The notes under the pieces are model-generated. The model saw only the letters and a list, made by a program, of their open reading frames with translations. It did no database searches and had not been told where the DNA came from. This document shows, piece after piece, positions 1-64,000 of a DNA stretch of 64,000 bases (positions are counted from its first letter, which is position 1; each line of letters opens with the position of its first letter). Source of the stretch: an uncultured Gemmatimonadales bacterium (GTDB lineage Bacteria; Gemmatimonadota; Gemmatimonadetes; Gemmatimonadales; GWC2-71-9); contig CAWBHB010000001.1 in NCBI GenBank assembly GCA_963788625.1, positions 1,332,512 through 1,396,511 of the forward strand. The letters run 5' to 3'. The position numbers were made by a program, and so were the translations under genes.

Positions 1-335
1 GTCTGATTGGGTGGCGGAGGCTGACTGCCCGGCGGGCGCATCGGTGTCGGGTCCAGCGACTTGAGCTGGAACACGACCTTACCGAAAGTCACCGAGTCGT
101 TCGCGGCCAGGATTCCTTCAGTGATCCGGGTCCCGTTGATGAAGGTCCCGTTCGAGCTGCCGAGGTCCTTGACGGTGATGCCGGTCTGATTGGGGACCAG
201 CTCTGCATGGCGGCGGGAGATCGTCGGATCGAAGATCGGAATGTCGCTCGTCACAGCCCGCCCGACGATGTACGCGTTCTTGGCGGAGAGGTCGAAGTCC
301 TGATCGCCGGTGAAGGAGACGAGCTTGAAGGGCAT
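1..335 (-). CDS. FHA domain-containing protein (5' part, runs off left edge)
   Basis: Hand translation of the minus strand from ATG 335: MPFKLVSFTGDQDFDLSAKNAYIVGRAVTSDIPIFDPTISRRHAELVPNQTGITVKDLGSSNGTFINGTRI. This carries the G-R / S-R-R-H / G-S-x-N-G-T signature of forkhead-associated domains. It is absent from the ORF track because no stop lies inside the window. Confidence 0.7.
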   Translation of the reverse strand, partial: MPFKLVSFTGDQDFDLSAKNAYIVGRAVTSDIPIFDPTISRRHAELVPNQTGITVKDLGSSNGTFINGTRITEGILAANDSVTFGKVVFQLKSLDPTPMRPPGSQPPPPNQ

Positions 336-367
336 GGGAGGTTGGAATATACGGCAGGCTGTATGGG

Positions 368-492
368 TCGGGGAGAGAAGGGAAAGGGGAAAGGGGAATG
401 GGGAAAGGGAAAGGGAGAGCCGCTTGGCTCAGTCCTTTTGCCCTCGCCCTTTCCCTTTTCCCTTTTCCCCTTTCTCCCCCCCCATTCCCGCC
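368..492. repeat. Imperfect palindrome built from tandem heptamers (GGGAAAG-type arm, CTTTCCC-type arm)
   Basis: Left arm gggagagaagggaaaggggaaaggggaatggggaaagggaaaggg, a short spacer, then the complementary arm ccctttcccttttcccttttcccctttctcccc. It overlaps the trpE stop region. Confidence 0.8.
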
Positions 493-1958
493 AGCCCCAT
501 GGCGGCCAGGACCGCCCGCGCCTTGGCCTCGGTCTCCCGCCATTCGCCCTGCGGATCAGAATCGGCCACAATACCGGCGCCGGCCTGCACCCAGGCCCGG
601 TTCCCCTTCATGACGGCGGTCCGGATCGCGATGGCGGTATCGAGGCTCTTGCCCCCCCAACCGATGTAGCCAACCGCACCTGCGTAAGGGCCACGCCGCA
701 CCGGCTCCAGTTCGTCGATGATTTCCATCGCCCGTATCTTCGGGGCCCCCGAAACTGTTCCGGCCGGGAAGCAGGCGGCTAGTGCATCGAGCGCGTCGAG
801 ACCTTCCCGCAGCAGGCCGCGCACCTCGCTCACCAGATGCATCACGTGAGAGTAGCGTTCGATCACCATGAAGGCGGTCATCCGAACACTGCCATAGCGC
901 GCCACCCGCCCGACGTCGTTGCGTCCAAGGTCGACCAGCATGAGGTGCTCCGCCCGCTCCTTGGGGTCGGCCTCGAGCTCGGTGGCGAGCCTCGCATCGG
1001 CCTGGGGCGTAGCGCCACGAGGCCGAGTCCCGGCGATCGGACGCAAGGTGACCTCGTCGTTCTCCACCCGGACCAGGACTTCCGGTGAGCTGCCGACGAT
1101 GTGCAGGTCGTCGCAGTGGAGGAAATAGAGGTAGGGCGCTGGATTGAGGGCCCGGAGATATCGATAGGTCAGCATTGGGTCCGGAGCTGCCAGATCGAGG
1201 CGGCGGGACAGTACGGTCTGAAATGTGTCGCCGGCCGTGATGTACTCCTGAATCCGACGAACTCCGTCCTGAAATTTCCCGTCTCCGTAGGGCGAGCTGA
1301 CCTGGGGGACCGGAGCCGCCGCCGGGAGGTGAAGCGGCCCGATCGGTGAAGGCTGCCTCAGCCGTTCCAGCCAATCCCCGATCTTCGCCTCGGCCCCGCG
1401 GTAAAGATTCTCCAGCTCCGCCCGTGTCATATTCTCCGCGACTTCGACGTTCGCGATGACCGTGGCGCGGTTATACAGGTTGTCGAGCACGAGCAGGGTG
1501 TCGGCAACCATGAGAACGGCATCGGGCAGCGAACGGTCGTCGGGCGGCGCGTTGGGGAGCCGTTCCAGGGTCCGAACGATGTCGTACCCGATGAAGCCGA
1601 CGGCGCCGCCGGTGAAGCGAGGCAGTCCGGGAACCTCGACCGACGGATGCTGTCGCATCATGGTGCCAAGGTGTTCCAGCGGAGCCACGTCGTCTTCGAC
1701 CACCTGCCAGCCGGTATCCTGGCGCCAGCGTTCCGCAGTCCGGCCCCGGTAGCGGTAAACCTCGCGGGGATTGGTCGAGAGAAAGGTGTAGCGGGCCCAT
1801 TTCTCTCCGCCCTCGAGAGATTCGAGGAGGAAGCCATAGGGGCCCCGGTGTAGCTTGGCGAAGGCGGAAACCGGGGTGTCGCCGTCCAGCACCACCTCAC
1901 GGGTAACCGGGACCATCCCCGGCTGGGCGCGGGACAGGAAGACTTCGAGGGTTTCCAT
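429..1958 (-). CDS. trpE: Anthranilate synthase component I
   Basis: 509-aa ORF with chorismate-binding family motifs: LESLEGGEKWARYTF, GDTFQTVLSRRL, RGPYAGAVGYIGWGGKSLDTAIAIRT. The last ~20 codons (GMGGEKGEKGKGKGRGQKD) are read out of the heptamer palindrome. Confidence 0.9.
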   Translation of the reverse strand: METLEVFLSRAQPGMVPVTREVVLDGDTPVSAFAKLHRGPYGFLLESLEGGEKWARYTFLSTNPREVYRYRGRTAERWRQDTGWQVVEDDVAPLEHLGTMMRQHPSVEVPGLPRFTGGAVGFIGYDIVRTLERLPNAPPDDRSLPDAVLMVADTLLVLDNLYNRATVIANVEVAENMTRAELENLYRGAEAKIGDWLERLRQPSPIGPLHLPAAAPVPQVSSPYGDGKFQDGVRRIQEYITAGDTFQTVLSRRLDLAAPDPMLTYRYLRALNPAPYLYFLHCDDLHIVGSSPEVLVRVENDEVTLRPIAGTRPRGATPQADARLATELEADPKERAEHLMLVDLGRNDVGRVARYGSVRMTAFMVIERYSHVMHLVSEVRGLLREGLDALDALAACFPAGTVSGAPKIRAMEIIDELEPVRRGPYAGAVGYIGWGGKSLDTAIAIRTAVMKGNRAWVQAGAGIVADSDPQGEWRETEAKARAVLAAMGLAGMGGEKGEKGKGKGRGQKD

Positions 1959-1973
1959 GGGGAGGTAAGGGTA

Positions 1974-2543
1974 CTATCGGGGTGCGCCGACCACAAACCG
2001 GCCCGGCAGCACCATGGGCGCCTCCAGATTGTCCGACGCACGGCGAGTCGAGCGGTAGAGCGCGTAGCGGCCGTCCTCGATCTGCCGCCCGATCTGCAGC
2101 ACCTGCTCGTAACGAACCGCGTTCCCGTATTTCGCGAGGGCGCCCTGTGGTGCCGAGAAGTGCACCGGATACTTGAACCGCACGATGCCGGTCTTGTCAG
2201 TCTGGACGGTCGAGGAAATGTCGAGTCCGTACAAACCGGGTCTCACGGCGGCTTGCACTGTCACCGAGTCCTCCGGCCCTCCATTGGGGAACATGTCGGC
2301 GGGAAAGACCAATTCGGCGAAGACCCCATTGTCGGGGGCCGGATGCCGCATGATCACCGTGCGTGGCTCGCCGGTCTTGAAGGTGACCGACGTATCGGCG
2401 GGAGGGACCCCTCCGACCTCGACGAGATAGAGCTGGTCGACGGGAAGGGTCTGGGTAATTACGCTCTCCGGCCGTGGGCTGTTCGCCCCTTTTGAACCGC
2501 AGGCGGCGATGCTGGCAACGCAGAGGACGAGGGTTATTCTCAC
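1974..2543 (-). CDS. Hypothetical lipoprotein
   Basis: ORF 1974-2603. I prefer GTG 2543, which gives (M)RITLVLCVASIAACGS, a classical lipobox. ATG 2603 would overlap the divergent neighbour. No family recognised. Confidence 0.5.
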   Translation of the reverse strand: MRITLVLCVASIAACGSKGANSPRPESVITQTLPVDQLYLVEVGGVPPADTSVTFKTGEPRTVIMRHPAPDNGVFAELVFPADMFPNGGPEDSVTVQAAVRPGLYGLDISSTVQTDKTGIVRFKYPVHFSAPQGALAKYGNAVRYEQVLQIGRQIEDGRYALYRSTRRASDNLEAPMVLPGRFVVGAPR

Positions 2544-2589
2544 GAAGCGCGAGCGGGGGGAGCGATTGGGAAATCGGAACCGGGAGGAG

Positions 2590-4665
2590 ATGGTGAGCCT
2601 CATTAGGCGGCCACGATGGGCGGTGTGCTGCGCCGCGTTCCTGGTGCTACCCGCGCTCTCCCCCTCGCTTCGCGCTCAGCAGTGGAACTCGCCGGAAGCG
2701 CTGGAGCTGGCTGCTCGCGCGACAGAGGTGAGAGGACAGGCCCAGCGAGATTCATCCCTGCGCAGTTACCGCACCCGGGCTCACGGCTTCGTCTTCTTTC
2801 TCGCGCAGGTAGGCGACGAGTTGCAAGGCGCACCACGCCTGGTCAAGGCCGACGAGCTCGACGTCGAAGTCTATTGGCGCGCCCCGGCCCTGAGCAAGCA
2901 GACCATCCTGGGTTGGCGGGACGGTCGCTGGCTGCCCACCGACATCAACTACCATCGCGACCACCTCGGCATCGTCACCAACAATTTCGGCGACCGGATC
3001 CGGATCGGTGAAGGTGACGAGGTCAAGGACGTGGCACACCCGCTCTCTCCCGACGGACTGAATCGGTACGACTTCGCGCTCACCGACTCTTTGCGGATCC
3101 AGACCCGAGACGGCGACCTTCTGGTCTACCAGCTCCAGGTGCGACCCAGGGATTGGGGTGAACCCCTGGTCATAGGGACTCTATCGCTCGATGCGGCGAC
3201 CGCCGAGCTGGTGAGATTCCGTTTCGGGTTCACGCCCGCGGCGTATCTGGAGAAGGGCTTGGAGGACATCAGCATCATGCTGGAGAACGCGCGCTTCGAA
3301 GACCGCTGGTGGCTTCCTTACCGACAGGAGATCGAGATCCGGCGCCGCACCCAGTGGCTCGACTTCCCCGCGCGCGGAATCATCCGGGGTCGCTGGGAGA
3401 TCGGAGATTACGACTTCGACGTAGCCATACCTCCCGACGTCCTGCGCGGCCCTGCGATCGGCGGGTTGCAGGCCGCCTCCGACACTGGCGGGGAGTGGAA
3501 TCAACCGCTTGCGGCCTCGCTGGGTCACGTCGCGGCCCCAGTCGAGCAGCGGGACCTCGACTCCCTGAGGGTGGAGCTGGGCCGCATCGCCGGGGGACGA
3601 GTCCTCTCCGGGCTTGGTTCTGGCGGCCTCGCTGTCCCCTCGGTCAGCGACATCGTCCACGTCAATCGGGTCCAGGGTCTCACGCTCGGGGCTGCCGCGA
3701 CCCTCGCTCTGGCGGAGCGGCGGGTTCAGCTCAAGCCTCGGGTGGCCTTCGGCACTTCGGACGAGCGCTTCACCGGCGAACTGGCCATCGGGGTAGCCGC
3801 GGGTCCCGCTACCGTGACGTTGGAGGGAGGGCGGTCCATCCATGACTTCAGTGACATTCCGGTCATCTCCGGCGTATTGAATTCGATCCTCGCTCAGGAA
3901 GCCGGGGAGGACTATGGCGACTACGTCATGGTGGATCGGGTCGGGCTGGGTGTGCGATATCCGCTTTCCGGGGTTACGGCCATCTCGCTGAACGCGGGGT
4001 ATGAAGACCCATCCTCCATCGACGTCGAGGCCAGTCCGGCCCACGGCAGTTACCGCTCGAATCCTGCGTTGGGCTCGGACGCGAGCTTGGTGGGACGAAT
4101 CTCCCTGATCAGAAACTCCGGTGAGCTTGGAGCCTACCGTCGGCCGGCACTCACTCGAGGCACGATTGCGTTTGAAGGCAGTTCCGGCGGGAATGATTAT
4201 TTCAGGGCCACTGTCGAGGGCACGGTGGCAATGCCGCTCGGGCCGGGAACCCTGGGTTTCACCGCGTACGGCGGTTGGGGTACCGCGGAACTCCCCGCTT
4301 ACCGAAGCTTCGTCCTGGGTGGACGCGGCACTCTTCCCGGAGAGCCTTTTCGGGCGTATGGCGGTAGAGCCATCGCGCTTGGCAGGTTGGAGTGGGACTT
4401 TCCGGTACCGTTTCTCGCAATTCCGTTGGGCTCCTTTGCATCCACCGGCCAAACCATTACCGTGGGTCCCTTCCTCGCTGCCGGCTGGACCAGCGATGAA
4501 GTGGCCAACACGCCGTGGGACAAAACAGCCGGGGTACGTCCGGTGGCTGGAGTGGCAGCAGAATTCTTTCTGCGGCTCTTTCGAGTGGAGGCTGGAGTCG
4601 GACTCAAGACCGGTGAGGTCGGGGTGATGGTGGATGTGAATCCGGATTGGTGGGGCATTTTATAG
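2590..4665 (+). CDS. Omp85/surface-antigen-like outer membrane protein
   Basis: ORF 2509-4665. ATG 2590 gives a signal-like MVSLIRRPRWAVCCAAFLVLPALSPSLRAQQ. The C-terminal third looks like an Omp85-type barrel (FVLGGRGTLPGEPFRAYGGRAIALGRLEWDFPV). Confidence 0.55.
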   Translation: MVSLIRRPRWAVCCAAFLVLPALSPSLRAQQWNSPEALELAARATEVRGQAQRDSSLRSYRTRAHGFVFFLAQVGDELQGAPRLVKADELDVEVYWRAPALSKQTILGWRDGRWLPTDINYHRDHLGIVTNNFGDRIRIGEGDEVKDVAHPLSPDGLNRYDFALTDSLRIQTRDGDLLVYQLQVRPRDWGEPLVIGTLSLDAATAELVRFRFGFTPAAYLEKGLEDISIMLENARFEDRWWLPYRQEIEIRRRTQWLDFPARGIIRGRWEIGDYDFDVAIPPDVLRGPAIGGLQAASDTGGEWNQPLAASLGHVAAPVEQRDLDSLRVELGRIAGGRVLSGLGSGGLAVPSVSDIVHVNRVQGLTLGAAATLALAERRVQLKPRVAFGTSDERFTGELAIGVAAGPATVTLEGGRSIHDFSDIPVISGVLNSILAQEAGEDYGDYVMVDRVGLGVRYPLSGVTAISLNAGYEDPSSIDVEASPAHGSYRSNPALGSDASLVGRISLIRNSGELGAYRRPALTRGTIAFEGSSGGNDYFRATVEGTVAMPLGPGTLGFTAYGGWGTAELPAYRSFVLGGRGTLPGEPFRAYGGRAIALGRLEWDFPVPFLAIPLGSFASTGQTITVGPFLAAGWTSDEVANTPWDKTAGVRPVAGVAAEFFLRLFRVEAGVGLKTGEVGVMVDVNPDWWGIL

Positions 4666-4757
4666 CCCCTGTAATCTCCGGGTCATCCACCTTACCTTTG
4701 GGGTGCTGCTCGAGCGGGCGGCGCCTCCCCCTAATTGGTTATCAGGCTTGAGGTTAA

Positions 4758-7028
4758 ATGCAGTTCACGGATGAGTGGCTCGTCCCCAGCCTGGAAAAGA
4801 TTCTGGAGCCCGGGATCCTCGACAGATTGCGCGAGGAACCGGGGAAGGAACCAGTGTCTCTCTGGAGCACGCTGGTTGAGCGCAAGGAAGCCAAAGACGA
4901 CGACATCCTGAAGGCCGCTGCCGCCCGATTCCGCCTCCCCGTCGCGGATCTGAATCAGGTCGATCCCCGGGCGCGCGAGGCGGTGCCGGAACCTCTGGTC
5001 CGCCGCTTCAACATCATTCCGATCGGCATCAGCGACTCGTATCTCGAGATCGCGACTGCGAATCCCAACGACATCGACGCCGAGAAGGACCTCGCCTTCG
5101 CTACGGGGCGCGAGGTGCGGCTGCGTCTCTGCTCCCCCTCCCGCATTGCCGACAAGATGGAGGAGATGTACCGCGGCAGCTCGGAGGTGATGTCCCAACT
5201 GCTCGGCAACATGGACGAGGGGCTCGAGGTCACCCAGCTGAAGGACGATGAGGAGCTGTCCGATCTCGGTGCGTCGGCCGACGAGGCGAGCCAGCGTCCA
5301 GTCGTGCGCCTGGTGGACCTGATGCTTTCAGACGGCATCCTCTCCCGGGCGAGCGACATCCACATCGAGCCGGGCGAAGCCGGTGTCACGGTGCGCTACC
5401 GCATCGATGGCGTGCTGCGCCAGGTCATGAGCATCCCGCGAACCGCTGGGGCTCCGCTCATCTCCCGAATCAAGATCATGTCGGGCCTGGATATCGCGGA
5501 CCGGCTGCGACCTCAGGATGGTCGAGCGCGAGTGGCGGTGAACGGCTCTCCGGTGGACCTCCGGGTTTCGACCCTGCCGGCTTCGCTTGGCGAGAAGGTC
5601 GTGATCCGGATCCTGAACGCGAAGGCGACCGTGCTCTCGCTCGACTCGCTCGGCATGAGCGAGGAGGAGCGGGGCGCGATCAAGAACGTGCTCAACAACA
5701 AGGAGGGGATCGTACTGGTCACCGGGCCGACCGGCTCCGGCAAGACCACGACGCTCTACTCCGCGTTGCGCATGGTGCAGAGCGACGGCGTCAACATCGT
5801 CACGGTCGAGGACCCGGTCGAATACCGGTTGGGCAAGGGCATCGTGCAGGTGCAGGTGCACGAGAAGGCGGGGCTGACTTTCGCGGCCGCGCTTCGGTCG
5901 ATTCTCCGGCAGGACCCCGACGTCGTCCTGGTCGGCGAGGTCCGGGACCGGGAGACAGCGCAGATCGCGCTGCAGGCCTCGTTGACCGGTCACCTGGTGC
6001 TCTCGACTCTCCACACCAACGACGCCCCGAACGCCATCACCCGTCTGGTGGACATGGGGATGGAGCCCTACAAGATCGGTCCCGCGCTCCGCGGGGTCAT
6101 CGGGCAGCGGCTCATGCGGCGGATCTGCCCCCGCTGCCGCGAGATCAACGACGGAGATATCCCGACCAGGATCCGCCGCTACATCCCGCAGGGCACGACA
6201 CTCTATCGCGCGGTCGGCTGTCCCGATTGCGCCATGACCGGATACCGCGGCCGATTCTCGGTAGTGGAAATCCTGACCATGAACGCCGAGCTGGAGCGGA
6301 GGATCGGGGCGGGCGCGACCGCGGACAAGATCGCCGAGGCCGCCAGGGCGAACGGGATGAAATCGCTGTTCGAGAGCGGCCTCCAGCATGTACTGAGTGG
6401 GGAGACCAGCGTGGAGGAACTGCTCCGCGTGGTGGACGTGCCGATGGACGAGCGGGGCGGCAGCCGCGGCTCGACACCCAGCGTCACGCCCCTCCCGTCC
6501 AAGCGCAGCACGCCTGCTTCCCCGCACGGGACGCCGACCGGAACGCCTTCGGGCCCCTTCCCGGCGGTCGTGGTTCCGGTGCCCGACCTCACCACCGCCT
6601 TCGAGTTGATCGACGACGAGGCCGGGCCGACCGAAGTCATCAGGCCGGTCCATGGCGCGTCGGTGCTGCTGGTGGACGACGAAGATTCACTTCGCAAGGT
6701 GATGAAAGACCTGTTGGCCCGCGAGGGCTATGCGGTCATCGAGGCCCGGAACGGAGTCGAGGCCCTGGACCAGGTGGATCGCCATGCTCCCGATGTGGTT
6801 GTGCTCGACCTGAACCTGCCGGACATGGACGGTTACTCTGTCCTGTCGCAGCTCCGCTCCCGTCCGGCCACCCGGAAGACGCCGGTCATCGTCCTCACCG
6901 CCAAGGGTGACGAGGACAACGAGGTCCGGGTCTTCGAGCTCGGCGCCGACGATTTCCTTACCAAGCCCTTCCGAGCCAAGGCGCTGTCGAAACGGCTGGA
7001 GGTGGTGTTGGCGAGGAGGAAGGACTGA
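4758..7028 (+). CDS. GspE/PilB-family secretion ATPase fused to a C-terminal response-regulator receiver domain
   Basis: N-terminal T2SSE_N-like region. Walker A VTGPTGSGKTTTLYS, Walker B/Asp box DPDVVLVGEVRD, His box TGHLVLSTLHTN, tetracysteine CPRC...CPDC. A ~60-aa Pro/Ser/Thr linker precedes a REC domain (LLVDDEDS...VVVLDLNLPDMDG...VIVLTAKG...LTKPF). Confidence 0.85.
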   Translation: MQFTDEWLVPSLEKILEPGILDRLREEPGKEPVSLWSTLVERKEAKDDDILKAAAARFRLPVADLNQVDPRAREAVPEPLVRRFNIIPIGISDSYLEIATANPNDIDAEKDLAFATGREVRLRLCSPSRIADKMEEMYRGSSEVMSQLLGNMDEGLEVTQLKDDEELSDLGASADEASQRPVVRLVDLMLSDGILSRASDIHIEPGEAGVTVRYRIDGVLRQVMSIPRTAGAPLISRIKIMSGLDIADRLRPQDGRARVAVNGSPVDLRVSTLPASLGEKVVIRILNAKATVLSLDSLGMSEEERGAIKNVLNNKEGIVLVTGPTGSGKTTTLYSALRMVQSDGVNIVTVEDPVEYRLGKGIVQVQVHEKAGLTFAAALRSILRQDPDVVLVGEVRDRETAQIALQASLTGHLVLSTLHTNDAPNAITRLVDMGMEPYKIGPALRGVIGQRLMRRICPRCREINDGDIPTRIRRYIPQGTTLYRAVGCPDCAMTGYRGRFSVVEILTMNAELERRIGAGATADKIAEAARANGMKSLFESGLQHVLSGETSVEELLRVVDVPMDERGGSRGSTPSVTPLPSKRSTPASPHGTPTGTPSGPFPAVVVPVPDLTTAFELIDDEAGPTEVIRPVHGASVLLVDDEDSLRKVMKDLLAREGYAVIEARNGVEALDQVDRHAPDVVVLDLNLPDMDGYSVLSQLRSRPATRKTPVIVLTAKGDEDNEVRVFELGADDFLTKPFRAKALSKRLEVVLARRKD

Positions 7029-7140
7029 GGGAATGGCAGAATGAGCGAATGGCGGAATGGCAGAATGAGCGAATGGCGGAATGAGAGCGCAGTAGCGTGA
7101 CCCCTTCCTCCATTCCGCCATTCGACCATTCCGCCATTGC
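7027..7140. repeat. Palindrome of tandem octamers (GAATGGCR/GAATGAGC words)
   Basis: Left arm gaatggcagaatgagcgaatggcggaatggcagaatgagcgaatggcggaatgag. Right arm ctccattccgccattcgaccattccgccattgc. The right arm lies inside the first codons of hisC. Confidence 0.8.
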
Positions 7141-8200
7141 TCTGATCAAGCCCTCCGTCCGGGCTCTCTCCCCCTACACCCTCTCCGGCCTCTCCGCCGC
7201 GAGAAAGCTGAACCAGAACGAATCGCCCTTCGATGTGCCCGAACACCTCAAGCATGAGGTAGTCGAGCGTGCTTTGGCGACGCCGTGGAACCGCTATCCC
7301 GAGTTCGTGCCCCGACGGCTGGTCGAGCAGATCGCCGAGCGGCACGGGTGGGATCCGGAGGGCGTGCTGGTCGGGAATGGGTCCAACGAGGTCATCCAGG
7401 CTTCCATCTCGGTCTCGGTCAATACCGGCGATCCGGTCGTGGTTCCCCAGCCTTCGTTCGCGCTCTATCGCATCATGACTGGAGTGATGGGCGGACGCTA
7501 TCTGCCGGTGCCGATGGGACCGGAATACGCCTACGATGTCGATGCACTCGTCGGCGTGGCGCGCCGGGAGCGGGCCCGGGTGGTCGTACTGAACTCGCCC
7601 AACAATCCGACCGGATCGGTCCTGCCAGAGGACGGGGTGGCGACCCTGCTGGAACGCACCGAAGCGCTGTTGTTGTGCGACGAGGCTTACCAGGACTTCG
7701 GCGGCCCGACGGCGCTCACCCTGCTGCCCCAATCACCGCGGATCGTGGTGCTGCGGACTCTCTCGAAGGCGATGGGGATGGCCGGTCTCCGGTTCGGCTA
7801 CGCTCTCGCCCATCCGGAGATCGCCCGGGAGATTGCCAAGGCCAAGCTGCCGTACAACGTCAACGCGATCACCCTGGTGGCGGCGGAGGTCATGCTGAAG
7901 CACGGCGCCGAATTCGCCGCGCGAGCCAGGACCATTGCCCAGGAGCGTGACCGCTTCCTCGGCCTGCTCCGTGGTATCGCCGGACTGCATGCGTTCCCCA
8001 GCAAGGCCAATTTCGTGCTGGTCCGCTGCGACCGGCTTCCCGCCGGCACCGTTTTTCGCCGACTGGTCGAGGACCATGGGATTCTGGTGCGGGATGTGTC
8101 GAGCGGAGCCGGGCTGGCCGAGTGTCTGAGAATATCGGTGGGAACCCCCGAGGACACGGATGCAGTGGTGGTGGCCCTTTCGGCGATCTTCTCGGACTGA
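7097..8200 (+). CDS. hisC: Histidinol-phosphate aminotransferase
   Basis: 367-aa ORF (GTG start). Class-II aminotransferase pattern NQNESPF...NSPNNPTG...LRTLSKAMGMAGLRFGY (PLP lysine). Confidence 0.85.
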   Translation: MTPSSIPPFDHSAIALIKPSVRALSPYTLSGLSAARKLNQNESPFDVPEHLKHEVVERALATPWNRYPEFVPRRLVEQIAERHGWDPEGVLVGNGSNEVIQASISVSVNTGDPVVVPQPSFALYRIMTGVMGGRYLPVPMGPEYAYDVDALVGVARRERARVVVLNSPNNPTGSVLPEDGVATLLERTEALLLCDEAYQDFGGPTALTLLPQSPRIVVLRTLSKAMGMAGLRFGYALAHPEIAREIAKAKLPYNVNAITLVAAEVMLKHGAEFAARARTIAQERDRFLGLLRGIAGLHAFPSKANFVLVRCDRLPAGTVFRRLVEDHGILVRDVSSGAGLAECLRISVGTPEDTDAVVVALSAIFSD

Positions 8201-8211
8201 CAGGTTGTCTT

Positions 8212-8388
8212 GGGTCTAAGGTCTAGGGTCTAAGGTCTAAGGTCTAGGGTCTAAGGTCTAGAGTCGAGAGTCTGAAGTCGAGACTTCGTCCGCAGCGGGA
8301 CTCCAGACTTTGGACTCCAGACCTTAGACCTCAGACCCTAGACCTTAGACCCTAGACCTTAGACCTTAGACCTTGGACCTTAGACTCT
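8212..8388. repeat. 177-bp palindrome of tandem heptamers (GGTCTAA/GGTCTAG)
   Basis: Left arm has ~10 units ggtctaaggtctagggtctaaggtctaaggtctagggtctaaggtctagagtcgag. After a ~14-nt spacer comes the complementary arm ...ccagaccttagacctcagaccctagaccttagaccctagaccttagaccttagacc. It fills the hisC-hisB spacer. Confidence 0.9.
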
Positions 8389-8402
8389 AACACCCGCCCC
8401 CC

Positions 8403-8993
8403 ATGTCCCGCACCGCCGAAGTCTCCCGCACCACCAAAGAAACCACCCTCCGGGCCCGGGTAGATCTGGACGGGGCAGGCCAGGCGCGGGTGAAAACCGG
8501 GCTGGGGTTCTTCGACCACATGCTCGAGGCATTCGCCCGGCATGGCCTGATCGATATCGAGCTGGAGGGCCAGGGAGACCTGCACGTGGATGGGCATCAC
8601 ACGGTGGAAGACACCGGCATCGTGCTGGGCCAGGCGATCGGAAAGGCGCTCGGAGACCGCGCCGGGATCCGCCGCTACGCTGATGCGCTGGTGCCGCTGG
8701 ACGAGGCGCTGGTCCGCGTGGTGATCGACGTCTCGGGGCGTCCATTCCTCGCCTATCACGTCGACATCCCCAAGTGGCAGATGCTGGGAGACTACGACGT
8801 CTTCCTGACCCCGGAGTTCTTCCGGGCCCTGGTGCAGCATGCCGGTCTCACCGCCCACATGGACCTGATCCGGGGCGACAACCCGCATCACATCGTGGAA
8901 GCGGCCTTCAAGGCCTTCGCTCGCGCCCTGGAATCGGCGATAGCCCGCGACCCGCGAGTGAAGGGTGTCCCGTCCACCAAAGGCGTGCTGTGA
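8403..8993 (+). CDS. hisB: Imidazoleglycerol-phosphate dehydratase
   Basis: 196 aa: SRTTKETTL...GLGFFDHMLEAFARHGLIDIELEGQGDLHVDGHHTVEDTGIVLG, the diagnostic IGPD motifs. Confidence 0.9.
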   Translation: MSRTAEVSRTTKETTLRARVDLDGAGQARVKTGLGFFDHMLEAFARHGLIDIELEGQGDLHVDGHHTVEDTGIVLGQAIGKALGDRAGIRRYADALVPLDEALVRVVIDVSGRPFLAYHVDIPKWQMLGDYDVFLTPEFFRALVQHAGLTAHMDLIRGDNPHHIVEAAFKAFARALESAIARDPRVKGVPSTKGVL

Positions 8994-9610
8994 TCGCTGT
9001 GGTGGACTACGGGGTAAACAACCTCAGCAGCGTCGTCCGGGCCCTGGCCGCTGCGGGCCACGAGGCCAGGCTCTCGGCGAATCCGGAGGAGATCCGTCGC
9101 GCCGACCGGCTGGTGGTGCCTGGCGTGGGGCACTTCGGACAAGGCTCCCGCAATCTGTCGGAGCGAGGACTACCGGACGCGATCCGTGCGGTCGTCTCAG
9201 CCGGCCGGCCGGTGCTCGGTATCTGTCTCGGACTGCAGCTCTTGTTTCCGGAAAGCGAGGAAGCCCCCGGAGTCGCAGGTCTCGCCGTGCTCCAGGGGAG
9301 GGTGATTCGCTTCCGCACCAGTCTCCCACTGCCTCACGTCGGATGGGCCGAGGTCCGGCCAACCGAGCAGGGCTCCACGCATCCGGTGCTGTCGTCGCTC
9401 TTTCCCGATGGAGCCACGTTCTACTATCACGTTCACAGCTTTCACCCGTCTGATCTCGCGGCCGACGCGGCACTGGCACTCGGCGACTACGGGGGAACCT
9501 TCCCGACCATCGTGGGACGCGACAACGTCCTCGGCGTGCAATTCCACCCGGAAAAGTCGCAGCAGGCGGGGGTTGCGTTGCTCGCAAGATTTGGCAGCTG
9601 GAACCCGTGA
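8990..9610 (+). CDS. hisH: Imidazole glycerol phosphate synthase, glutamine amidotransferase subunit
   Basis: Inside ORF 8774-9610. GTG 8990 overlaps the hisB stop (GTGA). VIAVVDYGVNNLSSV..., catalytic GICLGLQ, HPEKS. Confidence 0.85.
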   Translation: MIAVVDYGVNNLSSVVRALAAAGHEARLSANPEEIRRADRLVVPGVGHFGQGSRNLSERGLPDAIRAVVSAGRPVLGICLGLQLLFPESEEAPGVAGLAVLQGRVIRFRTSLPLPHVGWAEVRPTEQGSTHPVLSSLFPDGATFYYHVHSFHPSDLAADAALALGDYGGTFPTIVGRDNVLGVQFHPEKSQQAGVALLARFGSWNP

Positions 9611-10074
9611 CGACATTCCGCGTTACCTTCGTGGATGTCTACCCGCTTCGGCTGGAGGCCAAGATCCTGGAAGTGCTGGCGCTTCGCCGTGCACCGGCAG
9701 GGCGCTGCAGCGGTGCCTGGGAAGTGGTGCACGGCAGCATCGAAGAGGGAGAGACTCCGCTTCAAGCGGCACTGCGGGAATTGCGGGAAGAGACTGGTTT
9801 CGCACCAGTCCGGCTCTACAATCTGAGCCGAGTGGAAACGTTTTACCGCCACCGGGTGGATGAGGTTGCCTTCATTCCGGCCTTCGCCGCATTCGTGGAA
9901 AGGGCCCCTGTCCGATTGAGCCACGAACACGACGCCTTCGACTGGCTGCCCTTCGCCGCGGCACGCGAGCGCCTCGCCTGGCCCCGGGAGCGGCGGGCAC
10001 TCGAGGACATCGCAGTGCTGTTGGGTGGTGGGAGTGCGGGGCAGCTGGAGGACGTTCTGAGAATGGAGGAATGA
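9607..10074 (+). CDS. Nudix hydrolase
   Basis: 155 aa. GTG overlaps the hisH stop (GTGA). Complete Nudix box GSIEEGETPLQAALRELREETGF (G-x5-E-x7-R-E-U-x-E-E-x-G-U). Confidence 0.75.
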   Translation: MTTFRVTFVDVYPLRLEAKILEVLALRRAPAGRCSGAWEVVHGSIEEGETPLQAALRELREETGFAPVRLYNLSRVETFYRHRVDEVAFIPAFAAFVERAPVRLSHEHDAFDWLPFAAARERLAWPRERRALEDIAVLLGGGSAGQLEDVLRMEE

Positions 10075-10177
10075 GCGAATGGCGGAATGAACGAATGACA
10101 AAATCCGTGGATTGCGCTATTCATTCCGCCATTCCGCCATTCCGCCATTCTGCCATTCCTCCATTCTGCCATTCCCC
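10059..10177. repeat. Palindrome of tandem octamers (same GAATGGCG word family as 7027-7140)
   Basis: Left arm gagaatggaggaatgagcgaatggcggaatgaacgaatgac. Right arm attcattccgccattccgccattccgccattctgccattcctccattctgccattcc. Confidence 0.8.
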
Positions 10178-10180
10178 ACC

Positions 10181-10954
10181 ATGCTCGCCCGACGCATCAT
10201 CCCCTGTCTCGACGTGGCCGACGGACGAGTGGTCAAAGGGGTGCATTTCGAGGCGCTCCGGGATGCGGGGGATCCGGTCGAGCAGGCCGCGCGGTACGAC
10301 GCCGAGGGTGCGGATGAGTTGGTTTTTCTCGACATCTCCGCCAGCAATGAGGCCCGGGCGACTACCCTCGACATGGTGGCCCGGGTGGCCGAGAAGCTCC
10401 TCATACCGTTCACGGTGGGTGGGGGAATCCGGTCCTTGGAAGACGCTGGATCGGTGTTGCGAGCCGGAGCCGACAAGATTGCGGTGAATACCGCGGCGGT
10501 GCGCGATCCCCACCTGGTTCGTCGGCTGTCGGACAGCTTCGGCGCGCAGTGCATCGTGGCGGCGGTGGACGTGAAGCGGGCTCCGCCATCTGCAGTTTCC
10601 AACTCTTCGAGTTGGATGGTGTACGTCAACGGAGGACGCGAGCCAACTGCACTCGACGGCCTCGAATGGATGACCAGGCTCGAGCAGTCCGGGGCGGGGG
10701 AGATTCTTCTGACCTCGATGGACCGGGATGGCACCCGGACCGGTTATGATCTCGATCTGCTGCGGGAGACAACCAGCCGAGTGAGCATCCCGGTCATCGC
10801 CTCGGGCGGAGCCGGGAGCCTGGCGCACCTCGCCGAGGCGTTCGAGGCCGGTGCTCACGGGGTCCTCGCCGCCTCGATTTTCCACTACCAGGGTTCCTCC
10901 CTCCCCGAGGCACGAGCCTACCTGCGGGCGCGAGGCTATGTTGTGAGACCATGA
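10181..10954 (+). CDS. hisF: Imidazole glycerol phosphate synthase, cyclase subunit
   Basis: ORF 10112-10954. ATG 10181 gives the canonical [36 protein letters not shown]...FLDISAS...TVGGGIRS. The upstream 23 codons are repeat-derived. Confidence 0.9.
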
Positions 10955-12435
10955 TCATCCGTCTTGTCGTCGCGACCTTCCTGCTCCTGGCCCCAGCCCT
11001 GGGTACCGCAACGGGATTTACTGGAACTCCCGTTCACCCTTCACCGTTCACCGTTCACACCGGCCTTGTCGCCTGCACTCGACTCCAGAAACCCGGCACC
11101 CAGGTGAGCGGAGAGGTGAAGATCTGCCCGGGCCGCTATCGGATTGCCGATCCCGATGAACGGGGCATCATCGTCGCGTCGGCCCCCGGGACGCGGATCG
11201 ATCTGACCGGTGTCACACTCGAGAGTGGCGATTCGGTTCCCGCCGACTATCGGGGCGTTGGAATCACCAGCACCGGAGTGGACAGTGTCGCGGTGCGCGG
11301 CGGCCGGATCCGTGGCTATCGCTACGGGATTCGACTGGACGGGGGCAGTGGACACCGGATCAGCGGGGTCGATGTTTCCCAGACCAGAAGCCAGGCACTG
11401 CGGTCGACTCCCCAGCGATACGACGAGAAAGACTGGCTCGACATCTTCCACCCCGACACGTTCGAGACCTACGGGCACGGGGTCTATCTCAAGCGGACCA
11501 GCGGCGCCTCGGTGACGGGTGTGACCGCCCGCGGGGCTCAGAACGGGATCGGATTGTTCGAGAGTCGGGACGCGATCATTGCCGATAACGATGTCAGCAG
11601 CAATTCGGGCTGGGGGATTCACCTCTGGCACTCATCGCGCAATACCATCCTGCGCAACAAGGCCCACCACAACGTGCGCTGCGAGAGCCCTTCCTATCGC
11701 CACGGCTGTGACAGCGCGGGCCTGCTGCTCCGCGAGCGGAGCGACTCGAATCTCATCGCGGACAATGACCTGACCTGGTCGGGCGACGGGTTTTTTCTGA
11801 GCGGGCAGCGACCGGAAGTCTCGGGCTCGATCGGCAACCTGGTCATCCGGAACGATGCCTCATTCGCCTATCACAATGCGTTCGAGTCCACCTTCAGCGA
11901 ATGGAACACCTTCCTGGAGAACCGGGCCGACAGCGCCGACTACGGCTTCTGGCTGGGCTACTCCCGCGCCAACACGGTAGAGAAGAACTCCATCGTCGGC
12001 TCCCGTACCGCCGGGATCGCCATCGAGCACGGCGGCGAGAACGAACTCAATGGCAACATCATCATCGGCGGCAAGGTCGGGATCCGGCTCTTTACCTCGC
12101 GGGAGGGCGATGAGCCCAGCCGCGATTACCGGATCGCCGACAACACCATCGCCAGGGTAGGCCAGGGGATCCTGGTGGAGCGGAGCACCCGGATCCGGAT
12201 TCGGGGGAATCTGTTCGACGGGGTGGACGACGGGGTGGTGATCGATTCGGTCAGCGCCGATCTGCAGCTCACCGGAAATGTGTTCCTCTCCGCTCGACGC
12301 TGGTTCATCGATGCCCCAGTGCTGGACGCGGGAGGGAATTTCTGGGCCGTAGCGAGCGCCGATCAGGTCGCCCGGAAGCTGCACGGCCGGATTACGCTGC
12401 AGCCGTTCCGGCGGGCGGAGGAGGCAGGCTACTAG
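10951..12435 (+). CDS. Secreted right-handed parallel beta-helix repeat protein (NosD/pectate-lyase-fold-like)
   Basis: 494 aa. ATG overlaps the hisF stop (ATGA). Signal-like N-terminus. Repeated ~22-aa turns such as [44 protein letters not shown]. Confidence 0.6.
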
Positions 12436-14453
12436 CCGTTGAGCAGCGCATCCGCGGCGTCGCTCAGCTGACGCACCGTAATCGGGCGCTCCACCACTCT
12501 GAAACCCTCGCTCTGCAGTTGAGCCGCGTTGCCGTCGGGTGGTGCGGTGATCACCACCCGGCTTCTCCAGTCGGGCCGCGCGGCAAGCAGGTGCGCGAGG
12601 AATCCCTCTCCGTTCATTGTCGCACGGGAATCCGCCAGGACCAGGTCGTACTCCTCTTCCAATACCAGCGGCATCGCCTCGTCGCCGGTGAGCGCGCTGA
12701 CCACCCGGTGGCCGGCCATGCCGAACAGGGCCATCGCAGTTCGGTGGAGCCCCCGATCGGCATCCACCACCAGGATGGAGCGCCCCGCTTTCCCCTGAGG
12801 CAGGCCCTCGAGATCGGCCGGCTGAATCGCGGGTTGCTGCTCCGCCCCGACCGCGTAGGGGAGCGTAACCGTGAACTCGGCTCCTCCACCGGGACTCGGC
12901 GCGTAGGTCAACTTGCCGCCGTGTGATTCGACAATCCCATAGCTGATCGAGAGGCCGAGCCCAGTCCCCTCGCCCGGATCCTTGGTGGTGAAGAACGGGG
13001 TGAAGAGCTGTGAAACGAGTTGCTGAGGAACTCCAGGGCCGGTATCCCGCACTCGCAGCAGGACCTGGTTGCCCTCCCGCAGCGTCTCGACGGTGAGATT
13101 CCGCGGTGCATCGGGGTGCTGGCGGGACATGGCGTGGACCGCATTGGTCAGCAGATTCAAGAGCACCTGCTGCAGCTCGTACCGGTTGCCCTTCACGCTG
13201 GTCCCTTCGCTGCTCAATTTCTGCTCAAGGTCAATGGCGCGGAGGCGAAGGTCGTAGGCCACGAGCAGGGCGGTGCGTTCCACCACCGTGTTCAAGTCCA
13301 CCCCGGCCGACTCGGGCGTCTCCTTCCGGGCAAAGGTCAGCAGATTTTGCACGATGAGGCCGGCGCGAGCGGCCTGCTCATGCACCACCCGCAGGTGCTC
13401 CCGGTCGCTGGCCCGAAGGTCTTTTCGCTCCAGCAGGAACTCCGACAAGCCGGCGATCGAGGTGAGCGGGTTGTTGAGCTCATGGGCCACGCCGGACACC
13501 AGTTGTCCCACCGAGGCCAGCTTCTCGTTCTGAATGAGCTGGGCCTCGAGGGCCCGTTGCTCGGTAACGTCCTCGATCAGGATGATCGTCGCGGTGCCAT
13601 CGAGCGGCTCGGAGAGCGGGGCGGCGGTGAGTCGCAGCATGCGGTGAAGCACCTCGCTCCGCACCATGACCGGTGAGGGTCGTTCTCCCCGGCTCGCGGC
13701 GGCGAAGAGATCGCCCGGGCCTTCGCTGTCTCCCACCACGGTTGGCCAGAAGTGCCGGCCGATCAGCGTAGGTAGGGCGGAATCGAGCATCCGCGCGAAG
13801 GAACGATTGGCCCGGCTGATCCGGCCCTTTTCGTCCACCACGGCGATGCCCTCGGTCAGGGAATTGAATGCCGTCTCCCACTCTTCCTTGGCCTGACGCA
13901 CCATTTCGTACAACCGACTGTTGGCCATCACCACGGCGACGTGAGTGGCGACGGTGGACAGGAGCCAGAGGTCTTCGGGACTGAAGCTGCCGGTACGATG
14001 CCCGGCGACCGCGAGGGCTCCCATGGCGAATCCATGAGCGCGGAGCGGGGCCGCTGCGGCGATCTGGGCTCTTACGTCTCCAATCAGCAGAACACCCTCT
14101 CCCGAGACATCCTGCTCGACTTCGATTCGCTCGTTCTGCAGGGCCCGCATGACCAGGGTGGCATCATCGGGGGCAAGCCGTTGGCCGTTGAGCCCGGACA
14201 AGGAGCCTTCCGCACCAGCAACCATCAGGCTGCTGCCATCCTCGGCCGCCAGGATCACGACGGCGCCGTCGGCCTGGAGGAATCGCATCGTGTAGCGCAC
14301 CACCTGCTCGGCGACCCGCTCCAGCTGAAGCGACTCGGCCAGGACGTAGCTCAATTCCTGAAGGGAGAAGATCTCGTTGATGCGGCGGTCGAGCTGGAGG
14401 GCGAGTTGCCGCCGGTCCTGCTCCAGGGCGGTAGAACGCCGGCGGGACCGCAC
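12432..14453 (-). CDS. Hybrid sensor histidine kinase (GAF-PAS-HisKA-HATPase-REC)
   Basis: 673 aa. H-box VSGVAHELNNPLTSI, N/G boxes LLNLLTNAVHA and GTGLGLSISYGIVESHGG, C-terminal receiver-like SILVVDAD...DLVLADS. A TM-helix coding stretch lies just upstream of the GTG without a canonical start (see findings). Confidence 0.85.
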   Translation of the reverse strand: MRSRRRSTALEQDRRQLALQLDRRINEIFSLQELSYVLAESLQLERVAEQVVRYTMRFLQADGAVVILAAEDGSSLMVAGAEGSLSGLNGQRLAPDDATLVMRALQNERIEVEQDVSGEGVLLIGDVRAQIAAAAPLRAHGFAMGALAVAGHRTGSFSPEDLWLLSTVATHVAVVMANSRLYEMVRQAKEEWETAFNSLTEGIAVVDEKGRISRANRSFARMLDSALPTLIGRHFWPTVVGDSEGPGDLFAAASRGERPSPVMVRSEVLHRMLRLTAAPLSEPLDGTATIILIEDVTEQRALEAQLIQNEKLASVGQLVSGVAHELNNPLTSIAGLSEFLLERKDLRASDREHLRVVHEQAARAGLIVQNLLTFARKETPESAGVDLNTVVERTALLVAYDLRLRAIDLEQKLSSEGTSVKGNRYELQQVLLNLLTNAVHAMSRQHPDAPRNLTVETLREGNQVLLRVRDTGPGVPQQLVSQLFTPFFTTKDPGEGTGLGLSISYGIVESHGGKLTYAPSPGGGAEFTVTLPYAVGAEQQPAIQPADLEGLPQGKAGRSILVVDADRGLHRTAMALFGMAGHRVVSALTGDEAMPLVLEEEYDLVLADSRATMNGEGFLAHLLAARPDWRSRVVITAPPDGNAAQLQSEGFRVVERPITVRQLSDAADALLNG

Positions 14454-14512
14454 CAGGGCGACGCCGAGTCCCAGTGCGACGGCCAGCAGCAGAAGAGCGA
14501 GGATACTCGTGG

Positions 14513-15364
14513 TCAGCGAGACGACTCCCCGGGGTTACGGCCGCCAATCCGCTCGGTCACGTAGGCTTCCGGCGGAGCATTCGGCTTGACCCGAACCGAT
14601 TTGGCGGGGATCCCGACGTTCACGTGGTAGGACCGGACATCCTTGGTGGCGAGCGCCATGGCGCCTACCATCGCGTTGGCCCGCACCCGCACCCCGGCGA
14701 GCACCGTGGCGTGATAGGTGATGCGCACGTCATCCTCGATCACTGTGGGCGCGTTGGTCACCTCGCGCTGCTCCACGATGCTGTGGGTGTGGCTGTAGAT
14801 GTTGGCATAGTCGGAAATGCTCACCCGGTTACCGAGGGTGATGCCGCCGCGGTCATCCAGGAGGACGTGACGATGAACGACCACGTTGTCTCCCACTTCC
14901 AGGTTGTAGCCATAGGAGAACTCGACGTACTGGAAGCATTTGAAGTTCTCGCCGCAGCGGGCAAAGATCCTCGGCGCCAGCAGGCGGCGGAACCGGATGC
15001 CGAGGTGGACATGCTGGCCGCCGAGCGGGGAGCGATCGAAGGAGTACCAGAGCCAGAGCAGGGGCTTCACCCGGGCAAACCGGGGCGCATCAACCTCGCC
15101 GTAGTACTCGGGCTCGAGGGTGATGTTGCGCGGATCCAGACCCAGGAGAGCGATGCGGGTTGCCGCCGGAAGCCTGGTATCGGCAAGCATGCCGTCGTAG
15201 TCGGCATGGCCGGGATACCAGATGTCGAACAGCACGTTGCGCGCGAGACGGGACCAGTCGGCGCCTGGAGCAGCCAGCTCCGCGTCGAGGGCGGCGAGCC
15301 AGTCGTCATAGAGGCGGGCGACGGGTGCCGCTATCTCGACGGCACGCAGGGGCAGATAGGCCAT
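14513..15364 (-). CDS. Hexapeptide-repeat acyl/acetyltransferase (left-handed beta-helix)
   Basis: 283 aa. The C-terminal half shows hexapeptide periodicity: GDNVVVHRHVLLDDRGGITLGNRVSISDYANIY...IEDDVRITYHATVLAGVRVRANAMVGAMALATKDV. Confidence 0.7.
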   Translation of the reverse strand: MAYLPLRAVEIAAPVARLYDDWLAALDAELAAPGADWSRLARNVLFDIWYPGHADYDGMLADTRLPAATRIALLGLDPRNITLEPEYYGEVDAPRFARVKPLLWLWYSFDRSPLGGQHVHLGIRFRRLLAPRIFARCGENFKCFQYVEFSYGYNLEVGDNVVVHRHVLLDDRGGITLGNRVSISDYANIYSHTHSIVEQREVTNAPTVIEDDVRITYHATVLAGVRVRANAMVGAMALATKDVRSYHVNVGIPAKSVRVKPNAPPEAYVTERIGGRNPGESSR

Positions 15365-15445
15365 AGATCCCTCCAGGATTTGAGAGAGTCTAGCGGTTCG
15401 GCTTCTCGGAGGAAACGTGGAACCGCTCTGCCCTGGGAAACCTGG

Positions 15446-15505
15446 TTGACGAAGTGCAGAAAGGGGACTAAGCTAGTCAGAGATATCATCTGATAATCAT
15501 TCTCA
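15446..15505 (+). promoter_or_regulatory. Candidate sigma70-type promoter with overlapping Fur-box-like operator
   Basis: TTGACG (15446-15451), 17 nt, TAAGCT (15469-15474). Then tGATAATCATTcTC (15491-15504), matching the right two-thirds of the Fur consensus GATAATGATAATCATTATC. This is the only AT-rich patch in the window. Confidence 0.35.
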
Positions 15506-15528
15506 ACTACTATTTCCCGTTGTCACCC

Positions 15529-16656
15529 ATGAACTTGATCGTCCGGACCGGGGCGGTGGGACTATGTCTGCTCCCGCTCGCCCGGGCCTCCGCCCAGGAC
15601 ACCAGCCCCAAACTCACCATCGGCGGCTACGGCGAGGTCCACTACAACAACCCGACCGGTCAGGACTCTCCCGGGATCGTCAACGTCAAACGGTTCGTGA
15701 TCTACGCTGGCTACGCTTTCAATGACCGCATCACGCTGCACTCCGAATTGGAGCTGGAAGACACGAGGATCGAGGGTGGAGAATCGGGTGGCGAGGTTGC
15801 GCTGGAGCAGGCGTATCTGGATTACCGCTTCTCCGATGCGTTCACGCTGCGGACTGGTCTCCTGCTGCCGCCGATCGGCATCATCAACGAGACCCATGAG
15901 CCGCCCACCTTCAACGGGGTAGAGCGGCCCGACTTCGATCACGACGTCATCCCCACCACGTGGCGGGACATCGGCGTCGGCGCGGTCGGCCAGATTCCCG
16001 GAGTCTCGGGGTTGAGCTACCGGGTCTTCCTGGTGAACGGGCTCAAGGCCGAAGGGTTCACCGCCGAGGAAGGGATTCGCGAGGGGCGCCAGGAGGGCAG
16101 GGAGGCGAGCTTCGCCAATCCCTCCTTCACCGGGCGACTGGAGTACGCTCAGGCCGGCCTCAAGGTCGGCGGCTCCTTCTGGTATGGCGGATCGGCCAAC
16201 CAGGTTCCCGGGCTCGGCACCGGGTCCTTCGACGCGCCGGTTCTGCTGGTCTCGGGCGATGCCCGCTATGATCACGGCCCCTTCATGCTGCGCGGGGTCG
16301 TGGCGACGGTCGAGGTCTACGACGCCGACAAGATCAACGCGGTCTACGGACTCGGCGTCGGCCGTCGGATCGCCGGTGGTTATGTGGAGGGCGGTTACAA
16401 CGTCCTGTCCCTTCTCGCGCCGGCGACGAGCCAACGGCTCAATGCCTTCGTCCGCTACGAGAACTACGACACCCAGGCCAAGGCGGCTCCAGGGACGCCC
16501 GACGACGACACGCTCGCTCGCCGGATCACCACCTTCGGCCTGACCTACAAGCCGCTTTGGAATGTCGCCTTCAAGGCGGACTACCAATTGCGCCGGAACA
16601 AGGCGGGCGTGGGACAGAACGAGGTGTTGGGGTTGGGGGTGGGGTACCAATTCTGA
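15529..16656 (+). CDS. Outer-membrane beta-barrel porin (OprO/P-like)
   Basis: ORF 15520-16656. ATG 15529 gives the signal MNLIVRTGAVGLCLLPLARASAQD. Alternating amphipathic strands and a terminal ...GLGVGYQF aromatic residue. Confidence 0.55.
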   Translation: MNLIVRTGAVGLCLLPLARASAQDTSPKLTIGGYGEVHYNNPTGQDSPGIVNVKRFVIYAGYAFNDRITLHSELELEDTRIEGGESGGEVALEQAYLDYRFSDAFTLRTGLLLPPIGIINETHEPPTFNGVERPDFDHDVIPTTWRDIGVGAVGQIPGVSGLSYRVFLVNGLKAEGFTAEEGIREGRQEGREASFANPSFTGRLEYAQAGLKVGGSFWYGGSANQVPGLGTGSFDAPVLLVSGDARYDHGPFMLRGVVATVEVYDADKINAVYGLGVGRRIAGGYVEGGYNVLSLLAPATSQRLNAFVRYENYDTQAKAAPGTPDDDTLARRITTFGLTYKPLWNVAFKADYQLRRNKAGVGQNEVLGLGVGYQF

Positions 16657-16659
16657 AAA

Positions 16660-16812
16660 GCGTGAAAAGAGAAAAGCGTGAGAGGTGAGAAGTGAGAGGT
16701 GAGACGTGGGACGTGAAGACGTGGGAGGTGAGGACGTGAGAGGTATTCGACGGGAATGGCTCTTGTGGCCACTTATGTCGTTCCTTCTCACGTCTCACGT
16801 CTCACGTCTTAC
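16660..16812. repeat. Palindrome of tandem heptamers (GTGAGAG/GTGAGAC words)
   Basis: Left arm gcgtgagaggtgagaagtgagaggtgagacgtgggacgtgaagacgtgggaggtgaggacgtgagag. Right arm ctcacgtctcacgtctcacgtc. The right arm encodes part of the next gene's N-terminus. Confidence 0.8.
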
Positions 16813-17248
16813 GGCCCAGGACGCCCCTCTGAAAAAGGTCCAGGCGAGTCTCGCTCGGGTGTTCGGAGATGGGGCCGTCGCCGACACGGTGCAGGTGGAT
16901 GCAGCTCCGGTGCTGCGGGTCGAGCGGGCCGATTCGGTGCTGGGATACGCGGTGGTGCGCAACGTGAAAGGGAAGGATCAGCCGATCACGTTTCTGGTCG
17001 CGGTGGATCAGGGCGATCACCTGAAGGACGTAGACATCCTGGTTTACCGCGAGCCCTATGGCGGCGAGGTGGCGTACGATTCGTGGCGCAAGCAATTCCG
17101 CGGGATGACGGCCCAGGATCCCATGGAAGTCGGCAAGGATATTCGGTCGATCTCAGGAGCCACGATCAGCGTCAATTCGGTGACCCTCGCCGTGCGCAAG
17201 GCGGTTGCCGACCTCACCGAGTGGCACGCAGCAGGGAAGCTCAAATGA
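16775..17248 (+). CDS. Exported FMN-binding domain protein (ApbE flavinylation substrate type)
   Basis: ORF 16706-17248, ATG 16775. The C-terminal DIRSISGATISVNSVTLAVRKA matches the FMN_bind flavinylation motif ([S/T]-G-A-T-[S/I]). Confidence 0.7.
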   Translation: MSFLLTSHVSRLTAQDAPLKKVQASLARVFGDGAVADTVQVDAAPVLRVERADSVLGYAVVRNVKGKDQPITFLVAVDQGDHLKDVDILVYREPYGGEVAYDSWRKQFRGMTAQDPMEVGKDIRSISGATISVNSVTLAVRKAVADLTEWHAAGKLK

Positions 17249-17751
17249 CCTCTAGAACCGGCGAACTGCTCTGGCACGACGTCCCCGCGCCCTTCCGCAG
17301 CCTGGCGCGTTGGGTCACCATCGTTCAGGTGGTTGGTTATACCACCGCACTCCTCTTCGTCCTTCACACGACCCGGATGGCGCCTTCGGGCATCAGCGAC
17401 CGGTACCGCGGCACCGACAGCACCGCGGCCGAAGGCGCGATGCAGTTTCCCAAGTCATATGCCGAGATGCTCACCCTGACCCATACTCACATTCTGAGCA
17501 TGGCGGTGATCTTTGCGCTCTCAGGATTGGGAGTGTCGCTCTGCTCCCGGCTCTCCGCCCGGTTGAAGCGCTTCCTGATGGTCGAGCCGTTCGTGGCGCT
17601 GCTCGTGTCGTTCAGCTCGCTCTGGCTGGTGCGCTACGTCGATCCGCGGTTCAGCTGGCTACTGGAGCTTTCCAGCACGATCATGGCGATCACGTTCTAC
17701 CTGCAGAGCTGGTTGATTCTCACCGAACTCCACCTGGTCGATCAGAAGTGA
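17245..17751 (+). CDS. Integral membrane protein, ~4 TM helices, His-rich (THTH)
   Basis: Last 168 codons of ORF 16756-17751. ATG 17245 overlaps the upstream stop (ATGA). Hydrophobic segments WVTIVQVVGYTTALLFVL, ILSMAVIFALSGLGVSL, FLMVEPFVALLVSFSSLWLV, LELSSTIMAITFYLQSWLIL. Confidence 0.55.
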   Translation: MTSRTGELLWHDVPAPFRSLARWVTIVQVVGYTTALLFVLHTTRMAPSGISDRYRGTDSTAAEGAMQFPKSYAEMLTLTHTHILSMAVIFALSGLGVSLCSRLSARLKRFLMVEPFVALLVSFSSLWLVRYVDPRFSWLLELSSTIMAITFYLQSWLILTELHLVDQK

Positions 17752-18737
17752 ACCGCCGGGACTTCGTGTCGATGCTCGGCGCGTTCGTAACGGTGGGAGA
17801 ACCTCGCCTTCGGTCCTCGCCCAATGGAGGAACCGCGTGCCGCCTTGCCGCCTGGCCGCCTTGCCGCCTTGTAGAGCGCTGGTCCTGGGCGATGGGTCAG
17901 CCGGTTCACCTGATGCTCTTCCACCAGTCGGAAGGCGCGGGACTCGAGGCGGCCGCCCAGGCGCTGGAAGAGCTGCGCAGAGTCGAGGCTCGGCTCTCCC
18001 GCTTCGACGATTCCAGCGATCTCTCGGAGCTGAACCGTCACGCCGGGAAGACAGCGATGAAGGTGGATCGGGATCTGCTCGAGGTGCTCACCGTCGCGGC
18101 GCGCGCCCGTCGGGCGACCGGAGGAGCATTCGATGTCGCGGTCGAGCCACTGATGCGGGTGTGGGGCTTCCGGGAGCCCAGGAAGGCCGCGCCCGGCGCA
18201 TTCGAGCTACGGGAAGCCGAGAAGGCGGTACGAGCCAGCGTGGTGCGGATCGACGGCGACCGAGTCTCGTTGCCGAGTGCCGTCACTCGGCTCGACCTGG
18301 GCGGGATTGGCGTGGGCTACGGGCTGGATCGGGCAGCCTCGGTGCTTCGCGCCGCTGGGATCGAACGCGCCTTCCTCGACGTGAGCGGAGACTGCATCGC
18401 ACTGGGCGCCCCCCCGGGCACCGATGGCTGGCGGGTAGACCTCGCTGATCCATCAGGCTCGGGCGCACCTCGTCCCGCCGGTCTCTTGAGGGATCGCGCC
18501 CTCGCCACGAGTTCCAACACAATGTCCGTCATTCGCTACGGCGCCATGGTCCGGGGGCACGTCATGGATCCGGCGACTGGCTATCCCGCGGATCGGATGG
18601 TCCAGGTCAGCGTCCGGGCTCGCAACGGGATCGAGGCGGATGTGTTGTCTACGGCGATGCTGGTGGCGGGGCGGCCGTTCGAGGGGGTGGAGAGGTGGTG
18701 GGGAGCTGAAAGTGACGAGGGAAGGACTGAGGACTGA
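17748..18737 (+). CDS. apbE: FAD:protein FMN transferase (ApbE family)
   Basis: Within ORF 17310-18737. GTG 17748 overlaps the upstream stop (GTGA). Tat-like VNRRDFVSMLGA. ApbE motifs SRFDDSSDLSELN, GGAFDVAVEPLMRVWGF, LDLGGIGVGYGLD. Confidence 0.8.
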   Translation: MNRRDFVSMLGAFVTVGEPRLRSSPNGGTACRLAAWPPCRLVERWSWAMGQPVHLMLFHQSEGAGLEAAAQALEELRRVEARLSRFDDSSDLSELNRHAGKTAMKVDRDLLEVLTVAARARRATGGAFDVAVEPLMRVWGFREPRKAAPGAFELREAEKAVRASVVRIDGDRVSLPSAVTRLDLGGIGVGYGLDRAASVLRAAGIERAFLDVSGDCIALGAPPGTDGWRVDLADPSGSGAPRPAGLLRDRALATSSNTMSVIRYGAMVRGHVMDPATGYPADRMVQVSVRARNGIEADVLSTAMLVAGRPFEGVERWWGAESDEGRTED

Positions 18738-18968
18738 GGGGGAACGGTGAACGGTGAACGGTGAACGGTGAAGGGGAAGAAAAGTAACGAGCTACTCCAG
18801 CACCTCATCCCGAGACACCCCGAGCGAAGCGAGGGGGTCCGAGGGATCCAGGGTCCTTGCCTTGGCACTGGGACAGGACGGTAGGTCCCTCGCTGCGCTC
18901 GGGATGAGGTGCCGTTTCACGCCCCGCTGCTCTCCCCGTTCACCGTTCGCCCTTCACCGTTCACCCCT
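18738..18968. repeat. Composite: heptamer arms (GTGAACG)n / (CGTTCAC)n enclosing a nested ~113-bp inverted-repeat element (18800-18912)
   Basis: Outer arms ggaacggtgaacggtgaacggtgaacggtgaagggg and ccccgttcaccgttcgcccttcaccgttcacccc. Inner element ends gcacctcatcccgag...cgagcgaagcgaggg / ccctcgctgcgctcgggatgaggtgc. Confidence 0.75.
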
Positions 18969-18991
18969 CCAATCCTCACTGCACCTTCGCG

Positions 18992-19619
18992 CTATCGACC
19001 TGCCCCTGCCTCACTTTCGACATGACGCGCGTCCGCTCCCGTTGCACCCGTGAGAGCTGGTTTTGCCAGGCGTTCGGCACCACGATGGACGCCGTAGGAG
19101 ACGCCGAAGGTTTCATAGACCGGAATCGGCGTGTTGTAGACCATGATCGCGGTGGCCTGCTGCCGGGTGTCGAGCTGCCGGTTGGTGATGCTGGCAGTGA
19201 AGGGGACCATGCCGATCGGCTGGTAGGTCTGATTGCGGATTACGCAGGAAGACGTTGAGTGGCTCGAAGCGCACCCCGTCCCGCAGTCCGAAGAAACTCA
19301 CCAGCATCAGTCCCGGATCCGAGGCTCCGCCCAGAGCGGCCACGGAATCGATGGAAGGCTCGCGCTCCATCGTGAGCTTGTTGAGCGATGCGTAGACGTC
19401 GGGGCCCAGCAGCCGCATCACCCGCTGATCGAGCGGCACCATGCGGATGTCGATGTCTCCAGCGTTGAACCGGATCGAGATGTCGTCCTGGCTCAGGGTG
19501 CCGTAACCGGGTGGGGGAAGGTCGCCCCCGGCGACACTCGTTTCGCCGCTCTGGGCGTGGGAAGCGCCGACGCAGGCAATAGTCAGGGTTACTGCGATCA
19601 TCAACCAAGCCTTGTTCAT
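18992..19619 (-). pseudogene. Secreted hypothetical protein, frame-disrupted as assembled
   Basis: ORF 19113-19619 (signal MNKAWLMIAVTLTIACVGASHAQ) degenerates after ...EPLNVFLR. The sensible continuation IRNQTYQPIGMVPFTASITNRQLDTRQQATAIMVYNTPIPVYETFGVSYGV is in the +1 frame (ORF 18992-19210). The junction is near 19245. Confidence 0.45.
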
Positions 19620-20269
19620 CGTGCCTCCGTGGCCGACGCGGCGAGAACGCTCTCGCCCAGCTCCGCAATGCCGAGTCCCGTACTTGCGCTGGTGAGCTCG
19701 AACTGCTCCTCGGGAACCTCCAGCGCTTTCGCCAGGTCCCGCAATCGCTCTCCCCGAGCCCCGCGACCCACTTTATCGGACTTGGTGAGCGCCACCAGCA
19801 GGGGAATGCTGCGTTCAGCGAGCAGGCCGCCGTACTCCAGGTCTTCCCTGGACGGGGCGTGCCGGATGTCGAGCAGCCAGACGACACCGGTGAGTGTCGT
19901 GCGGCGCGTCAGCACGCCCTTGATCAACTTGGCGTACCCCGCCCGATCACTGTGCGAGGCCCGGGCATAGCCGTACCCTGGCAGGTCGATCAGGTAGAGC
20001 GACGACAGCCGGAAGACATTGAGCAGTGTCGTCTTCCCCGGCGATGCGCTCACCCGCGCCAGTTTCCGCCGGCCGACGAGCGCGTTCAGCAGGCTCGACT
20101 TGCCGACGTTGGACCGGCCAAGAAATGCTATTTCAGGAAGCGGCGGCTCGATCCGAACTACCGGATCGGGGAAGCTGCCGATGAATTCGATGGGGAGGTG
20201 AGACAGCGGTGAAGTGCGGGGCATGGCCATCCGGGCGGGCAGGGCGGTCGTGGCGGGCACGGACCTCAA
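19616..20269 (-). CDS. engB: Ribosome-biogenesis GTPase EngB/YihA
   Basis: FLGRSNVGKSSLLNAL (G1), SPGKTTLLN, IDLPGYGYA (G3), LTKSDK (G4). The true start may be an internal Met (20230 or 20224). Confidence 0.8.
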   Translation of the reverse strand: MRSVPATTALPARMAMPRTSPLSHLPIEFIGSFPDPVVRIEPPLPEIAFLGRSNVGKSSLLNALVGRRKLARVSASPGKTTLLNVFRLSSLYLIDLPGYGYARASHSDRAGYAKLIKGVLTRRTTLTGVVWLLDIRHAPSREDLEYGGLLAERSIPLLVALTKSDKVGRGARGERLRDLAKALEVPEEQFELTSASTGLGIAELGESVLAASATEAR

Positions 20270-20312
20270 GGCGTGTGCCCCGCCCGCCCGTCCGCCTTCC
20301 GCCCTGTTCGCC

Positions 20313-21561
20313 TTAAGCCTCCCGTTTGGTTCTCGCCCGCTCCGTGACTACCAGCGGCGCCTGATCCTCGAGGACCGATTCGCGGGTGATCACGATTTCC
20401 CGCACGTCGTCCCGGCTGGGCAGATCGAACATGATGTCGGTCATGGTGTGCTCGAGAATGGCGCGGAGACCGCGGGCGCCGGTGCCGCGCTTCAGAGCCT
20501 TCTGGGCCACCGCGCGCAGCGCCTCCTGGTCGAACGTGAGACCCACGTTCTCCATCTCGAACAACTTCCGGTATTGCTTGGTGAGGGCGTTCTTGGGCTC
20601 GATCAGGATGCGCATCAGGGCTTCTTCGTCCAGCGCTTCCAGCGCCACGGTGACCGGGAGGCGGCCCACCAGCTCGGGGATCAGCCCGAAGCGCAGCAGG
20701 TCATCCGGCTCGACCTCGGCGAAGGGGTTCTGCTTGTCCGCCTCGCTGGTGGCGCCGCGGGCATCCTTGGAGAATCCGATCTGCTGCCGGCCGGTGCGGG
20801 CCTGGATGATCTTCTCCAGCCCGTCGAAGGCGCCGCCGCAGACGAAGAGGATGTCCTTGGTGTTGATCTGGATGTATTCCTGCTGCGGATGCTTGCGGCC
20901 GCCCTGGGGCGGCACCGAGGCGACCGTGCCTTCCAGGATCTTGAGCAGGGCCTGCTGCACGCCTTCGCCGGAGACGTCCCGGGTGATGCTCGGGTTCTCC
21001 GACTTGCGGGCGATCTTGTCGATCTCGTCGATGTAGACGATGCCCCGCTCGCACTCGGCGACGTTGAATTCCCCGGCCTGAAGCAGCCGCACCAGGATGT
21101 TCTCCACGTCCTCGCCGACGTAACCCGCCTCGGTGAGGGTGGTGGCGTCTGCGATGGTGAAGGGAACGTCGAGGATTCGGGCGAGGGTCTGGGCCAGCAG
21201 GGTCTTGCCGACGCCGGTGGGGCCGATCAGGAGGATATTGGACTTGTCGAGCTCGACCTCGCTCTCCCGCGCGGAGGACGAAGTTGATCCGCTTGTAGTG
21301 GTTGTAGACCGCGACCGAAAGGGTCCGCTTGGCCCGCTCCTGACCGATCACGTACTGGTCCAGCACCGCCTTGATCTCGTTCGGCGTGGGGACCTGCGTG
21401 ATGGTATCTGCGACGTCCCGCTCCTCGTCCTCCGCCAGGATCTCGTTGCAGAGCGTGATGCATTCATTGCAGATATAGACCGACGGGCCGGAAATGAACT
21501 TCCGGACCGAATCCTTCGACTTTCCGCAGAACGAGCAGCGGAGATGTTTGTCGTTGGACAT
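20313..21561 (-). pseudogene. clpX: ATP-dependent Clp protease ATP-binding subunit ClpX, single frame disruption as assembled
   Basis: N-terminal zinc ribbon [15 protein letters not shown]...YICNECI and ...[12 protein letters not shown] in one frame. [68 protein letters not shown]... continues in the +1 frame (junction ~21277). Removing one base restores a full ClpX. Confidence 0.85.
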
Positions 21562-21634
21562 GTAACCAACCGCGGTCTAGGGTAAAGTGGAGCCGGGGAA
21601 GACAGTCAAAAGGTGCCCCGGCTCCGGGGGAGCG

Positions 21635-22253
21635 TCAAGGGTTCTTGGTGGCCGGCTGGATCTCGGTGTGCTTGGTAATCACGCTGTCGATGAGCCCGTA
21701 CTCCTTCGCCTCCTCGGCGCTCATGAAGCGGTCGCGATCCATGTCCCGTTCGATGCGTCTCGATGGCCTGACCGGTGTGCTGGGCGTACAGGCCGTTCAG
21801 CTTCGAGCGCAGATAGAGGATCTCACGCGCCTGGATTTCGATGTCGGCCGCGGTTCCCTGCGTGCCGCCCGAAGGCTGGTGAATCATGATCCGGGAGTGG
21901 GGCAGCGCGCTCCGCTTGCCCTTGAGTCCCGCCGCCAGCAGGAAGGAGCCCATCGAGGCCGCCATCCCCATGCAGATGGTGTTTATCGGCGCCTTGAGGT
22001 ACTGCATCGTGTCGTAGATGGCGAGGCCGCTCGACACGACTCCGCCCGGCGAGTTGATGTAGAGGTAGATGTCCCGCTCGGGATTGTCCGCTTCCAGGAA
22101 AAGCAGCTGCGCGATCACGATGTTGGCCACATCATCGTTGATCGGCGCTCCCATGAAGACGATCCGATCCATCAGCAGCCGGGAGAAGATGTCGTAGGAC
22201 CGCTCCCCGCGGCTCGACCGTTCGATCACGTACGGCGGATAGATAGTTGACAT
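21635..22253 (-). pseudogene. clpP: ATP-dependent Clp protease proteolytic subunit ClpP, single frame disruption near 3' end as assembled
   Basis: [27 protein letters not shown]...[16 protein letters not shown]...MIHQPSGG. After ...HTGQAIE(T), the expected [39 protein letters not shown] is in the +1 frame (junction ~21765). Confidence 0.85.
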
Positions 22254-22255
22254 CG

Positions 22256-23513
22256 TCAGCTCGCGCTCTCCTCGACGGTGCTTTGCTGGAGGAGCCAGGC
22301 GAAGGCCTTCTCCTCGGTGATCCCGCGCTCCAGTTCCCGCAGCCGGTTGGCCTTCTCCAGCTGGGCGTACAGCTGGCCGACCGGCAACCCCCGTGCCTGA
22401 GCCATCGCCCCGACCCGGGCGTCGATCTCCGCCTCGGTGGCGCGCGAGCTTCTCGCTTTCCACGACGCTGTCGAGCAATAAGTCCCGCTTCACCTGGGAC
22501 TCGGCCATCGGGCGGAATTCCTTGGCGAAGTCGCCCAGACGGGCCTGATCAATCTGGTAGGCCTGCCCGTATCCCTGAATCAGCCGGTCCACCAACGACG
22601 CGGGGGCCGCGATGCCGTTGGCCTCGACCAGCTGGCGAACCAGGCTCCTGGCGCAGCGACTGATCGGCGGTCTGCACCGCGTCCCGCTCCAGGTCGGTCC
22701 GAATCGCCGCCGCGCAGCGCATCGAGGCTCTCGAAGTCTCCCACTTCCCGCGCGAAGCTGTCGTCCAGTGCCGGCAACTCCTGGCGCTTCACCTCGTGCA
22801 GGGCGATGCGGACCTTGCGGGTCTGGCCGCGACGGGACTCATCCGAGAAATCGTCGGGGAAACGGACTTCGGTATCAACCGATCTCGCCGGGGAGCAGCG
22901 TCATGACCCGCTCTTCGACGTCGGGGATCGCGCGGCCCTCGCCCAGTACCATCACGTAGGGCTGTGCGGCACCGGGGTTGTCTCCCTCGAGCGGAGCGAC
23001 TTCGATCCTGACCTGGTGGCCGGGGGACGGCTTCTCCCCCTCGACCGGGATCCAGGTCGCCTTCTGTTCCTGCACGTCGCGCAAGCGCGACTCGACTTCC
23101 GCGTCGGTCACCGGAAAGACCCGGCGGTGGAGCGTGAAGCCACCGGTGCGGCTCAGCTTGACTTCGGGACGAACCTCGACGTGAAACTCGAACTCGATCG
23201 GCCCGCCGGTCTCGAACTTGAGATTATGGATGTGCGGTTCGGCGACCGGCTTGAGCTGCTCGCTGGTCTGGGCCGCTTCCCAGCTCTCCCGGATCACCTC
23301 TTCCAGCACGGTCTGCCGGATAGCGTCACCGAAACGCTTGCGAACCACCCCCTCGGGGGCGTGTCCCTGGCGAAAGCCCGGCAGGCGGGCCCGCTGGCGG
23401 TAGTACTTGAGAGCCCGGTCCTCGGCCTGCCGTACCCGATCGACCGGGACCGTTACCTGGAGGGACTTGGAGGCTTCGTCTTCCTTGGTCTTGACGATCG
23501 AAATGTCCGACAT
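22256..23513 (-). pseudogene. tig: Trigger factor, four frame disruptions as assembled
   Basis: MSDISIVKTKEDEASKSLQVTVPVDRV... The reading continues through +1 steps near 22875, 22705, 22640 and 22430 ([40 protein letters not shown] / [22 protein letters not shown] / [29 protein letters not shown] / [18 protein letters not shown]...STVEESAS*). Confidence 0.8.
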
Positions 23514-23654
23514 GGGCGGCAATCTAGTCTGGCCCGGGGCGAGGGGGCAGTAGGAGCGGCCGCTGGCTCGACGTTACCGGGAGGGGCCGACGACGAGGGT
23601 CTAGGCCGATGGAACTACTTGACCCCGCATGTCGCAACTTGTTGAATAGTAAGC

Positions 23655-24047
23655 ATGTCCACCGTCCTCGTGGTTGACGATGAGAAGTCCATTCGCCGGG
23701 CGTTGCGCGGCTATTTCGAGCGCAGCGGGTTCGCGGTCCTCGAGGCGGGGTCCGGGGCCGAGGCGTTGCGGGTGGTCGAAGCCGGCGACGTGGATGCGGT
23801 GGTGAGCGATGTGCTGATGCCGGAGGTGAGCGGGGTCGCGTTCTACGATTCGCTGGTCTCCCGGGTCCCCGAGCTGCTGCATCGGGTGGTATTTCTCACC
23901 GGGGCGGCGCGGGATCCCAAGGTCCAGGCCCCGATCGAGCAGCGCGGTGTGCCGCTGATCTCCAAGCTCGACGATTTTTCTCTCGTGGTAGACGCGGTGC
24001 GACTGGCGTTGCTGCAGCGCGGCGGGAGCCGGTCAACTACCGGATGA
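23655..24047 (+). CDS. Single-domain response regulator (CheY-like receiver)
   Basis: 130 aa. VLVVDDEKSIRR...DAVVSDVLMPEVSG...VVFLTGAA... Confidence 0.8.
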   Translation: MSTVLVVDDEKSIRRALRGYFERSGFAVLEAGSGAEALRVVEAGDVDAVVSDVLMPEVSGVAFYDSLVSRVPELLHRVVFLTGAARDPKVQAPIEQRGVPLISKLDDFSLVVDAVRLALLQRGGSRSTTG

Positions 24048-24064
24048 GCTGTTCGTAATTCCGG

Positions 24065-24919
24065 TCAGGATCCCTTATCGCTGTAAGTCTTCAAGAACGA
24101 GAAGACGTCCGCAGTCGCAGGATCAGTGTCCAGCCCCAGCTCCAGATTCAGTTTGTAGTGCCCCACGGTCTGAATCGGTTTGATCTCGACCTTAACCCCG
24201 GCAGTAGCCAGGGCACTCGCCAGTGCCTGGGACTGTTGGGTGCTTCCGGCGCGGGCGGTGAGGAAAAAGATGAGGAACGGCGGAATGCCCTTGTCTTTCT
24301 CACAGTGATACAGCGCTGACCCATCTTCCCAGGCCGCGGGATCGTCGCCGAAGATGGCGAGCAGGCGATGAGCCTCGACCGAATCCTCGGAGAATCGGCG
24401 CGGGATATCGTAGGCAGTGCCATCCAGCAGGATCGCCCCGCTCAGAGACGACAGATCCAGTCCTTCGGCCTTCAGGTAGCGCTCATTGGTGGCGATGAGC
24501 GCGGCCATGCTTGCGCCCGATGAATGGCCGAGGACGAAGAGCCGAGTGGAGTCGCCGCCGTAACGCCCGATGTTGTGGCGCACCCAGGCGATGGCCTTGG
24601 CGACGTCCTGGATGGGGGTCGGGTGCCTGACCGCGGGGGAGAGGCGATAATTGATGGCGACGAAGACATAGCCTTCGCCGGCGAACGCCTTGGGCTTCGC
24701 ACCCACTTCGGTGCTCTTGTCGCCCCCGACGTAGCTCCCGCCGTGAATGAAGATGACGACCGGATGGTGCCGGCCCAGTCTCGGCGGATAGACGTCGAGG
24801 GCGGTGAGAGAGTCGGTGCCGGCGGGGTCGTACGCGATGTTCTTGGTGACCCGGTTGCAACCCTGGGCCGCGAGGGCCGTTGCCAGGAGGGCGAGCCACA
24901 GACTACCGGACTTGAGCAT
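24065..24919 (-). CDS. Alpha/beta-hydrolase fold esterase/lipase (lipoprotein)
   Basis: Signal plus lipobox LALLATALAAQGCN. Oxyanion VIFIHGGSYVGGD. Nucleophile elbow VLGHSSGASMAAL. Confidence 0.75.
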   Translation of the reverse strand: MLKSGSLWLALLATALAAQGCNRVTKNIAYDPAGTDSLTALDVYPPRLGRHHPVVIFIHGGSYVGGDKSTEVGAKPKAFAGEGYVFVAINYRLSPAVRHPTPIQDVAKAIAWVRHNIGRYGGDSTRLFVLGHSSGASMAALIATNERYLKAEGLDLSSLSGAILLDGTAYDIPRRFSEDSVEAHRLLAIFGDDPAAWEDGSALYHCEKDKGIPPFLIFFLTARAGSTQQSQALASALATAGVKVEIKPIQTVGHYKLNLELGLDTDPATADVFSFLKTYSDKGS

Positions 24920-24975
24920 GCCGGACCTCTAGGTGCGAGTCGATGGACGCAACATGCTCCGGGGAGGGTCCAAGG

Positions 24976-25057
24976 TGCGAACGCCGGGAGTCGAACCCGG
25001 AAGGGTTGCCCCACAGGATCCTAAGTCCTGCGCGTCTGCCAGTTCCGCCACGTTCGC
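24976..25057 (-). tRNA. tRNA-Leu (anticodon UAG), class II with long variable arm
   Basis: The reverse complement reads GCGAACGTGGCGGAACTGGCAGACGCGCAGGACTTAGGATCCTGTGGGGCAACCCTTCCGGGTTCGACTCCCGGCGTTCGCA. It has a 7-bp acceptor stem, anticodon loop CTTAGGA and T-arm GGTTCGACTCC. CCA is not fully encoded. Confidence 0.85.
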
Positions 25058-25088
25058 CCGAGCCCAAGTATAGCGATATTCTTAGCCC

Positions 25089-25929
25089 GTGACTCCGCTG
25101 GTATTCGTCCTCCTTGCTTTCGCCGCGTCGGTCGCGGCCGGCACCTTCGGCGCGCTGCTTGGCCTGGGCGGCGGCCTCATTCTCATTCCGGTCCTCACCC
25201 TCTGGTTCCACGTGGACATCCGTTACGCGATCGGGGCCTCGATCGTCTCGGTCATCGCGACGTCGAGTGGCGCGGCGGTGAGTTACGTGCGGGACCGGCT
25301 GACCAACCTCCGGGTGGCCATGGTGCTGGAGCTGGCAACCGTAACCGGAGCCATCACCGGCGCCTACCTCGCGGGCCGGATCGGGAGCAAGACGCTTTAT
25401 GTCATCTTTGGCCTGGTCATGGCCTACTCCGCGGTCATGATGTTTCGCAAACTGGGGCGCGACGAGGCGCAAACCCCACGGCATGCGCCATGGGCCGACT
25501 GGCTGCGACTCCACAGCAGCTACTTCGATGAAACCCTGGGCCGGCAGGTTTCCTACCGGGTGTCCGGGACGCAGAATCGGGCTCGGCCTGATGTACCTGG
25601 CGGGGGTGATCAGCGGCCTGTTGGGAATCGGCTCGGGGGCGCTCAAGGTTCCGGCGATGGACCTCGCCATGGGCCTCCCGATCAAGGTCTCTGCTGCCAC
25701 CAGCAATTTCATGATCGGGGTCACCGCCGCGGCCAGCGCCGGGATCTACTTCATGCGAGGCGACATCGATCCGTTCGTCGCCGGTCCGGTGGCGGTCGGG
25801 GTCCTGCTCGGCGCCCGGATCGGAGTGCGGCTCCTGGGTCGGCTGGAAAGCGCCACCATCCGGGTGGCATTCATCCTGATCCTGCTCTGGGTCTCGGTGG
25901 AAATGCTCCTCAAGGGAGTCCGGTCTTGA
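25089..25929 (+). pseudogene. TauE/SafE-family anion exporter, single frame disruption as assembled
   Basis: N-terminal half MTPLVFVLLAFAASVAAGTFGALLGLGGGLILIPVL... in frame 0. After ...VSYRVSG the sensible continuation RRIGLGLMYLAGVISGLLGIGSGALKVPAMDLAMGLPIKV...LLKGVRS* is ORF 25483-25929 (+1). The junction is ~25572. Confidence 0.7.
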
Positions 25930-26306
25930 AGGACCTCGAGCGGGACATCAGCAACGTGCTGCGGGCCGGCGTCCTCGCCAGCATCGGGTTCATCCTTCTG
26001 GGGATGGTGCTCATCTTCGTTCACCACCCCAGCTACCTCTCCTCGACCGGCGACCTGGAGCGCCTGACCCATCCCGGTGCCGCGATCCCGCGCTATTTGC
26101 GGGAGGTCTTGAGTGGCGTCGCCTCGTTGGATGGACAGGCCACCGTCGCGCTTGGGCTGCTCATCCTGATTGCGACGCCAGTGGCACGGGTGGCTGTGTC
26201 GATCGCCGGATTCGTGGCACAGCGGGACCGTACCTACATCGTGATCACCTCGGTGGTCCTCCTGCTCCTGCTGCTCGCCTTTGTGCTCGGCGGCGACGCC
26301 GGCTGA
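25926..26306 (+). CDS. Small membrane protein (DUF1634-like, typical TauE partner)
   Basis: TTG 25926 overlaps the upstream stop. LKDLERDISNVLRAGVLASIGFILLGMVLIF... with 3-4 TM segments. The family call is from memory of TauE neighbourhoods. Confidence 0.5.
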   Translation: MKDLERDISNVLRAGVLASIGFILLGMVLIFVHHPSYLSSTGDLERLTHPGAAIPRYLREVLSGVASLDGQATVALGLLILIATPVARVAVSIAGFVAQRDRTYIVITSVVLLLLLLAFVLGGDAG

Positions 26307-26354
26307 GACGAGTCTTCCACTTCTCCCGGCGGAACACCTTCCCGGAACTCCGCG

Positions 26355-28923
26355 GTGCTCTGGCTCCTGGCAATCGGCACCGGTTGCGTTGCCGCAGGCG
26401 GTACTCACTGCTCCTTCGGGGGAACCTCCGGAATCCGTCGCGGTCGTACTCAGTCCCCGTCTGTTACAGCCCAAGGGGCCCGGCTTGGCGCGGGGCGCGG
26501 GCTGGCGGGCGCTCTGGGCCGATACCGTGTGCCTGGCGGTGGCGGACGCCGAGCGGCTCGGCGGAGGGAATGTCGCATACGCGCCGGATGACGGACCCCT
26601 CGCTAACGTCGTCATTGCACGTGGGGTAGACGGCAAGGCCCTCCGGCTGCTTCCAGTAGATAGAGACCCGGTCACCGTCTCCCTTCCCAGGAACCTGCGG
26701 GGTACCGAGTTCAACGACATCCTTCGGGACCTCGTCGCCACCGTACACCCGACGGCGCCACTCGTGGCAGCGGGGCTGTATCAGCGCGCCGGCCTCGACG
26801 CGATTCAGCCCACGCTCGTCGTTCTCCGTGCCGGTATCGACTCGTTCCATCTCCTCGATTCGCTGCGCGACCGGCCGGTGTGGATCGAGCCGGCTCCCGA
26901 GCTCGACGGAAAACCGTACGGCCGTTTTGCACGGGTCATCACCACGGCGGCATTGCTCGAGCAGCTCCGGCTCGAGCCCGACCACCGCCATCGCCGTCGA
27001 GCGGTATCTCGCTTCCCGGCTGCTGGACGTGCTGGTCGGCGATCGGGACCGAAGTCCCGAGCACTGGCTCTGGGGTCTGGAGCCGGATAGCGGAGGAGGG
27101 GAGCGTTGGGTACCGATCGCGATGCGTCAGGAAGAGGCGTTCCTTCGAGCCCAGGGCTGGAACGCGGCGGTGCTCAACCAATACGAGCCGGGGCACCAGG
27201 TGTTCGGTCCGAAGATGCCGAAGATTGGGCCGCTTACCGATCGCGGTTATGACCTGGACCGTCAACTCCTGGTCCGGCTGAATCGGGCGACCTGGGACAG
27301 CGTAGCGGCCGCGCTGGCGCAGGCGCTGACGACGGCACGGATCGAGGAGTCGGTCGCCGCGTTGCCTGAATCGCAGCGCATGCCCTCGCGGTCTCTGCTC
27401 GTCACCGGCGTCGCCGGCCGTCGGGACTTACTTCCCAAGATTGTCCCGCAGTACTACCGCATCATCAACCACAACCCCGATGTGATGCTGTCCGACGTTG
27501 ACGAACGGGTGGAGGTTCGCCGGTCGGACCAGGGGGATGTCGAGATCCGGGCCGAGGTGGGTGGGGTCGAAACCTTTCACCGCCAATTTCTCCACGAGGA
27601 GACCGAAGAGGTGAGACTCCACCTCGAGGGCGGCCAGGATTCGGTCGTGCTCATCGGAGTAGAGCAAGGAGGGACGGGGGTGCGCATCACCTCGCGCTCG
27701 GGGAACATCGCGCTCAAACGGGACGGACCATCCACGAAGCGCGTGGTGCTCTACGCTGCGCCTGACAGCGCCAGTCTCGATCCGCCGGGCGGTGTCCGCC
27801 TGGTACCCCGCGCGACCAGTCGCCGGGTGCGCTGGGAGCGCGATGGGGTTCCGCCCGAGCCACTGGACTGGGGTGCTGCAGACCAAGTCCGGCGTGCAGC
27901 TGGGATACAGTGGAGACCTGGGTCTCGTCGCCGGTATCCGCGCCCATCGGGACTGGCAGGGCTTCGAAGAGGGCCGGTATCGCCAGCAGCTGCGCGGTGC
28001 ATTCACCTTCGCCACCAGGCCGGCGGGTGCGAGGCTGCAGGTGGAGTTCGAGCGTCGCGACGTGCTGCGGAATCTCCACCTGCTGCGTGGCGGCCAAGGC
28101 GACCGGAATCGACGTGGTCCGATTCTTCGGCTACGGCAACGAGACGCAGCAAACCAGAGACCTCGACTTCTACGAGGTCCAGGTCCGTGAGGTGGCGTTG
28201 GGCGCCGGCGTCTCGCTGTCCTCCCGGCCGGAGCTGGTGTTCAAGGTCGGGCCGTTCATCTCGTTCGGCAGCACGGACACGACCGGTACCACGACGCTCA
28301 TCGCACAACAGCATCCCTACGGCTCGGGCAACTTCAGCTTCGCCGGCGTCGGCGGAAGCCTGGAGTACTCCACTCTCCAGTCGGTCCGAGAGCCGGTGCG
28401 ATACCAGGCGATCCTCGAGGTGCTGGGCGCTCCCGGGTGGATGGACCTGGACCAGGGCGGATTCGGCCGCTTCTCCGTCCAGGGGCGGGTGCTCTGGGGA
28501 ATTGGCCAATCGCGCCGGGTGGTGCTCGCGACTCGACTGGGCGGCGTGCTGCTTACCGGAGCACCGCCCTTCCGCCAGGCCGCGCGGGTGGGTGGCCCGC
28601 TGACCCTCCGCGGCTTCAGAACCGACCGCTTCTCCGGCGATCGCGGATCGGTCTACGGGAGCCTCGAGACCCGGGTGAGAATGTTCCGCTTCAACGTCAA
28701 CTTCATCTCGGCCGAACTGGGTGTGCTCGCCTTCGGCGACGGGGGGCGGGTGTGGAACCAGGGCGAGTCCTCGTCCAAGCTGCACGGCGACTTCGGTGGT
28801 GGCCTCTGGGCGTCGCCGTCACTGGGCTGGTTGCCCGGGCTCGACGAAGTGGTGGCTCGGCTGGATGTGGCGCACAGCGAGGAGGGGACGATCTTCTCGG
28901 TCGGGACGGGGTTTCGGTTCTGA
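26355..28923 (+). pseudogene. Large Omp85/surface-antigen-like outer membrane protein, at least 4 frame disruptions as assembled
   Basis: Lipoprotein-like start VLWLLAIGTGC. Successive +1 steps link ORFs 26355, 26281, 26828, 27792 and 27910 (junctions ~26395, ~26990, ~27850, ~28070). Internal LLDVLVGDRDRSPEHWLW. C-terminal barrel ...LTLRGFRTDRFSGDRGSVYGSLE...EEGTIFSVGTGFRF*. The start is uncertain. Confidence 0.5.
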
Positions 28924-28926
28924 ACT

Positions 28927-28997
28927 GCGGGGAACGGGGAACGGGGAGCAGGTGAACGGTGAACGGTGAACGGGGAACGGGGAAGGGGAGGGGGAGC
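28927..28997. repeat. Tandem heptamer array (GGAACGG/GTGAACG), single arm
   Basis: ggggaacggggaacggggagcaggtgaacggtgaacggtgaacggggaacggggaaggggaggggg. No complementary arm nearby. Same word as 18738-18776. Confidence 0.75.
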
Positions 28998-29095
28998 AAT
29001 TGGTGCCGAAAGGAAAAAAGGCGTTGTCATTCCGAGGGAGCGAAGCGACCGAGGAATCTCACTCCCCACGGGTCCACGAAGGGATCGGCCTCTCA

Positions 29096-29217
29096 CGCGA
29101 TTGAAATCGCGACTCGGCAGAGCGTCCCTTCGGGACGCCAGCAACTCTCCACCGCGGTCAGGCCCAAGAGTCTTCCGTGGCGCAGCCACGGCCTGCCGAG
29201 CCGCGACTTTAGTCGCG
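29096..29217. mobile_element. MITE/REPIN-like element, mini-hairpin family, copy R1
   Basis: cgcgattgaaatcgcg-actcggcagag ... cctgccgagc-cgcgactttagtcgcg. The termini are inverted repeats. Each contains a 5-6 bp mini-hairpin, and two more mini-hairpins lie inside (gtcccttcgggac, ccgtggcgcagccacgg). Confidence 0.55.
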
Positions 29218-29255
29218 AGGGACGGAGGGCGACGTCCATCGTGAGAACGGCTGGG

Positions 29256-29711
29256 CTACTCGGCCTTCTCCAGCTCCCGATTCCCATCCACGTATTTCAG
29301 GTTGAAGCGAAAGCTGGTAATCCTCCAGCTTCCCTCGAGCCTCGCCAACCGAAAGTCGTAGCTGCCGACGAAGGTGCGCACGTTCTGTCCGCTCCGTGTC
29401 GGCCGGTAATGCGTCGCGGTTCCGTAGCAGAACGCCTCGGCCTCCTCACCTTGAACGGCGACCCGGTAGTTGCCGGCCTGGTGATGCACGGCCTGAATCG
29501 GCTTCAACCCTGTCTCCCACGCCGCGGCGAGATCGGCGCCGGCCATCTCCGCCGGCTCGCCCCCGGCGAGCGAGGTCATGTCGACGTGAAGCCGAGGGGC
29601 CAGTGCATCGCGCACCATGGCCCGATCGCGGGTATCGGTGCCGATGAAGAGGCGATTGATGGTATCGATGATCTCATCCTTGGCGATGAGATCCTGGAGC
29701 GGGGTGGACAT
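29256..29711 (-). CDS. SnoaL-like / NTF2-fold protein
   Basis: 151 aa. DEIIDTINRLFIGTDTRDRAMVRDALAPRLHVDMTS...VHHQAGNYRVAVQGEEAEAF...SWRITSFRFN is the typical SnoaL_4-like pattern. Confidence 0.65.
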   Translation of the reverse strand: MSTPLQDLIAKDEIIDTINRLFIGTDTRDRAMVRDALAPRLHVDMTSLAGGEPAEMAGADLAAAWETGLKPIQAVHHQAGNYRVAVQGEEAEAFCYGTATHYRPTRSGQNVRTFVGSYDFRLARLEGSWRITSFRFNLKYVDGNRELEKAE

Positions 29712-29767
29712 TGAGCGGGAATCGGTTGGATTTGAGAGTAAGGGTGAGTGAGAAACGGGGTCGCGTG

Positions 29768-29989
29768 CTAAGGGCCGAGGTTGCGGAAACCGCGCTCGAA
29801 TGCCTCGGCGCGAAGACGTTGCTCTGGTGTAAGCTTTGACTGGTCGAAGTACGGTGCCCAGCCCTCCTCCCGGTACAACGGCACTATCTCGGCCATGAAA
29901 GACTCGAGATCCAAGGTGCCATCGAGATAGGCACGCATCAGCTTCGGTAGCCGATCTGCCATCGGATTCTCAAAGCTCAATGTGTCCAA
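29768..29989 (-). CDS. Hypothetical small protein (73 aa)
   Basis: The ORF has a non-degenerate composition (MDTLSFENPMADRLPKLMRAYLDGTLDLESFMAEIVPLYREEGW...). No family recognised. Confidence 0.4.
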   Translation of the reverse strand: MDTLSFENPMADRLPKLMRAYLDGTLDLESFMAEIVPLYREEGWAPYFDQSKLTPEQRLRAEAFERGFRNLGP

Positions 29990-30004
29990 GTCTCCCCTCG
30001 TTTA

Positions 30005-30126
30005 CGCGATTCCAATCGCGGCTCGGCAGACCGTGGCTTAGCCACGGCAGGTTCTTACCTGATCGCGAGACAATCGGGCCTTCGCGTCGCGAAGCGACGC
30101 TCTGCCGAGCCGCGACTTTAGTCGCG
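30005..30126. mobile_element. MITE/REPIN-like element, copy R2
   Basis: cgcgattccaatcgcg-gctcggcaga ... tctgccgagc-cgcgactttagtcgcg, with internal ccgtggcttagccacgg and gcgtcgcgaagcgacgc. 122 bp, same length as R1. Confidence 0.55.
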
Positions 30127-30155
30127 GGCGACGGTCGAGCCAAAGCCCTGTCCCG

Positions 30156-30359
30156 CTAATCGTTTAGCACGAACGTGACCTTCAGCAACACCCGGTATTC
30201 CGTGATCTTCCCTTTCGCGATCACGACTTTCTGACTCTTGATCCACGCCCCGGTAAGGTTGCGCAGCGTCTTCTCCGCGCGGGCGATGCCGGCGTTGATG
30301 GCGTCTTCGAAGCTCTTCGAAGAAGAAGATTGGATCTCGGTTATCTTGGCGACGGCCAT
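30156..30359 (-). CDS. Dodecin-family flavin-binding protein
   Basis: Only the last 67 codons of the spurious 415-aa ORF 30156-31403. MAVAKITEIQSSSSKSFEDAINAGIARAEKTLRNLTGAWIKSQKVVIAKGKITEYRVLLKVTFVLND matches the dodecin pattern (SFEDAI..A..A.KTLRN...W.....V....G.I..Y.V.LKV.F.L). GGAGG lies upstream of the ATG. Confidence 0.8.
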   Translation of the reverse strand: MAVAKITEIQSSSSKSFEDAINAGIARAEKTLRNLTGAWIKSQKVVIAKGKITEYRVLLKVTFVLND

Positions 30360-30566
30360 AGGGACCTCCAGGCCTGTGTGATTTGCGGTGATGGTACTGC
30401 GGGACAACTTGACCAAGCTACCTCGAATGCAACGAGGGGAAAGGGGTGGATCTAGACCCTCAGGTCTATTGCCTCGGCGAGGACCAATTAGAGATTGCGG
30501 GGCCGGATTCCAAGCTCTAACCACAGCTGTCCCTGTTGGGATAAGCAGTTCAGCGATGGACGAGTG

Positions 30567-31484
30567 ATGGGCGTGTATCTCCTGCTGGGTGATCCGCAAG
30601 ATCCCTGGTTGACAGGCGTTCGCAGTGCGTTGGAGGCGGGCAACCACAAAACCCGCACCATACGCAATCCGCTCGCGGATCCTGCCTACTTTGCCTGGCA
30701 TCTGGATAACAGACAGTCCAAAAGCCAACTGAGCTGGGATGGTGAGCCGCCGCTGACCGACAACGAGATCAGCGGCGTTTTCGCGCGGGGTCCTGCCTGG
30801 ATCGAATCCATCAACTGGGAACCCGAGGACCTGGCGTACACACTCGCCGAGACTCAGGCCGCGTTCCTTGCCTGGCTGTGGAGTTTGCCTTGTCCGGTCG
30901 TCAACCGTTATCCCGCCGCGATCTGGTATCAGCCGAGGCCGCCGCTGCTCCTGTGGCATTCCTTGCTCCGGCGCTCCGGCCTGCCGACTCTGGAAACCGT
31001 TATAACGAACGTTCCAGAAGAAGCCCGGGCGTTGAGGGCGCGGCTGATCGATGCGGGAGTGGCCGGCGTGGTCTACGAGCCACTCACCAGCCTGGCGCGG
31101 TACATGGTGACCAGCGAAGAAGAGTGGAATCGTCTCGAGGTAATGCAGGGCTGTGCACCTGCGTGTCTCCCTTATCCCTACGGCGACGTCCAGACGCTCT
31201 GCGTTGTGGGGGACCAGGTCGTGTGGCAAGGTCACCCATCTCTCGAGTCGGTCCGCTTGGAGCCTGCCCTTTGCCGTTTTGCCAGGGCTGCCGGACTCGC
31301 CTTTGTTGAATTGGCTCTCGCTCCTGGCTCCAGCGGTATCAGTGTCATCGCCGTGGAACCATTCCCCCGACCCGATCACTTCGACGAAGCCACTCGGCAG
31401 CACATCGTGGAAGGGCTGGCGCGGCTACTCACGCTGGAGACGGGTAATGGTCGCCCGATCGCCGCGGCGGGGAGCCGCGCATGA
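30567..31484 (+). CDS. ATP-grasp-fold paralog, probably non-catalytic
   Basis: ORF 30495-31484, ATG 30567. Colinear with the downstream ligase (LLLGDPQD / ILVCGGLAD; LPCPVVNR / LPCAVVNR; GLPTLETVITN / GLLTPPTLVTN). It lacks the ligase's ATP/Mg residues (VYEPLTS instead of IYKSLSG; no E-x-N). Confidence 0.55.
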   Translation: MGVYLLLGDPQDPWLTGVRSALEAGNHKTRTIRNPLADPAYFAWHLDNRQSKSQLSWDGEPPLTDNEISGVFARGPAWIESINWEPEDLAYTLAETQAAFLAWLWSLPCPVVNRYPAAIWYQPRPPLLLWHSLLRRSGLPTLETVITNVPEEARALRARLIDAGVAGVVYEPLTSLARYMVTSEEEWNRLEVMQGCAPACLPYPYGDVQTLCVVGDQVVWQGHPSLESVRLEPALCRFARAAGLAFVELALAPGSSGISVIAVEPFPRPDHFDEATRQHIVEGLARLLTLETGNGRPIAAAGSRA

Positions 31485-32443
31485 TTCTGGTGTGCGGTGG
31501 ACTGGCCGACTCGGTCACCGAGCTGGTTTGTGCCCGGCTGGTCGATTGCGGCTACCCGTATCGGCTGCTCGACATGGGGACATATCCCGGCGGATTCCAC
31601 ATCAACTGGCATTGGCAGGATCAGGGTCCGGAGGGCTACATCAACACCGACGACTGGAAGCTGGATCTGGCCGACCTCACCGGTGTCTTCGTCCGCTACC
31701 TCGGCGCCGAGGGCCGCGCTCTCCCAGCGAACGTCGCGGCCCGGAATGTCCCCGCGATGTATGCCGAGTATGACAGCGGCTTGATGGCGCTGTTGGAAGG
31801 ACTACCGTGCGCCGTGGTCAATCGGGTTCGCGGCGGCATGTCCAACGGCAGCAAGGTGTATCAGGCGCTGCTGGTGCGGCAATCCGGCCTGCTGACACCG
31901 CCGACGCTGGTGACCAACGACCCGGAGGCCGCACGCCGCTTCTACGACGAGTGCGGCGGCGAGGTCATCTACAAATCGTTGAGCGGCATTCGTTCGATCG
32001 TCCGCCGGCTCGAGCCGGAACAACTCTCCCGGCTGCCGCTGCTCCGCAACGGTCCGGCCCAGTTCCAGGCTTTCATTCCGGGCGTAGATGTGCGGGTACA
32101 CACGGTGGGCGAGCAGCTGTTCGCGACGCGGGTGCATTCCGATGCTGTGGACTATCGCTATGCAACCCGCGAGGGCCGTCAGGTCGAGATGGACCCGACG
32201 ACCCTGCCTCCGGCTGTCGCTGACTCCTGCCTGGAGCTGGCGCGCCGGCTGGACCTGTTGATGACCGGCATCGACCTCAAGGAGACCCCCGAAGGCGAGT
32301 ACTACTGCTTCGAAGTGAATCCGAGTCCAGGGTTCATCTACTACGAAAAGCACAGCCGTCAACCGATCAGCGCCGCACTGGCCGACCTGCTCCACACCGG
32401 CTTTCAATCACCAGTCCAGAATGAGAGGGAGATGCTTATGTAG
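31481..32443 (+). CDS. ATP-grasp ligase (RimK / graspetide-ligase-like)
   Basis: ATG overlaps the upstream stop (ATGA). NGSKVYQALLVRQSGLLTPPTLVTND, EVIYKSLSG, QAFIPGVDVRVHTVG, AVDYRYA, MTGIDLKETPEGEYYCFEVNPSPGFIYYE. This is the ATP-grasp nucleotide and Mg site pattern. Confidence 0.75.
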   Translation: MILVCGGLADSVTELVCARLVDCGYPYRLLDMGTYPGGFHINWHWQDQGPEGYINTDDWKLDLADLTGVFVRYLGAEGRALPANVAARNVPAMYAEYDSGLMALLEGLPCAVVNRVRGGMSNGSKVYQALLVRQSGLLTPPTLVTNDPEAARRFYDECGGEVIYKSLSGIRSIVRRLEPEQLSRLPLLRNGPAQFQAFIPGVDVRVHTVGEQLFATRVHSDAVDYRYATREGRQVEMDPTTLPPAVADSCLELARRLDLLMTGIDLKETPEGEYYCFEVNPSPGFIYYEKHSRQPISAALADLLHTGFQSPVQNEREMLM

Positions 32444-32521
32444 CTCGGCTAGTAATCCGCTGGAAGCAGCACCGTCGTTCACCTGGCGGCTTGCAGAGTC
32501 GCTGCAGCTTAGGAGTCTCTT

Positions 32522-33037
32522 ATGGCACAGGGCAAAGAGTCTGGCGGAGGGAAGCAATCCTTCGTCGGGAAAGAGGATCGTCCTGAAGTAAAGATCAGTC
32601 TCGACACACCGCTCAGCGAGCTGCGGGTACGCGAGCTGGGAACCATCCTTGGCTTCATGGTGACCAAGACCCCATTCGAAGTCGGGAAGACACCCCTGAA
32701 AGACTTCTTCGACAAGGATTTCCCGGAGGTCGCCAAGGATTGGGTGAAGGAGATCAAGATCGAGAAGATCGAGAAGCCCGAGAAGCCTGAGAAACTGGAA
32801 AAGAACGAGAAGCTGGAGAAGAACGAAAAGCACGAGAAGTTCGAGAAGTTCGAAAAGCCCGAGATCAAGGAAGCCAAGCACGAGAAGCTCGAGCGCGAGC
32901 CGGTCTTCGATCCCGGCATTCCCCCGGGGCCGGATCCTCGCATCGAACAGGTGATTCAGGCCGTTGCGGGACTGGCCCGGCAGGTGGCTCAGCTTGCCAA
33001 TCAGGTCGAGGAGTTGAAGAAGGCGTCGACTCGATAA
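32522..33037 (+). CDS. Glu-Lys triplet-repeat protein, candidate ATP-grasp substrate
   Basis: AGGAG lies 6 nt upstream of the ATG. 171 aa. The core (32750-32895) is ~13 units of GAGAAGNNN = KEIKIEKIEKPEKPEKLEKNEKLEKNEKHEKFEKFEKPEIKEAKHEKLE. The C-terminal IEQVIQAVAGLARQVAQLANQVEELKK looks coiled-coil. A hairpin follows at 33061-33116. Confidence 0.7.
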   Translation: MAQGKESGGGKQSFVGKEDRPEVKISLDTPLSELRVRELGTILGFMVTKTPFEVGKTPLKDFFDKDFPEVAKDWVKEIKIEKIEKPEKPEKLEKNEKLEKNEKHEKFEKFEKPEIKEAKHEKLEREPVFDPGIPPGPDPRIEQVIQAVAGLARQVAQLANQVEELKKASTR

Positions 33038-33127
33038 TCTCGGCTAGCGCGGTATGGCAGACGGCGTGGTCGCTCGTGGTCGCTCAAGGAAGGGAGATGT
33101 CCGAGCGATCACGCCGTTGGCGTGTCA

Positions 33128-33247
33128 CGCGATTGAAATCGCGACTCGGCCGAGCGTCGCTGCGCGACGCGAGGACCCACGATTCCAAGAAGCGTTAGGA
33201 CTTCCCGTGGCGTAGCCACGGTCTGCCGAGCCGCGACTTCAGTCGCG
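33128..33247. mobile_element. MITE/REPIN-like element, copy R3
   Basis: cgcgattgaaatcgcg-actcggccgag ... tctgccgagc-cgcgacttcagtcgcg. 120 bp. It overlaps the last codons of the kinase gene. Confidence 0.55.
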
Positions 33248-35911
33248 TTGCCGAGCTGAGGGGAGTACTAGTCTCTGGAACCTCGGATTCTTCCGCAGCG
33301 GCTCAAACGTCGGATCGATCCGGAGCCAGCCGGGAGAGAGGTAGAACGGCACCTTGAGCAGCGGCTCGAGCTGGTCCAGCGCCTTCTCCGGCTCGCCGAC
33401 CAGGAGGTAGATCCGCACCATCTGGAGCTGGACGTAAGGGCCCGAGTGAGCCCGTCCTGGCTGATCGGCATGAGCTTCACGCCGGCAGCCCTTCGCGCAC
33501 CGCGTCCGCCTTCCGTCCCAGATAGGCGAGCGAGAGTCCGAGCAGCACTCGGCGCTGCCCGTCTTCCGGCGCCGCGCGAGTCTGTTCCTCGAAGGCGAGC
33601 CGCGCCGAGTCGGCATAGACGGCCGCGCGGGCACGATCACCGCGGAGATGATAGATCTCGGCCCGCACGATACCCCAGCTGGCCCGGTCATTGTCGAACG
33701 CACTCGGCGGCGCCGCGAGCACCTGCCGTTGCTGCTCGTCGTCCAGCACCCAGTAGAGATCCTGGTAGTAGGCGATGAAGGGCAACAGCGTTCCGGGATC
33801 GATCTGTAGCTCGGTCCGCTTGACCACGGCGCGGGCGCTGTCGAGATCGCCGCGGGCGAGCGCGATCAGCACCTTCACCGAGACGATCGTGGGATTGGTC
33901 GGCGCCAGGGCGATCGCGCGGTCGGCGGCGGAATCCGCGGCCGGGTAGTTTCGCAGAAAGGCGTGGACGATCGCAGAGCCGGCGGAAGGTGTTCGCCGAG
34001 CGCGGGTCCAGGAGTGAGGCACGGGCGAGACGCGCCGCCGCTCCGTCCCAGCGTCCCAGGCTGGTCTCGGTGATCGCCGCCGCACCGAGCAGGTCCACGT
34101 TGTCGGGTGCCAGCCGGAGTCCCTCTTCGTACGCGGCGACCGCCTGCTCGTTGTCGATCGGATTGACGCTACCGTAGTAGTCGCCGATCGCGAGATAGAC
34201 CGAAGGATCCTTCGGCTTGAGCTGGCGGGCGCGCTCCGCCGCGACCCGCGCCTGCGTCGCCCAGTTCCGGCACCGGGAACGCCGTTGGAGTAGAGTGAGC
34301 TTCTCGCCCGGGACAGCTGGCTCCAGGCCTGCACGAACGTGGAGTCGAGGGCCACCGCACTCTCGTAGAAAGCGATCGCCCGCCGGAGACTCGCCTGGTC
34401 GTTCTTCATCCCGCCGGCGGCGGCCTCGCCCTTCAGGAACTCGTCGTAGGCGGCAAGGTTCTCGGTCGGCTTGGCCATCAGCTCGCGCCGCGAGCTGTCG
34501 CCCAGGGCGACGCCCAGCGCGTCGGCCACCTTGGTCGCGATGTCGGCCTGCACCTGGAAGACGTCGGTGAGCGAGGCGTCGAACTGCTGCACCCAGCGGG
34601 TGCGGGCCGCCTTGCCTGGGCGCGCTTCGACCAGCTCGGGCGTGACCCGGACCCGATTGGTCCGCCCCTTTCTCCCACCGCACCGTGCCGGTCAGCAGGT
34701 AGTCGGCGCCCAGCTCCTGGGCGATCTCGGTCGGGTCCGCTGGTGGGATGCTGGTACTCGATCGAGCTGCCGCGGGCGATCACCTCGAGCCCCGGACCTG
34801 GGCCAGCTTGGTCCGGACCTCGTCGGCGACACCGTCGGCGAAGTAGGCATCGGCCGAGTCGCCCAGATTCTCGAAGGGGAGCACGGCGATGACCTTGGTG
34901 CCGCTCTCGCGCGGCCGGCCGATTCGCCGCCAGGCGAACAGGGCCCCGCCGCCGATCAGAATTCCCGAGTGAGCAGCGCCACGAGGACTCGGCGACAGGG
35001 GCCGGCGCCTGGCCGGAGCGATCCGGCGAGTGGCATGGCCTCGAGCTGCTGGCCGTCGCGCGCTCGGGCGGCGCGTGCAGCACCTGGGCGAACTCCGCCA
35101 CGGTGACGAAGCGGTCGCCGGCTCCGGGGCCATCGCCCTCCGGATCGCCTCGTCCACCGCGGCTGGGACATCCGGATTCGAGCGTCGTGACGCTCGGCGT
35201 CGGGTCGGCGATCCGCTTGGCCACGATCGCGTGCACGGTCTGGCCGGTGAAGGGCGGTTCGCCGGCCAGCATCTCGTAACAGCACCGACGCGAGCGAGTA
35301 CTGGTCGGCCCGGGCGTCGATTTCGCGGCCATCGGTCTGCTCCGGACTCATGTAGAGCGGGGTGCCGATGGTGATGCCGGTCCGGGTCAGGTTGTCGTCG
35401 GCGTCGAGCGCCCGGGCGATGCCGAAGTCGGCCACCAGGGTCGAGCCGTCGCGGGTGAGCAGGATGTTCTCGGGCTTGATGTCGCGGTGGACCACACCCT
35501 GCTGATGGGCGTAGTCCAGCGCCAGGGCGGCCTCGCTCGTGATGCGGAGCGCGTCCTCCAGCGGGAGCTGGCCCATGCGGTGCAGCCGGTCGCGCAGCGA
35601 TTCCCCCTCGACGAAGGGCATGGTGTACCAGAGCTGCCCGCACCGCCCTCGGCGCCGCCGAGCTCTCCCGAATCGAGCACGGTCAGGATGTGCGGATGCT
35701 GGAGCCGGGCGGCGAAGAGGATCTCCCGCTGGAACCGCTCGGGAGCGTGCGGAGCGGCGGCGACCTCGGGCAGCAGAATCTTGAGGGCGACGGGGCGGTT
35801 GTGGCGGATGTCCTGCGCGAGATAGACCACCGCCATGCCGCCGCGGCCGATCTCGCGCTCGATGGTGTAGCGATCGGCGAGAGCCTCGCGGACTCGGTCC
35901 GGGAGGTCCAT
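33239..35911 (-). pseudogene. Ser/Thr protein kinase with TolB-N-like module and TPR repeats, many frame disruptions as assembled
   Basis: Kinase N-lobe MDLPDRVREALADRYTIEREIGRGGMAVVYLAQD. Catalytic HRDIKPENILL, DFGIA, GTPLYMSPEQ. Then IAVLPFENLGDSADAYFADGVADEVRTKLAQV and TPR-like helices ending ...LSPGWLRIDPTFEPLRKNPRFQRLV. The pieces are spread over at least 6 ORFs in different frames. Confidence 0.7.
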
Positions 35912-35947
35912 GCTAGTCCTATAGGTCAGGAAGAGGACGTGGGCGAC

Positions 35948-36403
35948 TCACCCAGCGCACTCATACTGCACCTGAACCGATGCTGCTCGCAGATTGGAGG
36001 TCACAATGTAGGCCGGCGTGCCCTTGACCCATTCCTCGAACTCCTGGATCTCCTCGGGAGACGTGCACCAGCGGTTACCGCTTTCGAGGCTCGCCAGCTT
36101 TGGGCTGGTTGGAAATCGATAGGTGAGGTGGAGCTGCCAGATGGCGTCGTCATCCTCTTCATCGGGCAGGATCACCTGGCGGGTCAAGTCGAGCTCGAAG
36201 CGCTCTCCCTCGCCCCAGTCGTAGGTGCCCCATTGGAACAGGAGCATGTCGCCGTCGCTGGTTGGGTCGCAGCCATCCACTCGGCGATCCTGGTAGAAAG
36301 CGAGCATCGCCTGGATGCCGACCGAGGGCGGCGACGAATCCAGGGCAATGCCGGCATGGCGCGCGAACTCGTGAAACGAAGCGTCCAGCGTCCGGGGATC
36401 CAC
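35948..36403 (-). CDS. Hypothetical protein (151 aa)
   Basis: The ORF has ordinary composition (…MLLFQWGTYDWGEGERFELDLTRQVILPDEEDDDAIWQLHLTYRF…). No family recognised. Confidence 0.45.
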   Translation of the reverse strand: MDPRTLDASFHEFARHAGIALDSSPPSVGIQAMLAFYQDRRVDGCDPTSDGDMLLFQWGTYDWGEGERFELDLTRQVILPDEEDDDAIWQLHLTYRFPTSPKLASLESGNRWCTSPEEIQEFEEWVKGTPAYIVTSNLRAASVQVQYECAG

Positions 36404-36536
36404 CTACGGGTCCACCTTCGGGAGCTGCGAGCGCCCGGGCGCCGCGAACCCGAGCAGGGAGGACCGGATGAAGGCCTTGATGAACCACTCCATGCCGGAT
36501 TCTAGCGGGATAGCTGGTGGTGGGCGAGAATCACCA

Positions 36537-37064
36537 CTAGGCCTTCGCCGCCTTCATTTTGGCGAGGATCGCCTGCATCGCCTCCCGATTCGGGCCGAAG
36601 AGTCCCGGGGGCGCGCCGCCTGCCAGCCGGCAGAGCAAGACAAGTTGCCCGCGATGGTGGATCAGGTGATGAAGTAGCTGCGTCCAGAGCACTTCACGGA
36701 TCGTGATCCTCCGGCCATCGAAATAGGTCACCAACTCATCAAGTTGGTCGTTGCGGAGTTTCTCGAGGCGGGCAACGGCTTCCTCGTGGATCCGGCGAAA
36801 GCCGGGCGCCAGCAGCTTGATCTCGCGCGGGCGTTTGAGGTTCGGGGGTTCGTCCTCGAGGCTGAAACGGCGCTCGGCTATCCCGAAACTCAGGCACGCG
36901 TCGATTTCGCTCAGGTGCCACGCCAGCTCTCCGATCGAGCGGCCCTCGGGATCGGGGCGGAAATCGTACTGATCGGTCGGGAGCATTTCGAGAAGTCGGA
37001 TCGTGCTTTGGGCCTCAGAGTTCCAGACGGCGCGGAAGGTGTCAATTTCGTTGAGATGGGGCAT
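36537..37064 (-). CDS. DinB-family protein
   Basis: 175 aa four-helix-bundle pattern with His triad context: ELAWHLSEI...LLHHLIHHRGQLVLLCRLAG. Confidence 0.8.
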   Translation of the reverse strand: MPHLNEIDTFRAVWNSEAQSTIRLLEMLPTDQYDFRPDPEGRSIGELAWHLSEIDACLSFGIAERRFSLEDEPPNLKRPREIKLLAPGFRRIHEEAVARLEKLRNDQLDELVTYFDGRRITIREVLWTQLLHHLIHHRGQLVLLCRLAGGAPPGLFGPNREAMQAILAKMKAAKA

Positions 37065-37092
37065 AAATACCTCCGGGCAATGTCAATCGTAG

Positions 37093-37292
37093 TCATGCGA
37101 CGACGCCTCTGGCCGCCCAGGCGCGCGCAGTCAGCCGAATCTCGCCGGCGCTGAGGATTCCGGTCCCGCTGGCATCGAGCCAAGCGCCCTCGGCAGGAGC
37201 GCCAACCTCGCGAGGAACTGTCGCGCGATGCCGCGACTCCACCGCCCGATGAATGGTTCGTACTTCGCTCCGTCGTCCCACGCCTCTACCAT
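37093..37292 (-). pseudogene. Remnant of a class I SAM-dependent methyltransferase (first ~65 codons only, frame-broken)
   Basis: Hand translation from ATG 37292 (ATGGTAG overlap with the GNAT stop) gives MVEAWDDGAKYEPFIGRWSRGIARQFLA. A second frame gives ...EGAWLDASGTGIL (motif I, WLDxGxGTG). A stop at 37093 falls ~200 codons short of a normal enzyme. Confidence 0.45.
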
Positions 37293-37903
37293 TTTGCGCC
37301 TGGGTTCGGGCGATAGAACACCCAGGTTTCCAACTCGGCGCTCACTTTCGCCGAGCCGATTTGGCGGTATCCGAAGTGCTCATACAAGCTGAGATTCGCC
37401 GGAGTTTCTGTGCTGAGAGTCACGCCAGCCGAGTCAGGATGCTCCGCGGCCAAACGGTGAATGTCATCGAGGAGGGTCCGTGCATGCCCAGAGCCGACCC
37501 CTGATGGGTGCACCCCGATCATATTGAGATGATGATGGGGGGCTGGGATGGCAAACCGGCCGCTCGCTGCCCCGAAGGCCTCATAGCGAGCCCGTTCGGC
37601 CGAGCCGAGTTCATGCCAGGTCGCCTCTCGTTGCAGTGCCAGCGCCTCGGGCGGCTCGCGGTCCCCGGGCAGGGTCACGAGGGCAACGCCGGCGAGCCGC
37701 TGCGTCGAGTCGAACGTGCCCAGGATCAAGTCCTCACGGAGGACGCGGGCCGTGACAAAGAAGCCGATGAGAGTGTGCAGCCGCCTTCGATAGTCCGCCG
37801 CGGAGCCCAGTACATAACGCATGACCGGGTATTCGGCGAAGGCCTCACACAAGAGCGCCGTCGCGAGGCTGGCCTGGGCAGCCGAGAGAATGCTGACCGT
37901 CAT
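37286..37903 (-). CDS. GNAT-family N-acetyltransferase
   Basis: ORF 37286-37945. ATG 37903 overlaps the upstream stop (ATGA). Acetyl-CoA motif region MIGVHPSGVGSGHARTLLDDI...LSLYEHFGY. Confidence 0.75.
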   Translation of the reverse strand: MTVSILSAAQASLATALLCEAFAEYPVMRYVLGSAADYRRRLHTLIGFFVTARVLREDLILGTFDSTQRLAGVALVTLPGDREPPEALALQREATWHELGSAERARYEAFGAASGRFAIPAPHHHLNMIGVHPSGVGSGHARTLLDDIHRLAAEHPDSAGVTLSTETPANLSLYEHFGYRQIGSAKVSAELETWVFYRPNPGAKW

Positions 37904-38274
37904 GGGAGGGACCGGAGAAGTTCCTTGGGCGCCTGGCACCGCCAAGCCTCTTCGAGGAGGATGCGAAGGTCCTTGGCACTCACCGCGGCAAGCCGCACGA
38001 GCACCGCCGGGAATCCCTCGTAGTGCGGCTCAGTGAAAAACTTGCCGGGCTCTGCCGAGATTAGCGCTTCCCTGGCGCCGACGTTGGCGACGCGCACGGC
38101 GAGGACGGCCGGATTGGCCACGCGCGGTTTCTTGGGATCGAGGCGTTCCAGCCAGACCCAGGCAAATCCCTTGAGCTTCCCCTTCACTCTTACTCCAAAG
38201 GCGAAGTGACCCTCTTCCTCTTCGGCCGTGGGGAGGGAGAGTGCGATCCGGCGAACGTCGGCTTGGGTGGCCAC
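37900..38274 (-). CDS. MmcQ/YjbR-family protein
   Basis: ORF 37900-38358 overlaps the upstream gene. GTG 38274 is preceded by AAGGAG at 9 nt. VATQADVRRIALSLPTAEEEEGHFAFGVRVKGKLKGFAW...HYEGFPAVLVRLAAVSAKDLRILLEEAW. Confidence 0.6.
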   Translation of the reverse strand: MATQADVRRIALSLPTAEEEEGHFAFGVRVKGKLKGFAWVWLERLDPKKPRVANPAVLAVRVANVGAREALISAEPGKFFTEPHYEGFPAVLVRLAAVSAKDLRILLEEAWRCQAPKELLRSLP

Positions 38275-38311
38275 GGCAGTCGTCTCCTTACTTGCCCCAT
38301 GCGGCGGTCTT

Positions 38312-38809
38312 CTACGATTTCGACGCCCCACCAACCCACTCAACGCCTCTATTGGCATCCTGTCGCAGTCGATCGGCCAACTGACCGGTATGGTGCTGGA
38401 TGTGTCGCAGATTGACGAATTGATGCTCCAGCTTCGGCATCCGGTACCACGAGAAACCGCTATCCGGCGCTGCGAGATCCAACCGATCCACCGCTGAGTC
38501 GACCAGGTCTCGACAGAAGTCGCAGTAGAACTGGATCTCAGCGACGGAGTAGGGAATCAGGGTCGGGGCAGCGTTGGGTATCTCCCCGAAACGATTGTGT
38601 CCCTCGCGGTGATGTTCCCAGGGCACGAAGTCGGCTTCAGCCGGCTGGAGATAGAGGTGGGTGTAGAAGAGGGTGTGGTAGGCGATCTGCCAGAACGGAT
38701 TCACATAGCGATCGCTGGTCCAGAGCTCAGGGGGACAGGCATCGACCGCCTCCCGAAGCATCGCGAGGGTCGCGTAGTACTGGCTCTTGAGGGTCGCCTG
38801 AAGGCTCAT
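38312..38809 (-). CDS. DinB-superfamily protein
   Basis: 165 aa. QIAYHTLFYTHLYL...NLRHIQHHTGQLADRLR. Confidence 0.7.
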   Translation of the reverse strand: MSLQATLKSQYYATLAMLREAVDACPPELWTSDRYVNPFWQIAYHTLFYTHLYLQPAEADFVPWEHHREGHNRFGEIPNAAPTLIPYSVAEIQFYCDFCRDLVDSAVDRLDLAAPDSGFSWYRMPKLEHQFVNLRHIQHHTGQLADRLRQDANRGVEWVGGASKS

Positions 38810-38902
38810 CGGTCAATGGAAACAAGCTGTGCGGTAAGGAGCAGCTCGTCCAGTTCAGGCGGGCGTGGAGTCTACCTCACGTCCCCCTAACGACTACCCG
38901 CC

Positions 38903-39292
38903 TCACACGTGCTGATCGACCAGAATCGGGTTCCCGTCGGGGTCGACCGCGATGAAGCTGGCGGGTCCAGTCGTGCCCTCATCGGCCTCGTTCACCAATG
39001 GTACGCCTTGCGCCTTCAGCTGCCGCTGAAGCTCGCGCACATCGGTGAACGTTGCCAGTTTCTGCGCGTTCTGGTCCCAGCCAGGATTGAAGGTCAGGAT
39101 GTTCTTCTGGAACATGCCTTGGAAGAGGCCGATGACGTGATCGCCGTTTTTCAGGATCAGCCAGTTCTTGGCATCGCCGGCGAAGCCCTTGAAACCGAAT
39201 TTCTCGTAGAAGTTCCTCGAAGCCTCGAGGTCCTTGACCGCCAAGCTGATGGAAAACGCGCCGAGATCCATGGCAGGCTCCGTGAGTTGCAA
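38903..39292 (-). CDS. VOC/glyoxalase-bleomycin-resistance family protein
   Basis: 129 aa. [22 protein letters not shown]...DHVIGLFQ...[16 protein letters not shown]. Confidence 0.8.
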
Positions 39293-39369
39293 AGCACGAT
39301 TGTGCTGTAGAGGGTTCGAACCACGAGAACCAGGCGTCCAGCTTGGGTGCTGCTTCGATCTCCTGACGG

Positions 39370-39445
39370 GCTATTCCGGTTACCACCCCAGATGGCTTGT
39401 TGGCGATATTCCCCCCTTGGGGTGGGGGCGGGTCTCGCACTTTCT
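39370..39445. repeat. ~76-bp direct repeat, copy A (internal CCACCCC...GGGGTGG hairpin)
   Basis: gctattccggttaccaccccagatggcttgttggcgatattccccccttggggtgggggcgggtctcgcactttct. Confidence 0.75.
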
Positions 39446-39536
39446 GGTGCCGGGGGAATCGGCCGACCTTCTGACGCTCCGCCTCCAGGCGCGGGCGATC
39501 CTCGCAACTCGAGTTGCTGTCGCCGACCTCCTTCGC

Positions 39537-39611
39537 GCTATGGCGGTTACCACCCCGAATGGCTTGTCGCCGATATTCCCCCCTAGGGGTGGGGTGCGGT
39601 CTCGCGCTTTT
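39537..39611. repeat. ~75-bp direct repeat, copy B
   Basis: gctatggcggttaccaccccgaatggcttgtcgccgatattcccccctaggggtggggtgcggtctcgcgcttttt. About 85 percent identical to copy A, same orientation, 167 bp apart. Confidence 0.75.
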
Positions 39612-39623
39612 TCGCCCAGCGCT

Positions 39624-39947
39624 CTACCGCTCCGGGCCCACCCTCCGCGATTCCTGTCCCTGCGCCAGCACCCGCTCGGTGAAATCCAAGCGCTCCTGCG
39701 CCTCGCCCAGCTCCCGCCGCAGGTTGTTCACTTCGATTTCGAGCGCTTCGAGCCGATCCGGGATCTCACCGTCGCCGCCGGTGCGCACGCGCAGGTGCTG
39801 GGCCCATAACCCGAACCCGAGTGCCAGTGCCGCATGAATCCCGGCGTGCAACCCTTCGCCCCCCTGGGCCGCGAAACCGGTCGCGACAAGGTTGATGGCG
39901 CTGAGCACGATGGCAATCGGACGCCATAGCGCAGGTTTGAAGGTCAT
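39624..39947 (-). CDS. Small membrane protein with C-terminal coiled-coil segment
   Basis: 107 aa. Two hydrophobic helices (WRPIAIVLSAINLVATGFAA; AGIHAALALGFGLWAQHL), then LEALEIEVNNLRRELGEAQERLDFTERVL. Confidence 0.5.
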   Translation of the reverse strand: MTFKPALWRPIAIVLSAINLVATGFAAQGGEGLHAGIHAALALGFGLWAQHLRVRTGGDGEIPDRLEALEIEVNNLRRELGEAQERLDFTERVLAQGQESRRVGPER

Positions 39948-40143
39948 GCCGAGCTCCTTTCGAGTCTTCCTGACGACCCGGAACGGCTGCGAGATTCAAT
40001 ATGAACCGTCCGTGGCCGGCCTGCTTGGCTCCAGCGGGGACAGGCCTCGCGCCGGCGGTGAGCTGAACGTCTCGGCTGCAGTTTAACTCGGGCTCGCGCC
40101 GTTGATGAAGCGGGCTAGGCCGCGATGGGCTGCGCCCGACGGG

Positions 40144-41263
40144 TCACCTCTCCGAGAGAATCTCTGCTACCCGATCGATATCTTCTTCGAGATTGTAGAA
40201 GTGCACCGCCAACCGGATCCGCCCCGCTCTCATCGAGGCCACAACACCCGCCGCGCGGAGACGGGCCATGGCGGCCTCGGCGTCTTCGACTGGCACCGAT
40301 ACGATCGTGGACCGATGCTGTTCTGGAAATGGCCGCACCTTGGCGCCGCCTGCGACCAGCGCGTCCAGCAGCCTCCGCGAGAGCGCGGCGTTGCGCTCGA
40401 GAATGGCCTGAATCCCGAACCGCTGAAACAGACCGAGCGACGCCTGCTCGGCGAGTGCGGCGAACCAGATCAGAGAAGTATCGAGCTTCGAGGCCGTGGG
40501 AGACAGGTCCATCTTCGGACCGTAGAACGCTTCAAGCGGCTTCCGAGCGGCTTTCCATCCCGGGAAGATGGGCTGGATTCTGTCGATGAGCTGGGGACGG
40601 ACATAGAGGTAGCCCATTCCTCGCGAGCCGAGGAGGAACTTGTGACTCGAGGCCGCCAGGAAATCGACCCCGTCCCGCACGACATCCAGGGGGACGGCTC
40701 CCGCCGCCTGGCAGGCATCGACGAAGAGCCAGGCTCCGGAACGCGAGCGGCGATCTGGCTCAGGGCAGCGAGATCGGAGCGGAATCCATTGGTCGAGTGG
40801 ACCGCACTGACCGCGATCAGACGGGTTCCACCGTCCGCCGCACTGGCGTAGTCATCAGGCGAAATCCCCTCGTCCGTGAACATGACCGTGCGGACTCTCG
40901 TACCCTCGCTCTCGCAGCAGGACCCAGGGAAAGTAGTTCGAGACGAACTCGTTCCCGGCGACCACGATGTTTTCGCCCTGTGTTGCCGACGGCATGTTCG
41001 CTGCCACGATGCCAGCCGCGACACTCACCGCCGGGACGATCGCGACCTCCTCGGGTTGCGCACCCACGATCTGCGCAAACATCCGCGCGGGCATCCTCGC
41101 CGGCCCGTTCGGCCTCGGCCCAGTCGAACCGGCCCGCCGACCACTGTTCCACCGCCCGCTCGTACGCCTCTCTCGCCGGCGTACATCCGACATTCATCGT
41201 GGCGGTGTTCAGGTAGATCGTGTCCTTGAGCCCCGGGAAGAGCTCGCGGATGCTCTTCAACAT
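40144..41263 (-). pseudogene. Class V aminotransferase-fold PLP enzyme (cysteine-desulfurase-like), at least 3 frame disruptions as assembled
   Basis: N-terminus MLKSIRELFPGLKDTIYLNTATMNVGCTPAREAYERAVEQW. Middle pieces FAQIVGAQPEEVAIVPAVSVAAGIVAANM and GTRLIAVSAVHSTNGFRSDLAAL. C-terminus VDFLAASSHKFLLGSRGMGYLYV (PLP Lys). All pieces are in different frames. Confidence 0.65.
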
Positions 41264-41279
41264 TCATGTCGGCTGATCC

Positions 41280-42012
41280 TCAGGTTCTCCGCGCCACGGC
41301 GAGCAGGTGAGCGCTCACGCCAAGTATCGTCGGCTCGGCCTCGAGCGCAGCGAGTGATTCGAGTAGCACCGCCCGGCGGCCCTCATCGGCGAGCCGAGCG
41401 TCCAGGTCCGGCAAAAGCCACCCGGGTCCTTCGACGCCGAGCGTCGCTTCGTGTTTCAGGCCCACTGCCGTGCACTCTTCCTTCAGCTCCTCCGGCCGAT
41501 GGAAGTACGCGGTCGTGAAGTACGCCGGGTCGCCGGTCGGATTGCGATGCACCCCGTCTCGCCGGTCGCTCGCCGCAATCGCCGCGAAGGTCGGATCCGC
41601 GAGATAACCACCCCGCAGGCCGTCCAACGTTGAAGCAAGGCGCGAAATCGCCGCCGCGAGGATCATTCCGCCCGGCCGACACACCCGTCGCGCTTCGGCG
41701 AGGGCTTGGAGCCGGTCGGCGCGCTCGGGCAGATGGTAGAGGGGGCCGAGCAGAAGCACCGCGTCCACACTCGCGTCCGGTAGTCGGAGTGCGCGCGCGT
41801 CGCCCACCTCTGCGCTGGCCAGCGTCAACTCCCGGCCGACGGCTGGTCGCGGCGCGCGCCTGCTCGATGTGCAGTGGCACGGGATCCACCAGGTGGACCT
41901 GGTATCCACGTTCTCGCGCGAGCCAGATGGCGTGACTCGCTCCGTCGATCGACTCCGCCGAACGGTTGGGTGGAGGTCGGGGAACTTGCCACCGACCGTC
42001 CCCGGAGTCCAC
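41280..42012 (-). pseudogene. Class I SAM-dependent methyltransferase, frame-disrupted as assembled
   Basis: HAIWLARERGYQVHLVDPVPLHIEQAR in one frame. ASVDAVLLLGPLYHLPERADRLQALAEARRVCRPGGMILAA... in another (junction ~41830). The 5' end is uncertain. Confidence 0.55.
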
Positions 42013-42075
42013 TTTCAGGGCAGGTAATCCGACCAGGCGCTGGTGTGGTTAACCAGCGCATGAACCAGTCAAGGC

Positions 42076-42567
42076 GTGACAGCGGGGGAGGGCACGATGT
42101 CGATTGTTACGGGAAGGAGTCTCACCTGGTGCGTCATGATCGCAGGTTCGCTCTTCACTGCGAGGTCACTGAACGCCCAGGTGCCGCTCGGGACCTGGGT
42201 CAGAAAACCCATGGATTCGGTGTCAACGATGACGATGAAGGTCGAGGCTTGCTGCGGTGGAGGTCGTCGCCTGACTTATCATATTGTTATCGGGGACACC
42301 TCCAAGGACATGATTGTCGAGTCTCCGTTCGACGGCAGTGAAGTGCCGGTCATGATCGACGGGAAGCCGAGCGGGGAGACCATGGCGATCAAGATGGTGG
42401 ACAGCCATCACGCATCGACAGTAGTAAAGATGAACGGGCAGCCCTTCGGCAAAGGGGTGTCCACGCTCTCCGCCGACGGAAAGACAATTACCGTCAACGG
42501 TGATCTCTCGACGTCAGTTGGGGGCGGATCGTTCAGCACGTACACCGAAATCTGGGTGAAGCAGTAA
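42076..42567 (+). CDS. Secreted hypothetical protein (beta-rich)
   Basis: 163 aa with signal-like SLTWCVMIAGSLFTARSLNAQ. No family recognised. The start could be Met8 (42097). Confidence 0.5.
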   Translation: MTAGEGTMSIVTGRSLTWCVMIAGSLFTARSLNAQVPLGTWVRKPMDSVSTMTMKVEACCGGGRRLTYHIVIGDTSKDMIVESPFDGSEVPVMIDGKPSGETMAIKMVDSHHASTVVKMNGQPFGKGVSTLSADGKTITVNGDLSTSVGGGSFSTYTEIWVKQ

Positions 42568-42979
42568 GAGGTTACGCCGGCTCCAGATGAGAGGTAATGT
42601 GGGCTAGCGCGTCACTCTCGCCCGAGGAATCGCCCCACTGACGACGCGCTTCTGCGGCATCTCGAAAACACGCTAGCCACATGCTCGGGTGAGCGCCGCT
42701 TCGCATTACCTCGTGATGACTGACCGGTTCGTCCAGCAGTCCGCACAAGGATGTTGTGATCCTCGACGCCGTCCTCGAATTGCTCCATGAGGAGCAAGTG
42801 CGGTCATCGCGCTCGACGATTTGGCCGGTCTTAAGTTGTGCGGTTCGTGATCACGTAGCAATCCACATTTGCCGCCGTCGCCGCATCGTGCCGATGCCTG
42901 TGCACGGCAAGAGCGGCGACTCTCGTTCCTGGCGATGCGAATCACCCGAATCGAGGTCATCGGCCCGGAGTGCTGCCGT

Positions 42980-45239
42980 TCAGGGGAACCGCAGGCTCTC
43001 GTGCAACCGCTTGAACCGCGGATCGTCTCGCAACGGATCCAGCTGGGGATCCACCTTGAGCAGCGCCATCCAGTGGGTCCGCTCCTTGTAACCCTGCTCG
43101 AGTCGATCCACCGCCTGGTCCAGCCTCTCCCAAGCCGGCCAGAACCGTCGCGATATCATAGGACGAGACGTATCGCTCCCGCTCGATCGCGTACAGCTCG
43201 TTCAAGATCTCGCGGGCCCTGGCATGCCGGCCTGACCGTCCCAGGCAATGTCCCCAGCATCGCGAGCCCTACCGAATTCCGGTTGGAGAGGTGGACTCCC
43301 TCCTCGAATTCCGCGATGGCCCGGTCGAACTCGCCGATCTGGCCCAGCGCCAGCCCCATCCACCAGTGGGCCACGGCCAGAGTGGGATCCAGCTCCAGAG
43401 CCCGGGTCGACTGCGCGATCGACTCGTCCCAGCGTCTCCCGAAGTAGTAGCCCCACGCCGACCGCGGCCATCTTGAGTCCCGACAGCGGATCCAGGGCGA
43501 CCGCCCGCTCGAATTCCGCGACGCACTCGTCCTGCCGTCCCATCACCGCCATGAAGTTCCCGTACCACTGGTGGCCGGTCGAGTATCCCGGATTCAGCTC
43601 GATCGCAGTGCGGAATTCCCGCTCCGCCTCGGCCCAGTCCCAGTCGTGATACATCGCGCAGTAGGCCAGCGTGGGATGCGGCTCGGCCAGGGTGGGATCG
43701 ATCTCGAGGGCCTTGAGTGCCGCCGCCTTCGCGGCGGGAAACGCCTCGGTCGGCGGCATCATGCAGTAGAAGCCCAGGATCGCGTACGAATCGGCGATGC
43801 CGGCGTGGGCCAGGGCGTAGTTGGGATCGCGGGCCAGCGCCTGCTGGAAGAAGTCGAGTCCCTTGCGCAGGTCGGCCTCGGTGCGGCGGTTCCAGAAATG
43901 CCGGCCCTTCAGGTAGGCGCTGTAGGCCTCGATGTCGTCGGTGGGACGCCGCACCAGGGTCCGCATCCGCGACTGCGGACGCTCAGTCGGACCTTCCCAA
44001 CAGTCTCACTCGCAGCGCATTCACGATGGCCCGGGAGATTTCGTCCTGGATCGCGAAGACGTCCTCCAGCTCCCGGTCGAAGCTGTCGGACCAGAGATGA
44101 TATCCGTTGGCCACGTCGGTGAGCTGCACCGCCACCCGGAGCCGTCGCCCGGCCCGTCGCACGCTGCCCTCGAGCACGGTCCGCACGTTGAGCTGAGTGC
44201 CGATCGACCGGATGTCCTGCTGCTTACCCTTGAAGGCGAAGGCCGAAGTCCGGGAGACGACGTGCAGGCCGTCCACCTTGGTGAGCGCGCCGATCAGCTC
44301 CTCGGTCATGCCGTCGGTGAAGAACTCGTTCTCCGGGTCCGGACTGAGGTTGAGGAAGGGCAGTACCGCGAGCGACTTGGTCGGAGATCGGCGGTCGCCT
44401 GGGCTTGGGAGCCTGCGCTCAGCGCCGCGGCGAACTCCGCCGCCGTGGTGAACCGGTCATTCGGGGCCGGGGAGAGCGCCCGGAGCGTCGCCGCCTCGAC
44501 CGCTTCGGGCACCTCCGCCACGCAGTTGCCGCAGGCCTCGGGGCGGGGTAGTGAACCGTGCCGCGATCATGCCCTGGGCGCTGCCGCCGAATGCGGTGCC
44601 TCACCGGCAAGCATCTCGTAGAGCACGCAGGCCAGGCTGTAGATGTCGCTGCGGGGATCGACCGCCTCGCCCACGGCCTGCTCCGGACTCATGTAGGCGG
44701 GAGTGCCGACTGCAAGACCGGTGACCGTGAGCTGCGTTTCGTTGTCGGAGCGGAACCCGCGCGCGATGCCGAAGTCGGCCAGGAGGGCGTGTCCTCCGGA
44801 GAGCAGGATGTTCTCCGGCTTGATGTCGCGGTGCACGATGCCGTGCTCGTGGGCGTAGGCGAGTCCGTCGGCCACCTCGCGCACGATCTTGAGCGCGGGT
44901 TCCAGCTCGCAGCCGCCGCTCACGCAGCAGTCGAGCCCGAAGACTCTCCCCATCGATGAACGGCATGGTGAACCAGAGCAGCCCTGAGGCTTCTCCGGAA
45001 TCCAGCACCGTGAGGATGTGGGGATGCTGGAGCCGAGCGGTGAGACGGATCTCCCGGAGGAACCGGTCGCTGCCGAGGCTCACGGCGAGCTCGGGATGCA
45101 GAGTCTTGAGCGCGACCGGACGGTCGTGCCGGAGATCCTGCGCGAGGTACACCGTCGCCATGCCGCCTCGACCCAGCTCGCGCTCAATGGCGTAGCGGTC
45201 GCTCAGGGCGCTCCTCAGCTGTTCGGCTTGGGCTGGCAC
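42980..45239 (-). pseudogene. Ser/Thr protein kinase with TolB-N-like module and TPR repeats (paralog of 33239-35911), several frame disruptions
   Basis: GTG 45239 gives (V)PAQAEQLRSALSDRYAIERELGRGGMATVYLAQD. HRDIKPENILL / DFGIA / GTPAYMSPEQ (ORF 44567-44953). TEELIGALTKVDGLHVVSRTSAFAFKG. TPR block ORF 43202-43966. The end ...DQAVDRLEQGYKERTHWMALLKVDPQLDPLRDDPRFKRLHESLRFP* is reached after a +1 step near 43095. Confidence 0.7.
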
Positions 45240-45358
45240 GATGAGGCTCGGTTCCGGGCGTAGAGAGGAGAACGATAGGGGCAGGATGTGCCCTATGCCA
45301 GAGATACAAAAGGTCCCGGCGGATCGGCCGGGACCTCGCATCACACCTCGTTCTCTGC

Positions 45359-46504
45359 CTATTGAACCACGATTCGCCCGCTCATTCCTCCGAAGTCGTC
45401 GGCTCACCGCGGCGACTCCCGGCGGTGCCTCCCAGGCTCCTCCGTCGAAGCGCACGTTGACCTGATGAACCCCCTCGCTCACCGGCAGCGCGATGCGCCA
45501 CCACCCGGAAGAGGCGTATTCCAGCGGAACCGGCTTCCAGTCGGTGAAGTCGGCCATCAGCTCGACCAGGTGCGCTCCGCGGCCCGGGAGACTGAACTCG
45601 ACCGCGCTCGGGTTGAGTCGCTCGATGCGGAAGCCGGCTGACACCTTCGCGGGCGCTGGAACCGGAATCCGCGGCGGTTGGGCGGTAAGGTTGGCCCGGA
45701 TCGAGAGCAGCAGGAAGCGCCCGCCTGTCATCCCCAGAGTCAGATCGGTGGGGCGATCGCCTGCGGCGCCTACCAGGGCGAATCGGGGAGAGATCCACCA
45801 GGCAGCTTCCGATTCCCACCACAAGTCCGCCGGCCGTGCGACATTGCCGTGACTACCGCCGCCCATCCCCAGTTGGAAAGGACCGCGGGCCCATCGGACC
45901 CATGCCGAGAGATCAGTTCGCCCTTTGCTCTGATTGACCAGGACCGTATCGCGGGTGAGCGTATCGGTGCCGACGCTCGTTTTGAATTCCTGAGCTTGGA
46001 TCATCGTCTGTCCCGCCTGAAGCTGCAGGCTGAACGGGGCCCAGATCTCCCCAGTATCCCGCTTCGATCCGCCAGGTCGGGACTGCCGGGTTCGCTGCCG
46101 CGCGCTCCGCCCAGCCAGAGTCCCTGCAGTCCGCTCAGGTAATGGAGCTTGGCGCCGGCCAACCAGGCGCCCTCGGACACGTGGGGTCCGGTTTGTCCTG
46201 TGGCGTTCCCGAAGGCCTCGGCCATGAACCGGCTCCCCAGCCGGCCAAAGAGCGAGGCATTGGCGCGTCCTGCCGTCCCCTCACGCTCGTCTCCAAATCC
46301 GGTGTAAGCGCCCTCAGCCTCCAGCCGGAACAGGGAACTCGACCAGGCGAAGCTCGGTGCCAACGACGCGATCGCGCCTGGATTGCCCTGATACTGGATT
46401 CCGCCGAGTCCAGTCTCGACTGACGCCTGCACCTGTGCCTGAGCCGGCGACCACTCCAGGATCAGAGCGCCTCCAATCAGCCACAGCGCGCGACCGGATC
46501 TCAT
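45359..46504 (-). pseudogene. Secreted protein with C-terminal CBM48/AMPK-beta glycogen-binding-like domain, ~3 frame disruptions
   Basis: Signal MRSGRALWLIGGALILEWSPAQAQ. Two +1 steps near 46060-46040. C-terminal VELMADFTDWKPVPLEYASSGWWRIALPVSEGVHQVNVRFDGGAWEAPPG. The natural end DDFGGMSGRIVVQ* appears after a +1 step near 45410. As assembled, the frame reads through into the kinase gene. Confidence 0.5.
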
Positions 46505-47112
46505 GGTGATGGAGAGTCGGCCGAGGGAACGAGCTTGGGCTGAGTCGGAGCCGGAGGCGGTCTGCCGCCCGGCGCGCTCACTCGGTCGCGCAGCGCCAGG
46601 AAATCGGTATCGGGCCCGTGTGCCACGGCGAGTGAGTGCACCTGGTCCCAGGCCTTGGGCACCTCGACCCCGAGTGCGACCAGATCGCTCAGCACTCCGA
46701 GGGGGACGGCGACCGACTGCTCGGGACGGAGTCGGCGCAGCTCGCTGATCATCGCCGGAGTAGCTCCGGCCTTGAGGCAGGCGGCGCCCGCAACGATGTC
46801 GGCCTCGGGAGCTCCCGGTCCGAGTGCGTTGCGGGCCTCTCCCAGTTGCCCCGACAGGGTGCGAACGGCGGCCACGATGCGCGCACCGTCGGCGCCCTTG
46901 CTCTGGCCTTCGAGCGCCTTCTGGATCAGCGGCTCGGTCGGAAGTCCAGTCTGGGCGGCGCTGTCTACCAGGCGCTGGACCTGGGTCGCGACGTCCGCAG
47001 GCAGACGAGTCTCAAGTCTGGAGTCTTGAGCCTGGAGCGATCCGAACCCGAGTACCGAGAGCACAAGGAGCCGCAACGAGGCGGAGAGCGATGATCGACG
47101 AAGGTCACCCAT
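46501..47112 (-). CDS. Secreted hypothetical protein
   Basis: 203 aa. Signal LRLLVLSVLGFGSLQAQD. Stop/start overlaps with both neighbours. No family recognised. Confidence 0.5.
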   Translation of the reverse strand: MGDLRRSSLSASLRLLVLSVLGFGSLQAQDSRLETRLPADVATQVQRLVDSAAQTGLPTEPLIQKALEGQSKGADGARIVAAVRTLSGQLGEARNALGPGAPEADIVAGAACLKAGATPAMISELRRLRPEQSVAVPLGVLSDLVALGVEVPKAWDQVHSLAVAHGPDTDFLALRDRVSAPGGRPPPAPTQPKLVPSADSPSP

Positions 47113-47636
47113 CAGTTCACCACCGTGATGACCGACGTCGGAGTCCCGAAATCATCGTCGCCGGCGGGAGGACGCCCGGGATCCGCCAGGTATCTCCGAT
47201 CGTCCACCACGAAGCTGTAGCGATAGCGACCGGGCCGGAGGGGCAGGGTGATGTCCCAGGTCCCGCCATGCCGGCGCAGGGGAGTGGCTCGAGGGTCCCA
47301 GTTGTTGAAGTCTCCCACGACAGCGACTCGGTTGAGACCGGCGGCTTCCAGGGTGAAGCGCACCGGTTGGCTCGCCGAGCCGATTGCTTCGGGGGAACCT
47401 ACCAGCCGTCGCGAGCCGAGCCAGGCCGCCAGAATGCTTCCGCCAACCAGGAGCAGCATGGCCGCCGCGCGTGCCATGAAGCGGAGCCGCTCTCGGGTGC
47501 GATGGGTCTTGAGATCCTGGTTGAGCGCGCCGATCACCCGATGCTCGACCGACAGCGACGGCACCGGGCCGTGCTTAAGCTCGGCCACAATCGCGGCGAC
47601 TACCGGATCGTCGATCCGCTCTTCGGAATCAGGCAT
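47112..47636 (-). CDS. Membrane-anchored putative anti-sigma factor with periplasmic CBM48-like domain
   Basis: ORF 47112-47684. ATG 47636 overlaps the sigma-factor stop (ATGCCTGA). One TM (AAAMLLLVGGSILAAWL). VAVVGDFNNWDPRATPLRRHGGTWDITLPLRPGRYRYSFVVDDRRYLADP matches the AMPK1_CBM pattern. The anti-sigma role is inferred from position only. Confidence 0.55.
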   Translation of the reverse strand: MPDSEERIDDPVVAAIVAELKHGPVPSLSVEHRVIGALNQDLKTHRTRERLRFMARAAAMLLLVGGSILAAWLGSRRLVGSPEAIGSASQPVRFTLEAAGLNRVAVVGDFNNWDPRATPLRRHGGTWDITLPLRPGRYRYSFVVDDRRYLADPGRPPAGDDDFGTPTSVITVVN

Positions 47637-48201
47637 AGTCTCGTGATCCTTCCCGCAGTCGACGGCGTAGCCGTTCGCAGGCACGAAGCACCCGCATGCG
47701 GAGGGCCGAAGCCGGTGTCCCGGTGAGCGACTCGATCTCCTGATAGGTGAAGTCTTCGACGTGTTTGAGCAAGAAGGCCTCGCGCTGGTCCGGGCTCAGC
47801 TCCTTGAGTGCCCGCTCGATTTCTTCGCGCCACTCACCCCGCTCCCATTCAGCCGCCGCCGCCGCCACCGCGAGCGCTGCATCGGCCGCGGCACCCCGGT
47901 CGATGAGATCAAGCTTTGCGAGGCGGCTCCGGCACCGATTGACCAGGATCCGGAAGATCCAGGTTCCTACCCGGGATGGTTCCTGGCAGCGGTCCAGCCC
48001 CCTGAATGCGCGCAGGAAGGTATCCTGTAATACTTCTTCTGCATCCTCGCGGTTGCCGAGCAGGAACCAGGCATATCGTTCCAGCCGCCGCCGGTGCCGC
48101 GCCATCAGCTCGGCATACGCGGCCTGGTCGCCGGTCAGGGCGCGTTGCACGAGGGCGGCATCGGTCTGGCTCACCTCTGAGAGACCCGATGACAGGTGCA
48201 T
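47629..48201 (-). CDS. ECF-type RNA polymerase sigma factor
   Basis: 190 aa. Region 2 EDAEEVLQDTFLRAFRGLDRC...WIFRILVNRCRS. Region 4 LSPDQREAFLLKHVEDFTYQEIESLTGTPASALRMRVLRACERLR. Confidence 0.85.
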   Translation of the reverse strand: MHLSSGLSEVSQTDAALVQRALTGDQAAYAELMARHRRRLERYAWFLLGNREDAEEVLQDTFLRAFRGLDRCQEPSRVGTWIFRILVNRCRSRLAKLDLIDRGAAADAALAVAAAAAEWERGEWREEIERALKELSPDQREAFLLKHVEDFTYQEIESLTGTPASALRMRVLRACERLRRRLREGSRDYA

Positions 48202-48348
48202 CTGTCACACCTCAGGTCCGGCGTGCCGGCGCGAGTTGAAACGGGTGACGGAAGAAGGGTGGGGCGGGTCTTGTTCTCAGGACCGCAGTTGAGCGCCCGC
48301 TCCTAGTCAGTGGACGGACAGACGGGCAGGAAAACCACAACGCCGTGA

Positions 48349-48954
48349 GTGAGAGGACTCCATGCAGAACCACCCCCTACGGGGCTGCTGCTCGTTACCC
48401 TGGCCCTGGCTGGCTGCAGCGACAAATCATCCCCAACCCTCGATCCCTCTGCCGGGCTGCACGGGGGGAACTCCTCAATCAGCGGTCAGGTGCACGGACT
48501 GACCTTTGGTCCTGACAGCACCGCGGTCACCGTGCCGAGCCGCGTCGTCGCGATCTTCGCGGGCCCAATCCCGCAGGATTCGCTTCCCTTCGGGCCTGAC
48601 GAACCCGCTGCCACTGGGCGTGGGCTGGCTTCATTGCACGACACGGTGGGGCCACCGCCGCCTCCTCCACCACCTCCACCTCCCAGCGACACCGTAGGGC
48701 CACCGCCTCCGCCACCACCACCGCCTCCTCCGGTCGAAGGCTGCGGACGTCCTCAGGACGACATCGTGGCCGATGTAATTACCGATGCCGAGGGACGGTT
48801 CTCAATCACAGGCCTCGAGTCCGCCCGGTATGACCTGCATGTGATTCCGCTGGATGCGGGGGCCTTCGGGGACAGCTGGTACTGCGGGGTGCACCTGCTG
48901 CCCGGTCAGACGGCCGACGTTCAACTCTACGTGCCCACGACGCAGCTGAACTAG
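48349..48954 (+). CDS. Lipoprotein with two poly-proline tracts and a carboxypeptidase-regulatory-like (CarboxypepD_reg) domain
   Basis: LLLVTLALAGCS lipobox. VGPPPPPPPPPPPSDTVGPPPPPPPPPPPVEG. DAEGRFSITGLESARYDLHVIP. Confidence 0.55.
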   Translation: MRGLHAEPPPTGLLLVTLALAGCSDKSSPTLDPSAGLHGGNSSISGQVHGLTFGPDSTAVTVPSRVVAIFAGPIPQDSLPFGPDEPAATGRGLASLHDTVGPPPPPPPPPPPSDTVGPPPPPPPPPPPVEGCGRPQDDIVADVITDAEGRFSITGLESARYDLHVIPLDAGAFGDSWYCGVHLLPGQTADVQLYVPTTQLN

Positions 48955-48957
48955 CCG

Positions 48958-49010
48958 TCGGGGAATCGGCCGTAAGCCGTAGGCCATAAGCTGTAGAGAG
49001 CTTACTGCAG
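48958..49010. repeat. Heptamer-word array (AGCCGTA-type), left copy
   Basis: tagccgtcggggaatcggccgtaagccgtaggccataagctgtagagagctta. It shares gccgtaagccgtaggc in direct orientation with 49291-49402. Confidence 0.65.
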
Positions 49011-49016
49011 GAAGCA

Positions 49017-49051
49017 AAGACACGAGGAGCCTACTCTGCTCCTCGTGTCTT
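49017..49051. terminator. Stem-loop between convergent genes (possible bidirectional terminator)
   Basis: aagacacgaggagc-ctactct-gctcctcgtgtctt, a 14-bp perfect stem. T-rich only on the plus side (tcgtgctttcc). Confidence 0.5.
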
Positions 49052-49082
49052 CGTGCTTTCCCGGGCGTGCAAAGACCGCGCT

Positions 49083-49268
49083 CTATTCCAGCGGGATTTC
49101 CGCGCTCTCGGCGTGCGCCTCGGTTCCATTGATCTTGAGGAGGGCCTGGACTCTCAGGGTCTTGCCCCCCTTCCCGGAACGTGCCGCGATTTCCATCTCG
49201 CGCTGGGAGGCGACTCCGAATTGCTTCAGAAACGTGCGGATGGCGAGGTTGACTGCGTTCTCTTCCAT
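49083..49268 (-). CDS. Small hypothetical protein (61 aa)
   Basis: MEENAVNLAIRTFLKQFGVASQREMEIAARSGKGGKTLRVQALLKINGTEAHAESAEIPLE. I recall similar small conserved proteins, but cannot name the family with confidence. Confidence 0.45.
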   Translation of the reverse strand: MEENAVNLAIRTFLKQFGVASQREMEIAARSGKGGKTLRVQALLKINGTEAHAESAEIPLE

Positions 49269-49290
49269 GGGGGCCTCCTGTGGTGCCGGC

Positions 49291-49402
49291 AGCCGTCAGC
49301 CGTCAGGCCGTTAGCTGTTAGCCGTTAGCTGTTAGCCGTAAGCCGTAGGCTGTGAGCGAGAGGCCAAGCTGGTGGGAGAGCTTAAGGCCTAAGGCTTATG
49401 GC
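49291..49402. repeat. Tandem heptamer array (AGCCGTC/TAGCTGT/TAGCCGT words), right copy
   Basis: agccgtcagccgtcaggccgttagctgttagccgttagctgttagccgtaagccgtaggctgtgag ... gagcttaaggcctaaggcttatggc. Confidence 0.75.
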
Positions 49403-49423
49403 TATCAATGTGCCAGCGGTGCC

Positions 49424-49990
49424 TTATTGTCGGCCCGTCAGCTCAATCCACCGCCCTTCGTAGCACAGCCTGACTTCCGACCCCTCCCCCTCCGTGATAT
49501 CCTCGATCCCCTGGCGATTGGTGTTGGGGGGCTTCACGCCACCGTAGCGGTCGTAGAGTCGCTGAATCCCCTCGCGGCTGGCTGGGGCGATGCGGCGGGT
49601 GTAGACGATTTGGTTTCCCGCTACCCGCTTGAGATACGCGCGGTCCTCCCGGACCTCGAGCTCCTCGGAGCAGGCCGATTCTCCTCCCCACACGATCACG
49701 ATCGCCGAGGCCTTGGCCCGAGAGCAGAGGGCGGCCCAATCGGTCTGCCCCGGTTTCACGAAGCTGCCGCGGATGATGTTGTGGGGGGCCGGGTCGCCGG
49801 TGGCCTGGGGGATGGTACAGTGCCTGGCCTGGAGCGCCGCGACCACGGCAGGAGGGACCTTGGTGAATGCCGCGGGGTCGAGCCGGGGGAGCTGCTGATC
49901 GGCTTGTGCCCAGCGATCTTGAGCTGAAGCATGGTTTGGTGCGATACTGCCTGCCAGCACTGCGCTCAGCACGAGCCTGGCCATGAGCAT
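49424..49990 (-). CDS. Secreted hypothetical protein
   Basis: 188 aa. Signal MLMARLVLSAVLAGSIAPNHASAQ. Four Cys. No family recognised. Confidence 0.5.
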   Translation of the reverse strand: MLMARLVLSAVLAGSIAPNHASAQDRWAQADQQLPRLDPAAFTKVPPAVVAALQARHCTIPQATGDPAPHNIIRGSFVKPGQTDWAALCSRAKASAIVIVWGGESACSEELEVREDRAYLKRVAGNQIVYTRRIAPASREGIQRLYDRYGGVKPPNTNRQGIEDITEGEGSEVRLCYEGRWIELTGRQ

Positions 49991-50054
49991 CGGGCAAACC
50001 TCCTGTTACCAATAACTTAGCCTCAGCCGTCCCCAAACTACAGGGCGATTATAT

Positions 50055-50084
50055 AGGAAAAGGCCGGCAAAAAGCCGGCCTCTT
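50055..50084 (-). terminator. Rho-independent terminator of htrA
   Basis: On the minus strand: GGCCGGC-TTTTT-GCCGGCC followed by TTTTCC, 30 nt downstream of the htrA stop. Confidence 0.75.
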
Positions 50085-50112
50085 CAGGGTCCATCCCGAA
50101 ACTGGTTTGGAT

Positions 50113-51675
50113 TTACGGACTGAGCTTGACTCGCTCGATGCGGGACTGACCCACCCGGGCGTTGAAGAGCTTCAGAGTGACGATCGAACCCTTCCCGGAC
50201 GCCTTGAGCGCGTCGCGCAGTTCGGCCTCGGTCTTCACCGGCTTGCCCTCGACCGACTGGATGATGTCGGGGCCCCCCTCGTCAGGAGGATACAGCGTCT
50301 CATAGGCCGGGCCATTGGGCTGGACGTCCAGCACCATCACACCCTTGGTGCTCGGGTCCAGATCGTACTCCTGGGCCACGGTCGGGGTCACGGTCTGCGC
50401 CGAAATTCCCAGCAGATCCACGGTGACGGCATTGCGCTCGGCTTCCGGTTGCTCGCTATCCTCACGTTCGGCGAGCGGAGTCTCCTCGCGCTGTTCCATC
50501 AGTTTGACGTTGAAGGTCTTCCGTACTCCACCCTTCCGGGCGACTTCGACCTTGACCACTTCGCCGGGCTTCTGGAAGCCAACCACCTGCTGCAGCTGCG
50601 CCACGTAATTCACCGGCTTGCCGTCGATCGCGATGATGACATCGCCCTGCTCGAGGCCGGCCTTCTCCGCCGGAGACGCCACGCTATCCGGGAAGCCGCG
50701 CACCAGGACGCCGCGAATCTCGTCGAGTCCGACGTACTCGGCGTCGGTTGGGCTCGCGTCTTCGACGAGGATACCCAGAGCCGCGCGGTGTACCTTGCCC
50801 GAGGTCACCAGCTGATTCATGACCACCCGCGCCAGGTTGATCGGGATCGCGAAGCCATATCCGGAGTAGAACCCGGTCTCACTGGCGATCGCCGAGTTGA
50901 TCCCGATGACCTCGCCCTTCACGTTGACCAGCGGCCCACCGGAATTGCCGGGGTTGATGGCGGCGTCGGTCTGAATGAAGTCGGCGATGGTGGACTGGCT
51001 GCGCTGGAGCCCCTGCAGCCTGCGTCCCTTGCCGCTGATGATGCCGGAGGTGACGGTGAAGGTGAACTGGTCTCCCAGCGGGTTACCGATCGCCAGCACC
51101 CACTCGCCGACCCGATCCTCATCGCTGTTCCCCAGTGCCGCCGCGGTGAGCCCCTTGGCCGGTACCTTGAGCACTGCCACGTCGGTGAGCGGATCGGTGC
51201 CGACCACCTTCGCTTCGAACTCACGCCGATCCACCAGGCGGACGGTTACCTTCTCGGCGCCTTCCACCACATGGTTGTTGGTCAGGATATAGCCGTCGGT
51301 CGAGACGATGAACCCGGATCCCGAGCCGCGCTCCACTTCAGGGCGCCGCGGCTGACGGGGGAAGAAGTGTTCAAAGCCGGGGGGCATCTGGGGTTGCTGC
51401 TGGCGGCGCGAGGCCGTCTCAGTCCGCTGACTGCGGATGAACACCACGCTGGGCCGCACCTGCTCGGCCACGGTGGCGAAAGCGTCACTTATCTCGCTCA
51501 GGGTGCGAGTCGCCGGAATTGAAGGCGCCTGCACCGGCGTGATGACGGAGCTACCGGTTTCCTGGGCGGTGGATCGATTGGGCAGATCCAGCAGACCGGC
51601 AAACAAAAGTCCCAGCGCGAAGGCCAGGATCACCAGTCCACCGAATTTGAGCCAGTTCAACGTGCGTACGGACAT
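50113..51675 (-). CDS. htrA: Periplasmic serine endoprotease DegP/HtrA with two PDZ domains
   Basis: ORF 50113-51705. ATG 51675 is preceded by GGGAGA. TM/signal MSVRTLNWLKFGGLVILAFALGLLFAG. Catalytic triad contexts TNNHVVEGA, DVAVLKV, GNSGGPLVN. Two PDZ-like segments. Confidence 0.85.
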   Translation of the reverse strand: MSVRTLNWLKFGGLVILAFALGLLFAGLLDLPNRSTAQETGSSVITPVQAPSIPATRTLSEISDAFATVAEQVRPSVVFIRSQRTETASRRQQQPQMPPGFEHFFPRQPRRPEVERGSGSGFIVSTDGYILTNNHVVEGAEKVTVRLVDRREFEAKVVGTDPLTDVAVLKVPAKGLTAAALGNSDEDRVGEWVLAIGNPLGDQFTFTVTSGIISGKGRRLQGLQRSQSTIADFIQTDAAINPGNSGGPLVNVKGEVIGINSAIASETGFYSGYGFAIPINLARVVMNQLVTSGKVHRAALGILVEDASPTDAEYVGLDEIRGVLVRGFPDSVASPAEKAGLEQGDVIIAIDGKPVNYVAQLQQVVGFQKPGEVVKVEVARKGGVRKTFNVKLMEQREETPLAEREDSEQPEAERNAVTVDLLGISAQTVTPTVAQEYDLDPSTKGVMVLDVQPNGPAYETLYPPDEGGPDIIQSVEGKPVKTEAELRDALKASGKGSIVTLKLFNARVGQSRIERVKLSP

Positions 51676-51772
51676 CGGTATCTCCCAAAGGGGCTCGCCA
51701 AACAATCTAGTCTACGTGGGATGCGCCGGCCGTGGTTTGCGTCGCATTCCGGGACAATTTCTCAAAAACTAA

Positions 51773-51820
51773 TAGCCGTTAGCCTCGGCCGGCGAACACC
51801 CGGCTGACAGCTAACGGCTA
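51773..51820. repeat. Hairpin of the AGCCGTTAGC word family downstream of dnaK
   Basis: tagccgttagc-ctcggccggcgaacacccggctgaca-gctaacggcta, followed by aaagctaacaggttaaagct. Confidence 0.65.
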
Positions 51821-51840
51821 AAAGCTAACAGGTTAAAGCT

Positions 51841-53754
51841 TTACGACTTCTTCGTGTCATCCACGATTTCGTAGTCCGCCTCGACCACGTCCTCCTTGCC
51901 CTGCGGGGGGGCTTCGGCCGCCGGACCGCCCGGGGCGGATTCCGAAGAAGCCTGGGCCGACTGATACAATGAAGCACCAGCCGCCGAGTAGGCCGAGTTG
52001 AGTTCGTCCAGCGCCTTCTTCACCAGATCCGCCTCACCGGTGCGAAGCGCTCCCTTCGCTCCTTCGACTGCGTTGTCCAGCCGGCTCTTCGCGTCAGCCG
52101 CCAGGCGGTCCGCCCACTCCTTGCTGTCCTTCTCGACCTTGTAGACCAGACCGTCGAGTTGGTTCCGCGCCTCGATCTCGTCGCGACGCTTCTTGTCCTC
52201 GCTGGAGTGTGCCTCGGCGGCCTTCACCATCTTGTCGATGTCGGTATCGCTCAGGCCGCTCGACGCCTCGATCCGGATCTTCTGCTCCTTCCCGGTCGTC
52301 TTGTCCTTGGCCGAGACGTGGAGAATGCCGTTGGCATCGATGTCGAAGGTGACCTCGACCTGGGGCATGCCGCGGGGTGCCGGTGGAATCCCGGTGAGCT
52401 GGAACTTGCCGATGGTCCGGTTGTCCACGGCCATCTGCCGCTCGCCCTGGAGCACGTGAATTTCCACCGTGGTCTGATTGTCTTCCGCGGTGGAGAACAC
52501 CTCCGACTTCTTGGTCGGGATGGTGGTGTTACGCTGGATGAGGACGGTAGTCACGCCGCCCAGAGTCTCGATGCCCAGCGAGAGCGGGGTCACGTCGAGC
52601 AGCAGCACGTCCTTCACCTCGCCGCCCAGTACGCCGCCCTGGATCGCGGCGCCAATGGCCACGACCTCGTCGGGGTTCACCGACTTGTTGGGCTCCTTCC
52701 CGAAGTAATCCTTCACGATCTGCTGGATCTTGGGAATCCGGGTCGATCCACCAACCAGGATCACCTCATCGATCTGCTTGGGATCGAGCCCCGCGTCCTT
52801 GAGCGCCTGCTGCATCGGGGGAATGGTCCGCTGCACCAGGTCATCCACCAGCGCCTCGAACTTGGCTCGGGTGAGCGAGTAGTTGAGATGCTTGGGCCCC
52901 GACTGGTCCGCCGTGATGAACGGAAGGTTCACGTCGGTCTGCTGGACCGTGGACAGCTCCATCTTGGCCTTCTCGGCGGCTTCCTTGAGCCGCTGGAGCG
53001 CCATGGCATCCTTGGACAGGTCGATCCCCTGGTCCTTCTTGAACTCGGCGACCAGCCAGTCGATCACCCGCTGGTCGAAGTCATCGCCGCCCAGGTGGGT
53101 GTCGCCATTGGTGCTCTTCACCTCGAACACGCCCTCGGCCAGCTCCAGCACCGAGATGTCGTAGGTGCCGCCGCCCAGGTCGTAGACCGCGATCTTCTCT
53201 TCCTTCTTCTTGTCCAGACCGTAGGCCAGGGCCGACGCGGTCGGCTCGTTGATGATCCGCACCACATCGAGGCCCGCGATCTTGCCGGCGTCCTTGGTGG
53301 CCTGCCGCTGCGCGTCGTTGAAGTAGGCCGGGACGGTGATGACCGCCTTCTCGACCTTGGTGCCGAGATAATCTTCGGCGGTCTGCTTCATTTTCTGGAG
53401 AATCATCGCGGAGATTTCGGGCGGCGTGTACTTCTTGCCGGCGATCTCAACTGCGGCGAGTCCATTAGGGCCGGGTACAATCCGGTAAGGCACCCGGCGC
53501 GCCTCTTCCTGGACCTCATCCACCCGGCGCCCCATGAACCGCTTGATGGAGAAAATGGTCTGCTTCGGATTGGTGACCGCCTGCCGCTTGGCTACCTGAC
53601 CAACCAGACGCTCGCCGTCCTTGGTGAACGCTACGACCGAGGGAGTGGTCCGCCCGCCTTCCGCGTTGGGAATTACGACGGGATCTCCACCTTCCATAAC
53701 AGCGACGACCGAGTTGGTCGTACCGAGGTCAATGCCAATGATCTTGGAGGCCAT
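51841..53754 (-). CDS. dnaK: Molecular chaperone DnaK (Hsp70)
   Basis: ORF 51841-53823. ATG 53754 gives the canonical [50 protein letters not shown] and a C-terminal EADYEIVDD-like tail. Confidence 0.95.
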
Positions 53755-53942
53755 GCTGCGTGCCCTTTCTGGTGAACGTGATACGCCGGCGGGGCCGATA
53801 CTGACGGGGCCGGCATCAATCATTGCCTGAAGGGCAAGGCATGTACCGGGGATTTACGCCGATTTGGCAGGAAATGGCAGGATTTTAAGGGCTTCTGGGG
53901 TCACTTCTGCACTTGTCGAGGTGCCAGACTGCCCCAACAAGA

Positions 53943-53967
53943 CAGCCCCGCCATTTGGGCGGGGCTG
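53943..53967 (-). terminator. Stem-loop downstream of the kinase gene 54103-56790
   Basis: cagccccgcc-attt-gggcggggctg. On the minus strand it is followed by tcttgttgg (a weak U-tract). Confidence 0.5.
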
Positions 53968-54102
53968 GGTCGTGTTCCTCAGGTCGAGCTTAGTTCCCGA
54001 ATATCTGGACTCCCACGCCTTCCCGAATGGGGTGCTCGGCGAGAGCGGCAAGACACTGCATCTCAATGACCCGGAAGCATCGACGATCGCCCATCGACTC
54101 GC

Positions 54103-56790
<2,688 letters not shown>

Positions 56791-56791
56791 C

Positions 56792-59524
56792 TTAGTGGCG
56801 CCCGAGCCGCTGCTCCAGCTCCTCGAACCAGTTGTCCACCACGACCAGCGGAGCGTCAAAAATTACGGCGGGCGTCTCGCTCCGCCCCATGATGAAGCGG
56901 CCGTCCGGACCGACATCGAACGGGGTGTAGAACTCCGTAGGCGTCATGTAGAGGTCATCCTGGAGATGAAAGAGAACCCGTGGGGTCCCGATCGTCGGCT
57001 GGGTGCCGGGGCCGATGGTGGCGGTCATCATGTCGCGCCCGGCGCTGACGTAGAAGAGTTCGCGACCAGTCCTCGCCCAGAGCGGAGCGACTCCTCCGCC
57101 GTTCGAAATCTGCCATTTGCCGCTGTTGGTGTTGGGAAATGGCCGGAGGTACACCTCGGTCTTCCCCGTTTCGTTGGACTCGTAGGCCAGCCATCGTCCG
57201 TCGGGTGAGATCGCGATCGCTTCTTCGTCATAGGGGGTCACCACCACCGGTACCGGCGCACTGTCGACGCCGGGACGAATACCCACGATATCCCGCCCTC
57301 CCGTTTGGCCCACGGTGCCACCAGTCCGGAACAGGAGCCAGCGGTCGTCCGGTGACCAGGCGCCCTCGAAGATCCCCTGTTCCGCGCGGAGAATGAGCGA
57401 ATCGGAACCGGTGCCGTCAGCGGGTCGTGAGTACAGCCCGCCGGTCCCGGTCCCGGCCCGGTTGGACCCGAACATGATTCCGCGCCCGTTCGGCATCCAG
57501 CGAGGCCGGTATTCCGATGCCCCGTCATAGGAGACCCGTGACAAGGGACCTCGCGGAAGCTGCTTGACCCAGATGTCGTCGCCGGCGTCGGTCGAGAGGC
57601 CCAGGGCCAATCGCTTGCCGTCGGGCGACAGGGTCCATCCGTAGTTCTCGCCAAAGTTGGTAAACTGAAGGGTCCAGCCCGAATCGACCGGCGTCACGCG
57701 CCCGGTGCGGTCCACCCACACCATGGAAAACTGCCGTCCCACTGCCGGTGCCGCTCCATAGCGCACCACCAAGGTACCCGAGGAGGAAAGCGCGAACAGC
57801 GGGTAGACTCCACCGAGCACCGCTACACTGTCCAGCACGGGAACCGCCGGGCCAGTCAGATCCAAAGAGCGCAGGCTGAACGGTGCCGCGAACAGCACGC
57901 CATCCGGCCGGACGAACAGGAGGTGCCCGGTCTTCGCGTATTGTCCCATGACCGCACCGGGAACTACCTGGTGCGACTTGCTCGACTTCAGGTCGACCAC
58001 CCAGAGATCCAACTGGGAGCAGTTGCGCCGGCAGCGACCAAAGAGCACGCCTCGCCCTCCGGGCAATGGGGTGAGCAGGCCAATTCCGGTGCTATCCGTC
58101 AGGACCTGGGTGGGCTCTCCTCCGCTTTCCGCCACTCGCATGAGCCCGATTCCGCCGGCTCGAATGAAGACGATATTCCCATCATCCAGCCAGGCGATTC
58201 CTGGAAAGGCTGACACGTTATCAGCCAGCGTGGTCGCGGTTCCTCCTACGACCGGCTGCTTCTTGAGTTGGGTGCCTTGGGTGAACGCGATCCACCGCGC
58301 GTCCGGAGACCAGGTGAAGTTGGTCACCCCAAGCGTCCCCGGGAGCGGAGAAGCTTCGTAACGGTCCCGTCGCTTGATCCAGATTTGCGTCGTGCGTTCG
58401 GCCGGGCCCACGTAGGCGATCTGAGACCCGTCCGGCGAGGGGATCGCCTGCCATTCCCGCACCGGTTCCTGGCCCCGAGGGAGCGACAAACCATAGCGAG
58501 TGACCGGTGGTGAGGCCGGCGAGCGGAGCAGGCTCAGGAGTGCCACGCCCAGCGCCACGCCTCCCAGCGCAGCCAGCACGACCGGAAAACGCCGGCTCCG
58601 ATGCTGTCCATCTCGCCGGGCGGCGGCGGTCATCGCCGCGGTAACCCGCTCGGTGCCGTACGATGCCTCGCCCAGCGCCGCAGCGAACTCCGCGGCGCTG
58701 GCGAAGCGGTCGGCCGGGAGCTTCTCCAGTGCCGTGAGGGTCGCCGCTTCGACATTCGTTGGGATGGTATGTCGCTTGGGTATCAGTGCGCGCGGTTCCT
58801 CGGTGACCACCTTGGCCACAATTGCCTGCGCCGTGGGGCCGGTGAATGGCGGTTCTCCCACCAGCATTTCGTACAGGACGCACCCAAGGGCATACACATC
58901 GCTTCGGGCCGTGATCTCGCGCTCCCCCATCGCCTGCTCGGGACTCATGTAGATCGGCGTGCCGAGGCTCATCCCGGTTTCCGTCATCCGGGTGCCACCC
59001 GCCTTGCTGGCGGCCAGCGCGATGCCGAAATCCGCCACCAGCGCCCGGCCATCGTGCAGGAGGACGTTCTCGGGCTTGATGTCGCGATGGATGACGCCGT
59101 GGCGGTGCGCGTAGTCCAGGGCGCCCGCGACTTCGGTGGCGATTCGCACCGCATCGGCGATCGGCAGCTGCTTCTCCCGGCTCAGCCGATCGCGGAGCGA
59201 CTCGCCTTCGACAAACGGCATGACATAGAACAGGAACTCGGCGGCTCCGCGGCTCGGCGGCTCGGCCTCACTGGTAGCAGCACCCGAGTCGAAGAGGGGC
59301 AGAATGTGCGGGTGCTGCAGATTGGCGGTGGTCTTGATCTCGCTCAGGAACCGCTCGGCGCCGATGACGGCGGCCAGCTCGGGGCGCAGGACCTTGACCG
59401 CGACCTTGCGATCGTGCCTCAGGTCCTGGGCCAGGTACACCGTCGCCATGCCGCCCTGGCCCAGCTCCCGCTCGATGCGGTAGCGGTCGGCGAGAGCGGT
59501 CGAGAGTCGATGGTCGATGGTCAA
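56792..59524 (-). CDS. Ser/Thr protein kinase, single TM, C-terminal TolB-like beta-propeller (paralog)
   Basis: 910 aa, TTG start. MTIDHRLSTALADRYRIERELGQGGMATVYLAQD. HRDIKPENVLL, DFGIA, GTPIYMSPEQ. PD40-like repeats (PSPDGSQIAY, WSPDARWIAF, LSPDGKRLAL, WSPDDRWLLF, ISPDGRWLAY). Confidence 0.85.
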   Translation of the reverse strand: MTIDHRLSTALADRYRIERELGQGGMATVYLAQDLRHDRKVAVKVLRPELAAVIGAERFLSEIKTTANLQHPHILPLFDSGAATSEAEPPSRGAAEFLFYVMPFVEGESLRDRLSREKQLPIADAVRIATEVAGALDYAHRHGVIHRDIKPENVLLHDGRALVADFGIALAASKAGGTRMTETGMSLGTPIYMSPEQAMGEREITARSDVYALGCVLYEMLVGEPPFTGPTAQAIVAKVVTEEPRALIPKRHTIPTNVEAATLTALEKLPADRFASAAEFAAALGEASYGTERVTAAMTAAARRDGQHRSRRFPVVLAALGGVALGVALLSLLRSPASPPVTRYGLSLPRGQEPVREWQAIPSPDGSQIAYVGPAERTTQIWIKRRDRYEASPLPGTLGVTNFTWSPDARWIAFTQGTQLKKQPVVGGTATTLADNVSAFPGIAWLDDGNIVFIRAGGIGLMRVAESGGEPTQVLTDSTGIGLLTPLPGGRGVLFGRCRRNCSQLDLWVVDLKSSKSHQVVPGAVMGQYAKTGHLLFVRPDGVLFAAPFSLRSLDLTGPAVPVLDSVAVLGGVYPLFALSSSGTLVVRYGAAPAVGRQFSMVWVDRTGRVTPVDSGWTLQFTNFGENYGWTLSPDGKRLALGLSTDAGDDIWVKQLPRGPLSRVSYDGASEYRPRWMPNGRGIMFGSNRAGTGTGGLYSRPADGTGSDSLILRAEQGIFEGAWSPDDRWLLFRTGGTVGQTGGRDIVGIRPGVDSAPVPVVVTPYDEEAIAISPDGRWLAYESNETGKTEVYLRPFPNTNSGKWQISNGGGVAPLWARTGRELFYVSAGRDMMTATIGPGTQPTIGTPRVLFHLQDDLYMTPTEFYTPFDVGPDGRFIMGRSETPAVIFDAPLVVVDNWFEELEQRLGRH

Positions 59525-59600
59525 TGGTCAATGGTCGTGGGTCGTGAGTCTTGGGTCACTGGTTTGCCGATTGTTGATTGCTGATTGCCGATTCATCGTC
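59499..59600. repeat. Two adjacent tandem heptamer arrays (GGTCRAT then TTGCYGA words) spanning the kinase start codon and its upstream region
   Basis: gtcgagagtcgatggtcgatggtcaatggtcaatggtcgtgggtcgtgagtcttgggtcactggtttgccgattgttgattgctgattgccgattc. Confidence 0.75.
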
Positions 59601-59714
59601 GCCGGTCCGCGGCTAAAGCCGCGACTCGGCTGATGTCACTGAAGTGACTCTCACCACCCAAGCCGCGTCGCTTCAGCGACAGGAGCCGAGTCGTCGCTTT
59701 AGCGACGGACCGGC
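59601..59714. mobile_element. MITE/REPIN-like element, copy R4
   Basis: gccggtccgcggctaaagccgcgactcggc ... gccgagtcgtcgctttagcgacggaccggc. ~30-bp terminal inverted repeats, each with a mini-hairpin. Internal gtcactgaagtgac and gtcgcttcagcgac. Confidence 0.6.
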
Positions 59715-59796
59715 GTACCATGCCGCCCTGGCCCAGCTCCCGCTCGATGCGGTAGCGGTCGGCGAGTGCGGTCGATAGTCGATGGTCGATGGTCAA
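59715..59796 (-). pseudogene. Truncated kinase 5' fragment F1 (first ~26 codons, near-identical to 56792-59524)
   Basis: Encodes MTIDHRLSTALADRYRIERELGQGGM. Homology then stops and the sequence runs straight into element R4 (ORF 59593-59796). Confidence 0.7.
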
Positions 59797-59865
59797 AGGT
59801 ACCAGGTGTCAGGTGTCAGGCGTCAGGCAATTGGTGATTGCCGATTACTGATTGCCGATTAGTCA
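59771..59865. repeat. Tandem heptamer arrays upstream of fragment F1
   Basis: gtcgatagtcgatggtcgatggtcaaaggtaccaggtgtcaggtgtcaggcgtcaggcaattggtgattgccgattactgattgccgatt. Confidence 0.75.
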
Positions 59866-59978
59866 CCGGTCCGCGGCTCAAGCCGCCACTCGGCTGGTGT
59901 CACTAAAGTGACTCCTGCCTCAACAAGTCATGTCGCTTCAGCGACAGGAGCCGAGTCGTCGCTTCAGCGACGGACCGG
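59866..59978. mobile_element. MITE/REPIN-like element, copy R5
   Basis: ccggtccgcggctcaagccgccactcggc ... gccgagtcgtcgcttcagcgacggaccgg. Same architecture and orientation as R4. Confidence 0.6.
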
Positions 59979-60063
59979 CATACCATGCCGCCTTGACCCA
60001 GCTCCCGCTCGATCTGGTAGCGGTCGGAGAGGGCGGCAGTGAGGCGGGGCAACGTGTCGGTCA
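59979..60063 (-). pseudogene. Truncated kinase 5' fragment F2 (resembles the N-terminus of 54103-56790)
   Basis: Hand translation gives VTDTLPRLTAALSDRYQIERELGQGGM, then an abrupt junction to R5 at the same CCATGCC position as in F1. Confidence 0.65.
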
Positions 60064-60079
60064 CAGGCTCGCCTTTTCA

Positions 60080-60219
60080 CGCGGCTCAAGCCGCGGCTCG
60101 GCAGGGCGTCGCGCTGCGACGCGGGGCTCGCGATGCTCCACGTGCGGAAGCCACGTCCTGCTCCTTCGCGCTGCTCAGGACGGCGGCTCGGGGCAGGCTC
60201 AGTCGCGATTTCAATCGCG
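60080..60219. mobile_element. MITE/REPIN-like element, diverged copy R6
   Basis: cgcggctcaagccgcg-gctcggcag ... cgcgatttcaatcgcg, with internal gtcgcgctgcgac and cgtgcggaagccacg. The right terminus is less well conserved. Confidence 0.45.
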
Positions 60220-60243
60220 TGGTCAGGCGAGGGAGCATCGCGC

Positions 60244-62915
60244 TCACGGCTTCACCAGGTCAGCCACCCAGATGTCGCTCTCGGGCGACCCCATCGTGAA
60301 GTAGAACACCTTCCCGTCGGTGCAGAATCCGTACTTGGTGTGCTGACGGGTCGGGTCGTCGAAGTCGACCAACACGGTACTGGCGCCACCCGTGGCCGGT
60401 ATCGAGCGGATAGACCAACCTATCGGGGACCGTGCCAGGTAGTAGAGCTGCTTCCCATCCGGTGACCAGGCCCCATAGAAAGCCTCGCCGCCAATCGCGG
60501 TATTGGAGACCAGCAGTGTCTCCACCCCATTGTCGACTCGATGAAGGCGCAGTCCATCGGGACTGTGAGAGAGGATCGCCCTCCCGTCCGGCGACCAGTG
60601 GGCGAAGTCGCTGCCGTGGCTGCGATGAAGCTCAGGCTCAGCGCCGTCAACCAGCCGGAGCCTGCCGAATCCGTGTCTCTGCCCTCGCGCACCCGACACC
60701 TCGAACAGAACCGTCTCCCCATCCGGCGCCCAGTCGGGATCGAGCTCCTCCTCCGGACCGCTGGTCCACTGACGCAGGCCGGTGCCGTCGGCCTCCACGG
60801 TGTAGATGTCGCGGTTCCCGTTCCGCAGCGAGTGGAAGAGGATCCGGCGACCGTCGGGGGACCAGTCGGCGCTGAAGTCGCCCGCGGCATCCGTGGTGAT
60901 CTGACGCGCCTCGCCGCCGGCCGCGGGCATCACGTAGAGATCCGGATTGCCACTCCGATCGGAGTCGAACACCAGCCAGCGTCCATCGGCACGACACGTC
61001 GACATCCTCGATGATCTCATTCCCGGTGGTGATCCGCATCGCGCCGCGGATCGAGACCGGGCCGCGAACTGGAATCGGGATGGACCAGATGCTGGACTAC
61101 GAGTTGAGCCGGGAATACGCCATACGGCCGCTTTTCCGGCTCACGCTCAACCCCTGCGCATCGGTACCGGTAGTGACGCGCTGCGGGGCTCCCTCGACCG
61201 CGCCGTCGCCACTCATGTGCTGTCGATAGATGTCGCGGCTGCCCTCGCGATCCGAGATCCAGAACAGGTCACGCCCATCGGGAGACCACTGGGGCGACAC
61301 GTTCAGCGCGCTGTCCGAGGCCGACTCGCTGGTCGGGGCCGCCCCGTCGAGGTGCACGATCCAGATCGCCGAGGCGCCCGACGTTCCCGAAATACCCGGT
61401 CCCGAAGACGAACGCAGCGTTCCCTACCGCGACCGCGATGCCCGTCCGTCGGGGGACCATGCCGGCGAGAAGGCGCGGCCGGGGCCGGAAGCGTCAGGGT
61501 GTCGCCACTGGAGAGCGTCATCACGGTGACCCCGTCGCCATTGTATCCCAGTGTCCAGGCGATCCGAGATGCCGTCGGGCGACCAGTCGAACCCGGTCAA
61601 GCGGCGTCCCCGAGCCCAGGTGCGAGCGGAGCGTGCCCGGGTCGAAGTGGCTCACGCGGCGGGGTGCCCCGCCGAGGGCGGGCACGACGTAGATGCCGTC
61701 ATTGGATTGATAGGCGATCTGCGATCCGTCGGGCGACCAACGGGGCCAGCGGAAGTTGTCGGTGGTGTCGTTGGTCAGGGCGACCGGGCGCCCGCCGCTG
61801 ACCTGCGCACGTAGATCTGCATCGCGGTGCGTGGGGCCGGCAGCGTAGGCGATGCTCTCGCCGTCGGGCGAGAGCGCCGGGTCGACCTCGAGACCCGGCT
61901 CCCGGGTGACCTGAGTCGTGCGGCCGATCTGACCGCGGAGCGTTCCACCGCGGATCCCCGGCGCGAACGAGCACCAGGCCGAGCGACGGCGAGCACCACG
62001 ACGAGACGCGGCGAGGCCAGGATCGGCGCGGATGGGGCCAGCGCTCAACGACCACCACCGGTCCCGTGGCGGGCCGGAGCGCGCTGGCAAACTGGGCCAC
62101 CGGGATTGAACCGGTCCGCCGGTGTCTTGGCGAGGCGCGCGTTGGAGCGCGGCCGCGACACCGGCTGGCACCGCCGGCCGAAGCTGGGTGATCGGCGGCG
62201 GAGTCGCCGTGATAGGTGCTGGTGCACGATGCTCTCGACCGTCGGCCCGGTGAACGGCGGCTGCCCCGCCAGCATCTCGTAGAGCACGCACCCCAGCGCG
62301 TACAGGTCGCTCCGCCCGTCGAGGTCCCGTTCTCCCGCAGCCTGCTCCGGACTCATGTACTGCACGGCGTCCCGACCGCCATCCCGGTCTCGGTGAGCCT
62401 GCTCGCCGCCGGCCGCGCTGACCGCCCTGGCGATGCCGAAGTCGGCCACCACGGCGTGGCCGCTCTCCAGCAGGATGTTCTCCGGCTTGATGTCGCGGTG
62501 AATGACGCCGTGGCCGTGGGCGTAGCTCAGCGCGTCGGCTACCTCACGGGCGATCTGCAGCGCGTCGTCGATGGGGAGCTGTTTCTCGCGGTCCAGCCGA
62601 TCGCGCAGCGATTCGCCTTCGACGTAGCGGCATGACGTAGAAGAGGAACGCGCTGGGTCTCGCCGCGCTTCGCCCGAGTCGAACAGCGGCAGGATGTGGG
62701 GATGGCGCAGATTGGCGGTGGTCTCGATCTCCCGGAGGAAGCGCTCGGGGCCGAGGCGTCGCGGCGAGTTCCGGGCGCAGCACCTTCACCGCCACCTTGC
62801 GGTGGTGCTTGAGATCCTCGGCCAGATACACCGTCGCCATGCCGCCCTGACCCAGCTCCCGCTCGATGCGGTAGCGGTCCGCGAGGGCGGTCGATAGTCG
62901 AGGGTCGATGGTCAA
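60244..62915 (-). pseudogene. Ser/Thr protein kinase / TolB-like beta-propeller paralog, many frame disruptions as assembled
   Basis: MTIDPRLSTALADRYRIERELGQGGMATVYLAEDLKHHRKVAVKVLRPELAA. Later pieces VADFGIARAV, YMSPEQAAGE, DLYALGCVLYEMLAGQPPFTG. Propeller pieces LSPDGESIAYAAG, WSPDGSQIAYQS, WSPDGRDLFWISDREGSRDIY, WSPDGRRILFHS, WAPDGETVLFE, WSPDGKQLYYLA. Spread over at least 5 ORFs. Confidence 0.7.
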
Positions 62916-62930
62916 TGGCGACTCACTTTT

Positions 62931-63094
62931 GTCATTGCGAGGAGGCCGTAAGGCCGACGAAGCAATCTCACCCGATTCACTTTCCCTGAAGGCCTTTCTG
63001 TGGCAAGCACCGCCAATTGCGCCGATCGGACGTTACTGAGGCTGAAACGGGTGAGATTGCCGCGTCGGCTGCTGCGCAGCTTCCTCGCAATGAC
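62931..63094. mobile_element. Second MITE-like element type (two-part terminal inverted repeats)
   Basis: gtcattgcgaggagg...gaagcaatctcacccg at the left, versus cgggtgagattgc...cttcctcgcaatgac at the right. 164 bp. Confidence 0.55.
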
Positions 63095-63124
63095 AGAATT
63101 CCTGGTAGCTTTGCGGGTCGCCGA

Positions 63125-63213
63125 CTCCCGTCTCCCGTCTCCCGTCTCCCGATCACGCGCTCGATGCGGTGGCGGTCAGCGCCAGCGGTCGATGGACGAG
63201 GGTCGATGGTCAA
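63125..63213 (-). pseudogene. Truncated kinase 5' fragment F3 followed by a (CTCCCGT)x4 heptamer array
   Basis: ORF 62977-63213 starts MTIDPRPSTAGADRHRIERVIG, then reads into ctcccgtctcccgtctcccgtctcccga and the MITE. Confidence 0.6.
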
Positions 63214-63299
63214 GGGACGGTCGTGTGTCGTGAGTCTTTAATCTGCCGGTCCGCGGCGAGTTAGGCAGAACCCTCCGTCATTGGCTCCGTCCTTTTTGT

Positions 63300-63370
63300 G
63301 CGCCCCGCTCGCGCCCGATCCGGTAGCGGTCGGCGATGGCTCCGGCGAGGCGGGCCAATGCGTTAGCCAT
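63300..63370 (-). pseudogene. Truncated kinase 5' fragment F4
   Basis: Hand translation from ATG 63370 gives MANALARLAGAIADRYRIGRERG, then a stop within a few codons. Confidence 0.5.
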
Positions 63371-63525
63371 CGATAGTGGGCTCGCCAAGCTGTGGGAGGA
63401 TCATGGGTGACCGGCCGAGTCCGGGCCTGTCTGAGTAGGTAGGGGGTGGATCCCAATACTATGGGGGATCCCAGGGGAGAGCGCGAGTCCGACGGATGCC
63501 GCAAGGATACCGGCTCGTGGATCCC

Positions 63526-64000
63526 TCACAAGGCTGCCGTCTGCCGCCGGAGGTTCTCCAGGATCTCTTCGTAGTAGGGTCGTTCCCAGAGGCTCGCGCG
63601 GGAGCCGGGGAAGTCCAACAGCCGGATGTGGGCGTGGGAAGAGTCGAACTGCTGCAGCACGACGGCGCACCGTTGGTCTCGGGAGAGTCTGGTGTTGTCC
63701 ACCATAGGAAAGTCGAAGAATCCCATGGTGAACCTCGCCTGCTCCGACTTGCGGTCGGCAGTATTGTCGGGAGTGATCACTTCCAGCCGAAGTCCACTCC
63801 CACGGCGGACAGCCGGAACATTGCCGGGGCGTACCGGCCACGAACGTCGGCCAGGGAGTGATCGGAACAACCATCAGCTGCCTGTCGCCCCGGAGGAAGA
63901 GCTCCCGGCCGCTACGCGCCCAGCGCGGCTCGGTCCCGCCATCCCGGGAGACCAGCTGAATTGACGAACACGAAGAGTCCGGCTCCGAGCGAGCTCCAGA
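63526..64000 (-). pseudogene. 3' part of a further kinase/beta-propeller-type gene entering from the right edge (frame-broken; end uncertain)
   Basis: Hand translation of 64000-63840 gives ...IQLVSRDGGTEPRWARSGRELFLRGDRQLMVVPITPWPTF. This resembles the last propeller blade of the intact paralogs (…GGSNPAWSHSGRELFYV…). Downstream frames are unclear. Confidence 0.35.

Follow-up and report, generated by a model that had tools for sequence, protein, structure and literature searches.

Tandem-repeat hairpins and arrays in the window

The window, by which we mean the whole 64-kb stretch of DNA analysed here, comes from an uncultured soil bacterium, which the relatives of its HisB and HisC place in the Gemmatimonadales. 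It contains his genes among which hisC ends with a stop codon at 8198-8200 and hisB starts with the ATG at 8403. The 202-nt spacer between them is almost filled by an imperfect hairpin (8207-8389) whose arms are tandem heptamers: 11 GGTCTAA/GGTCTAG/AGTCGAG units are followed by a loop of ~15-19 nt and by 13 complementary heptamers. TRF resolves the left arm into 6.9 copies of GGTCTAA and four of GTCGAGA, and the right arm into 9.6 copies of AGACCTT. The arms of 73 nt show 88% complementarity, and a register test for mirrored unit order gave arm identities of 88, 87, 81 and 86% at shifts of 0, 7, 14 and 21 nt, i.e. a slippery stem. As RNA, this focal hairpin has an MFE of -130.7 kcal/mol compared with -69 +/- 4.6 kcal/mol in shuffled sequences (z -13.3; 0 of 200 shuffles as stable). 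Repeat finding and folding bear out the long imperfect hairpin with tandem-heptamer arms that an earlier note on this DNA had placed at 8212-8388.

Two hairpins of 8-mers lie in neighbouring spacers. The first (7027-7142; GAATGGCR/GAATGAGC; z -6.8) separates a T2SSE-receiver ATPase gene from hisC. The first unit opens with the TGA stop of the upstream gene, the sole in-frame start of hisC (GTG 7097) is located in the loop, and the C-rich 3' arm encodes HisC residues 2-14. The second (~10058-10180; GAATGGAG/GAATGAGC/GAATGGCG; z -9.1) extends from a Nudix gene, which stops within unit 2, to hisF (ATG ~10182). Further downstream, a single C-rich array of four CCGTTCA units (11030-11058, plus strand) is found in the spacer between hisF and a NosD-like gene, upstream of the probable start of the latter. 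Gene calls were based on a log-odds model trained on Pfam-verified genes, with approximate start sites; two naive GC3/codon gene callers were dropped as inadequate on high-GC sequence.

Close to the beginning of the window, a hairpin of GGGAAAG and its complement (368-492; MFE -82 kcal/mol, z -5.4) lies between trpE (429-1958, minus strand) and an FHA-domain gene (3-335, minus strand); on the minus strand its G-rich arm encodes the last 22 TrpE residues (tail GLAGMGGEKGEKGKGKGRGQKD) and the stop codon falls into the loop. Another hairpin starts from the stop codon of a porin-like gene and precedes an FMN_bind gene (16654-16815; z -7.9 when folded as 16670-16815). It consists of TGAAAAGCG units, nine TGAGAGG/TGAGAAG/TGAGACG units, a loop and four TCTCACG units, with the best-scoring FMN_bind start (ATG 16775) at the border between loop and 3' arm. 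Shortly upstream of the ApbE domain gene there is a single C-rich 8-mer array (TGCCGCCT, 4.2 copies; 17838-17871, plus strand). The hairpin at 18738-18970 has arms of GAACGGT (4.4 copies) and CCGTTCA (4.3 copies), which are 85-88% complementary around an insert of 150-163 nt; ahead of it the ApbE stop-codon heptamer GGACTGA is duplicated (2.4 copies), and the whole array covers 18723-18970. Nested in the insert is a MITE-like inverted-repeat element (~18800-18912, ends CCTCATCCCGAG), which was rejected as a window-wide repeat since it is single-copy in the window.

Three more hairpins complete the set. An 8/9-mer hairpin of GGGCGGGCA and then CCCGTCCG (20228-20318; MFE -54 kcal/mol, z -3.65) separates two minus-strand genes, clpX and one for an EngB-like GTPase; it is absent from the table of the earlier note. 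A partial hairpin (49288-49406; z -3.1) sets eight AGCCGTT/AGCTGTT units against 3.4 copies of GCTTAAG in the spacer from a DUF6494 gene to the following minus-strand gene, and a short one (AGCCGTTAGCC ... GCTAACGGCT, then GCTAA-type units; 51768-51845; z -5.9) reaches from the dnaK stop to the start of an htrA-like gene on the minus strand. Besides the focal locus, folding confirmed the six previously listed hairpins at 368, 7027, 10058, 16654, 49288 (in part) and 51768.

The remaining arrays have one arm or several words. Directly past the stop of an Omp85-like gene, nine CGGGGAA units with GGTGAAC units inside form a G-rich arm (28927-28997, plus strand), and in agreement with its original description as a single arm, it has no complementary partner and no excess folding (z -0.95). 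Short arrays are located at the 5' end of a minus-strand gene (GAGTCTG, 4.4 copies; 47007-47037, plus strand; C-rich on the sense strand of that gene) and after the stop of a plus-strand gene (GCCGTAA, 3.9 copies; 48969-48995). Two loci formerly taken for CTCCCGT palindromes (59499-59600 and 59771-59865) turned out to be direct side-by-side arrays of other words on the plus strand, namely GGTCGAT/GGTCAAT/GGTCGTG with TTGCCGA at 59498-59593 and GGTCGAT, CAGGTGT and GATTGCC at 59770-59860, without excess folding (z 0.1 and -1.8, respectively). Both sit within a 265-bp tandem duplication, either at the N-terminus of minus-strand Ser/Thr kinase genes or fragments or upstream of it. The third CTCCCGT site of that earlier list (63125-63152) does hold an array, CCGTCTC (4.4 copies; 63121-63151), but with a single arm; it is accompanied by single arrays of GGTCGAT (4.3 copies; 62889-62918) and GGTCGATGGACAAG (2.1 copies; 63187-63216), all on the plus strand beside kinase N-terminal fragments.

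Taken together, 9 loci in the window form hairpins, and 8 or more carry arrays with one arm or several words. Palindromes had been announced at more than ten gene boundaries; this holds for arrays of any kind, which occur at ~16 of ~65 gene junctions, but palindromes number nine. Within the arms, TRF also detected higher-order periods of 14, 16, 21 and 24 nt. Searching the window with Rfam and ARAGORN yielded a tRNA-Leu only.

Enrichment, placement and orientation

For comparison, we used 655 kb of Gemmatimonadales contigs from independent assemblies and 1.36 Mb of control loci of other phyla; orthologous loci (cited by L numbers) were found by a HisC protein scan of metagenome contigs. Period-7 arrays reach 15.7 per 100 kb in Gemmatimonadales versus 1.03 in the other phyla (15 times denser) and period-8 arrays 5.65 versus 1.03, which gives a 5-15 times higher density for both periods overall, with counts that are phylogenetically non-independent because the comparison loci are often orthologous or related. 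Inverted pairs were counted 32 times in the Gemmatimonadales loci and not once in the controls. The trait is lineage-specific: strong in the Gemmatimonadales clade of the window, less pronounced in other Gemmatimonadales and almost missing from the sampled loci of other phyla. The same architecture is present in SPAdes, MEGAHIT, JGI and long-read assemblies of many samples and is identical in two samples.

As the earlier note had claimed, the arrays concentrate at gene boundaries, operon interiors included: 121 of 146 arrays (83%) lie outside gene interiors, a fraction that makes up 17% of the sequence. They are found inside the his operon between co-directional cistrons, and hairpins also occupy divergent spacers between two starts. 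Some convergent stop-to-stop spacers are exactly filled by a hairpin (L003 273-391, L003 14081-14285 and 18738-18970 of the window).

The 137 arrays for which a canonical word was derived comprise 69 distinct words, with units of 7 nt and also of 8, 9 and 10 nt. Words do differ by locus, in line with the initial description, but the idea that each locus has a word of its own is too strict: GAATGGCG-type words recur at 7031 and 10061 and in a related genome, GTGAACG at 18742, 11030 and within 28950, GGTCGAT at four sites and AGCCGTT at three.

The orientation of the arrays follows the neighbouring genes. In 30 of the 32 inverted pairs the G-rich arm is the 5' one. On the sense strand, arrays near stops are G-rich in 33 cases and C-rich in 4, and those near starts are C-rich in 21 cases and G-rich in 4. 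TGA is contained in 19 of the 69 distinct words (10.1 +/- 2.8 expected), and start triplets occur in 32 of 69 words in the G orientation versus 1 of 69 in the C orientation. Where a hairpin comes after a gene end, its first unit in most cases contains or touches the stop codon. In four lineages (the window, L081, L083 and L084/85) the hisC start lies in the loop and is read in frame through the 3' arm. Since a G-rich array running from a stop is combined with its C-rich complement up to or into the next start, the whole spacer can fold into one stem-loop that joins stop and start.

Orthologous spacers keep the position and replace the sequence

At the hisC|hisB spacer, the GGTCTAA hairpin of the window with 11-13 units per arm corresponds to hairpins of GGTAGTG, GGGAGTA and GGGTGGT with 2-4 units in L081, L083-85 and L087, of GGTGTCA with 3-5 units in L082, and of GAACGGT, GAGCGGT and GAACAGT with 2-5 units in other clades. 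Comparison of orthologous spacers, as suggested in the earlier note, revealed the expected pattern: words and unit numbers vary among relatives, and in every hairpin-bearing genome one arm is complementary to the other. All window-clade members sampled have a hairpin at hisC|hisB and at Nudix|hisF, with differing words, and arrays in the T2SSE|hisC spacer. At Nudix|hisF, L083 and L003 use the same word family as the window, and the GAATGRNG family is kept between genomes whose flanking DNA is only ~70% nucleotide-identical.

The coding flanks of the window and L081 share 93% nucleotide identity, and the alignment breaks off exactly at the hairpins. One arm differs in length by exactly two heptamers between the contigs L084 and L085 (98.95% identity); this two-unit change, together with the 14/16/21/24-nt periods within arms, supports the earlier proposal of an origin by slippage. 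In L082, arms of 4.5 and 19.9 units are found. Drift or replacement of the word by far outpaces the divergence of the flanking genes, with arm complementarity and position retained, and unit numbers vary arm by arm.

Origin and possible function

The hairpins are probably, if by a narrow balance, slippage-driven self-complementary microsatellites that are retained as stem-loops where one cistron meets the next. Slippage has expanded words of 7-8 nt (in relatives also 9-10 nt) at gene edges, giving a G-rich, often TGA-containing array from the stop of one gene and a C-rich complement that reaches the start of the following gene or enters it. What keeps the arms complementary may be selection for the stem, occasional intrastrand hairpin templating in which one arm is rewritten from its partner, or a combination of the two. 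The predicted structures have ~25-81 base pairs, more than the ~20 bp of near-perfect dsRNA expected of an intercistronic RNase III processing site. In a polycistronic mRNA such a stem could act as punctuation, as a long dsRNA segment that exonucleases would not pass and RNase III could cleave. It might further mask the C-rich arm from Rho and prevent an insertion of 100-200 nt from parting coupled cistrons. The fixed G-first order would then reflect selection on translation signals: G arms rich in stops and starts would be harmless only past a stop, and C arms, nearly devoid of stop and start triplets, would be harmless ahead of a start.

A more far-reaching version, which we put forward tentatively and rate as rather improbable, assumes a distinct process in this Gemmatimonadales clade that writes and rewrites self-complementary microsatellites between cistrons, seeded by stop codons, with the G-rich arm always first, structure and position conserved and the sequence replaced within ~7% nucleotide divergence. 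The hairpins would then serve as general operon punctuation via RNase III processing, 3'-end protection, or ribosome hand-over with loop-presented starts.

The most serious rival, unlikely in our view, is a pure mutational by-product that serves neither RNA nor DNA: lineage-specific slippage on 7-8-nt units plus fold-back or template-switch synthesis would create inverted arrays wherever selection tolerates them, and their placement, orientation and hairpin form would reflect purifying selection on the neighbouring genes only. This is in line with the patchy and dispensable nature of the hairpins, as ~45 of ~80 Gemmatimonadales loci have a hisC|hisB junction that overlaps or measures at most 25 nt, and L164 (HisB 87% identical) has no arrays at all, with 128 nt in its spacer between hisF and the NosD-like gene. 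Turnover far faster than that of the flanks, unequal or missing arms, arrays in all spacer types and arrays that spill into coding ends (TrpE, HisC) point in the same direction. The strands, too, are hardly distinguished: sense and antisense heptamer hairpins have ~59 and 52 G.U pairs, respectively, the MFE difference is positive in eight lineages and negative in seven, and in the clade of the window the antisense strand folds a little more stably. The one-armed, multi-word or unequal arrays and the hairpins in divergent spacers fit a by-product as well as a function. Against a mere by-product stands the constant occupation of hisC|hisB, Nudix|hisF and T2SSE|hisC throughout the window clade in spite of differing words, as well as the persistence of the GAATGRNG family across strongly diverged flanks. 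A sense bias is confined to an unrelated 10-mer hairpin family and one GAACGGT clade. A stepwise unit series in one clade leads from CGG|CCG (L089) via CGG|CTG (L138/149; G.U in the sense RNA) to CAG|CTG (L115). Along this replacement of G-C by G.U and then by A-U, the sense folds are more stable than the antisense ones by 20 kcal/mol, which suggests that pairing is under selection in that clade.

The lack of an overall sense-strand signature, along with palindromes that are identical on both strands, would also suit elements acting at the DNA level, i.e. cruciforms, G-quadruplexes or periodic sites for a nucleoid, cold-shock-type or regulatory protein, an explanation that has been put forward for the G-rich heptamers of Xanthomonas and Nostoc and that we consider very unlikely here. 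GGGAATC repeats form G4 structures in vitro (Rehm et al. 2015, PMC4692102), and the heptamer period matches the binding of one CspB protein per heptamer cited in PMC4679880. However, at least four tracts of G3 or more occur in the window only in the GGGAAAG and CGGGGAA arrays (380-415 and 28928-28989; G3-4 tracts). Most words, such as GGTCTAA, GAATGGCG, GTGAGAC, GTGAACG, AGCCGTT and GGTCGAT, lack G3 runs and have only GG or single G, and the G-quadruplex as a common denominator was rejected on this word composition. The 69 distinct words and the replacement at one and the same spacer speak against a sequence-specific binding protein, and among the 56 window ORFs scanned there is no candidate for a dedicated factor.

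A role as terminators had been considered in the earlier note. The classical type is not supported, given that T-tracts are absent 3' of every window hairpin on either strand and that several hairpins lie between evidently co-transcribed cistrons without room for a promoter. In a consensus terminator scan of the window, the only site that coincides with an array is a trivial 5-bp loop stem (417-430). U-tract-less (I-shaped) terminators or attenuators would be compatible with the very stable stems and with the convergent spacers that are exactly filled. The window is also poorer in canonical terminators than shuffled sequence (5 vs 9.1), so the organism may use other signals. Nevertheless, the missing T-tracts, the lack of space for a new promoter between the his cistrons, the downstream start codon inside the T2SSE|hisC hairpin and the hairpins in divergent spacers between two starts leave this possibility a slim one.

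Mobile elements of the MITE, REP or BIME type or an assembly artefact are scarcely credible, even though the elements are intergenic and palindromic, contig L163 breaks within one of them and a true MITE-like element is nested in one loop, because each hairpin is unique, no sequence, terminal repeats or target duplications are common to the loci, the first unit merges with the sequence around the local stop codon, the hairpins occupy orthologous positions in different genomes, and different assemblers recover the same architecture.

Relation to known repeats and significance

The closest precedent is the set of convergent GGGAATC pairs of Xanthomonas. Each Xanthomonas genome contains 70-75 convergent inverted pairs of GGGAATC heptamer arrays, and 89-93% of the heptamer arrays of Xanthomonas (GGGAATC) and Nostoc (GGGGAYT) are intergenic (Rehm et al. 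2015, PMC4692102). The earlier note, which was not aware of a description in a high-GC lineage or with inverted arms, is outdated on this point by these convergent pairs; for Gemmatimonadota, the literature search gave no description of such arrays, and papers on intrastrand triplex motifs and DNA-structure surveys had no bearing on them. Both systems share with ours tandem heptamers enriched between genes, a G-rich sense strand just past stops and a G-rich antisense strand just ahead of starts, and a length and sequence that vary among related species with the single or paired type kept. Xanthomonas is high-GC as well and has inverted pairs with both G-rich arrays pointing inward, as in the 32 pairs found here. 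In contrast, a single word with a G3-4 tract serves the whole genome in Xanthomonas and Nostoc, with a preference for four units in keeping with G4 formation, compared with at least 69 mostly G4-incapable words of 7-10 nt in our data. The consensus GGGNATC/GGGGAYT is not matched here, with GGGAAAG, GGGGAAC and GGGGGATT (L003) among the few words that resemble it. Further differences are arms of up to 13 units, the prominence of the paired form, the swapping of the word at one orthologous spacer between close relatives, and the phylum Gemmatimonadota. The array hairpins belong, as a rapidly evolving variant, to a class of repeats known so far mainly from Xanthomonas and cyanobacteria.

TAACTGA heptamers form direct repeats of 2-6 copies in marine Beggiatoaceae, Microcystis and some Bacteroidetes, with one inverted case among 170 sets; they contain stop triplets in all frames and a translational role was proposed (PMC4679880). 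Similar to our arrays they are intergenic and abut start codons. Unlike them, they are based on a single word, almost only direct and low in copy number.

The short tandemly repeated repetitive (STRR) sequences of low-GC filamentous cyanobacteria, described in 1990 by Mazel and co-workers, reportedly comprise few fixed words in mostly single direct arrays. The words known from heterocystous cyanobacteria are CCCCAGT, TTGGTCA and CAACAGT. Tandem heptanucleotides in non-coding DNA at many loci per genome are common to both systems, but none of the 69 words equals one of these three, and the taxon (Gemmatimonadales) and the hairpin arrangement differ. REP sequences of 20-40 nt follow a single consensus that carries a GTAG/CGTC tag and are spread by RAYT transposases; REP/BIME elements have been proposed to guard the mRNA upstream of them against 3' exonucleases and to tune operon polarity. 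As intergenic, often intra-operonic, transcribed stem-loops of proteobacteria, they offer the best analogy for a possible mode of action of the array hairpins. Each hairpin studied here, however, is built locally from its own tandem word without a consensus common to the hairpins, and no RAYT (Y1 transposase) gene was detected among the 56 window ORFs scanned with Pfam. The RNase III sites in the early region of phage T7 are unique conserved sequences with internal loops, and cleavage leaves a protective 3' stem. The array hairpins resemble them as long, near-perfect predicted dsRNA stems exactly between cistrons, a purely functional analogy, and differ in arms made of tandem repeats.

Long heptamer microsatellites are the most over-represented simple-repeat class in many bacterial genomes and have stayed unexplained since the catalogues of 2007 and 2015. 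The clade of the window is informative because one gene boundary can be traced through dozens of independent metagenomic lineages, across which the hairpin and its orientation persist with changing words, periods (7, 8 or 10 nt) and unit numbers. The question whether the structure is selected or generated becomes testable in this clade, and the translation signals contained in the words offer a concrete candidate explanation for the orientation rule that the clade shares with Xanthomonas and Nostoc. On the practical side, the arrays break short-read assemblies, and since the C-rich arms are almost free of stop triplets, gene callers extend ORFs through them, which creates false or variable protein N-termini.

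Tandem-heptamer hairpins of the window

The spacer between hisC and hisB is occupied by a long hairpin (8207-8389), whose sequence is as described in an earlier note made from the sequence alone. Its 5' arm lies 3' of the hisC stop codon (8198-8200) and consists of 11 heptamers, GGTCTAA/GGTCTAG in the outer and AGTCGAG/AGTCTGA in the inner units, followed by a GC-rich loop of ~15-19 nt and 13 complementary heptamers that end 14 nt upstream of the hisB ATG (8403). The arms (73 nt) are 88% complementary, with an RNA folding energy of -130.7 kcal/mol compared to -69.0 +/- 4.6 after dinucleotide shuffling (z -13.3). Folding also backs the hairpins at 368-492, 7027-7142, 10058-10180, 16670-16815, 51768-51845 and, partially, 49288-49406 (z -3.1 to -9.1) and revealed a further one at 20228-20318 that the earlier note lacks; in the hairpin at 18738-18970 the arms are set apart by a nested element. 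This gives nine palindromes instead of the claimed more than ten, and arrays of any kind at ~16 of ~65 gene junctions. The stretch at 59.5-59.9 kb, formerly read as CTCCCGT palindromes, contains direct arrays of GGTCGAT, GGTCAAT, GGTCGTG, CAGGTGT and GATTGCC without excess folding. Words do differ among loci, but the idea of a private word for each locus is too strict, as GAATGGCG, GTGAACG, GGTCGAT and AGCCGTT recur.

The window lies in an ordinary part of the chromosome (GC 65%) and contains trpE, a T2SSE-receiver ATPase gene (T2SSE), hisC-hisB-hisH-Nudix-hisF, apbE, engB, clpX, clpP, tig, htrA and dnaK as well as many Ser/Thr kinase genes. All relatives of HisB and HisC stem from Gemmatimonadales MAGs or soil metagenome contigs (closest amino-acid identities 96-97% and 89-93%, respectively), with no cultured close relative among those recovered. 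Gene starts are predictions of a home-made caller. Some conserved genes are split: clpX between frames (zinc finger in ORF 20701-21561, AAA half in ORF 20313-21107) and a kinase domain across 35387-35911 and 34956-35621, and the trigger-factor ORF (22875-23522) holds the N-domain only; the same kind of gene breaks occurs in the comparison contig L082. This suggests indel errors of a long-read assembly or pseudogenes, and therefore exact unit counts may be slightly off. Two tandem arrays lie inside genes, the 8-mer GGCGGCTC (9.4 copies, 55876-55949) in a Ser/Thr kinase linker after the kinase domain and a 9/27-nt coding repeat, AAGCTCGAG (12 copies, 32756-32864), in ORF 32522-33037.

Enrichment in Gemmatimonadales

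Using TRF, we compared 655 kb of Gemmatimonadales sequence (window plus 89 contigs) with 1.36 Mb from 73 loci of other phyla obtained with the same HisB query. Bearing in mind that many comparison loci are related and counts are not independent, period-7 arrays occur at 15.7 per 100 kb in Gemmatimonadales and 1.03 in other phyla, period-8 arrays at 5.65 and 1.03, and the coding-type periods 6 and 9 at 4.28 and 3.81 and at 4.28 and 2.86, respectively. Inverted complementary pairs number 32 versus 0. Most arrays (121/146) fall into the 17% of sequence outside gene interiors, a ~24-fold enrichment, and their density per 10 kb is 5.4 in the window's clade and 8.2 in L082, compared to 1.2-2.4 in Gemmatimonadales that are more distant and ~0.23 elsewhere. 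The same architecture is present in independent assemblies of many samples (SPAdes, MEGAHIT, JGI and long-read), and the loci L084 and L085, which come from different samples and are 98.95% identical, carry the same hairpins, which excludes an assembly artefact. Short-read assemblies appear to break at the arrays: L163, the contig with the closest HisB relative (96% identity), stops 63 nt upstream of hisB (positions 1-63), within a C-rich arm that has a further word, GTCGCCNNN.

Turnover at orthologous spacers

Among ~80 Gemmatimonadales loci the hisC-hisB junction is bimodal, with ~45 overlapping or separated by <=25 nt and ~30 having spacers of 41-215 nt. About half of the longer spacers are tandem-heptamer hairpins with a word set by lineage: GGTCTAA in the window, GGTAGTG, GGGAGTA and GGGTGGT in L081, L083, L084/85 and L087 (flanks 82-93% identical in nucleotides), GGTGTCA in L082, and GAACGGT, GAGCGGT and GAACAGT in other clades. 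Nevertheless, the right arm complements the left arm of its own genome in every case, so that complementarity is kept through word replacement, and the arm-to-arm covariation that the earlier note proposed as a check is borne out. Between the window and L081, the coding flanks are 93% identical and the BLAST alignment ends exactly at both hairpins. At Nudix-hisF the hairpin keeps 8-mers of one GAATGRNG family in the window, in L083 and even in L003 (flanking DNA of the latter ~70% identical in nucleotides), whereas L081 and L084/85 have GATTGAA 7-mers at this site. Array position is retained within the clade. Evolution is concerted within arms, and one clade displays a stepwise series over all units, from CGG|CCG (L089) via CGG|CTG (L138/149) to CAG|CTG (L115); here the mutation has spread through the units of one arm, and the other arm follows later. 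The arms also change length separately in a slippage-type manner, since the difference between L084 and L085 amounts to exactly two heptamers, both in the same arm; such unit-number polymorphism was likewise among the proposed checks. The hairpins are dispensable, as L164 (HisB 87% identical) has spacers of 11 and 16 nt without arrays.

A different hairpin family, with arms of tandem 10-mers (CGCAGATGAA / CACGGATRCA), occurs in the hisC-hisB spacers of L102, L116, L125, L126, L146, L153, L001 and L140. Its sequence is conserved across lineages with long and variable loops, a GGAG Shine-Dalgarno-like motif precedes hisB, and, unlike in the heptamer hairpins, sense-strand G.U pairs are in 2:1 excess. 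Besides, L084 (~4100-5590) and L085 (~8950-10430) contain an extra ~1.5-1.6 kb between the Nudix-side hairpin and hisF, which is missing in the window, L083 and L003.

Placement on translation signals

The arrays keep a fixed orientation and are in register with stop and start codons. The stop codon usually lies within or touches the first unit: that of T2SSE forms the first three bases of TGAGGGAA, that of the porin-like gene opens a series of units beginning with TGA, that of the ApbE gene is part of a duplicated GGACTGA, and hisC of relatives ends in TGAACGG-TGAACGG or TAAGCGG-TGAGCGG. At the other side, the 3' arm ends 0-20 nt upstream of the next start or overlaps it. Between T2SSE and hisC the sole in-frame start codon is found in the loop, consistent with the ENA gene call for L081, and the C-rich arm is predicted to read as a variable HisC N-terminal tail in the window, L081, L083 and L084/85. 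In the hairpin at 368-492 (minus strand), the G-rich arm encodes the last 22 TrpE residues and the stop is in the loop. In L082 (8689-8847), a C-rich arm of ~20 (19.9) CAATCCCT units spans 160 nt, versus 4.5 units in the G-rich arm, and in the public gene call hisC continues through this arm, with a weak 'Cornifin' repeat match; such arrays yield spurious or variable protein N-termini.

Of the 32 inverted pairs, 30 have a G/purine-rich 5' arm and a C-rich 3' arm, a rule that holds on both strands because the elements are palindromic. Skewed arrays beside stops are G-rich on the sense strand in 33 cases and C-rich in 4, and those beside starts C-rich in 21 and G-rich in 4. Among the 69 distinct words in G-rich orientation, 19 contain TGA, compared to 10.1 +/- 2.8 expected when letters are shuffled, and 32 contain ATG, GTG or TTG, whereas TAG is depleted; in C-rich orientation only one has such a start triplet and six a stop triplet.

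Possible origin and role, and relation to known repeats

Based on these observations, we lean towards a combined scenario, although with only slightly more confidence than doubt, in which stop-seeded duplication, a complementary arm, orientation by translation signals and an RNA stem role come together. Arrays may originate from tandem duplication of a heptamer or octamer holding or following the stop codon, which would be neutral, as translation would still end at the first stop. The inverted arm could arise and stay complementary via intrastrand hairpin templating, stem selection, or both. Translation signals would enforce the G-first orientation: G-rich words, with their many stop and start triplets and their Shine-Dalgarno-like GGAG/GAGG, would be harmless after a stop and harmful before a start, and C-rich words carry almost none of these signals. 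By analogy to REP/BIME or T7 RNase III hairpins, the stem in a polycistronic RNA might stop 3' exonucleases, provide a site for cleavage of double-stranded RNA and hide a C-rich stretch otherwise able to load Rho. Its base would hold stop and start ~25-30 nt apart, and an insertion of 100-200 nt would therefore not uncouple the cistrons.

The strongest competitor, a pure mutational by-product, fits the dispensability, turnover, unequal arms and absence of an overall sense-strand wobble bias, but explains less well the position retained despite word replacement and the G.U intermediate in one clade; we regard it as rather unlikely and give it about half of the probability left over by the combined scenario. 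A role in DNA structure or protein binding is improbable, given that most words are unable to form G4 and that 69 words speak against a specific binder. Terminators are slightly less probable still: U-tracts are absent, with no T-run after any hairpin and no hit of a terminator scan at the arrays, several hairpins are operon-internal and some hold start codons. A mobile element or artefact is very hard to reconcile with the lack of shared sequence, arrays growing from local context, orthologous positions and independent assemblies.

According to the summaries of Mrazek et al. (2007) in PMC4692102 and PMC4679880, heptamer microsatellites are an over-represented class in bacteria. Their nearest published counterpart to the present arrays is the class in high-GC Xanthomonas, in which GGGAATC arrays are 89-93% intergenic near the upstream ORF end, with 70-75 convergent inverted pairs per genome and lengths differing among species (Rehm et al., 2015; PMC4692102). 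Architecture and placement rule are shared with the Gemmatimonadales arrays; G-rich sense strands by stops and C-rich ones by starts are reported for both Xanthomonas and Nostoc (Rehm et al., 2015). Two features that define that class are lacking in the Gemmatimonadales arrays, the single G3-tract word and, for most words, the G-quadruplex potential. Identities as STRR, REP/BIME, MITE or intrinsic terminator were rejected on class membership, and full-text literature searches returned no description of such arrays in Gemmatimonadota. New are the phylum, the large variety of words and periods, a hairpin form that is both dominant and long, word replacement at one orthologous spacer with complementarity kept, and the way in which stop and start codons are built into the hairpins.

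Other structured repeats

The loop of the hairpin at 18738-18970 contains a nested inverted-repeat element (18800-18912) of a family ~65-125 nt long with the ends CCTCATCCCGAG...CTCGGGATGAGG; it is single-copy in the window. The family also occurs in hisC-hisB hairpin loops of L127 (1697-1809) and L141 (~1865-1950), which suggests that these loops are insertion targets, and in L131 (1316-1329). The stretch 59446-60036 consists of 2.2 tandem copies (84% identity) of a 265-bp unit, which combines a Ser/Thr-kinase N-terminal fragment (reverse complement: LADRYRIERELGQGGM) with heptamer arrays of several words and a compound hairpin element. Similar N-terminal kinase fragments, likewise accompanied by arrays, are located at 62870-62920 and 63160-63216. 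An inverted repeat at 62927-63098 (37-nt arms, 98 nt apart) contains GTCATTGCGAGGAGGCCGTAAGGCCGACGAAGC and resembles a widespread small repeat of other soil and aquatic bacteria. Compound palindromes at 30005-30126 and 59600-59715 are a second kind of intergenic structured repeat, with arms of 42-49 nt (81-84% complementary) and several mini stem-loops of 5-6-bp stems and TTNAG-type loops, such as GCGGCTAAAGCCGC, GTCGCTTTAGCGAC and GTGGCTTAGCCAC.
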